Origin: Patescibacteria group bacterium
GTDB taxonomy: Bacteria; Patescibacteriota; Minisyncoccia; Phycocordibacterales; UBA12079
Direction of reading: 5' to 3'
Assembly: GCA_018817595.1 (NCBI GenBank)
Contig: JAHITU010000024.1
Coordinates: forward strand, 11,155 to 75,154
DNA: 64,000 nucleotides
Shown here: positions 1-64,000 of the stretch, in pieces
How positions within the stretch are numbered: position 1 is the first letter of the stretch
How the letters are laid out: each line of letters opens with the position of its first letter
The notes under the pieces: generated by a model
The model's database searches: none
Told to the model about the DNA's origin: nothing
What the model saw: only the letters and a program-made list of their open reading frames with translations
Program-made: the position numbers and the translations under genes

Positions 1-332
1 GTTTTTCCCTCCCCTGTTCTCATTTCAGGAATTCCACCGTTATTTAAAACGATTCCTCCCATTAATTGAGTATCGTAATGTCTTTGGTCTAAAGTCCTTT
101 TTGAAACCTCTCGCACCACAGCAAAAGCCTCTGGCAAAAGCTTATCAAGACTTTCTCCTTTAATTAATCTATCTTTAAATTCATTAGTTTTATTCTTTAA
201 ATCCTCATCTGAAAGAACGGAAATTTTCGCTTCAAAATCGTTAATTTTATCAACAATAGGTTGTAATTTCTTTATTTCTTTAGAATTTTGATCTCCAAAT
301 ATTTTCTTTAATTTTGTTAACATAAATAGCAT
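1..332 (-). CDS. secA: Preprotein translocase SecA, N-terminal fragment (gene continues beyond the window start)
   Basis: Reverse-complement translation from ATG at 330-332 gives [34 protein letters not shown]...[45 protein letters not shown], the canonical SecA N-terminus ending in the Walker A GEGKT region. Not in the ORF track because it runs off the window edge. Confidence 0.85.
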
Positions 333-448
333 TTTACCATAAAATAGGTAGATTATAAATAAAAACAACTTTCAAATAAAAAATCTGCACTTGCCGAAAC
401 AAATGCAGATGCCATAATATTTTTTACAAAAATTACTTATTGGAAACT

Positions 449-625
449 TTAAATTAAAGCAAAAAATGTTTTAATATTTCCTAAACCAGAAACCAGAAGT
501 GTATTCGGACGAGAAGCTCCTGTCAAAATATGAACTATCTTAAAACCCCTAGACTCAAACAAACTAATTAAATCTTTTGTATCATTAGAATTGTTCGCCC
601 ATAATTTTATTATTTTTTCATCCAT
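449..625 (-). CDS. Small hypothetical protein (about 58 aa from the second Met)
   Basis: ORF-track entry 449..655. No recognisable family. Lies between murB and secA. Confidence 0.2.
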   Translation of the reverse strand: MDEKIIKLWANNSNDTKDLISLFESRGFKIVHILTGASRPNTLLVSGLGNIKTFFALI

Positions 626-688
626 ATTAATCCCCTTTTTTAAAATTAAAAACAATCTTTCTTAAGAATACCTAAATTAAAAAATAAA

Positions 689-1921
689 TCAAACAAAAAC
701 AACCTCCCTCTCCAACCTCAATCCTGTTTTTTCAAAAACATCTTTTTCTATTTTTTGGGCTAATTTTTTGACTTCTTCACAAGTTCCTTCACCTTTATTC
801 ACCAACATCAAGGCATGTTTGTTATAAACTCCCACTTCCCCTTCAAAAAATCCTTTCCATTCAAATTGGTCAATAAACCAGGCAATAGGAATTTTAATAT
901 TTTCTCCATCTTCAAAGAAAGGTGTTTCGGGAAATTTTTCTTTTAATTTTTCAAATTCATTTTTAGAGATAATCGGGTTTTTAAAAAAGCACCCAGCCGA
1001 TCCTAAACCTTCACTCAAGGGATAATTCTTCCCTCGAATTTCTATAATCTTTTTTCGAACATCTTTTACCTTTAAATCTTTTTTATTTTTTAAATCCTCT
1101 AAACCTTTGTAACCTAGGTTAGCTTTTCTGGACTGCTTCGTCGTTCCGCTTCGCTCCACTCCTCGCAGAGACGATTGTGGAGCAATCGTTACGGACGAGG
1201 CTTCGCCTCGTTCGTCTTCACTAGATAACCTACCAATAAATTGAGACGGATTTTTCTTCGAAAAATCCGTTGGCGAAAAGCTTTGTTTTTCGTCTTCGCG
1301 AGCGCAAGCGAAGCGATCCAGTGTTTCATCATCTAAAATTCTTAGTCTCAAAGCAACCCGAACAACCACCCAATTCGGTTCTTTTTTAAAAACAGAATTC
1401 CTATAACCGAATTCACATTCTTTATTGAGAAGCCTTTTCATCTCTCCATTTTCCATATCAAACACCTCCACCCAATCAACCACATCTTTCATTTCCACTC
1501 CAAAAGCTCCACAATTTTGCACAACTCCCGCTCCCACAGTCCCTGGAATCCAAGACAAACTTTCCAAACCCCACAGATTTTTTTTAGCCATTTTGTAAGC
1601 CAAATCATCCAAAAGCATCCCTGCCCCCACCACAACCTCCACAAGATCATCACTTAGTACTCCGACTACTAAGTCCTTATTTTCTATTTTTAGGACCAGA
1701 CCGTCGAAGCCATTATCTGAAATTAAAAGATTAGAACCTCCTCCTAAAATAAAAACAGGGAGTGAATTTTGTTTAGCAAAATTCACTCCCTCTTTTAAAT
1801 CTTCAATATCTTTAACTACTCCAAAATACTTAGCCTCTCCACCTATCTTAAAGGTGGTATATGGGGCTAATTTAATTTTTTCTTTTATTTCCATAATTTT
1901 TTTATTAACTTGGTTACTCAA
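689..1921 (-). CDS. murB: UDP-N-acetylenolpyruvoylglucosamine reductase MurB, carrying an in-frame insertion of about 70 aa
   Basis: N-terminal FAD-binding region (ILGGGSNLLISDNGFDGLVLKI), central WGLE..IPGTVGAG..QNCGAFG, and C-terminal GSAGCFFKNP are MurB hallmarks. At 410 aa it is longer than the typical 300-345 aa. The extra segment maps to a GC-rich repeat at 1127-1322. Confidence 0.8.
   Translation of the reverse strand: MSNQVNKKIMEIKEKIKLAPYTTFKIGGEAKYFGVVKDIEDLKEGVNFAKQNSLPVFILGGGSNLLISDNGFDGLVLKIENKDLVVGVLSDDLVEVVVGAGMLLDDLAYKMAKKNLWGLESLSWIPGTVGAGVVQNCGAFGVEMKDVVDWVEVFDMENGEMKRLLNKECEFGYRNSVFKKEPNWVVVRVALRLRILDDETLDRFACAREDEKQSFSPTDFSKKNPSQFIGRLSSEDERGEASSVTIAPQSSLRGVERSGTTKQSRKANLGYKGLEDLKNKKDLKVKDVRKKIIEIRGKNYPLSEGLGSAGCFFKNPIISKNEFEKLKEKFPETPFFEDGENIKIPIAWFIDQFEWKGFFEGEVGVYNKHALMLVNKGEGTCEEVKKLAQKIEKDVFEKTGLRLEREVVFV
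1127..1322. repeat. GC-rich composite palindromic repeat (TCTGGACTGCTTCG...CGAAGCGATCCAG termini) embedded in frame in murB
   Basis: This stretch is about 55-60% GC in a roughly 30% GC background. It shares terminal motifs (ctggactgcttcg / cgaagc..tccag) and internal motifs (cctcgcagagacg, gacgaggcttcgcctcg) with copies at 10906-11030, 21003-21128, 47334-47457 and 51375-51478. Confidence 0.6.
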
Positions 1922-1924
1922 AAT

Positions 1925-4102
1925 TTATAATGATCCATTTTGGATAGCTTTAATAAATCCTTCCCCTTGTTCTTTAAAATTAGGATCCAACTCAATGGCA
2001 ATTTTTAATTGATTAATAGCATCAAGATTTCTCCCCACTTCATAATAAGCGGCAGCTAAAGTGATATAAGACTGAGGATCATCTGGTTTAAATGCCAGCA
2101 TTTTTTCAGCTACTAAAACCATTTCATCAAAGTGCCTTGTATTTTTATAAGCATTTAAAAAGTTACTATCAGCAACAATTTCTCCTGACAATAAATCATC
2201 AACCAAAGCATCTTCCCCTGCATAAATAGCTCCCAAAGCATATAATTGTCTCGCTCTGTCATAATCTGTTTCTAACTCATAAGCTATTTTAAAAGAAGAC
2301 AAAGCCTCTCTATATTTCCCTTGATTAAGATTAGCCAAACCGATTTCAAAATAAATTGATTGCTTATTCGGTGATAATTCCAAGGCTTTTTCTAATTGAA
2401 CAGAAGCCCCATCATAAATACCAAAATTATTAAAGAATGAGGCAGCTAACATTCTATTTCGGGTATTTTCAGGATCTCTTTCTATTTCTTTTAAAACTTC
2501 ATCTCTCGATAATTCAAAAAAGTTATTAGTTATAGTTTGATCAACTCCAAAGCCTTTTACTTTGACTGCAAACATCATTAATTGTTCTCTTATTTCTTGG
2601 TTAGCAAAAGAATCATAAGACAAAGCCTTTTCAAAATGTTCTAAATTTTTAGACAAGCCCCCTTCTTGAGGACTCAAACCTTGCAACAAAGACCTATTAG
2701 CTAGAACCCCATTAACATTAAAAAAATAAAGAGAGGCAATAACCAGAAGAGCAATTACAGGAATACCGACACTATTCTTCTTTTCTTCATCTATTTTGTC
2801 CAGAATACATTCTCTTCGTGATTCCCCTAAGCCAACAGAACTATGAATAAACGCCAAGATAGCAAAGAAGAAAATGTAGCTGGTAATATTATCAAATACA
2901 AATAAATTATGTACAAAATACCCAACCAACAACCCTGTAAAAATACTTTTTTCTAAAATAGAAAAATCATTTCCGTGTTTCTTATTCCACAAATAATACA
3001 AAACGAAAACAAATAGCGATAAATAAGCAATCAACCCCAAGAAACCTCCAACAATCAACCAATCCATAAACACATTGTGAGTCCTATCAAACCACTCTTC
3101 CTGACCATACATTTTAGGAGTGTAATACTTATTAAAAACATAATTAAAGTTTTCTTGTCCCCAACCTAAAAGAGGCCTCTCTTTAGCTCCTTGCCATGCC
3201 ATATTCCAAATCATAAACCTAGATTTAGTGGTTTGTTCCTGCAAAGAAATAGAAGCAAAGCGATTCAGCACCTGAGACTCCCTAACAAAAGCAGTGTCTT
3301 TCAACGCAATAAATCCTCCAATAAATAAAACAGTTAACAGCAAAAGTCCGCCACAAAACTTTTTCAATTTAATATTTTCTTTTTCAAACAAAGCCACCAA
3401 GAAAGAAATTAACAAAGTCGCCCCAAAAAATCCTAAAATAGCTCCTCGAGTAGCTGTATGATAAAGAATAATAATATTAAGTATTATTGTCATTCCGTAA
3501 AATATTCCCATTGAATCTTTCCAGTTATAACGGCGTAACCATAAAAACAAAGCAATAAAAATATGAATCACAGAATAAATAGCCAAATAAGATGCATTTC
3601 CAAAAGTAGTATCCAGACGAGTGATCCCCTGTACCGCAGTAGCCCAACCCAATAATTGAAATATTCCATAAAGGCTAATCCACAAACTAACACCCAAAGA
3701 AATATTAAAAAACTTGTTCCATAATTTTTTAGTGTTTAACATCCCCACCAAAACAATGAAATATCCCAGTAGATGCAACAAGGTTACCCAACCTTCCATC
3801 CTTTCATAATTAGACCAAAAACTCTTTAACGGGTTTACCCCAAAAATATCAGCAAAAAACATTATCCCCACCAGTGATATCACCCCTCCTAAAATCCAAG
3901 AAAATTTTGGTCTGTATTCCTTATTAAACAAAGCCAAGATAGCCCATCCTCCGACGGCCATTTCTACCAATACTCTGAATAAAATGTTCTTTCCTACAAT
4001 ATAAGGAAAAAACATCGATGAACAAACCACCAAAGGAATAAAAGGAATAATAAAAATTAGGAATAATACAATATTTTTTAAAATTTTTTCATATTTAAAC
4101 AT
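1925..4102 (-). CDS. Polytopic membrane protein: O-antigen ligase/polymerase-like N-terminal domain fused to C-terminal TPR repeats
   Basis: About 12 hydrophobic helices over the first roughly 430 aa, followed by repeated A..Y.....LG..Y...G...EA TPR-like units. Confidence 0.5.
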   Translation of the reverse strand: MFKYEKILKNIVLFLIFIIPFIPLVVCSSMFFPYIVGKNILFRVLVEMAVGGWAILALFNKEYRPKFSWILGGVISLVGIMFFADIFGVNPLKSFWSNYERMEGWVTLLHLLGYFIVLVGMLNTKKLWNKFFNISLGVSLWISLYGIFQLLGWATAVQGITRLDTTFGNASYLAIYSVIHIFIALFLWLRRYNWKDSMGIFYGMTIILNIIILYHTATRGAILGFFGATLLISFLVALFEKENIKLKKFCGGLLLLTVLFIGGFIALKDTAFVRESQVLNRFASISLQEQTTKSRFMIWNMAWQGAKERPLLGWGQENFNYVFNKYYTPKMYGQEEWFDRTHNVFMDWLIVGGFLGLIAYLSLFVFVLYYLWNKKHGNDFSILEKSIFTGLLVGYFVHNLFVFDNITSYIFFFAILAFIHSSVGLGESRRECILDKIDEEKKNSVGIPVIALLVIASLYFFNVNGVLANRSLLQGLSPQEGGLSKNLEHFEKALSYDSFANQEIREQLMMFAVKVKGFGVDQTITNNFFELSRDEVLKEIERDPENTRNRMLAASFFNNFGIYDGASVQLEKALELSPNKQSIYFEIGLANLNQGKYREALSSFKIAYELETDYDRARQLYALGAIYAGEDALVDDLLSGEIVADSNFLNAYKNTRHFDEMVLVAEKMLAFKPDDPQSYITLAAAYYEVGRNLDAINQLKIAIELDPNFKEQGEGFIKAIQNGSL

Positions 4103-4227
4103 TGATTAAATTATATCATAGAAAATATGAAAACATTAAAACATTAGAATATAAAAACAAACAGATTTTGTTCTACAAAATCTGTTAATGAAAAGTTTTA
4201 TTTTATAAAACTTTTACAAAAAAAAAT

Positions 4228-4265
4228 AATTACACTAAAACCGCGACCGCGGTTTTAGTGTAATT
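4228..4265 (-). terminator. Intrinsic terminator: 18-bp perfect stem followed on the minus strand by a U9 tract
   Basis: aattacactaaaaccgcg-ac-cgcggttttagtgtaatt, with the A-run 4217-4227 on plus giving a U-run on the minus-strand transcript. Confidence 0.55.
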
Positions 4266-4512
4266 ATTTAATTCACAAAATTAAGAGCAGTCATCCGAAG
4301 ATGACTGCTCTTAATAGAGAAATGCTTGGCACAGATAGCCCTAGAATAACTCTAGGTGAGTGCGGTGAACGGACCACCACGGTGATTCGGAAACACTTGC
4401 TCTCTTTTATTGCATTTTAGCTAGGTTATTGCACCAAGGATTCCTCCTATGTTCATTATACACCAATTTAAAATTAACAAGCAAATCAATTGTGAATAAC
4501 TCAACCATTAAA
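4266..4512 (-). ncRNA. Candidate structured leader or small RNA between two terminators, upstream of the O-antigen-ligase/TPR gene
   Basis: Minus-strand TATAAT at 4455-4460. Locally GC-rich (about 50%) core at 4320-4440. A 13-bp hairpin capped by a UUCG tetraloop (4284-4313 on minus: aagagcagtcatc-UUCG-gatgactgctctt). Long-range pairing ccttggtgca...tgtgccaagc. Ends at the 4228-4265 terminator. No protein-coding potential. Confidence 0.3.
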
Positions 4513-4549
4513 AATAAAAAAAGTAGGGATGCTATCCCTACTTTTTTTA
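4513..4549. terminator. Bidirectional intrinsic terminator downstream of ndk
   Basis: aaaaaaagtagggat-gct-atccctacttttttt: a 9-bp stem flanked by an A-run and a T-run. Confidence 0.6.
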
Positions 4550-4560
4550 TTAATATATTC

Positions 4561-5034
4561 TTAGAAGTGATCTTCAGCATTTATCAATTTGTAATCCGGT
4601 TTTTCATAATCAAACAATTCACTTTCTTCAAAGAATCTTTTTATTTCAATTTCAGCATTTTCAGCAGAATCAGAAGCGTGAACTAAATTTGATTGCCCAC
4701 TCATAGAGTAATCCCCTCTAATGGATCCAGCATCAGCCTCATGTCCTTTAGTTGGTCCTACAATTAATCTTGTAGCAGAAATTGCATTTACTCCACCTAA
4801 GGCAATAAGCACAACAGGAGAAGCTTGCATATAATTTTTTAAGGTATTAAAAAATGGTTTTTCCACTAAATGACTGTAATGTTCTTCAATTAAAACATCT
4901 GAAATTTTTGTCATTTTAACTCCAATAATTTTCAAACCTTTTCTTTCAAATCTTTGCAGGATTTCTCCAAACAAGGATCTTTGGATAGCATCTGGTTTCA
5001 TTATAATTAATGTCTTTTCTTCTTTTGGATTCAT
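4561..5034 (-). CDS. ndk: Nucleoside diphosphate kinase
   Basis: EKTLIIMKPDAIQR..GEILQRFE..G..IIG..M...YMQASPVVLIALGGVNAI...GPT...A..GSIRGDY NDK motifs. 157 aa. Confidence 0.9.
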   Translation of the reverse strand: MNPKEEKTLIIMKPDAIQRSLFGEILQRFERKGLKIIGVKMTKISDVLIEEHYSHLVEKPFFNTLKNYMQASPVVLIALGGVNAISATRLIVGPTKGHEADAGSIRGDYSMSGQSNLVHASDSAENAEIEIKRFFEESELFDYEKPDYKLINAEDHF

Positions 5035-5106
5035 ATAAATTTTTTTTAATTATTAATTCCATTTATTATACCGAAAAACCTAAAAAATAATAGACTCCTA
5101 TTAAAA

Positions 5107-5850
5107 TTACTTCTTTTTAAGGTGAATAAGATATTCTTTATTTCCCTCTAATCCTTTTATCGAAGATTCTATAACCTCTAAAGGAATGAGGTTTTCTTTT
5201 ATCGATAATGTTTTAATTTTATTTATTACTTCGTTGTGTAAATCTGAGTCATAGACAAAACCCTTTTGAATTAAGTCTTTTCCCACTTCAAATTGAGGTT
5301 TGATTAATACCACAGCCTCACCACTTTTTTTTAATAATTCATTTATTTTAGGTAAGATATGTTCGAGAGAAATAAAAGAAACATCAACAGTAATAAAATC
5401 AATAGGTTCACTAAATAATTCTTTTGATGTCTCACGAATATTTTGACCTTCTATAGAAACCACTCTAATGTCATCAAGTAATGATTCTGCTAATTGATTA
5501 TGACCAACATCCAGAGCATAAACCTTTTTAGCTCCATTATGTAGTAGAACTTCTGTAAACCCTCCAGTAGAAGAACCAATATCAAGACATACCAAATTAT
5601 CAACATCAATAGACCAAACTTCTAAAGCTTTTTCCAATTTTAAGCCAGCACGAGAAACCCAATTAATATCTTTAGATATCATTTCTAAATTTACACCTAA
5701 AGGATATTTAGCAGAAATTTTAGTAACAACATTTCCATCAATTAATACTCCTCCAGACTCGATTAAATTTTTTGCACGCTGGCGTGATTGAGCATAACCG
5801 AGCTTTACTAATAACGAATCTAATCTTATCAATTCATTTTTCTCATCCAT
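5107..5850 (-). CDS. tlyA: TlyA-family rRNA 2'-O-methyltransferase (S4 domain plus FtsJ-like methyltransferase domain)
   Basis: N-terminal S4 RNA-binding motif (RLDSLLVKLGYAQSRQRAKNLIESGGVLIDG), then the SAM-binding DIGSSTGGFTEVLL motif and a methyltransferase fold. Confidence 0.8.
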   Translation of the reverse strand: MDEKNELIRLDSLLVKLGYAQSRQRAKNLIESGGVLIDGNVVTKISAKYPLGVNLEMISKDINWVSRAGLKLEKALEVWSIDVDNLVCLDIGSSTGGFTEVLLHNGAKKVYALDVGHNQLAESLLDDIRVVSIEGQNIRETSKELFSEPIDFITVDVSFISLEHILPKINELLKKSGEAVVLIKPQFEVGKDLIQKGFVYDSDLHNEVINKIKTLSIKENLIPLEVIESSIKGLEGNKEYLIHLKKK

Positions 5851-5854
5851 TTTT

Positions 5855-6622
5855 TTATCTAGTTAAAATCTCAAAACCTTCCTTTGTCACAAGCACGGTA
5901 TCTTCCCATTGAGCTACATTTTTTCCATCAATACTTTTGTAAGTGTGCCCGTCACTGGATGTATAAATTTTCCCTTCTCCTTTTGTAACAATAGGTTCCA
6001 AAGCCAAAACCATTCCCTCTTTTAAAATATCTCCCTCCCCTTTTCTTCCGAAATTAGGTACAAAAGGAGCCTCGTGAACCCCTCTTCCCACTCCATGACC
6101 TCCTAATTCCTTCATTACATTAAAACCTCTTTTCTTCACCACAGTCTCAATAGCATTTCCTATATCCCCAGTGGTTTTACCTGCTTTTATAGCCTTAATT
6201 CCAGCTTCTAAGGCTAATTTAGTAGTTTCTATTAGATTGATATCTTCTGAAGAAATTTTGCCGACAGAGAGCATTAACGTCTTGTCTGTTATTAACCCTT
6301 TATGAGTTAAACCTAAATCTATATTAACAATATCCCCCTCTCCCAAAGGTTTTTTGTTTCCTTTTCCAATCCCGTGAACAGCTTCGTCGTTTACAGAAAC
6401 ACACAAAGACGACGGATAAGGTCTATGTCCTCCTGTTGAGTAATTCAAAAAAGCAGGAGTGTCGCCCTGTTCATAAATTAATTTTTCAGCAAGAGAATTC
6501 AAATCGTCAGGAGTATTTCCAACTTTTACTATCTTGGCTACTTCATGCAAAATAAAATTAAGTCTTTTTCCGCCTTCTCTTAAAATCTCTATTTCTTCTT
6601 GTGTGTATATTATTGGTAACAT
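5855..6622 (-). CDS. map: Methionine aminopeptidase type I
   Basis: Metal ligands and motifs CVSVNDEAVHGIG, DIVNIDLG, HGVGRGVHE, LALEP are typical of MAP. It is in the conserved position after adk. Confidence 0.9.
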   Translation of the reverse strand: MLPIIYTQEEIEILREGGKRLNFILHEVAKIVKVGNTPDDLNSLAEKLIYEQGDTPAFLNYSTGGHRPYPSSLCVSVNDEAVHGIGKGNKKPLGEGDIVNIDLGLTHKGLITDKTLMLSVGKISSEDINLIETTKLALEAGIKAIKAGKTTGDIGNAIETVVKKRGFNVMKELGGHGVGRGVHEAPFVPNFGRKGEGDILKEGMVLALEPIVTKGEGKIYTSSDGHTYKSIDGKNVAQWEDTVLVTKEGFEILTR

Positions 6623-6716
6623 GATAATTAGTTAAAAGTTTGTAAAGTCCATAAAGTCAAAAGTCAAAAATTTGCAAAGCAAATTTTTTCTTAATTTAAA
6701 ATTTAAAATCTAAAAT

Positions 6717-7349
6717 TTATAATTCAAAATTTCCGATTTTGTTCATTATTTCATTATGAACCTCTTCAATACTCTGAACTCCATTAATGTCAAAAAATTC
6801 ATAACCTTCATGATTTTTATAAAATTCTAAAACAGGTACAACATCAGTATCAAACCAATCCTGTCTATTCTTTATTTTTTCTACTTCATCGTCTCCTCTT
6901 CCTCGAGCCAATAATTTTTCTTCTGCCCATTCTCTAGGGACATTAATATAAATCACTTTTGGTTTTCCATAAGAGTAAAAATCAAAAACTGAATGAAGCA
7001 CATCGGCTTGGTCTTTTTTTCGAGGCATTCCATCTAAGACTAAATCTTCATCTCCTTTTAAATTTTCAATCATTGCTGTTGCCCATAAAGAAAGAACTAG
7101 AAACATTGGTTGCAATCCCCCTTTTTCATTAATCTCATTAGCCAATTTATTAGTATAACCATTACCTTTCACAAATTCACGAAATTTATCTCCTGTTTGT
7201 AGATCAAATACCTTTCTTCCTTGTTCTTTTAAATATTTAATAAGTAATTCAGCCTGTGTTCCTTTTCCACAACCTGATCTCCCTATAAATATATATGCTT
7301 GTTTTTTATCTTCCATATTATTAAATTTGATTAAAATATTATTCTTCAA
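6717..7349 (-). CDS. adk: Adenylate kinase (true start probably the internal Met at about 7316)
   Basis: P-loop IFIGRSGCGKGTQAELL, LDGMPRKKDQAD, and an arginine-rich lid R.RGDDE. In the conserved secY-adk-map arrangement. Confidence 0.8.
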   Translation of the reverse strand: MKNNILIKFNNMEDKKQAYIFIGRSGCGKGTQAELLIKYLKEQGRKVFDLQTGDKFREFVKGNGYTNKLANEINEKGGLQPMFLVLSLWATAMIENLKGDEDLVLDGMPRKKDQADVLHSVFDFYSYGKPKVIYINVPREWAEEKLLARGRGDDEVEKIKNRQDWFDTDVVPVLEFYKNHEGYEFFDINGVQSIEEVHNEIMNKIGNFEL

Positions 7350-7442
7350 TTATAACAAAAAACCCTTAAATTGCGACAAAGGACGGTCGCGAAGCGACCG
7401 TCCTTCCTAATTTTCTAAAAACCTAATTTCCTAATCCCTATC

Positions 7443-8711
7443 TTAGTATTCCCTCATTGAAACCTGAGCATCAATTTTTTTAACTAGATCAAGTACTACT
7501 GAAACGATAATCAAAAGGGCTGTTCCTCCGATAGCCAAAGCCGCTACTCCTGTGATAGCTTGCATAATCAAAGGTAACACTGCGATTACTCCTAGGAAAG
7601 AAGCTCCTACCAAAGTAATTCTAGTTAACACTTTTCCTAAATATTCTGAAGTCTTTTCTCCTGGACGCACTCCGGGAATGAAAGCTCCACTCTTTTGTAG
7701 ATTTTCTGAAATAGAATCAGGATCAAAAGTAATAGCTGTATAGAAATAAGTAAAGAAAAATACTAACAAGAAATACATAACTGCATAAATCCATGAATTA
7801 GCCAAAATAGCTAAAATAAAATCTGAAACACTCACCACTATTGCATTAGATGAATTCACTAAGAAATTCAAAATCATTTGTGGGAATAAAAGAATAGACA
7901 TAGCAAAGATAATTGGAATTACTCCTGCTTGATTTACTCTCAATGGTAAATAAGTAGAAACTCCCCCATAAACTTTATTACCTCTCACTCTTTTAGCATA
8001 ATTAATTGGAATTGGTCTTTCAGCTTCAGTTACTACCACAATCGCATAAACAATGGCTACGGCAGCTACAACGAAACCTAATAACATTGGTAATTGAGTT
8101 ACTTCGAATCCGATATATAATTGACTTAAAGTAGTTGGTAATCCAGCCACAATACCAGCAAAAATCAAAAGAGAAACTCCATTTCCAATTCCGTATTCAC
8201 TAATCAATTCACCAATCCACATTAATATAAGAGAACCGGCCATAATAACAATAATGTTTGTAAATAATTCAAAATTTCCTAAAGGATTCACTACTCCCTG
8301 ACTTTGTAATAGTCTCAAAAATCCATATCCTTGAATAAATGCCAAAGGAATAGTCAATAATCTTGAATATTGACTGAATTTCTTTTTACCAGCTTCTCCT
8401 TCTTCATGATACATTTCCTTTAATCTAGGAATCATCATTGTCATCAATTGCATAATAATTGAAGCTGTAATATATGGAGATACCCCAAGCATTACAATAG
8501 ATAGACTAGCTAAACCTCCTCCTGAAAACATATTCAACAATCCTAGGAATTGGTTATTGGCAAAAAATTCTGTTAATCGAGCCACATCCACTCCAGGAAT
8601 TGGAATAGAAGCTAAAGCTCTAAATACAACCAAAGCACCCAAGACAAAGAGAATTCTTTTTCTTAGGTTCTTATCTTTGAAGATTAATTTAAATTTGTGA
8701 GTTAAATTCAT
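7443..8711 (-). CDS. secY: Preprotein translocase subunit SecY
   Basis: 422 aa with 10 TM segments and SecY signature regions (GVSPYITASIIMQL, FAGIVAG). Follows rplO as in spc operons. Confidence 0.9.
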   Translation of the reverse strand: MNLTHKFKLIFKDKNLRKRILFVLGALVVFRALASIPIPGVDVARLTEFFANNQFLGLLNMFSGGGLASLSIVMLGVSPYITASIIMQLMTMMIPRLKEMYHEEGEAGKKKFSQYSRLLTIPLAFIQGYGFLRLLQSQGVVNPLGNFELFTNIIVIMAGSLILMWIGELISEYGIGNGVSLLIFAGIVAGLPTTLSQLYIGFEVTQLPMLLGFVVAAVAIVYAIVVVTEAERPIPINYAKRVRGNKVYGGVSTYLPLRVNQAGVIPIIFAMSILLFPQMILNFLVNSSNAIVVSVSDFILAILANSWIYAVMYFLLVFFFTYFYTAITFDPDSISENLQKSGAFIPGVRPGEKTSEYLGKVLTRITLVGASFLGVIAVLPLIMQAITGVAALAIGGTALLIIVSVVLDLVKKIDAQVSMREY

Positions 8712-8716
8712 ATAAC

Positions 8717-9148
8717 TTATTTTATCTTACCACCATTCTTTTCAATTTTTTCTTTAGCTGATTGAGAAAAACTACAATCTGAAACATTCAATTTAATAGT
8801 TAAGTCCCCATTTCCTAAAATCTTTACACTCGGAACTTTATTTTCTTTCTTTTTAACAACTAATTTTTCTACTAAAATCTTAGGTGTTACGTCTTCTCCA
8901 TTAGTGAAATTAAGTTCAAGAGCAGCAAGGTTCACTAAAACTGGTCTTTCTTGGAAAGATTTGAATTGGTAACCTCTTTTCTTAGGTAATCTTTTGATCA
9001 AGTCTCTAACATCTGGTCTTTTAGATGTACCAGCTCTAGCATTTTGACCTTTATGTCCTCTACCAGAAGTCTTACCTCTTTTTCCTCCTCTTCCGATTTT
9101 AACAGTAGTTTTATTAGGATTTTTTCTTTTTAAATTATTTAATTGCAT
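8717..9148 (-). CDS. rplO: 50S ribosomal protein L15
   Basis: The Gly/Arg-rich N-terminus (GRGGKRGKTSGRGHKGQNAR) and length match L15. Its position is between S5 and SecY. Confidence 0.9.
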   Translation of the reverse strand: MQLNNLKRKNPNKTTVKIGRGGKRGKTSGRGHKGQNARAGTSKRPDVRDLIKRLPKKRGYQFKSFQERPVLVNLAALELNFTNGEDVTPKILVEKLVVKKKENKVPSVKILGNGDLTIKLNVSDCSFSQSAKEKIEKNGGKIK

Positions 9149-9174
9149 GATTTTTTTATAGATTTATTATTGAA

Positions 9175-9825
9175 CTAAGCTTTTTTAATCTCAAAGTCTC
9201 TTAAAGCTTCTATTGTAGACTTAGCAATATTTAATTGATTTTTTGATCTTGAAAGCACTTTAGCAGTCACATCTGTAATTCCAGCTAATTCCAAAACAGT
9301 CTTTACTGCTGAACCAGCACTTAATCCTTTACCTTCTTTAGTAGGTAGAATCTTAATTACTGAAGCACAGTATTTGTTTTCGACATCATAAGGAATTGAA
9401 TTATTTTTAGTTAATTTCAATTCAATCATATTTTTCTTAGCATTTTTAACTGCTTTTTCAATAGCCAAAGCTGTATCACCAGCTTTTGCAATCCCTACTC
9501 CAACTTTACCATTCTTGTTTCCTAATACCATAGCCACAGAAAAAGAAAATCTTCGTCCTCCTGACATAACACGAGTAACTCTTCTTATTTTAATTATTTT
9601 TTGATCAAACTCAGAACGAGGTTTTTCAAATTTCTTTCTTTTTCTTGAATTAAAATTCTTTTTAAAAGGTTCTTTTGCAGGGAAAGGTTTTTTAGTGTCA
9701 GTAGCTGTTTCTTTTTTATTATCAATAGCTTTTTCTTCTATTACATTTACATTAGAATCAACCATAGTTTCTTCAACTAGTTTTTCAACAACACCTTCTT
9801 CTTTTTTAATTTCTTTTTCTGTCAT
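9175..9825 (-). CDS. rpsE: 30S ribosomal protein S5, with a Lys/Glu-rich N-terminal extension of about 70 aa
   Basis: The S5 core is VTRVMSGGRRFSFSVAMVLGNKNGKVGVGIAKA ... AGITDVTAKVLSRSKNQLNIAKSTIEAL. It is followed directly by rplO, with no rpmD (L30) between them. Confidence 0.9.
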   Translation of the reverse strand: MTEKEIKKEEGVVEKLVEETMVDSNVNVIEEKAIDNKKETATDTKKPFPAKEPFKKNFNSRKRKKFEKPRSEFDQKIIKIRRVTRVMSGGRRFSFSVAMVLGNKNGKVGVGIAKAGDTALAIEKAVKNAKKNMIELKLTKNNSIPYDVENKYCASVIKILPTKEGKGLSAGSAVKTVLELAGITDVTAKVLSRSKNQLNIAKSTIEALRDFEIKKA

Positions 9826-9846
9826 TTTTTTAATAATTTATTTTAA

Positions 9847-10194
9847 TTAAAATTTCAATCCTTCTTCTCTAGCTGCATCAGCCAAAGCTTTAATTTTTCC
9901 TGCGTAAATATATCCTCCTTTATCAAAAACAACTTTTTCAATTTTTAAATCTTTAGCCTTAATCGCAATTTCTCTTCCTACCTTTACTGCGTTTTCTAAT
10001 AGAGAATTAGCTTTCATCTTTAAACTTGAAGATGCTGCTAAAGTTTTATTTCTCTCATCATCAATGATTTGAGCATAAATATATTTATTAGATTTGAAAA
10101 CACACAATCTAGGTTTTGAAGCAGACCCAATAACCTTAGATCGAACTCTTTTGTGTCTTCTTAATCTTGCTTCTGTTTTTGATTTATTTTTATC
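9847..10194 (-). CDS. rplR: 50S ribosomal protein L18 (start at MDKNKS; the ORF track over-extends the N-terminus)
   Basis: ARLRRHKRVRSKVIGSASKPRLCVFKSNKYIYAQIIDD ... VFDKGGYIYAGKIKALADAAREEGLKF. Confidence 0.9.
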   Translation of the reverse strand, partial: DKNKSKTEARLRRHKRVRSKVIGSASKPRLCVFKSNKYIYAQIIDDERNKTLAASSSLKMKANSLLENAVKVGREIAIKAKDLKIEKVVFDKGGYIYAGKIKALADAAREEGLKF

Positions 10195-10238
10195 CATAAT
10201 TATTTGGAAAGTAGTAGGTGGAAAGTAGAGAGTGGGAG

Positions 10239-10261
10239 AAAATTTGCTTCGCAAATTTTTT
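10239..10261. promoter_or_regulatory. AT-rich palindrome AAAATTTGCTTCGCAAATTTT (one of at least 11 copies), flanked by complementary purine-rich and pyrimidine-rich arms
   Basis: Dyad AAATTTGC-n3-GCAAATTT between rplF and rplR. The flanking ggtggaaagtagagagtggg and ccaccttctaccttctacg are mutually complementary. Confidence 0.5.
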
Positions 10262-10292
10262 CCACCTTCTACCTTCTACGTTCTACCTTCGA

Positions 10293-10826
10293 TTAAACAT
10301 TCTTCTTACCTTGTTTTCTTCTTACTACTTCTCCTTCATATCTGAAACCTTTTCCTTTGTAGGGTTCAGCTTTCTTTTTCTTTCTTGTTTTAGCTGCAAA
10401 TTGCCCCACCATTTCTTTATCAATTCCTGTTATTGTAATATTATTTTTTTCTGCAGTCACAGTCAATCCATTAGGTATTTCAATTTCTACCAAGTGAGAG
10501 AATCCCAAAGCTAAAACTAAGTTATCTCCTTTTACTTCTGATTTGAAACCAACTCCTTCAAGAATTAGTTTTTTACTGAAAGGAGTATTTACTCCTTGCA
10601 TCATATTTACTATATGTGAAGCATATGTTCCCCAAAGAGCTTTTGCAAAAGGAGAGTTATTTGTTGGATTAACAGTAACTTTGTTATCTTCAACAGTTAC
10701 AGCTATTTCAGGTCTTAATTCTCTTTTTAGTTCTCCTAAAGGTCCTTTTACTATTACAAAATTATCCACTAAAGTAACTTCAGTTTTTGCAGGGATTTCA
10801 TGTTGTTGTTTTCCTATTCTTGACAT
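10293..10826 (-). CDS. rplF: 50S ribosomal protein L6
   Basis: MSRIGKQ..IPAKTEVTL....VIVKGPLGEL, a two-domain L6 fold. 177 aa. Confidence 0.9.
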   Translation of the reverse strand: MSRIGKQQHEIPAKTEVTLVDNFVIVKGPLGELKRELRPEIAVTVEDNKVTVNPTNNSPFAKALWGTYASHIVNMMQGVNTPFSKKLILEGVGFKSEVKGDNLVLALGFSHLVEIEIPNGLTVTAEKNNITITGIDKEMVGQFAAKTRKKKKAEPYKGKGFRYEGEVVRRKQGKKNV

Positions 10827-10905
10827 AATGTTTTAGCTTATTAGCTTATAGCTGTTAGCTTTTAGGAAAAATTTACTCTGTAAATTTTCCTTGTTAATTC
10901 TAGAC

Positions 10906-11030
10906 CTGCCTACCGGCAGGCAGATTGCTTCGTCGTGACCTCCTCGCAAAGACGAAAATCTTTGCTTTTTGAAACGAATTTTGCTTTGCAAAATTCGTCT
11001 CTGCGAGGAGCCTGCGACGAAGCAGTCCAG
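10906..11030. repeat. GC-rich composite palindromic intergenic repeat of about 125 bp, between rpsH and rplF
   Basis: cctgcctaccggcaggcag + attgcttcgtcgtgacctcctcgca ... tgcgaggagcctgcgacgaagcagtccag. Nested inverted repeats (gcttcgtcg/cgacgaagc, cctcctcgca/tgcgaggag, cgaatttt/aaaattcg). About 60% GC. Confidence 0.65.
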
Positions 11031-11045
11031 TATTTTTATTTTAAA

Positions 11046-11441
11046 TTACCAAATTTTAAACAAAGCTTCTCCTCCTAATCCTGATTCCTTAGCTTGTTCC
11101 CCTGTCATCACTCCTTCTGAAGTTGACATTATTAATTTACCAAAACCATTCTTAACTTTTCTGATATCCTTATTATTTAAATAAACTCTTTTAGATAATT
11201 TTGAAACTCTTACTACATCTTTAATCTTTGGAGTATTTTTAGCTTTGTAAGCTAATTCAATTTCTAAAACTCTTTTAGGGTTTTTTCCTATCTTAGAAAA
11301 TGATTCTATAAAACCTTCTTTTTTCAATATTTCAGCTATATTAGCTTTAAAATTAGAATAAGGAAGATGCACAGTTTCTTTATCTGCAGTTCCGGCATTT
11401 TTTATACCTATTATTAATTCTGAAATTATATCTCTACTCAT
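11046..11441 (-). CDS. rpsH: 30S ribosomal protein S8
   Basis: MSRDIISELIIGIKNA...LPYSNFKANIAEILKKEGFI...GKLIMSTSEGVMTGEQAKESGLGGEALFKIW. Confidence 0.9.
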   Translation of the reverse strand: MSRDIISELIIGIKNAGTADKETVHLPYSNFKANIAEILKKEGFIESFSKIGKNPKRVLEIELAYKAKNTPKIKDVVRVSKLSKRVYLNNKDIRKVKNGFGKLIMSTSEGVMTGEQAKESGLGGEALFKIW

Positions 11442-11491
11442 ATTTATTTAATTATTTATTTAGACTTTGTCTTTATATCTCTAATTCTTTT

Positions 11492-11677
11492 TTACCAAGA
11501 AGATTTTCTAATACCTGGAATTTTTCCTTCATTTGCTAATTCTCTAAAACAAATTCTACATAAATCAAATTGTCTCATATAACCTCTCTTTCTCCCACAC
11601 TTAAAACATCTATTAGTTTCTCTAGTAGAAAATTTTGAAGGTTTATTTGATCTAGCTAATACTGATTTTTTTGCCAT
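11492..11677 (-). CDS. rpsZ: 30S ribosomal protein S14 type Z (zinc-binding, 61 aa)
   Basis: The [23 protein letters not shown]ys4 motif, and its position before rpsH. Confidence 0.9.
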
Positions 11678-11764
11678 ATTTATTTTCTTTAAATATAAAC
11701 CGCCTTAAAACTAGCGGGATACTTGCTTATCCTATCAAAAACACCCCTTGATGTCAATTAAATA

Positions 11765-11794
11765 AAGTATTTAATTTCAATAAATTAAATACTT
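11765..11794 (-). terminator. Intrinsic terminator ending the ABC/giant-protein transcription unit, upstream of rpsZ
   Basis: 12-bp inverted repeat aagtatttaatt-tcaataa-attaaatactt, followed by a T-rich tract on the minus strand. Confidence 0.45.
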
Positions 11795-11836
11795 TCAACA
11801 ATAATTAAAAGGTTTAACTTTAGTTATTGTGTTATT

Positions 11837-13057
11837 TCATTTATATCTTAAAGCCTGAAGAGCATCTAATCGAGCAGCTCTTCTTGAAGGAGAAATTCCT
11901 GTTAATAAACCTACAGCCATGGAGAAAATTACTATACTAAAAATGAACCATGGAGGGTTATAAAATATATCTACAAAAACCCCTCCTAGAGAACGAGCCA
12001 ATATATTTAATGCAAAATTAAATACCCATTCTACTACTATACCAACCACGACTCCTATAACACCTCCCAAAAAACCCATAACTATAGCTTCACTTAGAAA
12101 AATAAAAGCAATATCTTTATTAGAAGCACCAATAGCTTTCATAATACCAACTTCATTCGTTCTTTCTAAAAGAGTAATAGTCATAGTATTAAACATTCCA
12201 ATTGCTGATACCACTAAAGCAATAAAACCAAATACTCCCAGAATAACCTGAATAGCACTAAAGATTTTGTTAATTTGATCAACTGTATCGGACAAAGCAG
12301 AAACTAAAAATCCCATATCAAAAATCTTTTCTCTCGCAGGGGATAAAAATTCATTTGATTTTACTTTAACCTTTAATTCATCATATCTATTTATACTTAG
12401 GTCACTAAGAAAACCTAAAGGCAAAAAAACAAAAGAAGAATCAGAGTTATCTATCACTCCTACAATTTTAAATTTTTCGTTTAAATCCACTATTTCTATT
12501 TCTCCTTCTACTAAAACTTCTTCGTATTCAATATTTTGAGTTATCTCCCTAGGTAGAAATACCTGAAAAGAAACTTCTGAACCGATAACTTCTTCTTCCT
12601 TTAAATCAAATAATTTAATCACAGCACTTGAAACTAAGATTTCAGGAGTATTGTTGTCAAATAATTTCCCTATTGATGGAATAATCCCTCCTAAATCAAA
12701 ATAATCAGTATTCACAGAATAAACTGTTGTATTAGCAATTAAATTATTTATACTCATTTGAGCAGGTAGAGTTATTTTTGGACTCACTTTATCAACTTCT
12801 TCAAAAGCTAATATTTTATCTATATTATCTTTATCCAAAACAATAGTTTCTACTTTCCCAGGAGCAACATCCAAAGATAATAGGGATTCACTAGTAGCGA
12901 TTTCTTTTAATAAAAGATCCTGTAAACCATAACCCATACCAACCAAAAATAGTACCGATCCAAAACCGACACCTAAACCAAGGACCGTCAAAAAGGTACG
13001 ACTTGATCGTCCTTTGAAACCTCTTATTGACAATCTAAATAGATCTGAATATAACAT
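11837..13057 (-). CDS. ABC transporter permease, MacB/FtsX family
   Basis: N-terminal TM helix, a large extracytoplasmic domain, and a C-terminal FtsX-type 3-TM module (MKAIGASNKDIAFIFLSEAIVMGFLGGVIGVVVG). Confidence 0.75.
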   Translation of the reverse strand: MLYSDLFRLSIRGFKGRSSRTFLTVLGLGVGFGSVLFLVGMGYGLQDLLLKEIATSESLLSLDVAPGKVETIVLDKDNIDKILAFEEVDKVSPKITLPAQMSINNLIANTTVYSVNTDYFDLGGIIPSIGKLFDNNTPEILVSSAVIKLFDLKEEEVIGSEVSFQVFLPREITQNIEYEEVLVEGEIEIVDLNEKFKIVGVIDNSDSSFVFLPLGFLSDLSINRYDELKVKVKSNEFLSPAREKIFDMGFLVSALSDTVDQINKIFSAIQVILGVFGFIALVVSAIGMFNTMTITLLERTNEVGIMKAIGASNKDIAFIFLSEAIVMGFLGGVIGVVVGIVVEWVFNFALNILARSLGGVFVDIFYNPPWFIFSIVIFSMAVGLLTGISPSRRAARLDALQALRYK

Positions 13058-13060
13058 AAT

Positions 13061-14371
13061 TTATTCTTGAGATAATATTATTTCTAACTCGTTTGTAAAA
13101 TGTTTAGCACTTACACGATTAAAACCAATTCCTCCTTTTTTCAAAGGTAAATCTAACTTCTTTTCAAATTCTTTAGTATTAATTTCATTAATTAATCTTT
13201 CCTTTATTAAAATATCTAACTTCATTCTTTGTTCTAAGCTTATTTGAATATCTTTTTTATTATCCAAAAGATATCTTCTTATTTCTTCAGCTTTTAAATC
13301 CAACTCTGATTTTTCTGAATTCGGTAAATTTATTTTATGTTTTAACAAATCAGCTTCTTCTAAAATTATATCTACTTTTCTCGCAAATTCTTGAGCTGTC
13401 TGTTTATAAAGACCCACTCCCCCATCTCTGAACGAATCATCAAATATCTTCTCCATAACATCGGTATCAATTTCTCCAGAAATTCTTTTAGCCACAACTT
13501 TTTCCAATCTGCTTATCTCAACAGGATTAAAATCTATTAAAAGGTGCTCTACCAAAGCCTTGGCTTTTAATTCCTCTTGCTTTAAATCTGGATAAATTTT
13601 AGCAAGTCTATTTAAAACTCCAACAATGGGTTTTTCTTCAGAAACCGATAGACTTTTATATTTAGACTTTTTATTTATTACTTCTCTGACTACTTGCCCG
13701 TCTTTCATATATAAAACTCTATGAGCATAATCAAGAAATCTATCGTCGTGAGTAACTAAAATAATTGTTTTTTTAAATTTTGTATTTAATTCTTCCAACA
13801 AACCCATCACTACATCAGTAGATTTAGAATCTAAATTTCCTACTGGTTCATCAGCCATAATAACAGACGGTTCATTTATCATAGCTCTAGCAATAGAAAC
13901 TCTTTGTCTTTGCCCCCCAGATAATTCATTAGGGAACTTATCAGCTTGTTTTAATATCCCAAAATATTTTAATAAATCTTTTGCTTTTTTCTTTCTTTCT
14001 TCTACTGGTCTTTCTATAAAAATTTGAGGTAAGATAACATTATCCAAAACACTCAAACTAGGCACTAAGTGATATGCCTGGAAAATCATTCCTATCTCGT
14101 GACGGTTAATATTCAATATATCTTTAGAAGCTAAAGATAAAATCTTTTTATCATTTATAATAATTTCCCCTGAAGTAAGTTTTTGTAGACCACTCATACA
14201 ATAAAGTAAAGTTGATTTTCCACAACCAGATGGTCCATAAATAATTACATATTCTTCAGGGTATATTTCAACGTTCACGTTTAACAAAGCGTTTGTTTCA
14301 TAGGTTTGACCTATATCATATATAAGGCTAGCGTCTTTTGTTTTTATTATGGGGTTTTTTATCATATTCAT
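13061..14371 (-). CDS. ABC transporter ATP-binding protein (MacB/LolD-like), with a C-terminal extension of about 200 aa
   Basis: Walker A GPSGCGKST, Q-loop, signature LSGGQRQRVSIARA, Walker B IMADEP, and an H-loop in VTHD. The extension beyond about aa 230 is of unknown function. Confidence 0.85.
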   Translation of the reverse strand: MNMIKNPIIKTKDASLIYDIGQTYETNALLNVNVEIYPEEYVIIYGPSGCGKSTLLYCMSGLQKLTSGEIIINDKKILSLASKDILNINRHEIGMIFQAYHLVPSLSVLDNVILPQIFIERPVEERKKKAKDLLKYFGILKQADKFPNELSGGQRQRVSIARAMINEPSVIMADEPVGNLDSKSTDVVMGLLEELNTKFKKTIILVTHDDRFLDYAHRVLYMKDGQVVREVINKKSKYKSLSVSEEKPIVGVLNRLAKIYPDLKQEELKAKALVEHLLIDFNPVEISRLEKVVAKRISGEIDTDVMEKIFDDSFRDGGVGLYKQTAQEFARKVDIILEEADLLKHKINLPNSEKSELDLKAEEIRRYLLDNKKDIQISLEQRMKLDILIKERLINEINTKEFEKKLDLPLKKGGIGFNRVSAKHFTNELEIILSQE

Positions 14372-14405
14372 TATATTATACCTGATTTTTGTTTTCGTTT
14401 AAAAT

Positions 14406-17400
14406 TTATAAACCTAGTCTTTCTAACCAACCAAATTTCTTTTCAAAGTTAGAGAAAATAATTTCTACAACATCTTGCTTTTTTTGAGGTGTTAATAAGG
14501 TGTAGTCTTTTGAGATAGATAGATTACCTTGAGAATCCTTGGACTGAACATTAAAACGATAAACAGTAGCTGGTTTTAGATTACCCAATACGGTTGTATG
14601 ACGATAAACAAGATCTTCTCTCAATTCACTACTTACTACAAATTCAGGGTTAATGGATGCTCCTTCTTGATAAAAAACTTGAGAGGTTGCCAACTCATCA
14701 GTTTGCCAAGTAATAATAGTTTGAATTTTTTTACCTTCTGAAGATACAGCTGATTCTGTTCTTAATTGTAATATCTGAGGAGGAATTACATCATCCACAT
14801 TATTAAATTCAGGAATAGTATGAGTAATTAACTCTCCGCTTTGAGTGGTTGATTTTAGACGTACAAAATATGTGGTTCCTCCCTCTAAATCTTCTATGGT
14901 AACCTCATGAGTAATACTCAGTCCTGCAACAGATTTTGTTTTTAATCTATCCTTTTGCAATTCTCCTTGATGATATGGAGTATATTCAATTTCTGTTGTT
15001 GATTCTACTGAAGTTTCCCATACAAATGTAGCTGAATGATCTTCTACATCCTTAACAGACCATTTAGTAATTTCTGGTACTTCAGCATTGGTTTTAAAAA
15101 CAAAATCTTTAGATTGAGCAATAGGTCCTACCTGTGATTTAGATTTTAATTTGTAGTGATATGTTGTACTTGGAGCTAAGTTAGAGAGAACCACAATATG
15201 AGAAGTTGTCAGCTCTTCTGCTTCTCCTCGTGTCTCTGTATATGGTTTACTTTTATTCAAATTATATTCAGCCTCTGTAGCTAACTCAATTAATGAGTTA
15301 GCTGGTTTATCAGTTCCCCAAGAAATGATAGCTGAAGACGAAGTCACCTTAACATTCGGTTCAGAACTTAAAAGTGGAGCTGGGATATATTTTGATAAAT
15401 CTTCGATAGTTTGAGTAGTTAAAACCAAGTTCTCTTCTAATTTTTGTACTGAAACCTGTCCTGCCATTTTTGAGAAAATTGAATTAACTTTTTGAGTCGC
15501 TAACTGCAATAGAGATTCTTGAGCTGTCTTAACTGTGCTACTTGTGGTTATAACAGGAGTTTCTTGAATATCTTCAATTTCTTGAGTGTCTTTCTCCACT
15601 CCTTCAAGAGAAGATAAAGTGGTGAAAGAAGCCTGGGGTGATTCAGCTTTATTACCTGAACTATCAATAGAAATAACTTTATAGAAATATTGATTTGAAG
15701 GGTAAAGTTTTGTTAAAGTTATTTTATGATTTCTACTCGTATTCAATGACATACCATTTAATAGCCCGTATTCTGGACCTGTACCATACTGAACTCCTTC
15801 ATTCGCGTCCTCGTTAGTAGCCCAAGTCACAGTAGCTGTAGTTGCACCAACATCAACTTTAACATCACTAATTACAGGAGCTTTTCTGTCAGTAACAGGA
15901 CAAGAAGCTCCTCCCCCTCCACCACCACTTGAAGCAGCGACACAAAAAGTTCCATTCCAAGAAGTATTAGAACCACAATAACTAGAACCAGCCCCTGCAC
16001 TAGCAATTCCCTCAGCTCTCGCAGCTTCTTCTCGTATGACCACAGCAGCCTCTTCAGACAAGGCTCCTAAAGTAGTAAAGAATGTTTCTGCACTAGTAGT
16101 AGCGTTCGAATTAGCATCAGTGGAAAGCACTCTGAAATAATATTTAATCTCTTCAGTTAAGCCAGATAATTTAACTGAGTGTGAAGTATCCAGAGTTGCC
16201 TTTGAAGAGGAGGCTGTATAGACTCCTGAAGTGGTTCCATAATCAACAACAGAATTTGAAGCTTCATCTGTTATCCAAGTAATGTACGCGAAAGTATCCC
16301 CAATAGTTGAAGCACTTGGATCAGTTGTAATATTAGGAGCAGTTATATCTGACGAATCTGTTGTGGTAAAGGTCCATCCCGCTCCAGCATTATCATCAGT
16401 TCTTGTATTAGAGTTGGAATCGGTACTTTTTAATCTTATGTAATAGGTGGTACCTGCTGTTAAGCCAGTTATATCAAAAGAATGGTTAGAGTTGTAGTTG
16501 TTGTTAGATTCTGTAGTTCCATAGGAATTAGATATTCCGTATTCTAGTGTTGAAGTAGCCACTTCACTGGTCGTCCAAGAAACAGTGGCTGTGGTATCTC
16601 CTATAGCAGTAATATCTGTATCACTATCAAAAGTAATTGTAGGAGCGGTCGAATCTTGAGTAGTAGTCAGACTATAATATGCAACTTCTCCATTAATAAC
16701 ATTTTTATCATTAGCTGTTCCTGAACTTACATAATAGTAATATTTAGTCCCTGCTGTTAAACCACTCACAGTCACTGAGTGTGAAGCCACTGAATCAGCT
16801 GAACCAGTTTGAGTAGCACTGGATAAATCTGAGTTAGTTGAATAATAAACATAAGAACTAGCTACAGTATCTGTAGTCCAAGTAATCACAGCTGATTCAT
16901 TATTTATAGTATCTGTAGTTACAGCAGAGATAGATGGACCTGCTAGAGTATCAAAAGTAAAACCATTATCTCCTGGAACTTTAGTAGCTGTATTATTATT
17001 AATATCCGTTGATTTAACCTGGTAATAATACGTAGTGTCTGGAGTTAAACCAGTCAAGACGATACTATGTTGTCCTAGGCCAGCAGCTGTATTTAACATA
17101 GTAGCTTTTCCAACATAAGGGGCATCTGTGAAGTCAGCTCCTGTAGCTGTAATATATTCTACTCTGGAATCGGCTAGCTCATCTGTATCCCAAGTAATAG
17201 TAGCTGACTGAGTAGTAATATTAGAAGCTGTAGTATTAGTAATAACAGGTTCAACAGCTTCTACTCCTCCCCCTCCTTCTGATCCGTCTTGAGTACCGTT
17301 AGCTGTTCCTGCAATAGCTGAAGAGTAAGCTGAAATATTTCCATCGGCATCAATTGAAAGAACTTTGTATTGATGAGTAGAATCAGCACTAAGACTTCTA

Positions 17401-20282
17401 TCCACATAATAATTCAAAGTTCTATCTGTAATAGTTGATTCTAATGAATAGTTAATTCCATCAGTGGCATGATAAACCTTGTAGGAACCAAAACCAGGAC
17501 CTGGATTATCAACAACTCCCCAAGTTAAAAACAAATCATAAGTCGCAGGAGTCACATTAACATTAGAGATATCTTGAATAACAACATTAGCAGGTGTATT
17601 GGGAGTAGTAGCATTAAGAACAGAAGATTCATTTCCATAAACATCTCTGAATTTAACATAAACAGTATCTGGATCAGTTGTGCTTTGGGTATCACTAGTT
17701 GAATATGATTCCCATGAAGCTCCTGCAAAACCAGAATCTAAAGAAATCATCATTTCTTTGTCTGAATCATCTGTAGCTGCCAAAGTCAAAGTAGCTGGAC
17801 TGGTAGAATTATCTACAATGACAGAAGTTGATGTAGGGGCAGTAGTATCTAAAATACCGGCTATGGTAGTAGAAGCCACGGTATTATTAGCCGCTTCTTT
17901 ATCGTCAAAGGTTGCTCTCATTTGAAAACCTGTTGTATACAAATCAGCCACAGTAGTTGAAGCTATCCATGTTGCTGTATAAGTTAAATATGAATCTTCT
18001 AAGACTTTGTTATCTGTGTATCCATCAGAGTTGTCATCAATCACTTCCCCACTACCTGGGGCTACACCATAAATAATTGATGAAGTAGCAATAGAATTCC
18101 AAGAAGATCCATTGTAATATTCAAAAGTAGGTGTTACATAATTAGGGATAACAGTTCCACTGGTTGTATCGGCATCTTTAATTTCATAAGAAATGTCTAC
18201 CACTCCATCTGTTCCTTGTACTGCTGTGAAAGTTCCGACTAAAGGAGCTCCATTAGCCACATAGATAGGAATAATATTATCAACCGTAGGTGAAGTTAAT
18301 CCAGGTTCAATCACTACTTTATATTGAAACCACTGATCATTAGATCCGTCTTTTAGAGCTGTAGGGATTACTGTAGTGTCACAAGCAACAGAACTTGTTA
18401 ATTTAGTACAACCGCTGGTTAAAAAGTTAGGAGTGGATGATGCTATTTCAGACCAAATAGCTGAATCTAAACCGACAGCAGAAGTGGCTGTTCTTAAATA
18501 CATTTTAACTTGTGAATTAGTTGGTAGAGTTGTATTCTCTGTCCAATTAATTCCTGCCATTACATTAGCAACTGCTTCTGTATTATATTTAGAAGAGATT
18601 AAATTTTCATTATTTTCAAAATAAGTATAATTAACTTTAATCTGATCAATTTCCGGAGTTGCGGCACTATCAGTTGTTGATAAATCCATCGCAAAATCTA
18701 AAGTAGTAGTTGTTCCAGCTGTAAACCCTCCACTAGTTGACCAATCTGCAGAATTCAATGCTTCCAATACTGTTTTAGACATTCCTTGAGATTGTAAATT
18801 AGCTAAAGAGGATAAGGCCCAGGCTGAACCAGTCCAATATTTCCAGGTTGTTCTTCCGTCGAAAGATACTAGATATTTTATATCTGTGTTAGTTGGAGTG
18901 GTTTGGGTTAAATCTACGTCTGTGATTGCAGAATAATTTGATACATCTATTTGAGTGGTATTTGTTGTAATTATGTAATATGGTGTTATTGGATAAGGAG
19001 AACTATAACTACTAATATCCATCATTTCTATTTCTGCTATAGAAATCGTAGTTCCACTTGAAACTGGAGCTGTGACATTTATTCGATAATAATTATATGC
19101 AATAGTATTCCCTATATCATATGTCTTCCATTCATGATATACCCAATCAGTAACATTACTCTGTGTATCAAGAGTAACCCAATTAGATCCATCATTTGAA
19201 CCGAGAAAAGTCCAATTCTTTGGCATTGTTTCATCTACTGAAAGATCTCCGGTCATACGATACCTTTTTATAATTTTAGTCTCTGGGAAAAGATATTGAA
19301 TCCAATGATTTAAACCTTGATTAAATGTTCTCCAATGAGTAGTTAAATTATTATCAAAAGCTTTGGTGGCATCATTACCGCCCGCAACATAATAAATACT
19401 AGCTGTCGCTGTTCCTCCATTACATAAATCATTTGAATAATTAATTACTGTTCCTTGTAATTTCCCAACCCCACCAACAATATCTGTTTTAGATGAATCC
19501 TCTTGTGTGTAATCTCCCTCTGTTGTGAAATCTATAGTGCTTGAAGCTGTTTGTGCTATTACTGTAATATCAGTTCCAGCATTAACACCAGAAGATTTAG
19601 AATAATATTTATCCCAATCTGATTGGTTAGATGTATGATTAGCTGTAGTTACAGTATCGACTCCTCCCACCCATGAAGCTTGAGTAAAATTATAGGTAGC
19701 AGCTTTAACAACAGAAAGTGGATATATTAAAGAAGAAACTAAAACAAAAATTATTCCAATAATTCCAATAGAAGTTTTTATAGTTGTTTTTATTCTGTTC
19801 TGTTTATGAAAATTAATCAATTGTTGTTCAAGAGAAATAGCTTGTTTTTTATCTACTTCTTCCCCTCTTTTGATTTGATTAATAATTTTATCTAAATCTA
19901 AATATTCAGTAGGACAGTGTTGTTTAAACTCATTTAAAATTTCATTCTCAACTAGAACTAAAGAATCTTTAGAAGATCTAAATAACAAAGCAAGAGAATA
20001 AATCAGTCTACGATAAGAATCAATTTCATCTTTGTTTTGAATTCTTTTGTATTCTTTTTTTAATAATTCTCCAACGATAGGAACAGAGCTATCTGTAATC
20101 TGAGAAATTATAATTAAAGATAAAATAAAAGCCAAAAGAATAATAAAAAAGATTATTCCTCCTACTAAATTCCATAGATAAAACAAAGTAAATACAGTTA
20201 GTAAAAACGTAATTACAGACAACAAAAAAGATACGTAAAAAGCCATCTGTTTTCTTAATTTAAACAAATATTTATTCATCAT
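14406..20282 (-). CDS. Giant (1958 aa) membrane-anchored surface protein with an F5/8-type-C (discoidin)-like domain and at least 8 fibronectin-III-like repeats
   Basis: N-terminal hydrophobic helices. A discoidin-like segment (NLTTHWRTFNQGLNHWIQYLF...NWTFLGSNDGSNWVTL). Repeated units of about 90 aa of the form TATITWDTDELADSRVEY...LTGLTPDTTYYYQVKSTD. Thr/Ser/Gly-rich. Confidence 0.7.
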   Translation of the reverse strand: MMNKYLFKLRKQMAFYVSFLLSVITFLLTVFTLFYLWNLVGGIIFFIILLAFILSLIIISQITDSSVPIVGELLKKEYKRIQNKDEIDSYRRLIYSLALLFRSSKDSLVLVENEILNEFKQHCPTEYLDLDKIINQIKRGEEVDKKQAISLEQQLINFHKQNRIKTTIKTSIGIIGIIFVLVSSLIYPLSVVKAATYNFTQASWVGGVDTVTTANHTSNQSDWDKYYSKSSGVNAGTDITVIAQTASSTIDFTTEGDYTQEDSSKTDIVGGVGKLQGTVINYSNDLCNGGTATASIYYVAGGNDATKAFDNNLTTHWRTFNQGLNHWIQYLFPETKIIKRYRMTGDLSVDETMPKNWTFLGSNDGSNWVTLDTQSNVTDWVYHEWKTYDIGNTIAYNYYRINVTAPVSSGTTISIAEIEMMDISSYSSPYPITPYYIITTNTTQIDVSNYSAITDVDLTQTTPTNTDIKYLVSFDGRTTWKYWTGSAWALSSLANLQSQGMSKTVLEALNSADWSTSGGFTAGTTTTLDFAMDLSTTDSAATPEIDQIKVNYTYFENNENLISSKYNTEAVANVMAGINWTENTTLPTNSQVKMYLRTATSAVGLDSAIWSEIASSTPNFLTSGCTKLTSSVACDTTVIPTALKDGSNDQWFQYKVVIEPGLTSPTVDNIIPIYVANGAPLVGTFTAVQGTDGVVDISYEIKDADTTSGTVIPNYVTPTFEYYNGSSWNSIATSSIIYGVAPGSGEVIDDNSDGYTDNKVLEDSYLTYTATWIASTTVADLYTTGFQMRATFDDKEAANNTVASTTIAGILDTTAPTSTSVIVDNSTSPATLTLAATDDSDKEMMISLDSGFAGASWESYSTSDTQSTTDPDTVYVKFRDVYGNESSVLNATTPNTPANVVIQDISNVNVTPATYDLFLTWGVVDNPGPGFGSYKVYHATDGINYSLESTITDRTLNYYVDRSLSADSTHQYKVLSIDADGNISAYSSAIAGTANGTQDGSEGGGGVEAVEPVITNTTASNITTQSATITWDTDELADSRVEYITATGADFTDAPYVGKATMLNTAAGLGQHSIVLTGLTPDTTYYYQVKSTDINNNTATKVPGDNGFTFDTLAGPSISAVTTDTINNESAVITWTTDTVASSYVYYSTNSDLSSATQTGSADSVASHSVTVSGLTAGTKYYYYVSSGTANDKNVINGEVAYYSLTTTQDSTAPTITFDSDTDITAIGDTTATVSWTTSEVATSTLEYGISNSYGTTESNNNYNSNHSFDITGLTAGTTYYIRLKSTDSNSNTRTDDNAGAGWTFTTTDSSDITAPNITTDPSASTIGDTFAYITWITDEASNSVVDYGTTSGVYTASSSKATLDTSHSVKLSGLTEEIKYYFRVLSTDANSNATTSAETFFTTLGALSEEAAVVIREEAARAEGIASAGAGSSYCGSNTSWNGTFCVAASSGGGGGGASCPVTDRKAPVISDVKVDVGATTATVTWATNEDANEGVQYGTGPEYGLLNGMSLNTSRNHKITLTKLYPSNQYFYKVISIDSSGNKAESPQASFTTLSSLEGVEKDTQEIEDIQETPVITTSSTVKTAQESLLQLATQKVNSIFSKMAGQVSVQKLEENLVLTTQTIEDLSKYIPAPLLSSEPNVKVTSSSAIISWGTDKPANSLIELATEAEYNLNKSKPYTETRGEAEELTTSHIVVLSNLAPSTTYHYKLKSKSQVGPIAQSKDFVFKTNAEVPEITKWSVKDVEDHSATFVWETSVESTTEIEYTPYHQGELQKDRLKTKSVAGLSITHEVTIEDLEGGTTYFVRLKSTTQSGELITHTIPEFNNVDDVIPPQILQLRTESAVSSEGKKIQTIITWQTDELATSQVFYQEGASINPEFVVSSELREDLVYRHTTVLGNLKPATVYRFNVQSKDSQGNLSISKDYTLLTPQKKQDVVEIIFSNFEKKFGWLERLGL

Positions 20283-20345
20283 ATTTGTCTTTAATTATAT
20301 ATAAATTAACTCATTCAATCCAATTAATTTGGGGACAAGACTTAT

Positions 20346-20372
20346 TAAAAAACCACCTTTTGGTGGTTTTTT
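20346..20372. terminator. Bidirectional terminator after rplE, marking the end of the rpsS-rplE transcription unit
   Basis: aaaaaaccacc-tttt-ggtggtttttt. Confidence 0.55.
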
Positions 20373-20378
20373 AATTCT

Positions 20379-20939
20379 TTATCTTTTTTTTCTTTTTTTT
20401 TCAGCTTCTGTTTTAAAAGGGAAACCTAGATATCGCAAAAAAACTTCCGCTTCTTTTTTATCTTTGGCTGTAGTTACTATTGTAATAGACATTCCAAAGA
20501 CATCTCTTATTTCTTCATCAGAAGTTTCAGGGAAAATAATATGTTCTTTGATTCCCAAAGTAGCATTTCCCATTTCATCAATTGATGATAGTTTCAAACC
20601 TCTAAAGTCTTTTGTTCTAGGAATAGAAATATTGATTAATTTATCCAAAAAACCAAACATTCTGTCCCCTCTTAACGTTACTTGATAACCCACATTTTCT
20701 CCATCTCTTAATTTAAAAGCAGCGATTGATTTTTTAGCTTTTCTTACAGCAGGTTTTTGACCAGTAATTTTAGTTAATCTATCTAAAATTAAAGCATCTC
20801 TATCTTTTGTATTTCTAGAAGAACCTGTGCCTACATTCAAAATAACCTTCTCCAACTTAGGAGTTTGCATTTTATTCTTATATCCAAATTCTGATTTTAA
20901 TGTTTCAAAAGTTTGATTTTGTTTTTCTTTTATGTTCAT
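20379..20939 (-). CDS. rplE: 50S ribosomal protein L5
   Basis: PKLEKVILNVGTG....D.......L..ITGQKP...AKKSIAAFKLR.G..VG..VTLRGDRM..FLDKLI...PR..DFRG. Confidence 0.9.
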   Translation of the reverse strand: MNIKEKQNQTFETLKSEFGYKNKMQTPKLEKVILNVGTGSSRNTKDRDALILDRLTKITGQKPAVRKAKKSIAAFKLRDGENVGYQVTLRGDRMFGFLDKLINISIPRTKDFRGLKLSSIDEMGNATLGIKEHIIFPETSDEEIRDVFGMSITIVTTAKDKKEAEVFLRYLGFPFKTEAEKKRKKR

Positions 20940-21002
20940 TTTATTTATCTTATAGGATATTTTTTAATAAAAATTTACAAATTTTTCTTATTATTTATAG
21001 AC

Positions 21003-21128
21003 TTGCCTGCCCGACAGGCAGATTGTTTCGTCGTGACCTCCCCGCAAAAACGAAAAGCTTATCTTTTCGTAACGAATTTTACTCAATAAAATTCGTCTCT
21101 GCGAGGAACCTGCGACGAAGCAGTCCAG
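21003..21128. repeat. GC-rich composite palindromic repeat between rplX and rplE, co-linear with the 10906-11030 copy
   Basis: cttgcctgcccgacaggcag + attgtttcgtcgtgacctccccgca...tgcgaggaacctgcgacgaagcagtccag. Confidence 0.65.
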
Positions 21129-21159
21129 AATCTTAAATCCTAAATCTTAATTCTTAAAT

Positions 21160-21468
21160 CTAATTCAATATTGATCCGCTTTTTTTAGTTATTCTAACCA
21201 TCTTACCTTTTACTTCTTTCTTACCAATTCTTGTGGCTTTTTTTGTTTTTGGATCTATAAAAGCGACATTGGAAACATGAATTGGAAATTCTTTTTCAAT
21301 AATTTGTCCTTTTTGTCCTGATTTAGTTGCTCTTTGGTTTTTCTTTCTTTTGTTCACTCCTTCAACTAAAACTTTATCCAAAGCAGGAAAAGCACGTAAA
21401 ACTTTACCAGTTTTATCTTTGTCTTTTCCAGCAATTATTATTACATTGTCATTTTTTTTAATTTTCAT
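21160..21468 (-). CDS. rplX: 50S ribosomal protein L24
   Basis: KOW motif MKIKKNDNVIIIAGKDKDKTGKV. Confidence 0.9.
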   Translation of the reverse strand: MKIKKNDNVIIIAGKDKDKTGKVLRAFPALDKVLVEGVNKRKKNQRATKSGQKGQIIEKEFPIHVSNVAFIDPKTKKATRIGKKEVKGKMVRITKKSGSILN

Positions 21469-21555
21469 ATTAATTTAGTTATTTAGTTATTTAGGTTTTA
21501 GTTGTTTAGGTATTAAATTGACTTCGTCAATTTCCCCTAATACCTAATCACCTAT

Positions 21556-21927
21556 TTAAATTACTTCAGGAGCTAAAGAAGTAATTTTTTGATAACCTAA
21601 ATCTGCTATTTCTCTAGGAATAGGACCAAATATTCTTCCTGCTACAGGTTCCTTCTTAACCTTATCTACAATCACAACAGCATTATCATCAAAACCAATA
21701 TATGAACCGTCCTTTCTTTTTATTTTTTGTTTAGCTCTAACAACAACAGCTCTTAAAACATCTTTCTTTTTAACATTTTTTCTAGGTTCAGCTACTTGAA
21801 CTGACAAAACCACGATATCCCCTATTCGAGCGTATCTTTTTTTAGATCCTCCAAGCACCTTAAAAACTCTACCGATTTTTCCGCCTGAGTTATCTGTTAT
21901 TTTTACTATTGATTGTGGTTGTATCAT
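21556..21927 (-). CDS. rplN: 50S ribosomal protein L14
   Basis: MIQPQSIVKITDNSGGK..RVFKVLGGSKKRYARIGDIVV. Confidence 0.9.
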   Translation of the reverse strand: MIQPQSIVKITDNSGGKIGRVFKVLGGSKKRYARIGDIVVLSVQVAEPRKNVKKKDVLRAVVVRAKQKIKRKDGSYIGFDDNAVVIVDKVKKEPVAGRIFGPIPREIADLGYQKITSLAPEVI

Positions 21928-21991
21928 TTTATTAGTTATTAGCTTATAGCTTTTAGGTTTTTAGGAAAAACTTGCGAAGCAAATTTTTACT

Positions 21992-22011
21992 CCTGCCCGC
22001 CGGCAGGCAGG
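21992..22011. repeat. 20-nt GC palindrome CCTGCCCGCCGGCAGGCAGG, fused to the AT-rich palindrome upstream of rplN
   Basis: Near-perfect dyad. The same unit occurs at 22328-22347, 51325-51344 and 53875-53894, and in extended form at 29455-29490, 34105-34144 and 42171-42216. Confidence 0.6.
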
Positions 22012-22027
22012 TTATAGGCTTTTGAAT

Positions 22028-22291
22028 TTATGAACTTTTGACTATTTTGAATCTTTTCTCTTTTGAAATTGGATTACATTCTTCAATAGTCACCTCATCT
22101 CCTTCATTATATTCACCTTCTTCATAATGAGCCTTATATTTCTTTTCTATTGTTCTATACTTACCATATTTAGGATCTTTAATAAATCTTTTAGTTAAAA
22201 CCACAAGAGTCTTTTCCATTTTATTTGAAACAACTACTCCTTTAATAGTTTTTTTATTTACCTTATTATTTTTTTCTTTAATGTTTTCCAT
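22028..22291 (-). CDS. rpsQ: 30S ribosomal protein S17
   Basis: KKTIKGVVVSNKMEKTLVVLTKRFIKDPKYGKY. Confidence 0.9.
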   Translation of the reverse strand: MENIKEKNNKVNKKTIKGVVVSNKMEKTLVVLTKRFIKDPKYGKYRTIEKKYKAHYEEGEYNEGDEVTIEECNPISKEKRFKIVKSS

Positions 22292-22362
22292 ATTATTATT
22301 TAAAATTTGCGAAGCAAATTTTTACTCCTGCCTGCCGGCAGGCAGGTTATAGACTTTCGACT

Positions 22363-22557
22363 TTATGAACTTTTGACTCTACTATTCAACTCAGTTAAAA
22401 CTCTAGCTGTTTCTTTTCTCAAAGCTCTTCCTTTCTTTATATCTTTTGTTTTAGAACCTGACAAACCAAATCTAAATTCTCGCAAACCATTTCTTGCATC
22501 GGCTAAGGATTTATCTAAATCCTTATTTGTTTTATTTTTTAAATCTATTTTTTTCAT
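22363..22557 (-). CDS. rpmC: 50S ribosomal protein L29
   Basis: 64 aa: LKNKTNKDLDKSLADARNGLREFRF. Confidence 0.85.
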   Translation of the reverse strand: MKKIDLKNKTNKDLDKSLADARNGLREFRFGLSGSKTKDIKKGRALRKETARVLTELNSRVKSS

Positions 22558-22605
22558 AACAACTTTAAAATTGAATCTTACCTTAAATATCCTTTTAAAT
22601 CAAGC

Positions 22606-23037
22606 TTAAATACTTATTCTTTCTCGACTAATTATTTTTGTCTTCACTGGCATTTTTGTTCCTGCCTTTCTTAAAGCTTCAATTGCTTTTTCATTTGACA
22701 CACCATCAACTTCAAATAATATTGTTCCAGGCTTCACAGGCACACAATAACCTTCTGGTGCCCCCTTACCCTTACCCATCTTAACTTCTGATGGCTTTGA
22801 AGTGAAAGGTCTATCAGGGAAAATTCTTATAAAGATTCTTCCTGTTTTACCTATATATCTTTTAGCGGCTCTACGTCCAGCTTCAATTTGATTAGATAAT
22901 AATCTTGATCCTGCCATAGCTTTTAAACCATGAGAACCAAAAGAAATATTATTCCCACGAGAAGCTACACCCACTTTAGTTGAGTTTTTTCTGCCTGTTT
23001 GCCATTTTCGATGTTTTGCTTTTTTAGGGAATAACAT
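22606..23037 (-). CDS. rplP: 50S ribosomal protein L16
   Basis: [16 protein letters not shown]...[31 protein letters not shown]. Confidence 0.9.
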
Positions 23038-23147
23038 ATTATTACAATTAGTTGAAAGTCCTTAATGTCGAAAGTCGAAAGTCTTTTTTAAAAATTTACG
23101 AAGTAAATTTTTACTTTATGGACTTTATGGACTTTACAGACTTCTCA

Positions 23148-23804
23148 TTATTTATTAAACACTTCTCCTTTGTAAATCCAAACCTTGATACCTACTACTC
23201 CGTAAGACATATTAGCTCTTTCTCTTGCGAAATCAATATCAGCTCTTAATGTCTGTAAAGGAATTCTTCCTTTTTTCAATTCTTCTCTTCGAGCCATTTC
23301 AGCTCCTCCTAGACGACCTGATAATGAAATTTTTACTCCTTCAACCTCTCTATTAGCTGCTACTTTATCAACTGTCATTTTAAGAACTCTTCTAAAAGGC
23401 ATTCTTTTTTCTAATTGTTCAGCTACCATCATTCCAACAATAGCAGCGTCAGTTTCAGGATATCTTACCTCTTCTATATCAATTTTCAAGTCTTTGGGTT
23501 TAGGTAATTTGTGCTTTGTCATAAAATCCAAAATTTCCTTTTTTAAGTTCTTAGCACCTTCTCCAGATCTTCCGATTATCATTCCAGCTCTTGAAGTTTT
23601 GATAATAATCTTAAAAACTTTTTCATTTCTTTCCATTTCTATTGAAGATATAAGAAAATTACGTAGTTTCTTCTCTAAAAATTCTCGTATCAAAACATCT
23701 GTTTTTAATTGTTCAGCGTATTTTGTACGCGCACCAAACCAGCGAGATTTCCAATCTCTTAAAATTCCTATTCTATGTGCATATGGGTGTACTACGTGAG
23801 TCAT
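23148..23804 (-). CDS. rpsC: 30S ribosomal protein S3
   Basis: HPYAHRIGILRDWKSRWF..., a KH domain, and RAGMIIGRSGEG. Confidence 0.9.
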   Translation of the reverse strand: MTHVVHPYAHRIGILRDWKSRWFGARTKYAEQLKTDVLIREFLEKKLRNFLISSIEMERNEKVFKIIIKTSRAGMIIGRSGEGAKNLKKEILDFMTKHKLPKPKDLKIDIEEVRYPETDAAIVGMMVAEQLEKRMPFRRVLKMTVDKVAANREVEGVKISLSGRLGGAEMARREELKKGRIPLQTLRADIDFARERANMSYGVVGIKVWIYKGEVFNK

Positions 23805-23869
23805 GTTTAGTGAAATTTTAATTTTTAATTTTATAATTTTAAATAAATCTAAATTTTTATTTTTTAAAT

Positions 23870-24265
23870 CTATTTTTTTGTTTCTTTTTCTACCGCTACA
23901 ACTTTTTTAACTTCCCTTTTTACTTCTTCAGGATTTTCTTCTAAAGTTACTGTAATGTGACTAGTTCTTCTTTTGAAAGGAAATGCTCTTCCCCTTGCCC
24001 CTTCTTTAAATCTTTTCATTGAGGGGCCTTCGTCTACGGTAATAGTCTTTAAAAATAAATCATCTTTATTTAATTTATTATTATGTTTAGCATTTGCAAC
24101 AGCTGATTCAATCAATTTTCTCATAGCTACTGAAACCTTTTTATTTACATGCTTAAGTTCAGAAATTACTCTTTCTATTTTTTTACCCCTCACCAAATCA
24201 GCTACCAAACGAACTTTTCTTGGTGATTGTTTGTAATTTCTTAATTTTGCTTTTACTTCTGTCAT
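23870..24265 (-). CDS. rplV: 50S ribosomal protein L22
   Basis: KAKLRNYKQSPRKVRLVADLVRGKKIERVISEL. Confidence 0.9.
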   Translation of the reverse strand: MTEVKAKLRNYKQSPRKVRLVADLVRGKKIERVISELKHVNKKVSVAMRKLIESAVANAKHNNKLNKDDLFLKTITVDEGPSMKRFKEGARGRAFPFKRRTSHITVTLEENPEEVKREVKKVVAVEKETKK

Positions 24266-24355
24266 GATTTTAGTTATTTAGTTATTTGGGTCATTAGGTT
24301 TTAGGAAAAATTTACTTCGTAAATTTTTTCTTAAATCTTAAATCATAAATATTAT

Positions 24356-24685
24356 TTATGCGTTAGCTTTAGCTGCTTTTGCAGCTGTTATTTCAGCTTC
24401 TTTTTTCTTTTGTTCTAATTCTTTTTGCATCTTACCTCCGTGTTTAATGAATTTCTTTGTTGGTGAGAATTCCCCTAATCTGTGTCCAACCATATCTTCT
24501 GTTATTAAAACTTCAATATGCTTTCTGCCATTATGTACCCCGAAAGTAAAACCTGACATTTCTGGTGATATCTGGGAAGCTCTTTTCCAAGTTTTTATCA
24601 CACCTAAATCGGCTGGCTTTTTACCTTCTATTTTTTTTAAAAGTTTTTCGTCCACATAAGGACCTTTTTTTAGTGATCTTGTCAT
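24356..24685 (-). CDS. rpsS: 30S ribosomal protein S19
   Basis: [19 protein letters not shown]......[51 protein letters not shown]. Confidence 0.9.
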
Positions 24686-24721
24686 AATTTAAAATAGCTC
24701 TTTTTTGCTTGAGCTTGCTAT

Positions 24722-24749
24722 ATATTAACAGAATTTATTTCTATGTCAA
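24722..24749 (-). promoter_or_regulatory. Sigma70-type promoter for the rpsS-rplE operon (TTGACA-N16-TAATAT on the minus strand)
   Basis: Complement of 24744-24749 is TTGACA. Complement of 24722-24727 is TAATAT. The spacer is 16 nt. The promoter lies about 40 nt upstream of the rpsS ATG. Confidence 0.5.
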
Positions 24750-24787
24750 TAAAGTATGACATAAAAAATATTATTCATAATAAAATT

Positions 24788-24821
24788 AAATATAGGATGA
24801 TTATAAAATCATCCTATATTT
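24788..24821. terminator. Hairpin terminator downstream of the 1012-aa protein gene
   Basis: aaatataggatgatt-ataaa-atcatcctatattt. Confidence 0.45.
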
Positions 24822-24840
24822 AATTTTAAAACCTAATTAA

Positions 24841-27800
24841 TTAAATCTCTTGGAAACTTGGAACCAACATAAATTCCAAAGAAACTGATTCTGAAGGAGC
24901 CCCTACTTCTGTTCCGTTCTGACAAGTTAAAGTAAATTCTGATTTGTGTTCAATAGCAGGAGTAGTAAATGAACCAGAAATTATTCCACTTTCAGATTGG
25001 GCTTGAGTGTAATTGTACGTAGCAATAAATCCATCCGGTCCTTCTAGTGTACAAGAAGTAGCATTGCCAATTCCACTCCAAATGATTTCTCTAGTTTTTC
25101 CTTTGACTACCCAATAAATATTATCATCAGTTCTAAATCCTAAATTAGTTGGAGTTCCTGTAATAGTTTTTGATGCAGGAATAATAGGAGTGGGGCAAGC
25201 AGATACAGGAGGAACCACAGCATTACACAAACCGTCACAACCAATAATTCCAGTACCTGTCATATAACAAGAGTTTGTTCCCGCAGTACAAACTGTACCG
25301 TACCCAACAGGATTAGCAGGAACTGAGGCTGAACAAGTTCCGTCACACTGGATAGTTCCTGAAGCTGTTGTGCCACAAGCATTAGCAGCTGAAGTACAAG
25401 CATCACCTAGATCATCAGGATTATCAGGAGCTGAAACAGAACAATCACCCGTACATTCAATTTGTCCATAATTTACATCCCCACAAGAATTAGCATCTGA
25501 TTCACAAGGGTCTCCTAAACCAGCAGGTACAGTAGGGACAACGGCTGAACAGGTTCCATTACAAGCAATCGTTCCGCTCCCTTTATCTCCGCATAGATTT
25601 GGAGAAGATTGGCAATAACTTCCATAACTGGCTACACAACAAGATACTGTATTACAGCTCTGATATTGAATATTTGAACCTGCACAATACGCTCCCCCTC
25701 CTGATGGGTATGGATTTGAACAAGTTCTTGTTGAATATTGAGTTCCTCCTCCACAAACAACTGTACAAGGAGACCAAGCAGACCAAGCAGACCAACCTCC
25801 GTTTACAGCAGGGCTAACCACTGTAAAATAAACAGGAGCATTAGCATAGGGTGTACCTGAAAAATCAGAGATCCTGAAATTATAGTGAACTCCTTCATAT
25901 TGCCCATACTGCACCCAATGACTATAGGGGGTAAATCCATAATTTGGCAATAAGGAATTACACACTTCAGGGCCTGTCCAATTATTCCTTTCCATGTACC
26001 AACCACTATTAAGTTGCTCAGCTTTATTACTACAATAAAGATCATTATTAAATTCTTGTGGATAACCATAATAAGTTTTAAACCATCGCTCATCGTCCCA
26101 ATGAAACCAAGTGTAATAAGACCCTGGGGAACTAGGAGCACTTGCACTAAAAGTATAATAAGAACTACCCCTTCCTATATAAAAAGAACCTGCAGGATAG
26201 GGTATAATAGCATAATACTGACTACTAGTAACAGAATTCCAACAAACAATAGAACTTTCATACATTGTAGCTGTAATTGTTTCATAAGGGTTATAAGTAC
26301 TTTTGTTTAAGCTAATATTCCAAGTAAATGAATGATCCCAAAACCGATCTGCTCCACCAGCCCTAACAGCATAATTAATTCTATAGGAAGCAGCGTCGGC
26401 TACATTATAAGAACTCCCAAAAAAAGCAAAAGCTTGCAAAAAAACAAAAAAAACAATAACAAAAGTCGGAAATTTAAACCCTTTGTTTTTAAAATAAACT
26501 AAACTCACCAAAATTAAAAACCCTACACCTAATAACAGGTATACTAATAAAGAATTTCCTCTGTCTAGATCAAAATCAAATTTTGTATAGGAAAGAACTT
26601 CTCCTGAGTCATTATCAATTACTTGGATATTTACTTTTGGAAAGAGACAGTCTTTGTTAATTTGAAAATCTATAATCTGATTCAGGGAAAATTGATCAAT
26701 TTCAACCTTTAAAATATCTCCACAACTGTTATTATTTTTATCTACAACTTCGATTTTAGCTATTACATTTTCTACAAAAGAAGGTCCTAGTCTCGAACCA
26801 TAAAAAGAGTCAGCTGAACCACTGTAAAATAAGTTTATCTTGGCTATCTCTCCAGATTCATAAATTGTTTTATCGAGTGAAAGATTAGGAATAGTACTTC
26901 CTTTTCCTCTCAAAACATAATGAGCTGAAACAAAATCAACAGGAATATTTAAACTGTTATTAAAAGTTAATTTAACATCATAGGCTTGAGATTTTTCTGG
27001 TTTAGGTATTTCCAAAGAAAAAGTTTTCTTCTCTAAAGCTTTTATTTCAATGTTATCTTGTGAGAGTTGAGGAGTTTCAACTTTTTCTCCAAAAGTTGAT
27101 CTATAAAAAGTTTCGAAAGCAGGAATCAAAGACAAATCTTTATCAGAGTGGTTTTCTATCTCACAATTTAATTTCAATATTTCTTCTGGATTAACATCCA
27201 CGCCTTGGTCTAAAGTATAATGAGGGTCCAATTCTTCTCCTTCGATATTAAAAAAACAACTTGGTTTTATGATTTCCACAAATGAATTATCTCCTTCAAG
27301 CGTAACTTCACCTAAACTACCTAACCCTAAAATTAAACCTTCTTTATTTTTACTGACTATATATAATTGATATATTCCATTCAAATAATCAGGAGCATCA
27401 TATTTAATTTTTTTAATTATTTCTTCATTTTCTCCTAAATTGATTATTTCAGAATAAATCTTTTCATCAATAATTGATTGTGTTTGTAAACCATCATTCT
27501 CATTTATTAAAATTAAGTGCACCCCATACTGAATATCTGATTGAATCATTTCCCCGTTAGAAAGAACAAAAGATAAATCAAATTTATTATTTATTTGTTT
27601 TATTATTTTAGAATCATATATATTAAGACTTGATATCATTACTATTTCAGGAGTAATATCTTCTCCTAGTTCTTTTGTTGAATCCTCAATATATTTTTTT
27701 ATTAGATCTTGTTCATCTATAGAATCATTCTCTCCAAGCATCATTGAATTCATAAGATTAATTTCTTCTTGAGTTAATTCTTTTGGTGCACCAAAGCCTT

Positions 27801-27879
27801 CTTGTGCTGAAACATTTAGAGTACAATACCCTAAAATTAAAACAGTACAAAACAAAAAATATGTTAATATTTTTTTCAT
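24841..27879 (-). CDS. Secreted/membrane protein (1012 aa) with a thrombospondin type-1 repeat and four tandem Cys-rich modules of about 40 aa
   Basis: Signal peptide MKKILTYFLFCTVLILGYCTLNVSA. Two mid-protein hydrophobic helices. GGWSAWSAWSPCTVVCGGGTQYSTRTCSNP matches the W-x-x-W-x-x-W / CSVTCG TSR consensus. It is followed by repeats of the form CxSxANxCGxxxxGxIxCxGxCSAxxPxxP. Confidence 0.7.
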   Translation of the reverse strand: MKKILTYFLFCTVLILGYCTLNVSAQEGFGAPKELTQEEINLMNSMMLGENDSIDEQDLIKKYIEDSTKELGEDITPEIVMISSLNIYDSKIIKQINNKFDLSFVLSNGEMIQSDIQYGVHLILINENDGLQTQSIIDEKIYSEIINLGENEEIIKKIKYDAPDYLNGIYQLYIVSKNKEGLILGLGSLGEVTLEGDNSFVEIIKPSCFFNIEGEELDPHYTLDQGVDVNPEEILKLNCEIENHSDKDLSLIPAFETFYRSTFGEKVETPQLSQDNIEIKALEKKTFSLEIPKPEKSQAYDVKLTFNNSLNIPVDFVSAHYVLRGKGSTIPNLSLDKTIYESGEIAKINLFYSGSADSFYGSRLGPSFVENVIAKIEVVDKNNNSCGDILKVEIDQFSLNQIIDFQINKDCLFPKVNIQVIDNDSGEVLSYTKFDFDLDRGNSLLVYLLLGVGFLILVSLVYFKNKGFKFPTFVIVFFVFLQAFAFFGSSYNVADAASYRINYAVRAGGADRFWDHSFTWNISLNKSTYNPYETITATMYESSIVCWNSVTSSQYYAIIPYPAGSFYIGRGSSYYTFSASAPSSPGSYYTWFHWDDERWFKTYYGYPQEFNNDLYCSNKAEQLNSGWYMERNNWTGPEVCNSLLPNYGFTPYSHWVQYGQYEGVHYNFRISDFSGTPYANAPVYFTVVSPAVNGGWSAWSAWSPCTVVCGGGTQYSTRTCSNPYPSGGGAYCAGSNIQYQSCNTVSCCVASYGSYCQSSPNLCGDKGSGTIACNGTCSAVVPTVPAGLGDPCESDANSCGDVNYGQIECTGDCSVSAPDNPDDLGDACTSAANACGTTASGTIQCDGTCSASVPANPVGYGTVCTAGTNSCYMTGTGIIGCDGLCNAVVPPVSACPTPIIPASKTITGTPTNLGFRTDDNIYWVVKGKTREIIWSGIGNATSCTLEGPDGFIATYNYTQAQSESGIISGSFTTPAIEHKSEFTLTCQNGTEVGAPSESVSLEFMLVPSFQEI

Positions 27880-28015
27880 TATAATAATAATTAGTCAATA
27901 ATAACTATATTATATACTAATATAGTTATTACTTACACATAGTTATCCCCAGAAATACAAAAACCTTTATCTAAAAAGATGAAGGTTTTTGTATTTTCTA
28001 TATTTATCTTATAGA

Positions 28016-28699
28016 TTACATTTTTTTTCTAACATCTTCAATCATATCAGATGCAAAATTCTTTCCTCCTAATCCGAAAGCTAGTCCTATTGCTAGAGAC
28101 ATAGCTACCACCAATCCTGTGAACAATGTTTGGACAAAAGCTGCGGCAACTCCTAATTGATAAAGAGCCATCAATCCAGCAAATACCCAAATTGCCCATC
28201 GAGATACAGTTCCTAAAAATCCGAAATGAGCTTTCTTAGCTCCAGCGGCTTTAGCAGAACCAATCACTAGGTGTTCTGTAGCATCAGCAATTATAGCAGC
28301 AATCAAAAGAATAGCTGCGGCTGCGATTACTCTTGGTAGATAAAGAAGAACTACTTGTTGTAGAAATTGATTTACTTGGTCTAAGCCTAATACATCGAAA
28401 GATGCAACAGCAAAAACAACAATAATAAACCATTTAATTAAAGCACCTATAAATATTCCAGCATCCAAACGGAAACCAGCTTTATTAAGTGTTTTTTCTA
28501 CCCCAGCACTTCTTAGAACTTTATCAATTCCAAGTGAACGAATAATTTGAGCTACCACTCTTCCTATCAAAGCTCCAACAACCCATCCAATGACAAAGAT
28601 TACTATAGCAATAATCAAGTTTGGGACAAAGCCCATCACCCCTATCCAAAGACTTTGAAAAGACTGTGATAATACTTCACTCCATGTTTGTAGTATCAT
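28016..28699 (-). CDS. Membrane protein of the conserved-TM-helix / MscS N-terminal-like family
   Basis: Four to five TM helices with repeated VxxLGxD/LxxAG motifs. 227 aa. Confidence 0.45.
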   Translation of the reverse strand: MILQTWSEVLSQSFQSLWIGVMGFVPNLIIAIVIFVIGWVVGALIGRVVAQIIRSLGIDKVLRSAGVEKTLNKAGFRLDAGIFIGALIKWFIIVVFAVASFDVLGLDQVNQFLQQVVLLYLPRVIAAAAILLIAAIIADATEHLVIGSAKAAGAKKAHFGFLGTVSRWAIWVFAGLMALYQLGVAAAFVQTLFTGLVVAMSLAIGLAFGLGGKNFASDMIEDVRKKM

Positions 28700-29454
28700 A
28701 TTTTTTTTCTAAAAAATTAAAACTAATAATGAATTATTATCATATCCCCAAGACTTAATTGAATGGTCAAAGAAAATCAACCACCAAGAAATCTCATTGG
28801 TTTTATGATTTTACGACCTTTATTTTAGTATCTAAAAATACCATAACTATATAATATCATTATATGAAATGAAAAATATATGAAAACTGTGGATAAAATG
28901 ATGTCGGCTCAAAACAAAAGAAATCTTTGCTGAAAAACTTTTTCCTTCGGAACAACTTAAAGACATCCGACCTCATTTTTTATAATATTAAAATTAATAT
29001 CTAAAGATGACAGTTGTTTTAATTAAGAGGTCGGATGTCACCCAAACCACTCCCAGTGGGTCGGGTGAAATTTTTTCATAACTAAAGTAAAGAACAGTAA
29101 TTGTTTTGTTAAAAGTTTTAATGCTTGTATTTTATTTAGGTTTAACTTTTTTAAGGGATGGAAGAAGACGAAAAGCTTTAGCTTTTCGTCCACGAATTTT
29201 GCTTCGCAAAATTCGTCTTTACGAGAAATGAAGCGTAGCGAAATGACGAAGTAATCCAGAAATAAACAAAAAAGATAAACCTCAGTCTTACTTTTTCACT
29301 AAAAGTTTTAATGCAAGGATTTCTTTTATTTTAAACCTTAGTAGGGTGACGGGCGAGGCTTCGCCTCGCCCGTCTATAAATAAAAAAATCAACGGCTATG
29401 CTCGTAGCCATTGATTTTTTGTTTATTTTTTTAACTTTACAGACTTTAAACTTA

Positions 29455-29490
29455 CCTGCCCACGCCTGCCGGCGCGCAGGGGCAGGCGGG
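29455..29490. repeat. Extended GC palindrome CCTGCCCACGCCTGCCGGCGCGCAGGGGCAGGCGGG
   Basis: Near-identical copy at 34105-34144. Reverse-orientation copy at 42171-42216. Confidence 0.6.
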
Positions 29491-29492
29491 CC

Positions 29493-30110
29493 TTACAAAT
29501 CCAATTTGTTTACAATTTTTTTATGAGAGTAATCTAGAATGTCTCTTAATAATTTATCATAGACTCCTAAACGATAATTGAAGTCTGCTGTTTCTAAAAT
29601 AGAATATCTTAACTCTTGTCCAATTTCAGATTCCAAAATACCAATAGCTTTTTCTAAATAAGAATTATTTAAATTGTCCCCCACTATTAAAATATCTACT
29701 CGACTATCTGTTTCTTGAATAAAGACCCCTGAAGTGATTACTAATTTAAGTGTTCCTCCTCCTTTTAATCGATCAGTAATATCTTTAGATGAAAGTGGTG
29801 ATCCTTTTATTAACAAATTTTTTAAGGGGGCTAATAAAGAAAAGTTAGTATCCAATACCCAACCACTCATTTTTTTCTTTTCAACGACTTCTTGTTTATT
29901 TTTCTTTTTTATTATTTCTTTGTAAAAAATTCTTTTTTTAATCAAAGATATTTTTTCTAGAGCATTTAATTCTTTGCGCAGCGTAGCGACTGGAACTTTT
30001 GTTCTTGAAGAAATTTCTTCATTATCAAAAACCATATCATCGTTTGATAAAAAAAGTCTCATTATTTTTACTTTAGCAATTGAGCCAAATAATTTTCCTA
30101 AGGTTTCCAT
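29493..30110 (-). CDS. Hypothetical protein with an N-terminal winged-helix-like segment (possible regulator)
   Basis: ORF-track entry 29493..30176. The likely start is METLGK. It contains a SSRTKVPVATLRKELNALEKISLI helix-turn-helix-like stretch. Confidence 0.35.
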   Translation of the reverse strand: METLGKLFGSIAKVKIMRLFLSNDDMVFDNEEISSRTKVPVATLRKELNALEKISLIKKRIFYKEIIKKKNKQEVVEKKKMSGWVLDTNFSLLAPLKNLLIKGSPLSSKDITDRLKGGGTLKLVITSGVFIQETDSRVDILIVGDNLNNSYLEKAIGILESEIGQELRYSILETADFNYRLGVYDKLLRDILDYSHKKIVNKLDL

Positions 30111-30201
30111 TGTTAATATAATAACATCATTTTTTTTGACCAGCAACAAAAAAATCCTATCTGCACCTCCGCACAAATAGGATTATTTAAACTTTTTGTA
30201 A

Positions 30202-30450
30202 TTAATTAAAATTATTTTTCAGTAAAGAACCTATATGGATACTATTCATATTATCTATAAGATAGAACATAATATCGTCTAAAGTGTTCAGAGAAAATAT
30301 TCCATCACCTTCAATATAAACAATACCTCCAGATTCTTTCCAAATTCTTTCAGCTTCTAGTTGAATAGCCATATCATCTTCAAATAAATCTAAATTCACT
30401 TGAAATTCTTGTCCTTCTTTTCCATGAAATAAAACGATACGATTTTCCAT
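30202..30450 (-). CDS. Small hypothetical protein (82 aa), paralogous to the adjacent 97-aa ORF
   Basis: MENRIVLFHGKEG...LDLFEDD, versus the neighbour's MESKEIVFYGKND...ILLEDTD. Confidence 0.4.
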   Translation of the reverse strand: MENRIVLFHGKEGQEFQVNLDLFEDDMAIQLEAERIWKESGGIVYIEGDGIFSLNTLDDIMFYLIDNMNSIHIGSLLKNNFN

Positions 30451-30525
30451 TTTAAAAAATCTCCCAATTTATTTTAGAAAATAATAACCCTTATCTATAA
30501 TCCTACTAAGATAAGGGTTGGTTTA

Positions 30526-30819
30526 TCAAGCGAGAAGAGATTTAAAATAACGAATTAGTGATTCATTTTCACAGGAAGCAAAATCTGGCCCACTGTCCCT
30601 TTTTAATGAAAGCATTTTTTGCTTTTCTTTTTCTAAATATTCAACCAACCCTTCCCTACTTTGGAAAACGTAATCTGCTTCACCACAAGGAACGGAAACA
30701 ATGCTATTCAATCTTAGAAAAAGATCCTCCGCCATTTTTAGGCTATCTGTATCTTCCAACAAGATAACAGATAAAGGCGGATCATTTTTTCCATAAAAAA
30801 CGATCTCTTTAGATTCCAT
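30526..30819 (-). CDS. Small hypothetical protein (97 aa), tandem paralog of 30202..30450
   Basis: Shared N-terminal pattern ME..IV.F.GK and an acidic second half. Confidence 0.4.
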   Translation of the reverse strand: MESKEIVFYGKNDPPLSVILLEDTDSLKMAEDLFLRLNSIVSVPCGEADYVFQSREGLVEYLEKEKQKMLSLKRDSGPDFASCENESLIRYFKSLLA

Positions 30820-30902
30820 TTTTTTAACTCCTTAATTTTAAATTTATAGAAACTTACTAGAATCAAAGTATATCTAAAAAAACAAAAAAGGTCAACGAAA
30901 AT

Positions 30903-30982
30903 AAAAAGACTTGGGGGTGAAACCCCCAAGTCTTTTTATTTTATAAATATGAAAGAGCGAGGCTTTAGCCTCGCTCTTTCAT
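30903..30982. terminator. Two consecutive strong hairpins (bidirectional terminators) downstream of rplL
   Basis: aaaaagacttggggg-tgaaa-cccccaagtcttttt, then atgaaagagcgaggc-ttta-gcctcgctctttcat. Confidence 0.55.
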
Positions 30983-31027
30983 CAGCTTCTAATACGCATC
31001 AATTCTGCGTAATATCTGCTTATTTTA

Positions 31028-31519
31028 TTATTTCAATTCTACTTTTCCTCCAGCTTCTTCAATATCTTTCTTCAAAGCTTCTGCTTCTTCTTTCTTCATA
31101 TCTTTCTTCAATGAAGTAGGAGCTGCATCAACTAATTCTTTAGCTTCTTTAAGTCCTAGACCTAAAGCTGTTTTAACTGCTTTAATCACAGCAATTTTTT
31201 GGTCTCCTACTGCTGTAAGTTCAACATCAAATGAAGTCTTTTCTTCACCTGCATCATCTCCTGCAACAGCACCTCCAGCAACAGCCACAGCTGCAGCAGA
31301 AACACCAAATTTCTTTTCTAATAGTTTTACTAATTCATGTAAATCAAGTACTGACATTGTTTCGATTCCTTCTACCAAGGCTTTGAATTTAGCAGGTACT
31401 TCTACCTCTACTCCTTCTTCTTTAACTTCTTCAACTGGAGCTCCTACTTCTGCGGGAGCTTCAGTTACTTCTTCAGTAGTTTCTTCAACTACTACTTCAT
31501 CTTTTTTTTCTTCAGTCAT
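31028..31519 (-). CDS. rplL: 50S ribosomal protein L7/L12 (an acidic N-terminal extension is possible; the true start may be downstream)
   Basis: [23 protein letters not shown] dimerisation helix, an Ala/Gly hinge, and C-terminal domain [38 protein letters not shown]...[18 protein letters not shown]. Confidence 0.85.
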
Positions 31520-31635
31520 AATTATATTAAGTTATTAGGAAATTAGGTTGTTAGGTTGTTAGGAAAAAATTTACGAAGTAAATTTTTTTCTTAAATCCTA
31601 AATCTTAAATCCTAAATCTAAATTATTTTAATAAT

Positions 31636-32127
31636 TTAAGCCTCTTTCTTTTCAGCTATTTTACTCAAAGCTGTTACAAAAGATTGAATTGGTGAATTTA
31701 TAAGATTTACAAATTGACCTCTCAATACTTGTGGAGCAGGAATCTGAGCAATTGAAAGCATTTTTTCTTTGTTCATAAAAACACCTTCAAAAATACCTCC
31801 GAGAATAGCCATTTTCTCCTTATGTTTCTTTTGAAATTCATATACTCCTCTTGCTGGTGCAATTAAATCTTCACTATAAGCCAAAGCCAATTCCCCTTCT
31901 AATTCAGGCATTTCACCTTCAATAGAAGTATTTTCTAAAGCTTTTTTTACAATAGTCTTCTTTATAACTGTGTAAGAAGAACCTTCATTTCGAAGATTAT
32001 TACGCAATTGAGTTGTATCAGAAACACCTAGCCCGTGGAAATTTACGAAAACAACGGAATTAGAATCTTTTAAAATTCCTTCTGCCTTTTCAAAAATTTC
32101 TTTTTTCTTTTCTTTTTTTATTGCCAT
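31636..32127 (-). CDS. rplJ: 50S ribosomal protein L10
   Basis: 163 aa, immediately upstream of rplL. SNSVVFVNFHGLGVSDTTQLRNNLR. Confidence 0.85.
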   Translation of the reverse strand: MAIKKEKKKEIFEKAEGILKDSNSVVFVNFHGLGVSDTTQLRNNLRNEGSSYTVIKKTIVKKALENTSIEGEMPELEGELALAYSEDLIAPARGVYEFQKKHKEKMAILGGIFEGVFMNKEKMLSIAQIPAPQVLRGQFVNLINSPIQSFVTALSKIAEKKEA

Positions 32128-32389
32128 ATATTTAGGTTATTAGCTTATTAAGATTTTAGATTATTAGGAAAAAACTTGCTTAGCAAATTTTCATAATCTA
32201 TACCCAATTTACTAACTTCCTTATAAAATTTAAAAAGTCTTGAATAATCAAGACTCAGAGAAAAACACATCTACATATTTAATATATTAGTGTTTCGACC
32301 TAAATAGGGTTTATAAAATGGATTTTTAAAAGTATCCTTTTAAACCTATCTTCTCTGATCTTTACGAATACTATTTAATCATTTTTTAT

Positions 32390-32436
32390 AAAAAAAATCA
32401 AGAGGGTTTGAGCAAAGCTCAAATCCTCTCTTTTCA
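32390..32436. terminator. Bidirectional terminator with a 13-bp stem, downstream of gene 32440..32856
   Basis: aaaaaaaatca-agagggtttgagc-aaa-gctcaaatcctct-ctttt. Confidence 0.5.
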
Positions 32437-32439
32437 TTA

Positions 32440-32856
32440 TCAAAAATAAAGATCAACAGGCTTCCTTTTTTCAAAAAGGGATTCATTTGATGAATGCTTT
32501 TTCAAAAGCTTCTTTAGAACATACCCGAGATCTTCAGCAAATTCACTTTCTTTTCCAAAAAGGATTTGTATTTGTTCTGAAGACAAATTCATTTCTTTAA
32601 AAACATCCCATGATGTTTTCTCAACAGACAATGATACCCAAACCAAAAACTCAGCAATTTCTTCTGAAGAATTTAAAAAAATATCTATTTTATTCCAGAA
32701 AACAGAGCATCCCATTCGTCCAGTATTTTCCCAAATAGTTGCTGCTAAATACTCCGGTTTGTATTCACCCCTCAAGAAACCTTTTTCCAAATCAATGGAT
32801 TTAGGAATGCTATTACTCCCAGCTCTGGGAATAAAAACTACAACATTTTCATTCAT
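32440..32856 (-). CDS. Hypothetical protein (138 aa)
   Basis: ORF only; no recognisable motifs. Confidence 0.35.
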   Translation of the reverse strand: MNENVVVFIPRAGSNSIPKSIDLEKGFLRGEYKPEYLAATIWENTGRMGCSVFWNKIDIFLNSSEEIAEFLVWVSLSVEKTSWDVFKEMNLSSEQIQILFGKESEFAEDLGYVLKKLLKKHSSNESLFEKRKPVDLYF

Positions 32857-33078
32857 TTTTATATTCCTTTAAATAATTTAAAGTTAACTACCTCAGGTCA
32901 ATATACCAAAACAAATCCATTAGTCAATAAAGAACCTTGTGCATTCAAACTCATACCCCACCCCGTCTCCGCGAGACAATATTTCTTATTAAGAAATATT
33001 GTCTCGCGGTCCATTTCTAAAATCTCACAACAAAAAATCACTTGGAAGTTGAACTTCCAAGTGATTTTTTGTTTACAT

Positions 33079-33504
33079 TTATTGATTAACAGTTGCTATT
33101 TGTGTTTCATTTATTTCGGCAATATCTTTTTCCATTCTTTCAATCATTCTTCCTACTTCTCGTAAAACAATATCCAATCTCTGTAATTCAGGACTATGAG
33201 GAGCTTCTGGATTTGCGCTTGAAATCCCTACTAAATCATCATAGGTAACTCCTTTGTTTACAGTTCCAGAGTTTGAACCTATCCCTTTATTTTGAATCTC
33301 TGTTACATTAGCTTTAATTCTATCTTTTAAATCTCCTGAGTCTGAAACTATCTCAGAAGTCCCGTCTTCATTCAAAAGACCTTCTTCATTTGAAATACTA
33401 GCTTCTTCATAACGATTAAAACCAATCATTACAATAGCAGCTAAAATAAAACCAGTTAATAGACCTGTTAAATATTTTTGATCTTTAATTAGATTCTTTT
33501 CCAT
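33079..33504 (-). CDS. Hypothetical membrane-anchored protein (141 aa)
   Basis: Single N-terminal TM helix (LTGLLTGFILAAIVMIGF). Confidence 0.35.
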   Translation of the reverse strand: MEKNLIKDQKYLTGLLTGFILAAIVMIGFNRYEEASISNEEGLLNEDGTSEIVSDSGDLKDRIKANVTEIQNKGIGSNSGTVNKGVTYDDLVGISSANPEAPHSPELQRLDIVLREVGRMIERMEKDIAEINETQIATVNQ

Positions 33505-33612
33505 ATTTTTGTATAAAAATTAATAATTACTATTCTATTAGTATAGTAATCTCCTGTATAAAGTCAATGGATTTTCGTTATTTTAAATAAATATAAATTT
33601 TCTAACAAACCC

Positions 33613-33888
33613 TTGCAAAAAACCGAAATATAAATATAATAGTCATCAGCAGTTCAAGAGAGGCTGATGGTCCAGCAAAAGGCGAGGTCCGAATCTCGGG
33701 GACAATACTCCCTTTAAACTCTCTTTTTCTTCGATCAAGACAAGTCTGGTTGCCGAGGTCATTCCCTAAAATGACTGACGGTCTCCAAAGGCACCCCGCA
33801 ACAATAGTGGTGTCTACATCGCAATCAAACCATCTTGATCAAATCCCTCTTGGATACCTTTTCACGGTATCCTAGAGGGATTTTTTTT
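33613..33888 (+). ncRNA. Candidate small RNA 1: promoter TTGCAA-N16-TATAAT (33613-33640), about 240-nt transcript, terminator 33845-33888
   Basis: Good -35/-10 match. GC-enriched structured body (ggctgatggtcc..gaggtccgaatctcgggg). Ends with a 14-bp interrupted stem ccctcttggatacc/ggtatcctagaggg followed by T8. Stop codons in all frames. Confidence 0.45.
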
Positions 33889-34207
33889 ATCTATTTTCTT
33901 ATTTTTCAAAGGACGAAGCCTCGCTTCGTCCTTCTTCTTCACCCTAAAAAGTTAAACCCAAATAAAATACAGACATTAAAATTTTTAATGAAGAGTTACT
34001 GTCTTTTGCTTTAGCAAAAGGAAAATTTCACCCGACCCATACTCCCACAACAAAGAATATTTGTATAATATGGTTTTTAAAATGGTTGGGCTTGGGTTTG
34101 GATCCTGCCTGCCCACGCCTGCCGGCGCGCAGGGGTAGGCAGGTTTAAAAACATATTATACAAATATTCTAACAACTCATTTTATCCACAACTTCTTTTA
34201 AAATTTC

Positions 34208-34500
34208 TTGACTTTTATTTAAATATATTATATCCTTATATTTAGAAATAAAGGTAAATACAATTTCCGGGAGAATAGATGAAAAGGATTTATAGTACCT
34301 TTTCACAACAACAACTTTATAATTTCTCCCAAATGACCTCTCCTTTAGAGTCTTTCCTCTTCGGGAGTAAATGCATTCGAAAATGTTTTCATGAGAACAT
34401 TTTCATGTATAAGGAATTATAGCCAATTCCTTGTATAGCTGAATAGGTCATAATACCCCCAAAGATGTCTGGTGAACATCATGCGGGGGTATTTTATTTT
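34208..34500 (+). ncRNA. Candidate small RNA 2: TTGACT -35 at 34208-34213, a structured body of about 250 nt, terminator 34453-34500
   Basis: Internal hairpins gaaaatgtt/aacattttc and tataaggaatt/aattccttgtata. Terminator ataccccc...gggggtat followed by a T-rich tract. Confidence 0.35.
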
Positions 34501-34547
34501 ATGTTATTTAGTAATTTAAATTTATATTAATTAATTTTTAAAAATCC

Positions 34548-43162: not shown

Positions 43163-46100
43163 CTATTTTGAAATAGTTTGAGCTGAGCTTCCGCCTGATG
43201 GCAATCCGTCTACTAGGTATCCGTTTGACCAATCTACATGAGCTAGAGCAGAAGTAGTTGTAGCGTGACCTGACCAAACAAAGTCATTGTTTGTATCAGC
43301 ATCTACAGTTGTTTCTGTTCCCATCAAAGTTGCCATTGCTGGGTAAGCTGCATCTCCTGAAATCTTAGTTGTAACATTTCCTGAGAATGTACCTGTTCCA
43401 GCTGTTAATGTAGTGTCTCCTTCTACTTTAAAGTAGTAAGTAGCACCTGCTGGGATATTCAAAACTGAACTAAATTCAACTTCGTTATCACCAGTTACTA
43501 GAGTAGCTGCTGCAGTTGCAAGTAATCCGTTTGTGTATCCAGATACTGGATTTGAGAAACTTGAATCTGTGTAAGCATATACTTCTAGGTTAGTTACAGT
43601 TGTTGTTCCTGATACAGCTGAAGCTGATGAAGTAGCAACATTTACAGTAACTTGGTTAAGTCCGATTCCATCACTTAATCCATCAGCATCTTTAGCTGTA
43701 ATGCTGAATTTGTACAATTCAACATCTGTTGATGAGATTAACACTGTGTTAGAAACATTAATCTTAGCAAATTCTGGATAAGCTCTGAATACTCTCACTC
43801 CATCAACAGCAGTATCTGATGCTGATGTTGTGTTGATAGTTGTTCCTGATTGTGCTCCTACTCCTTGAGTAGATGCAGTATAACCACCGTCAAAGTTTAC
43901 TTTCAATAATGCTCCTTGTGTTCCAACTTGAGATGTTCCGATCTTTGCAAGATCTCCTTTAATTGTCATAACTTTTGATCCATCTTTTGGAATCATAAAG
44001 TCAGTTGTCAAAGTAGATGTTGCGTAATCTGTACTTGTGAATGTAGCAACACCAACTTGTGTTGTTCCATCCCACAAAGTAACTCTAGTTAAGTCTGAAG
44101 GTGAACTTGAAGCAGCAGTCAATTGTAGACCTAATTTCTTCAAGTTAATAGCTTCATTTGTTCCTGTGAATTTCAATTTAGCAAGAACTACATCTGTTGT
44201 TCCAGCAGCAACAATCTTGTATGAAGGACTTGAGTCGTCTTTAACTACTGTGAATGTACCACCTGTTGTAGCTGTCATTATTTGTCCTGATCCTGTAGGA
44301 GTAGCTGTTGTGATAGTAGATCCTGAATCAAGACCTGATCCTGTTTGAGCAGCTGTCATACTCCATAGGTAAGTGTCTCCACTTGCTGAAGCTGAAATGT
44401 TACATTTTAGAGCAATTGTTTTTAGTGTTCCTTTAGGAATTACTAGTCCAGCACTGTCTAATGTAAATGTTTGAGCTGCAGTTTCACCTGAAGCAATGTC
44501 TTTGATGTTTGAACCTGTGTTCAAAGCTGTTGTTCCATCAAATAATTGACATCCTGTTTGATATTCTGAATTTGCTCCTGTAACTGTGTTATTTAATACC
44601 AATGTATTAAATTTAACATCTTCTCCTGATGCTGTTGCATCGAATTGGAAATTAGCCATTACAAATCCTTGTGCACCAGCTACCACGTTTTGTGCTACTG
44701 GGCTTGCGGATGTGCTGATTACAGCTGTTCCAGTTTTCAATGTCATTGTGTTTGAAGTCAATGTTGCATCAGGTGTAGGTGTAATTGAGTTACCTGTTGT
44801 TTGACCTGTTACTGTTGTCCAATCATCAGTAGGATTTGTGTCAATAATAATTGTTTGATCATTAACAAAATTTGTTCCTAATTGACCTTTCAATGTGTAA
44901 GTTCCTTTTCCTAATTGGAAAGTAACTGTATCTGTGAAAGTAATTGTTCCTGTTGTTTGTGCTGATACTGAAGTATAAGCTGCATCAACTGGACCAGCTA
45001 CTACTGAACCATTAGCATCAACCAAAGAAACATTAGTGATGTCGTCTACTTGACCTACAGCTGAACTAGCTGCAGCTGACGAACCAGTAAGTGTTACGTT
45101 GAATACCATTGAAGCCACTGAGATTGCTTCTCCTTTAGCTTCAATATCGAATCCACCTAATACTTGGTTGGCAACATTTTCAGCAATATTTTGTGCTTCT
45201 ACTGTTGTTGATTTTGATCCTTGTAATGAACCATTTGAAACAGTTACTACTGAAGCATCATACCAAGGTGTTCCTGTACTGAATCCTGTTCCTGTTGAAG
45301 CAGGAGTAATTCCATATCCGTAAGTTTCACCTGTTACATAAAGATCTGTATTTTTATACAAATCAAATGCAATTGTTCTACCTGATCCTGAAATGATATC
45401 TCCTTTAATAGTGATTTCTTTTGCAAGACCTTTATCTACAACAAGTCCTGTTCCAAATGTAGATGTATAGTATTTACCATCGGATGATACCATTACATCG
45501 TAAGCAACTCCGTCAACATAAGTCTTAAGGTTTCCTAAGTCTGATGCTGAAACTGAACCTGATTGATTCCATCTAATTGAATGAAGTCTAATCTTTTCAG
45601 CTGATCCAGCTGTTACTTTTATAGATGAGAATGTGTATCCGTCTACTCCAACTTCTTTTGTAGCTGTTGCATTAGGATCGTTCACTCCTCGAGCTGGTGT
45701 AGCTGATCCAATTGATAGGGAATCATTCATTGTGTGAGCTGTTCCCATGATTGGAAGAGCACCATTAACAGCAGCTGAAGTATTTACTCCAATCACTGAA
45801 AGTGATCCAACTTGTCCTCTGTATGAAGCCATTGTTGCTGCTGCAACCATGTTTCCAGCAATAGTTACTGTTTTTGAAGTTCCAGCTTTCACTGTGAAGT
45901 TTTCTCCAACTGTAGCTTGGTGTAGTGAGTTCAAAGTTTTAGCAATTCCGATTTGTGTTCCATCTTCATCCAGTAAGATGATTCCTGCGAACGCTGCATC
46001 TGCTGCTAAACCAGTTCTCTCTATTAATAGAGAGTTAACTACTACATCTCCATCAGCACTAGCTGTAAGAATAACTTTTGTGAAAGGAATTCTTGCTGCA

Positions 46101-46726
46101 GATGATACTGCCAAAGTAGCTGCTGGTTGTGATCCTGCGGAAATAGTTAATCCTGTTCCTGCAGGTGTTACAACTGGTGTAGTTGGGTCAACTGGAGTTG
46201 TAGGTGTAGTTGCAACAGTCATAGCATTTAATTTTGCTCTTGTTGAAGCTCCTACGAATCCTGTACCTGCAGTTAATCCTACTGGTGTCAAAATTTCTGA
46301 AGCGTATTTGTTTTGGAATTTGATTACAGCTGCTTTAGTTAATCCACCAAAGTATTCTGTTTCATTTCCTTTTGATCCTACTCCTGATGCTGCGATCATT
46401 GTGTCTGAACTCATGTTCAAAACTTTTTGTAGGTTCAATACGTCTGCTCCACTATCACCCATTGTTAGGTTTTTTGTGAAGTTATAAGATACTCCTGTTG
46501 TTGTAGTAGTACCTCCCATGTTTGATAATTGTGCTTGTAATGATGAAATCATTGCAAGTAAACTACTGATTTGTGCTGTAAGTTCTTCTACTGTTTGAGC
46601 TTGAGCTGGAGCAACTGCACCACCAAAAACCAAAGTAAGAGCCATAGCAACACCTGCGAATACTGAAACAGCCTTAGCTGCTGCAGAATCTTTAAGTTTA
46701 AATATACTCATAATATGTGTTTTCAA
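43163..46726 (-). CDS. Large secreted surface (S-layer-like) protein, 1187 aa, with an N-terminal peptidoglycan-binding-domain-like module
   Basis: Signal peptide ...AVAPAQA. LTMGDSGADVLNLQKVLN...YFGGLTKAAVIKFQNKYA resembles PG_binding_1. The remainder is Thr/Gly/Ala/Ser/Val-rich beta-strand repeats. The gene is markedly more GC-rich than its flanks. Confidence 0.55.
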   Translation of the reverse strand: MKTHIMSIFKLKDSAAAKAVSVFAGVAMALTLVFGGAVAPAQAQTVEELTAQISSLLAMISSLQAQLSNMGGTTTTTGVSYNFTKNLTMGDSGADVLNLQKVLNMSSDTMIAASGVGSKGNETEYFGGLTKAAVIKFQNKYASEILTPVGLTAGTGFVGASTRAKLNAMTVATTPTTPVDPTTPVVTPAGTGLTISAGSQPAATLAVSSAARIPFTKVILTASADGDVVVNSLLIERTGLAADAAFAGIILLDEDGTQIGIAKTLNSLHQATVGENFTVKAGTSKTVTIAGNMVAAATMASYRGQVGSLSVIGVNTSAAVNGALPIMGTAHTMNDSLSIGSATPARGVNDPNATATKEVGVDGYTFSSIKVTAGSAEKIRLHSIRWNQSGSVSASDLGNLKTYVDGVAYDVMVSSDGKYYTSTFGTGLVVDKGLAKEITIKGDIISGSGRTIAFDLYKNTDLYVTGETYGYGITPASTGTGFSTGTPWYDASVVTVSNGSLQGSKSTTVEAQNIAENVANQVLGGFDIEAKGEAISVASMVFNVTLTGSSAAASSAVGQVDDITNVSLVDANGSVVAGPVDAAYTSVSAQTTGTITFTDTVTFQLGKGTYTLKGQLGTNFVNDQTIIIDTNPTDDWTTVTGQTTGNSITPTPDATLTSNTMTLKTGTAVISTSASPVAQNVVAGAQGFVMANFQFDATASGEDVKFNTLVLNNTVTGANSEYQTGCQLFDGTTALNTGSNIKDIASGETAAQTFTLDSAGLVIPKGTLKTIALKCNISASASGDTYLWSMTAAQTGSGLDSGSTITTATPTGSGQIMTATTGGTFTVVKDDSSPSYKIVAAGTTDVVLAKLKFTGTNEAINLKKLGLQLTAASSSPSDLTRVTLWDGTTQVGVATFTSTDYATSTLTTDFMIPKDGSKVMTIKGDLAKIGTSQVGTQGALLKVNFDGGYTASTQGVGAQSGTTINTTSASDTAVDGVRVFRAYPEFAKINVSNTVLISSTDVELYKFSITAKDADGLSDGIGLNQVTVNVATSSASAVSGTTTVTNLEVYAYTDSSFSNPVSGYTNGLLATAAATLVTGDNEVEFSSVLNIPAGATYYFKVEGDTTLTAGTGTFSGNVTTKISGDAAYPAMATLMGTETTVDADTNNDFVWSGHATTTSALAHVDWSNGYLVDGLPSGGSSAQTISK

Positions 46727-47333
46727 AATTTCTTAAAAAATTATTACTAATAAAAATTTTAATGATTTTAAGAAATTGTAATGTACAAAATTATTTCTAA
46801 TTTTGTACGGCTAATAAACAATTAATAATTTCGTTTGTTAATTTTTATTACACCAATTATATTTACGACCAAATAAAATTGGTGCATTCGTTTGTTTTTG
46901 TTTTTAGGTTCCTCGAACCTTTTGGGATATTCAATTTTCAAAGTACATATTCATTGAACAACTCTTCCGATTTAAAACGGAAAATTTGTTAGTGAAATTA
47001 TATCTTGTCTTGTTTATCTTGCAAAGAAATTTTGTGGATAACTCACACAAAATAAACAGAAATATAACCTTATTATTTTATAATAATTAAGGTTAAAAAG
47101 CAAGAGATTTTCAACCCAACTATGCCGACAGGCAGGTACAAAAATATTACGGTCCTTCATATATACTAACATAAATATAAACTAATTCATATCTAAAAAA
47201 TTAAATTTTAAGACTTATTTTAAAGATAAATGAATAGGTTAAAAATATTATTAATGACTTTATGATTATAGTGACATGGGTTAAATATTAGGTGTTGTGA
47301 ATAGTTTTGTGAAATAATAATTTAATTGAGTTT

Positions 47334-47457
47334 TTCTGGACTGCTTCGCAAGCTCGCAGAGACGGTCACAAAGCGACCTTTACGGTTCGCTTTCAGCGAA
47401 CCGTCCCTGCCTGACGGCAGGCAGGTTTGCGAGGAGTTTGCGACGAAGCAATCCAGA
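47334..47457. repeat. GC-rich composite palindromic repeat with the CCTGCCTGACGGCAGGCAGG module placed centrally
   Basis: ttctggactgcttcgcaagctcgcagagacgg...cctgcctgacggcaggcagg...gcgacgaagcaatccagag. The internal minus-strand and plus-strand ORFs here are spurious. Confidence 0.6.
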
Positions 47458-47526
47458 GTATTTTTTAGAATTCAGGTATCTATTTTAGTTTTAGTCCTCC
47501 GACTTTATTAAATTAAAAGTTTATTG

Positions 47527-48285
47527 TTATTCACTAATCAATGAATATCGGCTCCATCTTCTCTCCCCTTCCTTGTTCAAAAGTTTGTCTTTTAACATTG
47601 ATTGTAATTCTCTTTGGATTGTTTTTTCACTGCAGTCTGAAATTGTCTTTGATATGTCCTTTATAGTTAGTTTTTGTCCTTTAGATAAAATTTCAATGAT
47701 TTTATCACGACGAGATATTTTCTTTTCGTTATTTGTAATCTTATCTGTTTTTGTCTTTTTTGAATCAAAAACATTATGTCCTTTATATTTAAACTGTCCT
47801 TTATCCTCGTTAATGTCTTTTACGGAATTTAAGACATCTTCAATTTCTTTCGGGCGTAAAGATTTGTCTTTAACTTTAAAATAATCCCCTCCTAAATATG
47901 GGGAAAGTTGGTTATTTATTTTAATAGAATTATTTTTTATTAAAGACAAAAGTAAATCAAATTCTCTCTTTAAAACCTCATGATTATCTTCTGAAATTAA
48001 ATTAGTAGCAGAAGCTAATTCTAAAAAGGACAAGATTTCAAAAATCTGAAAAGATATAGTTGAGAAGATTTTAAATTTATCCGAGAAAGAATCATCATTT
48101 AATTTCATAACTTCTGAAAATAGATTTACTGCTTTTTTCCGAACTTCCCATTTTAATGGTTCTTTTTCCTTCAAGTAATCAGTAATTAAATACAAAGCAG
48201 AAACAATCTTCTCTGTTTTTTTAATAAAGAAGGTTAAATATAGGTCATTATTATATCTTTTATTTATAATATCTAATGAATTCAT
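47527..48285 (-). CDS. Hypothetical protein with a C-terminal winged-helix DNA-binding domain
   Basis: C-terminus DKIIEILSKGQKLTIKDISKTISDCSEKTIQRELQSMLKDKLLNKEGERRWSRYSL is typical of wHTH regulator tails. Confidence 0.4.
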   Translation of the reverse strand: MNSLDIINKRYNNDLYLTFFIKKTEKIVSALYLITDYLKEKEPLKWEVRKKAVNLFSEVMKLNDDSFSDKFKIFSTISFQIFEILSFLELASATNLISEDNHEVLKREFDLLLSLIKNNSIKINNQLSPYLGGDYFKVKDKSLRPKEIEDVLNSVKDINEDKGQFKYKGHNVFDSKKTKTDKITNNEKKISRRDKIIEILSKGQKLTIKDISKTISDCSEKTIQRELQSMLKDKLLNKEGERRWSRYSLISE

Positions 48286-48464
48286 TTGTGTCTTTCTTGT
48301 TATTTATATATGTCCATTATATGTCTTTTATTCAGAAACGCAAACATTTTTGTGTCTTTTAAGATGTCTTTTTTATAAAGGACATATAGATTAGTCTAAA
48401 GTTAAAAGTCTATAAAGTCGAAAGTCTTAGAATAAATTTTCAAAATAAATTTATAATTATTATT

Positions 48465-48595
48465 TCTGGATTGCTTCCCCAACACTTTGTTGCAACAATG
48501 TTAATAAAGTTTAAAAAAAATAAACAATAATCTATAAAATAATAGTAAGTAATTTAATTCAAAGTACTGGGTCGCAAAGACGAAAAGATTTAAAC
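48465..48595. mobile_element. MITE-like element, copy B
   Basis: See copy A at 42300-42445: shared 26-nt left end and a related right end. Confidence 0.5.
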
Positions 48596-48682
48596 TTCTA
48601 ATTAGATTTTATTCACTAAAATTCTTATTTAAAATATGTTAAAATTAAGGAAATTAATATTAAAAAATATTTATAAATTAAA

Positions 48683-50965
48683 ATGAAAAAGAAATTAAAA
48701 AAGAAAGAAGCAGAAATAGAAACAGAATCATTCTTTAGTAAAATTAAGGATGAAACATTGCAAGGAGTTATGACTATAATATTTTTTGTATTAGGAATTT
48801 TTTTAATTTTGGCTTCAATGGACTATGGAGGATTAGCTGGTGAAAAAGTTTACTCATTATTTAGTCTCCTATTTGGAGTTGGTTATTTTCTTCTCCCTGT
48901 TCTCTTGTTCATAATCGCCTACTCAAACACCCTGGAGCTAAGATCAAAAATGGCTTCTACAAAAACAGTTGGTTCTCTAATTTTCTTTCTTTCAGGATTA
49001 GGAATAGTTTCCATTCTATTTCCAGACAAAGGAGGAATTTTCGGAGGAGCTATCGCCTCCCCTCTTTTAAAACTTTTTGATATTTATGCTTCTTTAATTT
49101 TTCTAACAGCACTTCTTATAATCTCTCTTTTAGTAATTTTCGACACTGAACTTAATTTCAAAAAATTAATGTTTTGGAAAAATCGTTCTGAAGGAGAAGA
49201 TTTCGATGATGAGATTCAAGAAGAAAAAGAATTTAAAATCACTGGAGTAACAGAAACAGAAAAAGATGATTCCCCTGCCCTAGAAAAAATACCTCAACAA
49301 AAAGTCTTAACCAAGAAAGAAAAAGAAGAAGAGGATTTTGAAAAAGATGTTTCTATGACAGGAGGATTTCTTTCGAGGAAAGCCCTAGAGTATTTTGGTA
49401 AAAGAACATTACTACCTCCAATATCTCTCCTGAACAAAGATAAAGGTAAACCAGAAGTTGGAGATATCAAAGCAAACTCAAATATAATTAAAAGAACATT
49501 AAAGAATTTTGGCATTAATGTGGAAATGGACGAAATTTCTATTGGGCCGTCCGTAACCCGTTATGCTCTGAAACCAGCCGAAGGAATTAAATTAGCTAGG
49601 ATTGTTGGATTACAAAATGACCTATCTTTGGCTCTCGCTGCCCACCCTCTTCGTATTGAAGCTCCTATCCCTGGAAAATCTTTGGTAGGAATTGAAATCC
49701 CCAACAAAACAAAAACTATGGTTGGATTAGGATCTCTATTTAACCAAAAAGAATTCCAACAAAGCGACAAATTACTAACCATCGCTCTTGGAAAAGATAT
49801 TTCAGGAAAGGCTCATTTCGTTAACTTGGCTAAAGCTCCTCATATGTTAATCGCTGGAGCCACTGGTGCAGGTAAGTCTGTAACTATCCACGCCTTAATC
49901 ACTTCCCTTCTATATAAAGCCACTCCAGACAATCTTAAATTTATAATGATTGACCCTAAACGAGTAGAGTTAACTCAATACAAAAATATACCTCATCAAT
50001 TAACTCCGGTAATCACAGATGCTAAAAAAGCTATCCTTGCTCTTAAGTGGGCGATTAAAGAAATGGATAGGCGTTATGATATTTTGGAATCTCATTCAGT
50101 ACGAGATATTCAGTCATATCATAAAAATATTGTGGCTCCTGCCTATGAAAAAGCTTTGAAACAAAAACAGGATATTGATGTGGAACTTCCAGATGCAATG
50201 CCATATATAGTAATCGTAATTGATGAATTAGCTGATATTATGCAAACCTACCCGAGAGAATTAGAGGCAGCAATTGTAAGATTGGCTCAAATGAGTCGTG
50301 CAATTGGAATCCATTTAGTGCTTTCAACCCAAAGACCTTCTGTAAATGTTATTACAGGATTAATTAAAGCCAATGTTCCTACAAGAGTAGCCCTACAAGT
50401 AGCCTCCCAAGTTGACTCAAGAACAATTCTTGATATGAGTGGAGCTGAAAAATTATTAGGGGCTGGAGATATGTTGTATATGTCAGGAGATATGTCGAAA
50501 CCCACCCGTATTCAATCTGCTTTTATCTCAGAACCAGAACTAAAAGCTGTTACAAAATTCCTAAGAGAATCATACAAAGACGAAATTCCTCACGAAATAG
50601 ACATAAGTTCAGCTGAAAAAGATAGGAACCCATTATTTGATGCTTTAAATGACACAAATGAGGATTCAGATGATTTATTCGATGAAGCTAGAGAAGCAGT
50701 TATTGAAGCTGGAAAAGCTTCAACGTCTTATTTACAAAGAAAATTAAGAGTGGGTTATGCTCGAGCTGCTCGTATAATGGATGAATTAGAGGAAGCTGGA
50801 ATGATTGGACCTGCTGATGGATCAAAACCAAGAGAAGTATTAGTTGGAAATGAGACTGAAGAGGAACCCTCTACCGAAGATAATGAAATTATAGAAAACA
50901 ATGAAGAAGAATCAGGGTATTTAGTAGAAGACAAGGAACAAGAAATAAATAGAAATCATGAGTAA
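48683..50965 (+). CDS. ftsK: DNA translocase FtsK/SpoIIIE
   Basis: N-terminal 4-TM domain, acidic linker, motor domain with Walker A IAGATGAGKSV and Walker B IVIDELAD, and a C-terminal gamma winged helix (YLQRKLRVGYARAARIMDELEEAGMIGP). Confidence 0.9.
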   Translation: MKKKLKKKEAEIETESFFSKIKDETLQGVMTIIFFVLGIFLILASMDYGGLAGEKVYSLFSLLFGVGYFLLPVLLFIIAYSNTLELRSKMASTKTVGSLIFFLSGLGIVSILFPDKGGIFGGAIASPLLKLFDIYASLIFLTALLIISLLVIFDTELNFKKLMFWKNRSEGEDFDDEIQEEKEFKITGVTETEKDDSPALEKIPQQKVLTKKEKEEEDFEKDVSMTGGFLSRKALEYFGKRTLLPPISLLNKDKGKPEVGDIKANSNIIKRTLKNFGINVEMDEISIGPSVTRYALKPAEGIKLARIVGLQNDLSLALAAHPLRIEAPIPGKSLVGIEIPNKTKTMVGLGSLFNQKEFQQSDKLLTIALGKDISGKAHFVNLAKAPHMLIAGATGAGKSVTIHALITSLLYKATPDNLKFIMIDPKRVELTQYKNIPHQLTPVITDAKKAILALKWAIKEMDRRYDILESHSVRDIQSYHKNIVAPAYEKALKQKQDIDVELPDAMPYIVIVIDELADIMQTYPRELEAAIVRLAQMSRAIGIHLVLSTQRPSVNVITGLIKANVPTRVALQVASQVDSRTILDMSGAEKLLGAGDMLYMSGDMSKPTRIQSAFISEPELKAVTKFLRESYKDEIPHEIDISSAEKDRNPLFDALNDTNEDSDDLFDEAREAVIEAGKASTSYLQRKLRVGYARAARIMDELEEAGMIGPADGSKPREVLVGNETEEEPSTEDNEIIENNEEESGYLVEDKEQEINRNHE

Positions 50966-51308
50966 ATTAATCCCTAAAAAAATCAGTATTTATTTGTTTT
51001 TGATAATTTTAGGATTGACTGCTTGTTATAGCTATTATCAGACAAAATCATTCACAAAAGGACCTGTATTAGTAATAGAAGATCCAATAGACGGGTCATT
51101 ATTACAAACCAACCCGATTATAATCAAAGGATATTCTGAAAATATTTCCTATATTTCAATAAACGGAAGACAAGTTTTTGTTGACGAAGAAGGATACTTA
51201 AAGGAAAAGATGCTTTTATCCTTAGGTTATAATATAATAAAAGTATCAGCGAAAGATAAGTACAAAAGAGAAATTGAAAAAAAGATAGAGTTGGTGTACC
51301 AGAACTAG
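50958..51308 (+). CDS. Putative lipoprotein (116 aa)
   Basis: Signal peptide with lipobox LGLTAC. Overlaps the ftsK stop by 8 nt. Confidence 0.45.
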   Translation: MSKLIPKKISIYLFLIILGLTACYSYYQTKSFTKGPVLVIEDPIDGSLLQTNPIIIKGYSENISYISINGRQVFVDEEGYLKEKMLLSLGYNIIKVSAKDKYKREIEKKIELVYQN

Positions 51309-51324
51309 TCGAAAGCCTGTAAAG

Positions 51325-51478
51325 CCTGCCTGCCGGCAGGCAGGTCCATAAAGTCAAAAGTCGAAAATCAAATCTCTGGATTGCTTCGCTGACGCTCGCA
51401 AAGACGAATTTTTCAAAATAAAATTCGTTAACGAAAATCTATGATTTTCGTCTCTACGAGCGTCAGCAAGGAAGTCAA
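51325..51478. repeat. GC palindrome CCTGCCTGCCGGCAGGCAGG plus an AAGTC-pentamer tract plus a composite GC-rich repeat unit
   Basis: cctgcctgccggcaggcagg, gtccataaagtcaaaagtcgaaaatc, and tctggattgcttcgctgacgctcgcaaagacgaa...cgtctctacgagcgtcagc. Confidence 0.6.
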
Positions 51479-51508
51479 GTAAATTATTATTCCATTATAA
51501 AAAACATT

Positions 51509-52555
51509 ATGCCTAAAAAGAAAGAGGACGAGAAAAAAGACGCAAAAAAAGTATCCACAAAAGCAGAAAATACTGCTAAAAAGGATTCAAAGGTAGAAGA
51601 TACTCTTGCTCAAATAAGGACTAAATTTGGAGAAGATTCAATCATTCGTTTAGGAGACGCTCCTAAGGTAGATATAGAAGCTATTCCTACGGGTTCTATA
51701 GGTTTAGATGAAGCTTTAGGAATTGGAGGAATCCCAAGAGGTAGAATTATTGAAATTTTTGGGCCAGAGTCATCAGGAAAAACAACCCTAGCCCTTCATA
51801 TTATTGCTGAATCACAAAAGAAAAACGGTGTATGTGCCTTTGTTGATGCGGAGCATGCATTAGATCCAGTTTATGCAAAAAATCTAGGAGTAAAGATAAA
51901 TGATTTATTAGTATCGCAACCAGATACAGGAGAACAATCTCTAGAAATTACAGAATCGTTGGTTCGTTCTGGTAAAATAGATGTAATAGTAATCGACTCA
52001 GTAGCTGCATTAACCCCTCAGGCTGAAATTGAAGGAGATATGGGAGCCCATCATGTGGGAAGACAAGCTCGTTTAATGTCACAAGCCCTAAGAAAACTAA
52101 CAGCTATTGTAGCTAAATCAAGAACCACAGTTATTTTCATTAACCAGATAAGAATGAAAATCGGTGTAATGTTTGGTAGTCCTGAAACAACTCCAGGAGG
52201 AAAGGCTCTTAAATTCTATACCTCTGTTAGATTAGATATTAGAAGAATTGCTCAAATTAAAAAAGGAACAGAAATCGTAGGAGGACGTGTAAGAGTCAAA
52301 GTTGTTAAAAACAAAGTAGCTCCCCCATTCAAAATGACTGAATTCGATTTAATTTATAATGAGGGTATTTCTCGTGAAGGAGAAATATTAGCTCTAGGAG
52401 AAAAATATGGAATTATCTCCAAGTCAGGTTCGTCCTATGGTTATGGAGAAATTAAATTAGGAAGAGGATATGATGCCTCTCGCCAATTTTTAAAAGCAGA
52501 CCAAAAATTATTTAATGAAATTTTAAGAAAAATTCGAGAAGAAATGAGAAAATAA
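51509..52555 (+). CDS. recA: Recombinase RecA
   Basis: Walker [11 protein letters not shown]1/L2 loops, and the [23 protein letters not shown] signature. Confidence 0.95.
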
Positions 52556-52721
52556 TTAAAAAGTTCGGTTTTAACCGAACTTTTTAACTATTTCTAGATT
52601 TATGATTTAAGAATTAAGATTTAAGATATTAAACACTTTCAACGGCTCAAGTCTTTGAGTCATTGAATAAAAAAAATTTAAATGATAGAGTATACGGATT
52701 AAAAACTTAGAAATTAAATTT

Positions 52722-53285
52722 ATGATATTATCCTACAATGAAGTAATTCCTAAAAAATTTATTAATTTAGATGGAATCCCTTACGAGGTGCTTTCTTCAC
52801 ATGTTTTTAGAAAACAGCAAAGGAAACCAGTAAACCAAACTAAATTAAGAAATCTTTTGAATGGTAAGCAAATTGAAAAAACTTTCCACCAGCCAGATAA
52901 AATCGAATCAGCAGAAATTGAATTTAGAAAAATAAAATTCTTATACCAAAACAAAGAGGAATTCTGGTTTTGTGAAGAAAATAACCCAAAAGAAAGATTT
53001 AAAATTGACGGTAACGCTATTTCGATAAAGTTTTTGAAAGAAAATTCATTAGTTGACGCTATGTTTTTTGATGATAAAGCTATAGGAATTAAATTACCTA
53101 CTAAATTAGACCTTAAGGTTGTAGAAGCTCCCCCAGCTAATAAGGGAAATACCGTATCTGGAGCTAACAAACCAGTAAAAGTAGAAACAGGTGATTTTGT
53201 TACTGTTCCAATATTTATCAAAGAAGGTGATATTATCAGAGTTAATACGGAAAAAGGAGAATATGTAGAGAGGGTTACAAACTAA
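52722..53285 (+). CDS. efp: Elongation factor P
   Basis: 187 aa with a three-domain EF-P pattern (KLRNLLNGKQIEKTF; KGNTVSGANKPVKVETG; IKVDT/RVNTEKGEYVERV). Confidence 0.8.
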   Translation: MILSYNEVIPKKFINLDGIPYEVLSSHVFRKQQRKPVNQTKLRNLLNGKQIEKTFHQPDKIESAEIEFRKIKFLYQNKEEFWFCEENNPKERFKIDGNAISIKFLKENSLVDAMFFDDKAIGIKLPTKLDLKVVEAPPANKGNTVSGANKPVKVETGDFVTVPIFIKEGDIIRVNTEKGEYVERVTN

Positions 53286-53339
53286 AAAATAGACAAAGAA
53301 AAAATGAGCTTTAGCTCATTTTTTCTTTGTCTATTTTTT
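53285..53339. terminator. Long perfect-stem bidirectional terminator after efp
   Basis: aaaaatagacaaagaaaaaatgagc-ttt-gctcattttttctttgtctattttt (stem of about 25 bp). Confidence 0.6.
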
Positions 53340-53446
53340 AGAATTATAAATTAAAAATTGTAAATTTTATATTGAATTTTTATTTTTAAAAAACTTTAAG
53401 CGGAAAGGGGGGTTCCCTTTCCGCCTTGAATCTATGTTTATGATTC

Positions 53447-53746
53447 TTATTTCGCTTTCAAAAGGTCTTTGGGAGGTAGTTTGTGATATTCTATTCCACA
53501 AATATCACAATGAAAACCTTCTGTAACTGGATTTCCATACCCAGCGAATTTTTTATGACCACCAGGTCCAAAAACTCCTTTTCTACCACCTGTAAAGTTG
53601 GCAGGTTTACGAGTCCTTTCAACTACTTCTCCTCCACAAGAAGAACAAAATCTTCCTGTCTTTTTTTCTTGGTAAGGGTTTTCTTTTTCTTTTTCTCGAT
53701 TCTCTTTAAATCTTTTAAAAAAATCTCTTTTTTTTAATTCATCCAC
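53447..53746 (-). CDS. Zinc-ribbon protein (two CxxC pairs), 99 aa
   Basis: CSSCGG...CDICG. Sits where rplI often follows rpsR. Confidence 0.4.
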   Translation of the reverse strand: MDELKKRDFFKRFKENREKEKENPYQEKKTGRFCSSCGGEVVERTRKPANFTGGRKGVFGPGGHKKFAGYGNPVTEGFHCDICGIEYHKLPPKDLLKAK

Positions 53747-53906
53747 TTTCTTCTCCTTAAATAAAAAGTTAAAGAATTATTTTTATGAATAACTAGCTAT
53801 TGGCATATTACATTAAAACCCCTCAAAATACAACAAAAAAACAATTGCTTTGGCAACTGTTTTTTGTTTTCATGCCTGCCTGTCGGTAGGCAGGTTTTAA
53901 TGATTC

Positions 53907-64000: not shown

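What the first reader, a model, noticed from the sequence alone, without database searches (positions are those of the whole stretch)
21470..21545. Shine-Dalgarno sequences essentially absent, while AGGAGG-like runs lie displaced 60-90 nt upstream in some 5' UTRs
The 20-25 nt upstream of the rplX, rplN, rpsQ, rplP, rpsC, rplV, rpsS, rplF, rpsH, secY, rplO and ssb start codons are A/U-rich (for example CTAAATAACTAAATAACTAAATTAAT-ATG for rplX, and CTACCTACCAAAAAAAT-ATG for ssb) and lack GGAGG. Plus-strand tandem TTAGG/TTAGC repeats give CCUAA/GCUAA repeats in the mRNAs. Polypurine tracts of the form GGUGGAAAGUGGAGGGUGGAGGG occur further upstream, for instance 54690-54715 before ssb. Together this suggests either non-SD initiation or an unusual standby-site mechanism.
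Basis: seen in the sequence. Interest (0 to 1): 0.5.

Follow-up and report, generated by a model that had tools for sequence, protein, structure and literature searches.

The report
SD-less translation plus palindromic spacer repeats
This ultra-small (CPR/Parcubacteria) bacterium starts translation without Shine-Dalgarno sites, a trait already reported for its lineage, and the "displaced AGG-rich runs" are one arm of a family of small hairpin-centred repeat elements that come and go between ribosomal-protein genes, not ribosome standby sites.

Summary
Only 3 of 52 window genes carry an SD core (AGGA/GGAG/GAGG) at -20..-4. G is about 7% there, with A at -3 (81%) and -6 (77%). The TTAGG-type tandem repeats and the polypurine tracts exist where stated.

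The standby-site reading is not supported. SD absence is lineage-wide: 71 of 1702 ribosomal-protein genes (4.2%) in 141 related Parcubacteria loci have an SD core. Published work reports anti-SD loss in about half of Parcubacteria.

The AGG-rich runs are the 5' arms of a repeat family. Each element has a 25-30-nt core hairpin, (G)GAGAAAAAUYKC-N3-GMRAUUUUUCUC(C), flanked by 7-8-nt tandem repeats. The upstream repeats contain G and little C; the downstream repeats contain C and little G.

- The window holds 12 copies, all intergenic, in both orientations.
- The same gene junctions are 4-28 nt long in the closest relatives, or carry elements with different arms.
- Only 12 of 32 5' arms contain any SD core, and only 15 of 32 arm pairs are complementary.

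Best reading: SD-independent initiation on open, A-rich start regions, plus REP/MITE-like intergenic palindromic repeats that leave the start region unpaired. The 16S 3' end could not be retrieved. The element family itself appears undescribed in the sources searched and is modestly interesting.

The parts
21469..21555 (-). rplN-rplX intercistronic spacer (87 nt), the flagged region; one complete repeat element plus the rplX start region
21534..21555 (-). 5' arm of the element (mRNA AUAGGUGAUUAGGUAUUAGGGG); G-containing and C-free; starts right after the rplN stop codon
21515..21533 (-). core (apex) hairpin AAAUUGAC-GAA-GUCAAUUU
21473..21514 (-). 3' arm: AACUAAAU/ACCUAAAU octamer array (TRF period 8, 5.4 copies), G-free; ends 4 nt before the rplX AUG
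24266..24355 (-). rpsS-rplV spacer element: GAUUUAA repeats, core 24306-24329, CCUAA/ACUAA repeats
23038..23147 (-). rpsC-rplP spacer element: AAAGUCC repeats, core 23089-23113, GACUUUC repeats
22292..22362 (-). rpmC-rpsQ spacer: GC-rich hairpin CCUGCCUGCCGGCAGGCAGG (22327-22346) plus core 22302-22323
21928..22027 (-). rpsQ-rplN spacer: GC-rich hairpin (21992-22011), core 21966-21988, CCUAAAA/GCUAUAA repeats 21931-21965
20940..21159 (-). rplX-rplE spacer (220 nt): GAUUUAA repeats 21129-21159, 108-nt GC-rich branched element 21021-21128, GC hairpin 21004-21020, degenerate core 20969-20988
10827..11045 (-). rpsH-rplF spacer (219 nt): 108-nt GC-rich branched element 10923-11030, GC hairpin 10905-10922, core 10865-10890, GCUAA repeats 10830-10864
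10198..10292 (-). rplF-rplR spacer element: UAGAAGG repeats 10262-10292, core 10239-10261, CUACUUUCCAC repeats 10206-10238; true rplR start is ATG at 10197
6623..6716 (-). adk-map spacer element with non-complementary arms (UUUAAAU repeats / core 6666-6689 / GACUUUU repeats)
7379..7442 (-). after secY: AUUAGG repeats followed by a GC-rich hairpin AAGGACGGUCGC-UUC-GCGACCGUCCUU, then a promoter-like site for adk
31520..31635 (-). rplJ-rplL spacer element: GAUUUAG/GAUUUAA repeats 31590-31622, core 31564-31589, CCUAACAA repeats 31526-31563
32128..32200 (-). upstream of rplJ: core 32169-32192 and CCUAAUAA-type repeats 32130-32168
55533..55557 (-). core hairpin copy in a 3' UTR (after the TatD-like gene, before a terminator), so not tied to a start codon

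Best explanation
Two separate things are superimposed.

(A) Translation start. This is a CPR bacterium (Parcubacteria/Paceibacteria, near 'Ca. Campbellbacteria'). It initiates translation without SD:anti-SD pairing. Start regions are A/U-rich and G-depleted, have A at -3 and -6, and are predicted to be unpaired. This resembles the 'Kozak-like', structure-tuned initiation shown experimentally in Bacteroidia. It is a lineage trait.

(B) Repeat elements. Many intercistronic spacers have been invaded by a clade-specific family of small repeat elements. Each is built around a conserved A/U-rich core hairpin, (G)GAGAAAAAUYKC-N3-GMRAUUUUUCUC(C).

The elements behave like REP/BIME- or MITE-type intergenic palindromic repeats. 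They are multi-copy, strictly intergenic, found in both orientations, and gained, lost or swapped between close relatives. They are co-transcribed inside the ribosomal-protein operons.

My inference is that they are tolerated there for three reasons:
- The core folds on itself.
- The arm next to the start codon is G-poor.
- The last 13-26 nt before the AUG stay outside the predicted hairpin, so the open start region needed for SD-free initiation is preserved.

Shown: the anatomy, copy number, insertion polymorphism, SD statistics and predicted accessibility. Inferred: the absence of a functional anti-SD in this genome, the way the elements spread, and their neutrality or tolerance.
For: SD-free initiation:
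- 3 of 52 genes have an SD core. G is 0-12% at every position from -21 to -1. A is 81% at -3 and 77% at -6.
- 71 of 1702 (4.2%) ribosomal-protein genes have an SD core across 141 Parcubacteria loci with GC content from 28% to 57%.
- Short, element-free spacers in relatives also lack SD, for example L002 'TAG aatt ATG'.
- Literature: the anti-SD motif is detected in only 48% of Parcubacteria 16S (PMC9297842). A at -3 and -6 and low structure drive SD-independent initiation in F. johnsoniae (PMC6847099).
- The start region -15..+12 has unpaired probability 0.57, against 0.43 in coding sequence (p=1e-6).

Repeat family:
- The core pattern gives 27 matches in the window (both strands) against 3.3 expected.
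- The covariance model finds 12 sites in the window, all intergenic. It finds at least 11 in the 13.4-kb locus L085, and hits only in the window's own clade among 98 sources.
- The stem covaries: UUUGC/GCAAA, UUUAC/GUAAA, AUCGC/GCGAU, UUGAC/GUCAA.
- An identical 24-nt core lies on opposite strands at 24306-24329 and 31564-31587.
- Arm composition over 32 elements: 5' arm G 20% and C 6.5%; 3' arm C 23% and G 5%. G>C in 28 of 32 5' arms, and C>G in 31 of 32 3' arms.
- Period-7/8 arrays are confirmed by TRF.
- Insertion polymorphism at identical junctions, and different arms at the same junction in W and L085.
- Independent short-read contigs, 100% identical to the window, end inside or next to element cores, at 6663/6700, 10867 and 54682.
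- The window has 80 perfect hairpins against about 6.5 in shuffles, and 55 of them lie in the 17% of sequence that is intergenic.

Tolerance:
- 13-26 nt before each AUG lie outside the predicted hairpin.
- Element-bearing genes have unpaired probability 0.68 in the start region, against 0.60 for element-free translation genes (p=0.013).
Against: - The 16S rRNA 3' end of this genome or of a close relative could not be obtained. No 16S is present in the window or in any of the 163 loci. Loss or masking of the anti-SD is therefore inferred from mRNA statistics and from the literature.
- No transposase, target-site duplication or empty/filled pair at strain level was found. The closest relatives are only about 84% identical in DNA. 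'Mobile' therefore rests on presence/absence and on arm swapping between species.
- The Y1 (IS200-like) transposase in the window is flanked by a different hairpin repeat.
- The strict G-versus-C asymmetry of the arms and their 7-8-nt periodicity are not explained by a purely selfish-element model.
- In 19 of 24 informative cases the antisense strand would pair its arms better than the mRNA sense strand does. This hints at transcript-level selection, so some function is not excluded.
- The elements are concentrated upstream of translation genes: 11 of the 12 core sites.
Confidence: 0.78

Rival explanations
1. Functional 'cistron punctuation' module. The hairpin and its arms would be selected RNA elements within SD-free polycistronic mRNAs. 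The self-folding core would insulate the downstream start region. The G-free C/A/U repeat array would act as an unstructured landing pad (for example for bS1 or the 30S subunit), or as a target for Rho or an RNase. The G-rich array plus hairpin would protect the upstream cistron's 3' end after processing.
For: - Elements sit almost only before translation genes, which are presumably highly expressed.
- Start regions of element-bearing genes are predicted to be more open: 0.68 against 0.60, p=0.013.
- The arm next to the AUG is always the G-poor one (31 of 32).
- The arms pair worse in the sense strand than in the antisense strand, 19 against 5, as expected if strong mRNA structure is selected against.
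- The stem covaries.
Against: - The same genes in the closest relatives do without any element, with 4-28-nt spacers.
- Copies occur in both orientations. A palindrome with the purine-rich arm first reads the same way on either strand, so the G-poor arm lying next to the AUG is an automatic property, not evidence of selection.
- Half of the elements have non-complementary, apparently chimeric arms.
- One copy lies in a 3' UTR, far from any start codon.
- There is no expression data.
Confidence: 0.17
2. The purine-rich runs would be displaced SD or standby sites that capture 30S subunits through anti-SD pairing 60-90 nt upstream. The hairpin might bring them next to the AUG, as in the split ribosome-binding sites of phage T4 genes 25 and 38.
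For: A few copies have good SD-like strings at the 5' foot of a hairpin whose 3' foot is near the AUG: AGGUGAU before rplX, and GGAGGGUGGAGGG before ssb.
Against: - Only 4 of 32 5' arms contain AGGAG/GGAGG, and 20 of 32 contain no 4-nt core.
- 17 of 32 elements have arms that do not pair.
- The elements are absent from orthologous junctions in relatives.
- There is no SD enrichment at -64..-100.
- The lineage as a whole shows no SD usage, and its group is reported to lack the anti-SD motif often.
Confidence: 0.03
3. Altered SD:anti-SD pair. The CCUAA/GCUAA repeats next to the start codons would pair with a changed 16S 3' tail.
For: CUAA/ACUAA shows a positional peak at -11..-8 in ribosomal-protein genes of close relatives, about 15% of genes.
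Against: - 3' arms of different copies in the same genome have unrelated units (CCUAA, GACUUUC, CAUUCUA, CUACUUUCCAC, ACUUUUA).
- Most genes have no such motif.
- The ACUAA peak is mostly the shared 3' end of the elements themselves.
Confidence: 0.02
4. The hairpins are intrinsic terminators or attenuators, or internal promoters, that subdivide the operon.
For: The core has an A-tract, stem, U-tract layout. A conserved promoter-like site does exist before rpmC, and there are clear promoters before rpsS and rpsN.
Against: - The terminator scan flags none of the core hairpins. The stems are A/U-rich, and the U-tract is consumed by pairing with the A-tract.
- Promoter-like matches in the region are no more frequent than in shuffles, 68 against 77.
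- Genuine terminators in the window look different, with long GC-containing stems.
Confidence: 0.04

Closest known systems
SD-independent, 'Kozak-like' initiation of Bacteroidia (Flavobacterium johnsoniae; Baez et al. 2019, PMC6847099), and anti-SD loss in a Parcubacteria subgroup (Tsurumaki et al. 2022, PMC9297842)
   Same: Almost no SD upstream of genes. A-rich, G-poor start regions with low structure and A at -3 and -6. The window belongs to the phylum-level group in which anti-SD loss was reported.
   Different: Bacteroidia keep the anti-SD but sequester it. For this genome the state of the 16S tail is unknown. No ribosome profiling exists for any Parcubacteria.
REP/BIME elements of Gammaproteobacteria, and REPINs mobilised by RAYT (Y1/HUH) transposases
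   Same: Short imperfect palindromes. High copy number. Strictly extragenic. Located between genes of one operon and co-transcribed. Both orientations. Mosaic combinations with other hairpin modules. A Y1 transposase gene flanked by hairpin repeats exists in the same window.
   Different: The Y1 gene here is flanked by a different hairpin (CACTTGGACACCCGGTGTCCAAGTG), not by this core. The core is A/U-rich rather than GC-rich. The arms are 7-8-nt tandem arrays with opposite G/C content, which REPs lack. No conserved GTAG-type cleavage tetranucleotide was seen.
Small transcribed MITE-like repeats: Correia/NEMIS (Neisseria), ERIC/IRU (enterobacteria), BOX and RUP (pneumococcus), RPE (Rickettsia). 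This comparison rests on my own knowledge of these families.
   Same: 70-150-nt elements. They insert next to or between genes and fold into hairpins within mRNAs. Their presence varies between strains or species. BOX elements are modular, with a variable number of tandem subunits.
   Different: No terminal inverted repeats of fixed sequence and no detectable target-site duplication. Only the central about 30 nt are conserved, while the arm sequences differ from copy to copy. The host is a genome-reduced CPR bacterium, and the sites lie inside the core ribosomal-protein operons.
Ribosome standby sites and split ribosome-binding sites (tisB standby site; T4 genes 25 and 38). This comparison rests on my own knowledge.
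   Same: A purine-rich tract far upstream of the AUG, sometimes at the foot of a hairpin whose other foot is near the AUG.
   Different: Those systems need SD:anti-SD pairing or a structured start region to bypass. Here there is no SD usage, the start regions are open, and the tracts are dispensable in relatives.

Membership tests
SD-independent initiation in an anti-SD-lacking Parcubacteria lineage | SD motifs not enriched at -20..-4 across the genes | tested here: met
   3 of 52 genes in the window; 71 of 1702 in 141 related loci
SD-independent initiation in an anti-SD-lacking Parcubacteria lineage | 16S rRNA 3' tail lacks CCUCC, or the tail is sequestered | not testable with these tools
   No 16S in the window or in any fetched locus. 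Larger source contigs were not returned. Only literature support is available.
SD-independent initiation in an anti-SD-lacking Parcubacteria lineage | Membership of the uL1-lacking Parcubacteria group, which overlaps the anti-SD-less lineages | tested here: inconclusive
   No rplA or rplK lies beside rplJ in the window or in any locus of its clade, and there is no RplA match in about 1.9 Mb of loci. Whole genomes were not available.
Kozak-like / structure-tuned initiation (Bacteroidia type) | A enriched at -3 and -6; start region less structured than coding sequence | tested here: met
   A at -3 81%, A at -6 77%. Unpaired probability 0.57 against 0.43, p=1e-6. The function was not tested.
REP/BIME-type repetitive extragenic palindromes | Short imperfect palindrome; many copies; only extragenic; both orientations | tested here: met
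   12 core sites in 64 kb, all intergenic. An identical core lies on both strands. Short-read contigs break inside or next to cores.
REP/BIME-type repetitive extragenic palindromes | Cognate RAYT (Y1 transposase) gene flanked by the same repeat | tested here: not met
   The Y1_Tnp gene at 40604-41287 (Pfam E=1e-7) is flanked by a different hairpin. No Y1 gene was seen next to a core copy in the window.
MITE | Fixed terminal inverted repeats and a target-site duplication | tested here: not met
   The element ends are variable tandem arrays. Only 15 of 32 arm pairs are complementary. No duplication is visible at filled against empty junctions, although the relatives are too diverged (about 84% DNA identity) for a strict test.
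MITE / mobile repeat in general | Presence/absence polymorphism at orthologous sites | tested here: met
   For example the rpsQ-rplN spacer is 100 nt in the window, 4 nt in L084 and L002, and 92 nt with different arms in L085.
Ribosome standby / displaced SD site | SD-like sequence present in the upstream tract of the elements, and SD:anti-SD pairing in use | tested here: not met
   20 of 32 5' arms lack any 4-nt SD core. There is no SD usage in the lineage.
Intrinsic terminator | GC-containing stem followed by a free U-tract | tested here: not met
   None of the core hairpins is flagged by the terminator scan.
Any Rfam RNA family | Match at or near the gathering score | tested here: not met
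   0 matches at gathering thresholds. Only chance-level hairpin matches at E<=1.

The most novel reading that the evidence does not exclude
The elements could be more than selfish repeats. They could be an adaptive 'punctuation' system for SD-free polycistronic mRNAs in a lineage that has lost the anti-SD.

In this reading each module has three parts:
- a G-rich, C-free heptamer array;
- a self-contained hairpin;
- a C-rich, G-free heptamer array.

Such a module would uncouple neighbouring cistrons. It would shield the downstream start region from long-range pairing. It would also offer a periodic single-stranded platform, for bS1 or the 30S subunit, for Rho, or for a processing RNase. Stoichiometry of ribosomal proteins could then be tuned junction by junction and re-tuned quickly by gaining or losing modules.

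The opposite G/C content of the arms, the 7-8-nt periodicity, the sense-strand bias against arm pairing and the more open start regions would then be selected features.
Probability: 0.15. Interest if true: 0.7.

Novelty: new member of a known kind. Interest (0 to 1): 0.33.

Why it matters
**SD absence.** This adds nothing new in principle. It fits the published loss of the anti-SD motif in Parcubacteria and the structure- and A-rich-driven initiation known from Bacteroidia. It does give a clean gene-level confirmation: 4% SD cores in 1702 ribosomal-protein genes from 141 loci. It also shows the A at -3 and -6 signature in a CPR lineage.

**The repeat family.** This is the more useful outcome.
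- An ultra-small, streamlined CPR genome carries a dozen copies per 64 kb of hairpin-centred elements inside its most essential operons. A relative carries 11 in 13 kb. Turnover between species is rapid.
- This matters for annotating and assembling CPR genomes from metagenomes. Short-read contigs break at these cores, and long 'intergenic' gaps in ribosomal-protein markers are real.
- It bears on ideas about genome streamlining.
- If the elements affect translation or mRNA processing, it also bears on how operons are expressed without SD sites.

Tried and rejected
**16S and anti-SD.**
- Looked for the 16S 3' end in the window and in all loci. There was none.
- Tried to extend the window through exact-protein look-ups. 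Only short, 100%-identical contigs were returned.
- Supplements of the anti-SD paper are not held.
- No paper links Campbellbacteria to uL1 loss in the library.

**RNA families and signals.**
- Rfam at gathering and at E<=1 gave nothing meaningful.
- No tRNA or tmRNA.
- The terminator and promoter scan does not explain the cores.

**Arm pairing.**
- Tested whether the spacers are single long hairpins selected in the mRNA. This was rejected as a general rule. Only 15 of 32 arm pairs are complementary beyond shuffles, and antisense pairing is the more stable, 19 against 5.
- I first read 'purine arm always 5' in the mRNA' as strand-specific evidence. I withdrew this, because a palindrome with the purine-rich arm first has that polarity on both strands.

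**Alternative motifs.**
- Considered CCUAA as an alternative SD. Rejected because the 3' arms differ between copies.

**Transposase link.**
- Tested whether the Y1 transposase in the window is the cognate enzyme. Its flanking repeat is different.
- The protein has no PDB or NCBIfam match.

**Literature.**
- Searches for REP, RAYT or palindromic repeats in CPR found nothing relevant.
Full report
**What the window is.** The 64-kb window has about 31% GC, and almost all genes lie on the minus strand. It carries the ribosomal-protein cluster in this order:
- rpsS-rplV-rpsC-rplP-rpmC-rpsQ-rplN-rplX-rplE;
- then three inserted genes (a 1958-aa surface protein and an ABC-transporter pair);
- then rpsN-rpsH-rplF-rplR-rpsE-rplO-secY-adk-map.

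It also carries rplJ-rplL and rpsF-ssb-rpsR. rpsE is followed directly by rplO, so uL30 is absent, which is a hallmark of CPR bacteria (PMC9297842). RplN finds its best relatives among 'Candidatus Paceibacterota/Parcubacteria' metagenome-assembled genomes: L084 97%, L085 and L002 94%, and the complete 'Ca. Campbellbacteria' genome CP011215.1 80%.

**Checking the observation.**
- The quoted leaders, the TTAGG-type tandem repeats and the polypurine tract before ssb are all present as described.
- Only 3 of 52 genes have AGGA/GGAG/GAGG in -20..-4. That is fewer than in any other upstream zone and fewer than in coding sequence (5.8% against 15.9% of 17-mers, p=0.026).
- G is 6.6% in that zone, against 18.5% for the strand. 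A reaches 81% at -3 and 77% at -6.
- Start-codon misassignment cannot explain this. The ORFs used are maximal, and the starts coincide with those of orthologues. Two starts were corrected inward, rplR to 10197 and adk to 7316.
- By contrast, SD-like cores at -64..-100 occur in 6-7 of 52 genes, which is background level.

**SD absence is a lineage trait and is already reported.**
- In 141 related loci with at least 6 mapped ribosomal-protein genes, spanning GC 28-57%, only 71 of 1702 genes (4.2%) have an SD core at -20..-4.
- Relatives with very short spacers have none either, for example 'TAG aatt ATG' and 'TAA gatttatt ATG'.
- Tsurumaki et al. 2022 report that the anti-SD motif CCTCCT is detected in only 48% of Parcubacteria 16S genes, and that the lineages lacking it overlap the uL1-lacking group.
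- In the window's clade no rplA or rplK accompanies rplJ. This fits that group but does not prove membership.
- The A at -3 and -6 signature and the reduced structure of the start region match the SD-independent initiation worked out in Flavobacterium johnsoniae (unpaired probability 0.57 against 0.43 in coding sequence, p=1e-6; PMC6847099).
- I could not obtain a 16S 3' end for this genome or a close relative. The state of the anti-SD is therefore inferred.

**What the 'displaced AGG runs' are.** Printing all upstream regions shows a recurrent architecture in the long spacers, which are 70-220 nt where bacteria usually have 0-30 nt:
- After the stop codon come 3-6 tandem units of 7-8 nt that contain G but hardly any C. 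Examples are GAUUUAG/GAUUUAA, UAGAAGG, AAAGUCC and GGUGGAG.
- Next comes a conserved A/U-rich hairpin, (G)GAGAAAAAUYKC-N3-GMRAUUUUUCUC(C).
- Then come 3-6 tandem units that contain C but hardly any G. Examples are CCUAAAA, GCUAUAA, GACUUUC, CAUUCUA and CUACUUUCCAC.
- Finally come about 5-15 nt of A/U before the AUG.

TRF confirms the arrays. The core pattern gives 27 matches (both strands) in the window against 3.3 expected. A covariance model built from 29 cores finds 12 sites in the window, all intergenic. It finds at least 11 in the 13.4-kb locus L085, and it hits only in the window's own clade among 98 sources searched. The stem shows compensatory variants: UUUGC/GCAAA, UUUAC/GUAAA, AUCGC/GCGAU and UUGAC/GUCAA.

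Over 32 elements the 5' arm has G 20% and C 6.5%, and the 3' arm has C 23% and G 5%. The flagged region, 21469-21555, is one such element: 5' arm 21534-21555, core 21515-21533, 3' arm 21473-21514.

**Why this is a repeat family and not a displaced ribosome-binding site.**
1. Insertion polymorphism. The rpsC-rplP, rpmC-rpsQ, rpsQ-rplN and rplN-rplX spacers are 110, 71, 100 and 87 nt in the window.
   - They are 8, 10, 4 and 8 nt in L084.
   - They are 28, 8, 4 and 15 nt in L002.
   - They are 105, 28, 92 and 152 nt in L085, where the arms at rplN and rplX differ from those in the window.
   - Other relatives carry the same kind of element at other junctions: L002 at rplE and rpsH, L005 at rplV, rplP, rplE and rplR, and L008 at rplV, rplN, rplF, rplR and secY.
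2. Both orientations occur. The loop is UUC or GAA in the mRNA, and an identical 24-nt core lies on opposite strands at 24306-24329 and 31564-31587.
3. Independent short-read contigs, 100% identical to the window, end inside or next to element cores, at 6663/6700, 10867 and 54682. This is the behaviour of multi-copy repeats.
4. Only 12 of 32 5' halves contain any 4-nt SD core, and 4 of 32 contain AGGAG/GGAGG.
5. The arms are complementary beyond shuffles in only 15 of 32 elements. Several are obvious chimeras, for example AAAGUC repeats paired with CCUAA/GCUAA repeats at L085 rplO. A long hairpin that would bring the purine tract next to the AUG is therefore not a conserved feature.
6. One core copy lies in a 3' UTR, far from any start codon.

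A caution on polarity. The purine-containing arm is always 5' in the mRNA. However, any palindrome with the purine-rich arm first has that polarity on both strands, so this is not evidence of strand-specific selection.

**Context: intergenic DNA full of palindromes.**
- The window has 80 perfect hairpins (stem at least 8, loop 3-5), against about 6.5 in shuffles. 55 of them lie in the 17% of sequence that is intergenic.
- Besides terminators and the core family there are three other repeat types:
  - a GC-rich hairpin, CCTGCCTGCCGGCAGGCAGG, in several copies;
  - a 108-nt GC-rich branched element, in the rpsH-rplF and rplX-rplE spacers and elsewhere;
  - a Y1 (IS200-like) transposase gene flanked and interrupted by CACTTGGACACCCGGTGTCCAAGTG hairpins, which is a classical RAYT/REP arrangement.
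- In more distant Parcubacteria the same ribosomal-protein junctions, above all rplN-rplX, hold unrelated 120-180-nt long-hairpin inserts.
- Small palindromic inserts in ribosomal-protein operon spacers are thus widespread in this group.

**How it most likely works.** Translation starts on open, A-rich, G-poor start regions without SD pairing. This is shown statistically, and the mechanism is inferred from Bacteroidia and from the reported anti-SD loss. The elements are co-transcribed passengers.
- Their core folds on itself.
- In the MFE folds of the eight element-bearing spacers examined, the last 13-26 nt before the AUG are unpaired.
- Start regions of element-bearing genes are, if anything, more accessible: 0.68 against 0.60 for element-free translation genes (p=0.013).

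I therefore think the elements persist because they do not disturb SD-free initiation, and possibly insulate it. The way they spread is unknown. No cognate transposase or target duplication was found, and recombination at the conserved core would explain the chimeric arms.

**What remains unexplained.** Three features could reflect transcript-level selection or a function: the opposite G/C content of the arms, the 7-8-nt periodicity, and the better arm pairing on the antisense strand than on the mRNA (19 against 5). The function could be an insulator, a landing pad or a processing site. I give that reading about 15-17%.

**Comparison with known systems.**
- The SD-free initiation belongs with what is known for Bacteroidia and for anti-SD-less Parcubacteria.
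- The elements work like REP/BIME, Correia, ERIC or BOX-type transcribed palindromic repeats, but they fail strict membership tests. They have no cognate RAYT, no fixed terminal inverted repeats and no target duplication. Rfam has no matching family.
- Searches of the paper library for palindromic, REP or RAYT elements in CPR found nothing relevant.
- I therefore class the elements as a new member of a known kind, and the SD observation itself as already known.

**Verdict.** The non-SD interpretation is right but ordinary for the lineage. The standby-site interpretation is not supported. Overall interest is modest (0.33), carried by the repeat family rather than by the SD absence.

Noticed in passing
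window 40566-41378 and 43008-43042 (minus strand): A Y1/IS200-like HUH transposase gene (40604-41287; Pfam PF01797, E=1e-7). It is flanked by perfect hairpins CACTTGGACACCCGGTGTCCAAGTG: two upstream, one downstream, one in frame inside the gene, and one 1.7 kb away. This looks like a RAYT with its REP sequences. The protein has no PDB or NCBIfam match.
   Followed up: partly
window 10923-11030, 21021-21128; related copies near 29150-29260, 51380-51490, 42835-42960: A 108-nt GC-rich branched (Y-shaped) palindromic element, CUGGACUGCUUCGUCGCAGG...GGAGGUCACGACGAAGCAAUC, inside the rpsH-rplF and rplX-rplE spacers and elsewhere. The spacers holding it fold at -84 and -65 kcal/mol. A reversed copy is in L085. 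No Rfam match.
   Followed up: partly
window 22327-22346, 21992-22011, 51325-51344, 47406-47425, 42840-42861, 10905-10922, 21004-21020: A GC-rich hairpin, CCTGCCTGCCGGCAGGCAGG, repeated in many intergenic regions of a 31%-GC genome, often next to the A/U-rich core hairpin (BIME-like mosaics). It is also present in L090 (rplP-rpmC spacer).
   Followed up: no
window 4276-4455 (minus strand): A candidate small RNA of about 170 nt. It has its own promoter-like site (TTGCTT-17-TATAAT) and a strong terminator hairpin, but no ORF. Folding z-score is -6.75. It starts with AUAGGAGGAAUCC. No Rfam family matches.
   Followed up: partly
window 33505-35151: A 1.6-kb stretch without ORFs of 60 aa or more. 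It contains several GC-richer hairpins and one copy of the GC-rich repeat. No Rfam, tRNA or tmRNA hit. It could hold unrecognised RNA genes or a decayed gene.
   Followed up: no
window 22558-22605 and the same junction in L002, L007, L008, L012, L084, L085: The rplP-rpmC spacer is never invaded. It keeps a conserved promoter-like sequence (TTGATT/TTGACT, 16-17 nt, TAAGAT/TAGTAT). This suggests an internal promoter before rpmC within the ribosomal-protein cluster.
   Followed up: no
window 30202-30450, 30526-30819, 32440-32856: These are the only three genes with SD-like sequences at the right distance (GGGAG, AAGGAG, AAGGA). All are small hypothetical proteins with no Pfam match where tested. 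They may be recent acquisitions, or the matches may be chance (3 observed against 1.3 expected).
   Followed up: no
window 14406-20282 and 24841-27879: Very large predicted surface proteins are embedded in or next to the ribosomal-protein cluster. One is 1958 aa with repeated Fn3-like segments. The other is 1012 aa with a thrombospondin type-1 domain (PF00090, E=2e-10), which is unusual in bacteria. An ABC-transporter pair also splits rplE from rpsN.
   Followed up: no
L005 (rplF), L085 (rpsE), L086 (rplX, rpsH, rpsE), L008 (rplF): A 270-350-nt element. It begins TATTTTGCCCACAGATTTGAATTCAGTTTACTGAATTCAAATCTGTGG and ends ...AACAGGGTAATATTTTTCTAATTCGCTNCGCTCRTAAGAAAAATATT-ATG. It sits in ribosomal-protein spacers of several genomes, with two identical 350-nt copies in L086. 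Shorter relatives with the same outer stem occur at rplN-rplX in L032, L059, L060 and L159.
   Followed up: no
L001, L082, L083 against window 6663/6700, 10867, 54682: Short-read (Logan) contigs from run SRR6514274 are 100% identical to the window and end inside or next to the core-hairpin elements. These repeats therefore fragment short-read assemblies of this organism.
   Followed up: yes
window 54715-55275: Ribosomal protein bS6 carries a highly acidic, lysine/glutamate-rich C-terminal extension of about 80 aa (186 aa in total). bS6, bS18 and bS21 form the pocket that sequesters the anti-SD in Bacteroidia, so this may be relevant. It was not examined.
   Followed up: no

What the first reader, a model, noticed from the sequence alone, without database searches (positions are those of the whole stretch)
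33613..33888. Candidate sRNA 1 has the best promoter and terminator of the cluster
TTGCAA-16-TATAAT, then about 240 nt containing ggctgatggtccagcaaaaggcgaggtccgaatctcgggg, ending in the two-tier stem ccctct-t-ggatacc/ggtatcc-t-agaggg plus T8. The size is compatible with a Gram-positive-type SRP RNA or a 6S RNA, but the conserved SRP domain-IV sequence (GGUCCGGAAGGAAGCAGC) is only partially matched (GAGGUCCGAAUCUCGG).
Basis: seen in the sequence. Interest (0 to 1): 0.5.

Follow-up and report, generated by a model that had tools for sequence, protein, structure and literature searches.

The report
Orphan structured small RNA in Paceibacterota

Summary
A TTGCAA-16-TATAAT promoter (33613-33640) is followed by about 240 nt, the two-tier hairpin and T8 (33841-33888).

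The window comes from a Patescibacteria/Paceibacterota genome. The RNA lies in a 1.65-kb gene-free island between a 141-aa membrane protein gene and a 1332-aa surface protein gene, near rplJ-rplL.

Homologues exist in two other species. L023-L028 are 80% identical. L029 is recognised by a covariance model built from the window sequence alone (E=2e-5). Promoter, terminator and fold are all kept.

The fold has a sequence-conserved 5' three-way junction and a 3' three-way junction whose sequence diverges while its helices are kept. Thirteen pairs carry changes on both sides, against 4.9±1.7 in shuffles.

No Rfam family matches any of the three copies, even at E≤10, so SRP, 6S, RNase P, tmRNA and riboswitches are unsupported. 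The architecture also contradicts SRP and 6S. No conserved ORF or downstream gene is present.

Nothing matched in phage, plasmid, viral or JGI metagenome collections, apart from re-finding the L023 species.

Verdict: a new, lineage-restricted structured sRNA in a mosaic, fast-turnover "sRNA island". The mechanism is inferred only, probably loop-mediated trans action. Interest is moderate.

The parts
33613..33640 (+). Sigma-70-type promoter: -35 TTGCAA (33613-33618), 16-nt spacer, -10 TATAAT (33635-33640). Predicted transcription start near 33648.
   Evidence: scores it 10 of 12. The promoter and its whole spacer are conserved in L023 (TTGCTA-16-TATAAT) and in L029 (TTGCAA-16-TATTAT).
33648..33888 (+). 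Predicted sRNA1 transcript, about 241 nt.
   Evidence: Homologues are L023:3594-3821(-) and L029:~870-1087(-).
33656..33725 (+). 5' domain, a three-way junction.
- P1: AAGAGAG 33656-33662 with CUCUCUU 33719-33725.
- P2: GCUG 33663-33666 with CAGC 33673-33676, loop AUGGUC.
- P3a: 33678-33686 with 33708-33715.
- P3b: GUCC 33687-33690 with GGAC 33700-33703, loop GAAUCUCGG.
This is the most sequence-conserved part.
   Evidence: 50 columns of the 87-column alignment of the 5' 85 nt (33648-33732) are invariant across three species. Each homologue gives the same fold as its own minimum-energy structure. Compensatory changes occur in P1, P2, P3a and P3b. Model R2 scores 77-111 bits on the three copies and nothing else.
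33733..33840 (+). 3' domain.
- P5, closing stem: GAUCAAGA 33733-33740 with UCUUGAUC 33833-33840.
- P6.
- Three-way junction carrying P7 (base CCG/CGG, distal GGUCAUU/AAUGACU, loop CCCUAA) and P8 (AGGCACC/GGUGUCU).
   Evidence: The sequence is too diverged in L029 for MAFFT to align. All three still fold on their own into the same stem plus three-way junction. P5 has 4 of 8 pairs changed on both sides, and P6 has 3.
33841..33888 (+). Intrinsic terminator: two-tier hairpin (CCCUCU-U-GGAUACC / GGUAUCC-U-AGAGGG) followed by U8.
   Evidence: I9. Equivalent hairpins with different stem sequences and a U-run are present in L023 and L029.
33908..33933 (+). GC-rich hairpin (GGACGAAGC-CUC-GCUUCGUCC) just downstream of the terminator. 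Whether it belongs to the transcript is uncertain.
   Evidence: Nearly identical in L023, with one change in the loop. Absent in L029.

Best explanation
sRNA1 is a genuine stand-alone gene for a structured non-coding RNA of about 235-240 nt. It is specific to a narrow Paceibacterota (CPR) lineage.

Shown or directly supported:
- It has its own sigma-70-type promoter and an intrinsic terminator.
- It folds into two autonomous three-way-junction domains.
- The 5' domain is conserved in sequence: loops AUGG.., ..CUCG.., the junction GAC-A-A, and both strands of P1 and P3a.
- The 3' domain keeps only its helices and an apical C-rich loop, CCCUAA.

Inferred mechanism:
- It acts in trans.
- The 5' junction is the recognition module.
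- The exposed, conserved hairpin loops (AUGGUC, CUCG, CCCUAA) make loop-mediated contacts with a partner.

My split among mechanisms is roughly 45% a base-pairing or kissing-loop regulator of other RNAs, 35% a protein-binding or RNP scaffold, and 20% something else.

It is one of several unrelated sRNA genes in a mosaic 'sRNA island' between the p141 and p1332 genes. It is not SRP, 6S, RNase P, tmRNA or a riboswitch.
For: Genome identity: Patescibacteria/Paceibacterota (L10 and L7/L12; relatives).

Homologues: L023-L028 are 80% identical over 288 nt. L029 is found by a covariance model built from the window sequence alone (26.5 bits, E=2e-5) and by the 5'-domain model, of which L029 was itself a training row (77 bits).

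Promoter and terminator are conserved in all three species.

Fold: each homologue, folded alone, gives the same architecture.

Covariation:
- 94% of cells are paired.
- 13 pairs have changes on both sides, against 4.9±1.7 in shuffles (0 of 500 reach the observed value).
- Slid controls give at most 2.

Strand: the body has z=-2.67 on the + strand and -0.76 on the - strand.

Constraint: identity between the window and L023 is 80-86%, against 61% at four-fold degenerate sites of flanking genes (50% in p1332).

Coding: the window carries a 1-nt deletion relative to L023 and L029 just after the only conserved AUG. The resulting ORFs are 16, 34 and 33 codons, without protein-level conservation (and reading of the sequence).

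Context: in L029 the RNA is followed directly by the convergent p1332 gene, so no downstream gene can be regulated in cis.

Loop motif: the hexamer CCCUAA caps hairpins with unrelated stems, P7 in the window and L023 and P8 in L029.
Against: - Only three species carry it, and one is 80% identical, so the covariation statistics rest on very few independent events.
- The alignment used for counting was fitted to a structure derived from the window sequence.
- P2 is not maintained in L029, and P8 is partly deleted in L023.
- Without the terminator the thermodynamic signal is modest (z=-2.67).
- There are no expression data.
- No target or partner has been identified. UUAGGG sites in the window occur at chance frequency.
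- The RNA is absent from close relatives that keep the same flanking genes: L002, L003, L004, L035 and L039. It is therefore dispensable.
Confidence: 0.65

Rival explanations
1. It is a highly divergent housekeeping RNA, either SRP RNA (with or without an Alu domain) or 6S RNA.
For: The size (about 240 nt) is compatible. A short resemblance exists between GAGGUCCGAAUCUCGG and the SRP domain IV sequence. CPR housekeeping RNAs can be divergent (own knowledge).
Against: - No SRP, 6S, RNase P or tmRNA hit at E<=10 in any of the three homologues.
- There is no 5'/3' end pairing, no GNRA-capped helix 8 with symmetric and asymmetric loops, and no rod with a central bubble.
- The 'domain IV-like' stretch is not conserved in L029.
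- The gene is absent from close relatives with the same synteny: L002, L003, L004 and L039. An essential RNA would not show that pattern at this locus.
Confidence: 0.03
2. It is an mRNA for a small protein starting at the invariant AUG (33667), possibly a dual-function RNA or a type I toxin-like transcript.
For: The AUG(G) is invariant in all three species. L023 and L029 have ORFs of 34 and 33 codons in the same frame. Type I toxin mRNAs are similarly sized, highly structured and clustered (own knowledge).
Against: - The window has a 1-nt deletion after codon 6, giving a different 16-aa product.
- Similarity between the L023 and L029 peptides is only what in-frame nucleotide conservation would give.
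- The peptides are hydrophilic and have no transmembrane helix.
- Substitutions are paired across helices rather than concentrated at third codon positions.
- Genuine start codons in this genome sit in A/T-rich, unstructured leaders. This AUG sits in a hairpin loop.
Confidence: 0.06
3. It is a cis-regulatory leader, a riboswitch or attenuator, whose terminator controls a downstream gene.
For: It has a structured 5' region followed by an intrinsic terminator, which is a typical riboswitch layout.
Against: - No + strand ORF follows it. In the window and in L023 the next features are other promoter-terminator RNA units.
- In L029 the next gene is convergent.
- No Rfam riboswitch or leader match.
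- No alternative antiterminator pairing is evident.
Confidence: 0.03
4. It is a non-functional or selfish remnant, for example the regulatory RNA of a decayed mobile element. Its conservation would then reflect recent shared ancestry and the island's recombination rather than a cellular function.
For: - The island content is mosaic and patchy across species.
- L004 has only 100 nt at this site.
- A MITE-like repeat has inserted right next to the RNA.
- A Y1 transposase ORF lies 7 kb away.
Against: - Helices are maintained by compensatory changes out to L029, whose 3' domain sequence can no longer be aligned.
- Promoter and terminator are kept in all three species.
- No similarity to phage, plasmid or viral collections.
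- No terminal repeats or associated mobility gene flank the unit.
Confidence: 0.12

Closest known systems
Bacterial SRP RNA (4.5S / Bacillus-type scRNA; Rfam RF00169, RF01854)
   Same: Similar size to the Bacillus-type form. Stand-alone RNA gene with its own promoter and terminator. A short GGUCCG-like string.
   Different: No covariance-model match. No helix 8 with a GNRA loop and conserved internal loops. No pairing of the 5' and 3' ends. Not conserved across close relatives.
6S RNA (Rfam RF00013)
   Same: Stand-alone, abundant-type sRNA gene of about 200 nt that acts through structure rather than coding.
   Different: 6S is a single long irregular rod with a central open-promoter-like bubble. 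sRNA1 has two separate three-way junctions and gives no model match.
Firmicute-type base-pairing sRNAs with C-rich apical loops (RsaE/RoxS, RNAIII hairpins). This comparison is from my own knowledge and is a lead only.
   Same: Independent promoter and intrinsic terminator. Multiple hairpins. A conserved C-rich loop motif (CCCUAA / UCCC) on otherwise variable stems.
   Different: - No sequence or model similarity.
- This genome has no Shine-Dalgarno sequences to target.
- sRNA1 is larger, and its most conserved part is a folded junction rather than a single-stranded seed.
Orphan structured ncRNAs found by comparative genomics (for example the raiA motif RNA and others from Weinberg et al. 2017, PMC5737381)
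   Same: About 200-nt multi-junction RNA, transcribed on its own, supported by covariation, with no known function.
   Different: No match to any of these Rfam families. Much narrower distribution, three species so far. Located in a variable multi-sRNA island.

Membership tests
SRP RNA (bacterial small or large) | Match to the Rfam SRP covariance models | tested here: not met
   No hit at gathering score. No hit at E<=10 on the window, L023 or L029 copies.
SRP RNA (bacterial small or large) | Helix 8 (domain IV): GNRA tetraloop with conserved symmetric and asymmetric internal loops, at the end of a helix-5 rod closed by the 5' and 3' ends | tested here: not met
   The candidate stretch forms a 4-5 bp hairpin with a 7-9 nt loop, and its sequence varies in L029. 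The ends are not paired, and there are two separate domains.
6S RNA | Rfam 6S model match, and a long rod with a large central bubble and a closing stem formed by the two ends | tested here: not met
   No hit at E<=10. The predicted and covarying fold consists of two three-way junctions.
tmRNA / tRNA-like RNA | tRNA-like domain with acceptor stem and T-arm; tag reading frame | tested here: not met
   ARAGORN finds no tRNA or tmRNA in the window. No Rfam tmRNA hit.
RNase P RNA | P4 helix with conserved regions CR-I and CR-V; Rfam model match | tested here: not met
   No hit at E<=10. At 240 nt it is shorter than known bacterial P RNAs (own knowledge).
Riboswitch / cis-regulatory leader | Located upstream of, and co-oriented with, a regulated gene | tested here: not met
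   No + strand ORF follows it. In L029 the next gene is convergent.
Small-protein or type I toxin mRNA | ORF conserved in frame and in amino-acid sequence (hydrophobic peptide for type I toxins) | tested here: not met
   The frame is broken by a 1-nt indel in the window. The products are 16, 34 and 33 aa, and they are hydrophilic.
Stand-alone bacterial sRNA gene (trans-acting ncRNA) | Own promoter and intrinsic terminator, conserved between species | tested here: met
Stand-alone bacterial sRNA gene (trans-acting ncRNA) | Conserved secondary structure supported by compensatory changes | tested here: met
   13 pairs with changes on both sides against 4.9±1.7 in shuffles, and 94% of cells paired. 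The three sequences fold alike on their own. Caveat: only three sequences.
Stand-alone bacterial sRNA gene (trans-acting ncRNA) | Detected transcript and an identified target or partner | not testable with these tools
   No transcriptome data are available, and only 64 kb of the genome is in hand.

The most novel reading that the evidence does not exclude
The p141-p1332 intergenic locus may be a dedicated, rapidly reshuffled 'sRNA island' of this CPR lineage, whose structured RNAs work together.

One example of such an interaction: the P2 loop of sRNA1 (AUGGUCC) is exactly complementary to GGACCAU. On the + strand of the whole 64-kb window that heptamer occurs only in sRNA3 and sRNA4.

The island could control the adjacent giant surface or adhesin gene, or host interaction. 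Alternatively, sRNA1 could be the RNA subunit of a so far unknown RNP or ribozyme specific to these episymbionts.
Probability: 0.12. Interest if true: 0.7.

Novelty: new member of a known kind. Interest (0 to 1): 0.4.

Why it matters
Non-coding RNA biology of the Candidate Phyla Radiation is almost unexplored, and these genomes are about 1 Mb with little spare DNA. A 1.65-kb gene-free stretch packed with conserved promoter-terminator RNA units is therefore unlikely to be junk.

sRNA1 is one of those units, and it has covariation support. If confirmed, it adds a new structured RNA family. It also points to a locus where sRNA genes are gained, lost and shuffled between close relatives, next to a very large surface protein gene.

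In practical terms, the result removes a false SRP/6S lead.

Tried and rejected
- **Known RNA families.** SRP, 6S, RNase P, tmRNA, T-box, riboswitch and ribozyme identities found no support in Rfam at gathering score or at E<=10 on all three homologues, nor in ARAGORN.
- **Hammerhead.** The CUGAUGG string lacks the invariant CUGANGA core and varies between homologues.
- **DGR template RNA.** The weak Avd hit at 47527-48285 led nowhere. The neighbouring genes are FtsK, RecA and EF-P, and sRNA1 has no repeat elsewhere in the window.
- **Coding.** Rejected because the reading frame is broken in the window.
- **Shine-Dalgarno sequestration or targeting.** Rejected because this genome has no Shine-Dalgarno motifs upstream of 47 ORFs.
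- **Target search.** UUAGGG sites, the complement of the CCCUAA loop, occur at chance frequency.
- **Paralogy with sRNA3/sRNA4.** I suspected that the sRNA1 3' domain was a paralogue of sRNA3 or sRNA4 (shared GGCAC hairpin, ACCAU, CCCUCU terminator). This is not supported. Model R1 with filters off gives less than 8 bits. Local alignment gives z=0 for the cores, and only the terminator tails are alike.
- **Intramolecular pseudoknot** between AUGGU and ACCAU: not conserved in L023 or L029 (reading).
- **Wider homologue searches.**
  - A genome-contig scan with L10 gave 21 relatives, none with the RNA.
  - A metagenome pattern scan re-found only the L023 species plus one false positive.
  - The viral pattern scan, the phage blastn of the island and the plasmid blastn of sRNA1 found nothing.
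  - A protein search with the p1332 C-terminus returned only distant hits and was not useful.
  - A profile search with p141 gave further syntenic loci (L039, L043, L044) that lack sRNA1.

Full report
**1. The observation**

- The -35 TTGCAA is at 33613-33618, the spacer is 16 nt, and the -10 TATAAT is at 33635-33640.
- The quoted 40-mer is at 33662-33701.
- The two-tier hairpin CCCTCT-T-GGATACC / GGTATCC-T-AGAGGG has arms at 33841-33858 and 33866-33883, 94% complementary with a 7-nt loop (I9).
- T8 follows at 33881-33888.

The consensus scan ranks this promoter 10 of 12. That score ties for the best in 32500-36000 and is the only one at that level on the + strand. Promoter-like sites as such are not enriched in this AT-rich DNA (20 found, 16.1±4.1 expected), so the promoter is not evidence on its own.

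The full transcript folds at -86.3 kcal/mol with z=-5.76. The terminator contributes a large part of that. The body alone (33648-33840) gives z=-2.67 on the + strand and -0.76 on the - strand.

**2. Genomic setting**

The window has about 31% G+C and no tRNA genes. It encodes ribosomal proteins L10 (31636-32127, -), L7/L12 (31028-31519, -) and S3, as well as FtsK, RecA and EF-P. The closest L10 genes in the genome collection all come from Patescibacteria/Paceibacterota MAGs, so this is a CPR bacterial chromosome and not a phage.

sRNA1 lies at one end of a 1,647-nt stretch (33505-35151) with no ORF longer than 59 aa. The stretch is flanked by two genes:
- a 141-aa membrane protein gene (p141, 33079-33504, -), transcribed divergently from a back-to-back promoter;
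- the 3' end of a 1332-aa surface protein gene with LTD, fn3 and beta-helix domains (p1332, 35152-39150, -).

Several other promoter-terminator units sit on the + strand of this stretch.

**3. Known families**

Rfam 15 gives no hit at gathering thresholds anywhere in the window. At E<=10 with permissive filters there is no SRP, 6S, RNase P, tmRNA, riboswitch or ribozyme hit on 33400-36000. The same holds for the RNA alone in the window, in L023 and in L029. The few weak hits are terminator look-alikes and differ between the three copies.

There is no similarity in the phage collection (blastn of the whole island 33500-35200) or in the plasmid collection (blastn of sRNA1). A pattern scan of viral contigs found nothing.

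**4. Homologues**

The syntenic interval in the closest GTDB representatives lacks the RNA:
- L004 has only 100 nt between the two genes.
- L003 has 965 nt with different content.
- L002 has a p1332 remnant.

Searching the protein collection with p141 and fetching the encoding contigs gave a species (L023-L028, p141 67% identical) with a gap of about 1,650 nt, the same size as in the window. That gap aligns with the window over most of its length. sRNA1 is 80% identical there over 288 nt, including the promoter with its spacer and the terminator.

A third species (L029, p141 50% identical) carries a more divergent copy at the other end of its island, next to the convergent p1332 gene. A covariance model built from the window sequence alone finds that copy at 26.5 bits, E=2e-5. 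The model finds nothing else in 303 kb of related loci or in the rest of the window. A 5'-domain model built from all three copies scores 77-111 bits on those copies, and its next best hit is 15 bits.

Further syntenic loci obtained with a p141 profile (L039, L043, L044, L035) do not contain the RNA. A degenerate pattern scan of JGI metagenome contigs re-found only the L023 species plus one false positive. With these data the family is confined to three species.

**5. Structure**

Folded separately, the three homologues give the same architecture.

The 5' domain has these elements:
- P1 (AAGAGAG/CUCUCUU) encloses the domain.
- P2 is a small hairpin with loop AUGGUC. It is present in the window and L023 but not maintained in L029.
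- A two-part hairpin follows: P3a, then P3b with loop GAAUCUCGG.

This region is well conserved in sequence. Fifty columns of the 87-column alignment of the 5' 85 nt (33648-33732) are invariant across the three species, including AUGG, CUCG and GAC-A-A.

The 3' domain has these elements:
- P5 is a 7-8 bp closing stem.
- P6 leads to a three-way junction that carries P7 and P8.
- P7 is a long hairpin with a CCG/CGG base.
- P8 is a shorter hairpin.

MAFFT cannot align this domain between the window and L029, yet all its helices persist. P5, for example, reads GAUCAAGA/UCUUGAUC in the window, GGUCAAGA/UCUUGACC in L023 and GGCCGAA/UUCGGCC in L029.

On the model-made alignment:
- 94% of cells form standard pairs.
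- 13 of 56 pairs have changes on both sides, against 4.9±1.7 in shuffles (0 of 500 reach the observed value).
- The slid controls give at most 2.

There are three caveats. Only three sequences are available. The alignment was fitted to the structure. The structure was derived from one of the sequences. The independent single-sequence folds reduce that concern but do not remove it.

The hexamer CCCUAA caps P7 in the window and L023 and caps P8 in L029, on unrelated stems. That suggests selection on the loop itself.

**6. Constraint**

Identity between the window and L023 is 80-86% across sRNA1. Four-fold degenerate sites of flanking genes average 61%: 50% in p1332 and 75-80% in p141 (79%) and the r-protein genes L10 and L12 (80%, 75%). 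This amounts to modest evidence of purifying selection.

**7. Not coding, not cis-regulatory**

The only conserved AUG (33667) opens ORFs of 16, 34 and 33 codons in the three species. The window carries a 1-nt deletion after codon 6, the peptides are hydrophilic, and the substitutions are paired across helices. Real start codons in this genome are preceded by A/T-rich leaders without Shine-Dalgarno motifs, and this AUG sits in a hairpin loop.

No co-oriented gene follows the terminator. In L029 the next gene is convergent.

**8. What it most likely is and does**

Shown:
- a conserved transcription unit for a structured RNA;
- two autonomous junction domains;
- a sequence-conserved 5' domain and a shape-conserved 3' domain;
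- a narrow, patchy distribution;
- no membership in any Rfam family.

Inferred: it acts in trans through its conserved exposed loops and its 5' junction. That could be as a loop-mediated base-pairing regulator or as a protein-binding scaffold. I cannot separate these two models with the data available.

One lead is the P2 loop AUGGUCC. It is the exact complement of GGACCAU, which on the + strand of the whole 64-kb window occurs only at 34719 (sRNA3) and 34898 (sRNA4). The pair is also present in L023. The test case L029, whose loop reads AUGGAUC, is blocked by an assembly gap.

**9. The island**

Aligning the island between the window and L023 shows that the other units and their promoters are conserved too. 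The sRNA3 core recurs in L003 with covarying hairpins.

An all-against-all comparison of the interval in ten loci shows a mosaic:
- sRNA1 is in three species.
- A second family is in L035 and L039.
- A third family is in L029 and L039.
- A fourth family is in L003, L043 and L044.
- L004 has nothing.

A small ORF is present in the L003 and L029 islands but not in the window. The interval is therefore a hotspot where unrelated sRNA genes come and go. In the window a MITE-like repeat has also inserted next to sRNA1.

I tested whether sRNA1 is related to the other units and found no support.

**10. Verdict**

The sRNA call is supported and the SRP/6S suggestion is rejected.

sRNA1 is a new, lineage-restricted structured small RNA of unknown function, which makes it a new member of a known kind. 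Interest is moderate, because the family is narrow and the mechanism is only inferred. It is raised somewhat by the CPR setting and by the unusual multi-sRNA island.

Noticed in passing
window 34585-34772 (+); L023 ~2820-2965 (-); L003 ~4995-5125 (-): 'sRNA3' is a second promoter-terminator unit. Its core (AAGAGGAG...CGCCCGU...AACCAUCGAC...GGCAC/GUGCC...CACGGACCAUCCCCUCUU) is conserved in L023 and L003, with hairpins that change sequence but stay paired. No Rfam match. In L003 it directly follows an 81-aa ORF.
   Followed up: partly
window 34208-34500 (+) and 34777-34980 (+): Two further candidate sRNA units.
- sRNA2: the promoter TTGACT-17-TATCCT and the 3' part, including a CCCCC/GGGGG terminator, are almost identical in L023. 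Its 47-aa ORF is not conserved.
- sRNA4: it shares ACGGACCAU and a similar terminator with sRNA3.
   Followed up: partly
window 33505-35151 compared with L003, L004, L029, L035, L039, L043, L044: The p141-p1332 intergenic interval ranges from 100 nt to about 1,670 nt. It holds a mosaic of at least four or five unrelated sRNA-like families with patchy distribution between close relatives, so it behaves as a turnover hotspot for non-coding genes.
   Followed up: partly
window 33925-34170; copies at 29057-29172 (-), 29445-29490, 42182-42221: A repeated, MITE-like element lies here. It has a 27-nt inverted repeat (34054-34080 / 34144-34170) around a GC-rich core, plus a 116-nt segment repeated elsewhere in the window. 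It is absent from the orthologous site in L023. A Y1 (IS200-like) transposase ORF at 40604-41371 could be its mobiliser.
   Followed up: partly
window, 30 nt upstream of 47 ORFs: No Shine-Dalgarno motifs appear anywhere. The leaders are A/T-rich, and several ribosomal-protein genes are preceded by repeated AUAAGCUAAUAA / AAAUAACUAAAUAACUAAA-type motifs. This suggests translation initiation that does not depend on Shine-Dalgarno pairing.
   Followed up: no
window 34719 and 34898 (+) versus 33667-33673: GGACCAU, the exact complement of the sRNA1 P2 loop AUGGUCC, occurs on the + strand of the 64-kb window only inside sRNA3 and sRNA4. The complementary pair is also present in L023.
   Followed up: partly
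window 33908-33933 (+): A GC-rich 9-bp hairpin (GGACGAAGC-CUC-GCUUCGUCC) lies just after the sRNA1 terminator. It is nearly identical in L023. Its role is unknown; it could be a second terminator or a protein-binding site.
   Followed up: no
window 35040-35089; 35110-35156: An ACGTACGTACGT-containing palindrome is conserved in L023. A perfect 23-bp A/T-rich palindrome at the end of p1332 is probably a bidirectional terminator; it produced the spurious mir-553 hit.
   Followed up: no
L003 5126-5368 (-); L029 1255-1425 (-); L032: A small conserved ORF of 57-81 aa, with the motif (M/W)(V/M)I(I/V)DP(I/F)TR, lies inside the island of some relatives. It is absent from the window and from L023.
   Followed up: partly

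What the first reader, a model, noticed from the sequence alone, without database searches (positions are those of the whole stretch)
43163..46726. Strong compositional outlier: a 3.6-kb gene at roughly 45% GC encoding an S-layer-like protein with a PG-binding module
The whole ORF is far more GC-rich than its surroundings, driven by Thr/Gly/Ala/Val codons. It encodes a signal peptide and a PG_binding_1-like N-terminal domain, followed by about 1000 aa of low-complexity beta-rich repeats. It is flanked by repeat-rich non-coding DNA (a REP copy, a MITE-like element, a composite GC repeat) and an upstream leader of about 800 bp. It could be the major cell-envelope (S-layer) protein, or a horizontally acquired adhesin.
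Basis: partly seen in the sequence, partly recalled or inferred. Interest (0 to 1): 0.5.

Follow-up and report, generated by a model that had tools for sequence, protein, structure and literature searches.

The report
Patescibacterial S-layer protein gene
This gene most likely encodes the main surface-coat (S-layer) protein of an ultra-small Patescibacteria bacterium; it is a native, very highly expressed core gene of a family already proposed as S-layer proteins, not foreign DNA.

Summary
The ORF is real: minus strand, true start probably ATG 46711, 1182 aa. The "45% GC outlier" claim is overstated. GC is 38.4% (z = 2.2), exactly what its Thr/Ala/Gly/Ser/Val-rich composition predicts, and GC3 (16.5%) is below the local norm. 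Horizontal transfer is refuted: nine homologous loci share the same gene order, and the family has over 3,300 clusters at 50% identity.

Synonymous codon use is more "ribosomal-protein-like" than the ribosomal genes themselves, and the same signature appears in all nine homologous loci. This indicates very high expression.

This architecture matches the "six-domain" Patescibacteria S-layer protein family proposed in a 2024 preprint. I could not confirm the link by accession.

The gene has its own conserved promoter, a ~280-nt structured leader and a strong terminator. The flanking GC-rich repeats are genome-wide elements.

Verdict: new member of a known, computationally proposed kind. The S-layer role is well supported but indirect.

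The parts
47033..47041 (-). TTATCCACA element (identical to the DnaA-box consensus), 37 nt upstream of the -10 box
   Evidence: Present exactly once, in the same orientation, in the upstream gap of the window and all 8 homologous loci checked (L001-L008), and 37-39 nt before a TATAAT-like box in at least 7 of them. Enriched in the window: 6 found, 0.81 expected. It also precedes other genes, so it is probably a lineage-wide promoter-proximal element.
46997..47024 (-). Sigma-70-type promoter TTGCAA-16 nt-TATAAT
   Evidence: Best promoter match in the region, 10 of 12. Conserved in relatives as TTTGCAAG-N16-GATATAAT. The transcription start near 46990 is inferred, not measured.
46712..46990 (-). 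5' leader of about 280 nt (inferred) with conserved sequence blocks and helices
   Evidence: Invariant blocks TTTGGTCGTAAAT, ACGAAATTATTAAT, ATTTCTTAAA and TTTAAGAAAT in relatives whose proteins are 65-80% identical. Three helices are supported: 91.8% of cells paired against 37-51% in slid controls, 15 pairs changed on both sides, 0 of 500 shuffles as high.
46965..46982 (-). 5'-proximal hairpin of the leader (TTCCG-loop-CGGAA)
   Evidence: The hairpin was flagged on the opposite strand by the scan. The TTTTCCG...CGG motif is conserved just downstream of the -10 box in relatives. A role in mRNA stabilisation is inferred.
46849..46886 (-). Leader helix 1, presenting the invariant TTTGGTCGTAAAT (46861-46873) in its loop
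   Evidence: 9 pairs, 6 of them with changes on both sides among 8 sequences.
46783..46808 (-). Leader helix 2 (GTACAAAATTA...TAATTTTGTAC)
   Evidence: 11 pairs, 97.7% paired, 5 pairs with compensatory changes.
46727..46777 (-). Leader helix 3: long-range pairing of AATTTCTTAAAA with TTTTAAGAAATT, ending 16 nt before the start codon
   Evidence: 12 pairs, 91.7% paired, 4 pairs with compensatory changes, mostly from L009.
43163..46711 (-). Coding sequence, 1182 aa plus stop.
46598..46711 (-). Signal peptide, aa 1-38 (MSIFKLKDSAAAKAVSVFAGVAMALTLVFGGAVAPAQA|QT)
   Evidence: Read directly: basic n-region, hydrophobic core, A-x-A site. Low pLDDT for residues 1-40. No dedicated signal-peptide predictor was available.
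46520..46591 (-). Single amphipathic helix, aa 41-64
   Evidence: AF2 secondary structure. An oligomerisation or stalk role is speculative.
46217..46489 (-). PG_binding_1-type peptidoglycan-binding domain, aa 75-165
46169..46216 (-). Pro/Thr-rich disordered linker, aa 166-181
   Evidence: pLDDT below 50 for residues 166-181; sequence TVATTPTTPVDPTTPV.
43787..46159 (-). Five homologous ~157-aa beta-sandwich domains R1-R5, aa 185-975. The invariant Cys721/Cys770 pair lies in R4.
43166..43786 (-). Sixth beta domain and conserved C-terminal tail, aa 976-1182
   Evidence: All-beta and confident in the model. Homology to R1-R5 is not demonstrable. Conserved C-terminal motif NDDFIWS...DWTNGY..GLP.
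43049..43091 (-). Intrinsic-terminator-like hairpin followed by a U-run, 72 nt after the stop codon
   Evidence: -21.7 kcal/mol, z = -6.5, 0 of 200 shuffles fold as well.
43008..43042 (-). REP-like hairpin with a 15-bp stem (CTTGGACAYCSGRTGTCCAAG family)
   Evidence: The other four copies cluster around the IS200/Y1-transposase-like ORF at 40604-41371.
42841..42860 (.). GC-rich palindrome CCTGCCTACCGGTAGGCAGG downstream of the gene (dispersed family)
   Evidence: One of 9 dispersed sites (11 overlapping pattern matches) in the window, 0 expected. Shares modules with the elements at 10.9 and 21.0 kb.
47406..47466 (.). GC-rich palindrome plus the TGCGAGGAG..TGCGACGAAGCA.TCCAG module, upstream of the promoter (dispersed family)
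   Evidence: (family D14).

Best explanation
The gene encodes the S-layer (surface-lattice) protein of a Patescibacteria/Paceibacteria bacterium, of the six-domain, PG_binding_1-anchored type.

Proposed mechanism:
- Shown or strongly indicated: the gene is a self-contained transcription unit with a conserved sigma-70-type promoter, a ~280-nt structured leader and a strong terminator. Its codon usage has been selected for very high expression.
- Read from sequence: a Sec signal peptide is cleaved after AQA (residue 38).
- Fold shown, binding inferred: the N-terminal PG_binding_1 domain attaches the protein non-covalently to the cell's own peptidoglycan, and a flexible Pro/Thr linker spaces it from the body.
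- Inferred from a published prediction for homologues, not testable here: the six beta-sandwich domains self-assemble into a hexagonal (p6) lattice covering the cell.

The raised GC content is simply a by-product of a Thr/Ala/Gly/Ser/Val-rich, Lys/Glu-poor, acidic surface protein in an AT-rich genome.
For: (1) Composition. GC observed 0.384 against 0.392 expected from amino-acid content; GC3 0.164 against 0.193.

(2) Expression proxy. Synonymous usage scores +0.086 per codon on a ribosomal-protein versus non-ribosomal-protein log-likelihood ratio, the highest of 44 ORFs. That is 1.22 on a scale where 0 = ordinary genes and 1 = ribosomal-protein genes; three other giant secreted proteins score -0.27 to 0.12. 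The reference set was verified as ribosomal proteins. The pattern is C-ending NNY codons up and G/C-ending four-fold codons down. In all 9 homologous loci (locus GC 31-51%) C-ending NNY codons are enriched, and in 8 of 9 G/C-ending four-fold codons are reduced.

(3) Core gene. There are 3,311 cluster representatives at E <= 1e-30. Lengths are nearly constant at 1130-1240 aa with about 50% identity over full length. Gene order FtsK / ~250-aa unknown / gap / this gene / TPR protein / ... L10-L12 is the same in 9 loci and the window.

(4) Architecture. Signal peptide, PG_binding_1, linker, five homologous beta domains plus a sixth. Mature protein about 116 kDa, pI 4.5, 2 Cys.

(5) Modular anchor. 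Some members replace the PG-binding domain with another N-terminal repeat module.

(6) Literature. The supplement of 10.1101/2024.05.28.596244 describes a Patescibacteria S-layer protein with a PG_binding_1 anchor and six Ig-like domains, 1131-1274 aa, predicted to form p6 hexagonal pyramids, with homologues numerous across Patescibacterial classes and among the top-5 expressed signal-peptide genes in two Paceibacteria. PMC10936435 reports those highly expressed PGBD proteins. Cryo-EM shows an apparent S-layer on Ca. Nealsonbacteria.

(7) A dedicated conserved promoter, a structured leader and a terminator.
Against: There is no direct evidence of lattice formation or abundance for this protein. 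Codon bias is only a proxy for expression. I could not confirm by accession or sequence that this protein is homologous to the preprint's entries: the AFDB library was unavailable, cluster look-ups gave no matching accession, and the relevant supplementary tables were truncated. The link therefore rests on matching architecture, length, taxon and expression behaviour. The preprint's own assignment is computational. No solved S-layer protein appears among the fold matches. The window's own PG_binding_1 copy is below Pfam's threshold. Homology of the sixth domain to the other five is not shown. About 50% identity across a whole class is rather conserved for an S-layer protein.
Confidence: 0.7

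Rival explanations
1. It is an abundant, wall-anchored host-attachment protein (adhesin or 'extracellular enzyme') used by the episymbiont to bind its host cell, rather than a lattice-forming coat. This is how Kuroda et al. 2024 interpreted the homologous PGBD proteins.
For: PGBD plus Ig-like domains are common in adhesins. Fold matches include PrgB, AgI/II, the CLIPPER domain and Bap. PMC10936435 reports such proteins as highly expressed in host-attached Paceibacteria and suggests attachment roles. High expression is compatible with this reading.
Against: No catalytic domain is detected by Pfam, NCBIfam, PDB profile search or fold search. The hosts in the Kuroda study are methanogenic archaea, which from general knowledge lack murein, so a PG_binding_1 domain is more plausibly a self-anchor. 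Adhesins usually vary in repeat number and diversify with the host, whereas here length, domain count and chromosomal position are constant across thousands of clusters. Codon bias exceeding that of ribosomal proteins points to bulk structural abundance. There is no LPXTG motif or C-terminal anchor (sequence).
Confidence: 0.17
2. It is an abundant peptidoglycan-associated structural protein that forms a non-crystalline outer wall zone, spacer or sheath rather than a true 2-D crystalline S-layer.
For: All the evidence for abundance, secretion and wall anchoring fits equally well. Cryo-EM of Ca. [quoted passage not shown] Lattice formation was not tested here.
Against: [quoted passage not shown] This is consistent with the 13-nm p6 hexagonal-pyramid lattice the preprint cites from cryo-EM of unidentified Patescibacteria.
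Confidence: 0.1
3. It is a horizontally acquired adhesin or genomic island, flagged by deviant GC and flanking mobile repeats.
For: It has the highest GC of the 44 ORFs. REP-like and mosaic repeats lie on both flanks, and an IS200/Y1-like transposase gene lies 1.8 kb downstream.
Against: GC is fully explained by amino-acid composition, and GC3 is lower than expected, like native highly expressed genes. Codon choice matches the host's own ribosomal-protein genes. Synteny is conserved in 9 loci down to 45-50% protein identity. The repeats are dispersed throughout the window. All homologues are Patescibacteria.
Confidence: 0.02

Closest known systems
Six-domain Patescibacteria S-layer protein family proposed in bioRxiv 10.1101/2024.05.28.596244 (A0A1G2EN61 Nealsonbacteria 1131 aa, A0A0G1WWP5 Kaiserbacteria 1173 aa, GMX59286.1 Parcubacteria 1185 aa, and others)
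   Same: Same phylum. Same size class (1182 aa against 1131-1274). Signal peptide. N-terminal PG_binding_1 anchor. Six Ig-like/beta-sandwich domains. Very large family across Patescibacteria. Signs of very high expression: codon bias here, metatranscriptome there.
   Different: Homology to the listed accessions was not verified here. The family's S-layer role is itself a computational prediction. In this protein, five domains are demonstrably homologous to each other and the sixth is not.
Haloferax volcanii S-layer glycoprotein csg (six Ig-like domains, p6 lattice)
   Same: According to the preprint, the overall design is the same: a chain of six Ig-like domains building hexagonal units. The protein is acidic, Thr/Ser-rich and Cys-poor.
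   Different: No sequence or specific fold match was found. According to the preprint's supplement, Halobacteriota S-layer proteins are typically anchored by PGF-CTERM lipidation at the C-terminus, whereas this protein has an N-terminal peptidoglycan-binding domain. [quoted passage not shown]
SLH-domain or CWB2-anchored S-layer proteins of Bacillota (e.g. Sap/EA1, SbsB, C. difficile SlpA)
   Same: The same functional logic: a secreted protein with a cell-wall-binding module plus a self-assembling body, expressed at very high level. The anchor module is exchangeable within the family.
   Different: No SLH or CW_binding_2 domain was detected. The anchor here is PG_binding_1, and the lattice domains are unrelated.
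PG_binding_1 (PF01471) domains of wall hydrolases (SleB N-domain 6tci, Zn DD-peptidase 1lbu, phage endolysins 5nm7 and 3bkh)
   Different: No hydrolase domain is attached. The window's copy carries a ~20-residue insertion and scores below Pfam's cut-off.
Fibrillar Ig-like adhesins (PrgB, antigen I/II, Bap, CLIPPER-containing adhesins)

Membership tests
PG_binding_1 (Pfam PF01471) | Sequence match to the family model above the curated threshold | tested here: inconclusive
   The window copy scores 18.3 bits against a 23-bit cut-off, but 30 of 40 full-length homologues match at E <= 0.01, best 3e-8. The family profile hits the 1lbu PG-binding domain at E = 0.005.
PG_binding_1 (Pfam PF01471) | Three-helix-bundle fold of solved PG_binding_1 domains | tested here: met
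PG_binding_1 (Pfam PF01471) | Actual binding to peptidoglycan | not testable with these tools
   Needs a pull-down of the recombinant domain with purified sacculi.
S-layer proteins (functional class) | Export signal | tested here: met
   The N-terminus has a basic n-region, a hydrophobic core and an AQA|Q site, read directly. It is disordered in the model. No dedicated predictor was available.
S-layer proteins (functional class) | A means of anchoring to the cell envelope | tested here: met
   PG_binding_1 domain followed by a Pro/Thr linker.
S-layer proteins (functional class) | Among the most abundant proteins of the cell | tested here: inconclusive
   Supported only by proxy. Codon usage is the most ribosomal-protein-like of 44 ORFs (1.22 on the 0-1 scale), and the same signature appears in 9 homologous loci. 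Published metatranscriptomes show PGBD proteins among the top-5 expressed secreted genes in related species, and the preprint identifies those in two of the species as homologues of its six-domain S-layer protein. There are no expression data for this organism.
S-layer proteins (functional class) | Self-assembly into a two-dimensional crystalline lattice | not testable with these tools
   Only monomer prediction was available. The preprint reports p6 assemblies for proteins of the same architecture.
S-layer proteins (functional class) | A regular surface layer observed on cells of the lineage | not testable with these tools
   Literature only: an apparent S-layer on Ca. Nealsonbacteria, and a p6, 13-nm lattice on unidentified Patescibacteria as cited.
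Six-domain Patescibacteria S-layer protein family (10.1101/2024.05.28.596244) | PG_binding_1 anchor plus six Ig-like domains, about 1130-1275 aa, Patescibacteria | tested here: met
   1182 aa. PG-binding domain at aa 75-165. Five homologous domains plus one further beta domain. Taxon. Description.
Six-domain Patescibacteria S-layer protein family (10.1101/2024.05.28.596244) | Demonstrable sequence homology to the listed accessions (A0A1G2EN61, GMX59286.1 and others) | not testable with these tools
   The sequences are not retrievable here. The AFDB library is absent, and cluster look-ups gave no matching accession.
SLH-anchored S-layer proteins | SLH domain(s) | tested here: not met
   No SLH or other wall-binding Pfam family besides PG_binding_1.
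Horizontally acquired island | Codon usage or GC3 deviating from the host genome once amino-acid composition is accounted for | tested here: not met
   GC 0.384 observed against 0.392 expected. GC3 deviation of -0.029, within the range of the native ribosomal-protein genes.
Horizontally acquired island | Patchy presence or variable location among relatives | tested here: not met
   Same neighbours in 9 loci spanning 45-80% protein identity.
Sortase-anchored fibrillar adhesins (MSCRAMM-like) | C-terminal LPXTG motif, hydrophobic segment and charged tail | tested here: not met
   The C-terminus is ...GYLVDGLPSGGSSAQTISK, with no LPXTG motif or membrane segment.

The most novel reading that the evidence does not exclude
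The conserved upstream apparatus of this gene may be an undescribed regulatory module for S-layer synthesis in Paceibacteria. Its parts are: a DnaA-box-identical TTATCCACA element at about -45; a ~280-nt leader with three covarying helices and an invariant 13-nt loop (TTTGGTCGTAAAT); a long-range helix ending 16 nt before the start codon in a genome that lacks Shine-Dalgarno sites; and an always-adjacent ~250-aa protein with weak four-helix-bundle and winged-helix signals. Such a module could, for example, stabilise the mRNA and gate translation through a leader RNA, or couple coat production to the cell cycle.
Probability: 0.2. Interest if true: 0.5.

Novelty: new member of a known kind. Interest (0 to 1): 0.33.

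Why it matters
Patescibacteria (CPR) make up a large share of bacterial diversity, and genome papers have described their cell envelope as unclear (PMC5220378). Public annotation calls this gene only a "peptidoglycan-binding protein".

The analysis adds independent genomic support to the proposal that this PG-anchored six-domain family is the S-layer of these ultra-small cells. That support comes from translational-selection signatures repeated in ten loci, strict synteny, and a dedicated promoter, leader and terminator. It also argues against reading these proteins as host-attachment enzymes. It gives precise domain boundaries and a candidate strong promoter and leader that could be used for expression work.

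It also illustrates a general caution: a GC "outlier" in an AT-rich genome can be entirely an amino-acid effect. However, the family was already proposed as an S-layer protein in a preprint, so the finding confirms and extends rather than discovers.

Tried and rejected
- Self-BLASTP for internal repeats found none. Only profile-profile comparison revealed the domain repeats.
- Homology of the sixth domain to R1-R5 was not demonstrable even with the C-terminal tail included. The only hit was a trivial overlap of shared residues.
- The AFDB fold search, which would have returned UniProt accessions to link to the preprint, was unavailable.
- Linking by length-matched cluster members gave no matching accessions. 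The 1185-aa NCBI member P0269 comes from an unrelated metagenome assembly.
- The Kuroda supplementary tables for PMX.108 and PMX.50 were truncated. Only PMX_810_sub_00350 was found: 692 aa, log2 RPKM 16.7.
- NCBIfam has no model for the protein. Rfam and tRNA scans found nothing in the whole window.
- Genome and metagenome scans for the leader motif returned few loci, mostly ones already held. L015 was a chance match. The covariation test therefore rests on only 8 sequences from a narrow clade.
- A leader peptide in the 5' leader was considered and rejected, because the ATG is not conserved (read from the alignment).
- The absence of a Shine-Dalgarno sequence was considered as a special feature and rejected: only 2 of 38 genes in the window have one.
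- TTATCCACA was considered as a gene-specific operator and rejected: it also precedes other genes.


Full report
THE OBSERVATION

An ORF lies at 43163..46726 on the minus strand. Its real start is almost certainly the ATG at 46711, giving 1182 aa. The sequence ATTATGAGTATATTT is invariant in relatives, and the identical 1182-aa protein is deposited as MBU1046781.1, [quoted passage not shown].

The compositional claim is overstated. The ORF is 38.4% GC against 31.9% for the window. This is z = 2.2 relative to the other 43 ORFs and only just above the next ORF (38.0%). No 500-bp window inside it exceeds 41.8%, whereas a Cys/Gly-rich part of another gene at 25.3 kb reaches 44.2%.

The excess sits in codon positions 1 and 2 (0.476 and 0.512), while GC3 is 0.165. 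The protein is 15.1% Thr, 11.6% Ala, 10.4% Gly, 9.9% Ser and 8.8% Val.

Taking the protein's amino-acid composition and the synonymous codon frequencies of the other 43 ORFs, the expected GC is 0.392. The observed value is 0.384. Expected GC3 is 0.193 and observed is 0.164, a deviation (-0.029) within the range shown by the window's ribosomal-protein genes (-0.014 to -0.071). The compositional anomaly is therefore wholly an amino-acid effect, and nothing suggests foreign DNA.

CODON USAGE POINTS TO VERY HIGH EXPRESSION

I computed a log-likelihood ratio between the synonymous usage of 12 ribosomal-protein genes and that of all other ORFs. Ten of the 12 were verified by Pfam; the other two (L10, L7/L12) were assigned from their N-terminal sequence and from synteny with homologous loci where these genes carry Pfam annotations. 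This gene has the highest value in the window, +0.086 per codon.

Simulations that hold its amino-acid composition fixed place it at 1.22 on a scale where 0 = ordinary genes and 1 = ribosomal-protein genes. Three other giant secreted proteins of similar composition sit at -0.27 to 0.12.

The pattern has two opposite parts. G/C-ending codons are almost absent from four-fold families (ACC, ACG, GGG and GTC about 0). C-ending codons are enriched in the NNY families: AAC 0.53 against 0.15-0.19, TTC 0.58 against 0.28/0.19, TAC 0.60 against 0.39/0.16. Mutational bias or foreign origin would not push the two classes in opposite directions. Translational selection does, from established knowledge of codon-anticodon preferences.

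The signature recurs in the homologous gene of nine other loci with locus GC from 31% to 51%. C/(C+T) in NNY codons is 0.24-0.67 against 0.16-0.40 for neighbouring genes in all nine. G/C-ending use in four-fold families is lower than in neighbours in eight of nine.

A CORE, VERTICALLY INHERITED GENE

More than 1,500 hits were scored in the first search. The best 120 are nearly all 1130-1240 aa, 47-79% identical over 93-100% of the query, and every one that carries a source name comes from Patescibacteria, Paceibacteria or Parcubacteria, or is labelled only 'bacterium'. An exhaustive profile search finds 3,311 representatives of 50%-identity clusters at E <= 1e-30.

In nine loci from relatives with 45-80% identity, the neighbours are the same as in the window. 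The order is FtsK (divergent), a ~205-290-aa protein without Pfam match, a 470-1300-bp gap, this gene, a TPR protein, often a Y1/IS200-like transposase gene, a ~50-aa ORF and a ~180-aa ORF, an LTD/beta-helix giant protein, and L10 and L7/L12. Horizontal acquisition is rejected.

ARCHITECTURE

The AlphaFold model built on 54 sequences is confident: mean pLDDT 84.8, with a low pTM of 0.46 as expected for beads on a string. It shows:
- a disordered signal peptide (aa 1-38, ...APAQA|QT)
- one helix (aa 41-64)
- a helical module (aa 75-165)
- a disordered Pro/Thr linker (aa 166-181)
- an uninterrupted all-beta region to the C-terminus

The body is not low-complexity sequence. BLASTP against itself finds nothing. 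Profile-profile comparison of ~157-aa slices shows five anciently duplicated domains: R4-R5 98.3% (E = 2e-14), R2-R4 97.5%, R3-R4 97.2%, R1-R5 91.6%. A sixth beta domain follows whose homology to the others cannot be shown.

Fold matches for the body are generic: cohesin, Calx-beta, Ig-like adhesin domains and MG domains. The mature protein is about 116 kDa, pI 4.5, with two cysteines that are invariant in the family, C721 and C770.

Some family members keep the body but replace the PG-binding domain with tandem copies of another motif, AVYYL..DGKRYVFPN. No Pfam family matched those members at E <= 0.01. The design is therefore modular: an anchor plus a body.

COMPARISON WITH WHAT IS KNOWN

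Cryo-EM shows an apparent S-layer on Ca. Nealsonbacteria. A 2017 Parcubacterium genome paper stated that the structure of the CPR envelope remained unclear.

Kuroda et al. (PMC10936435) found PGBD-containing secreted proteins "of relatively similar structures" among the five most expressed signal-peptide genes in three Paceibacteria, and read them as host-attachment enzymes.

The supplement of the preprint 10.1101/2024.05.28.596244 describes a putative S-layer protein found by scanning a Nealsonbacteria genome. [quoted passage not shown] It is predicted to build p6 hexagonal spiral pyramids, which the preprint sets beside a 13-nm p6 lattice seen by cryo-EM. Its homologues are numerous across Patescibacterial classes, and two of them are among Kuroda's top-expressed genes. 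The listed entries are 1131-1274 aa.

The window's protein matches this description in taxon, size, anchor, domain count and expression behaviour, so I file it as a member of that family. I could not verify the homology at sequence level. I put that membership at about 0.85 and the S-layer function at about 0.7.

THE TRANSCRIPTION UNIT

The 815-bp upstream gap is only partly a leader. A sigma-70-type promoter, TTGCAA-16-TATAAT at 47024..46997, is the best match in the region.

It is preceded by TTATCCACA at 47041..47033. That 9-mer occurs exactly once, in the same orientation, in the upstream gap of the window and all eight relatives checked. It lies 37-39 nt before a TATAAT-like box in at least seven of them. 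It is enriched in the window, 6 found against 0.81 expected, and also precedes other genes. It therefore looks like a lineage-wide promoter-proximal element rather than a gene-specific operator.

The predicted leader is about 280 nt here and about 270-560 nt in relatives. In the close clade it contains invariant blocks and three helices. On 8 sequences, 91.8% of cells are paired against 37-51% for slid controls, 15 pairs change on both sides, and no shuffle out of 500 reaches the observed values. The sample is small and the structure was derived from the same sequences, so this is moderate evidence.

Only five species-level genomes carry this exact leader motif.

A strong hairpin (-21.7 kcal/mol, z = -6.5) with a U-run follows the stop codon by 72 nt. 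The gene is thus a self-contained, probably monocistronic unit. This fits a bulk structural protein. From general knowledge, S-layer genes of other bacteria also have strong promoters and long stabilising leaders.

THE FLANKING REPEATS

These are real but not specific to this gene. CCTGCC..GGCAGG palindromes occur at 9 dispersed intergenic sites (11 overlapping pattern matches, 0 expected). They share modules with ~148-nt mosaic elements at 10.9 and 21.0 kb. A second hairpin family, CTTGGACAYCSGRTGTCCAAG, has five copies clustered around the Y1/IS200-like transposase ORF at 40604-41371.

VERDICT

The ORF and its biased amino-acid content are real. The "45% GC outlier" and "low-complexity repeats" claims are not. 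The horizontally-acquired-adhesin alternative is refuted.

The S-layer alternative is the best explanation. It is supported by several independent indirect lines and by agreement with an already proposed family. The finding is a new member of a known, computationally proposed kind. The conserved promoter element and structured leader are the only parts that may be new.

Noticed in passing
window 47033-47041, 40555-40563, 28888-28896, 41333-41341, 34182-34190, 26057-26065; L001-L008: The DnaA-box-identical 9-mer TTATCCACA is enriched (6 found, 0.81 expected). At several genes in the window and in related genomes it sits 37-39 nt upstream of a TATAAT box. This suggests a lineage-wide promoter-proximal element or a global regulator site.
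   Followed up: partly
window 40566-40593, 41084-41111, 41299-41326, 41346-41373, 43009-43036; ORF 40604-41371: Five copies of a REP-like hairpin (CTTGGACAYCSGRTGTCCAAG) cluster around an IS200/Y1-transposase-like ORF (Pfam Y1_Tnp, E = 1e-7), resembling a REP/RAYT pair. One copy lies in frame inside the ORF. A Y1_Tnp gene occupies the same position after the TPR gene in L004, L006 and L008.
   Followed up: partly
window 10913-11060 and 21011-21158; modules also at 29192-29225, 42841-42900, 47406-47466: A ~148-nt GC-rich mosaic intergenic element (81% identical copies) is built from shared modules: the CCTGCC..GGCAGG palindrome, ACGAATTTTGC..GCAAAATTCGT and TGCGAGGA..TGCGACGAAGCAGTCCAG. These recombine at different intergenic sites. 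It is MITE-like, and its function is unknown.
   Followed up: partly
window, all gene starts: Only 2 of 38 genes have any Shine-Dalgarno-like motif upstream. Start codons are preceded by A/T-rich sequence, so this organism appears to initiate translation without Shine-Dalgarno pairing.
   Followed up: partly
window 47527-48285 (-); same position in L001-L008 and L018: A ~205-290-aa protein without Pfam match always lies immediately upstream of the S-layer candidate, in the same orientation. NCBIfam gives weak hints of an Avd-like four-helix bundle (aa 21-108) and a DeoR/GlpR-type HTH (aa 191-237). It is a possible dedicated regulator.
   Followed up: partly
window 14406-20282, 24841-27879, 35152-39150 (all -): Three further giant secreted proteins: 1958 aa with eight Pur_ac_phosph_N/fn3-type repeats plus an F5/8 type C domain; 1012 aa with a thrombospondin type-1 domain and Cys-rich repeats (the most GC-rich spot of the window, 44%); and 1332 aa with a lamin-tail domain, fn3 and a beta-helix. 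All have ordinary, non-expression-biased codon usage.
   Followed up: partly
L018 45-3548: The FtsK gene next to the homologous S-layer candidate carries an intein with a LAGLIDADG endonuclease (Pfam Intein_splicing, LAGLIDADG_3) inside the FtsK_SpoIIIE domain.
   Followed up: no
proteins P0211, P0250, P0259, P0183: Family variants keep the beta body but replace the PG-binding domain with 2-3 tandem copies of an 'AVYYL..DGKRYVFPN..TY.SW' module; no Pfam family matched at E <= 0.01. P0183 has a different N-terminus again (a 'SILxLLSxFGA' motif, seen twice), appears to duplicate the first two body domains, and has a different C-terminus.
   Followed up: no
window 1-64000: There is no tRNA gene and no Rfam family at gathering threshold in 64 kb, even though the window includes ribosomal-protein genes.
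   Followed up: no
window 43163-46711, aa 721 and 770: The only two cysteines of the protein are invariant across the family and lie in domain R4. This suggests a conserved disulfide in an extracellular domain.
   Followed up: no
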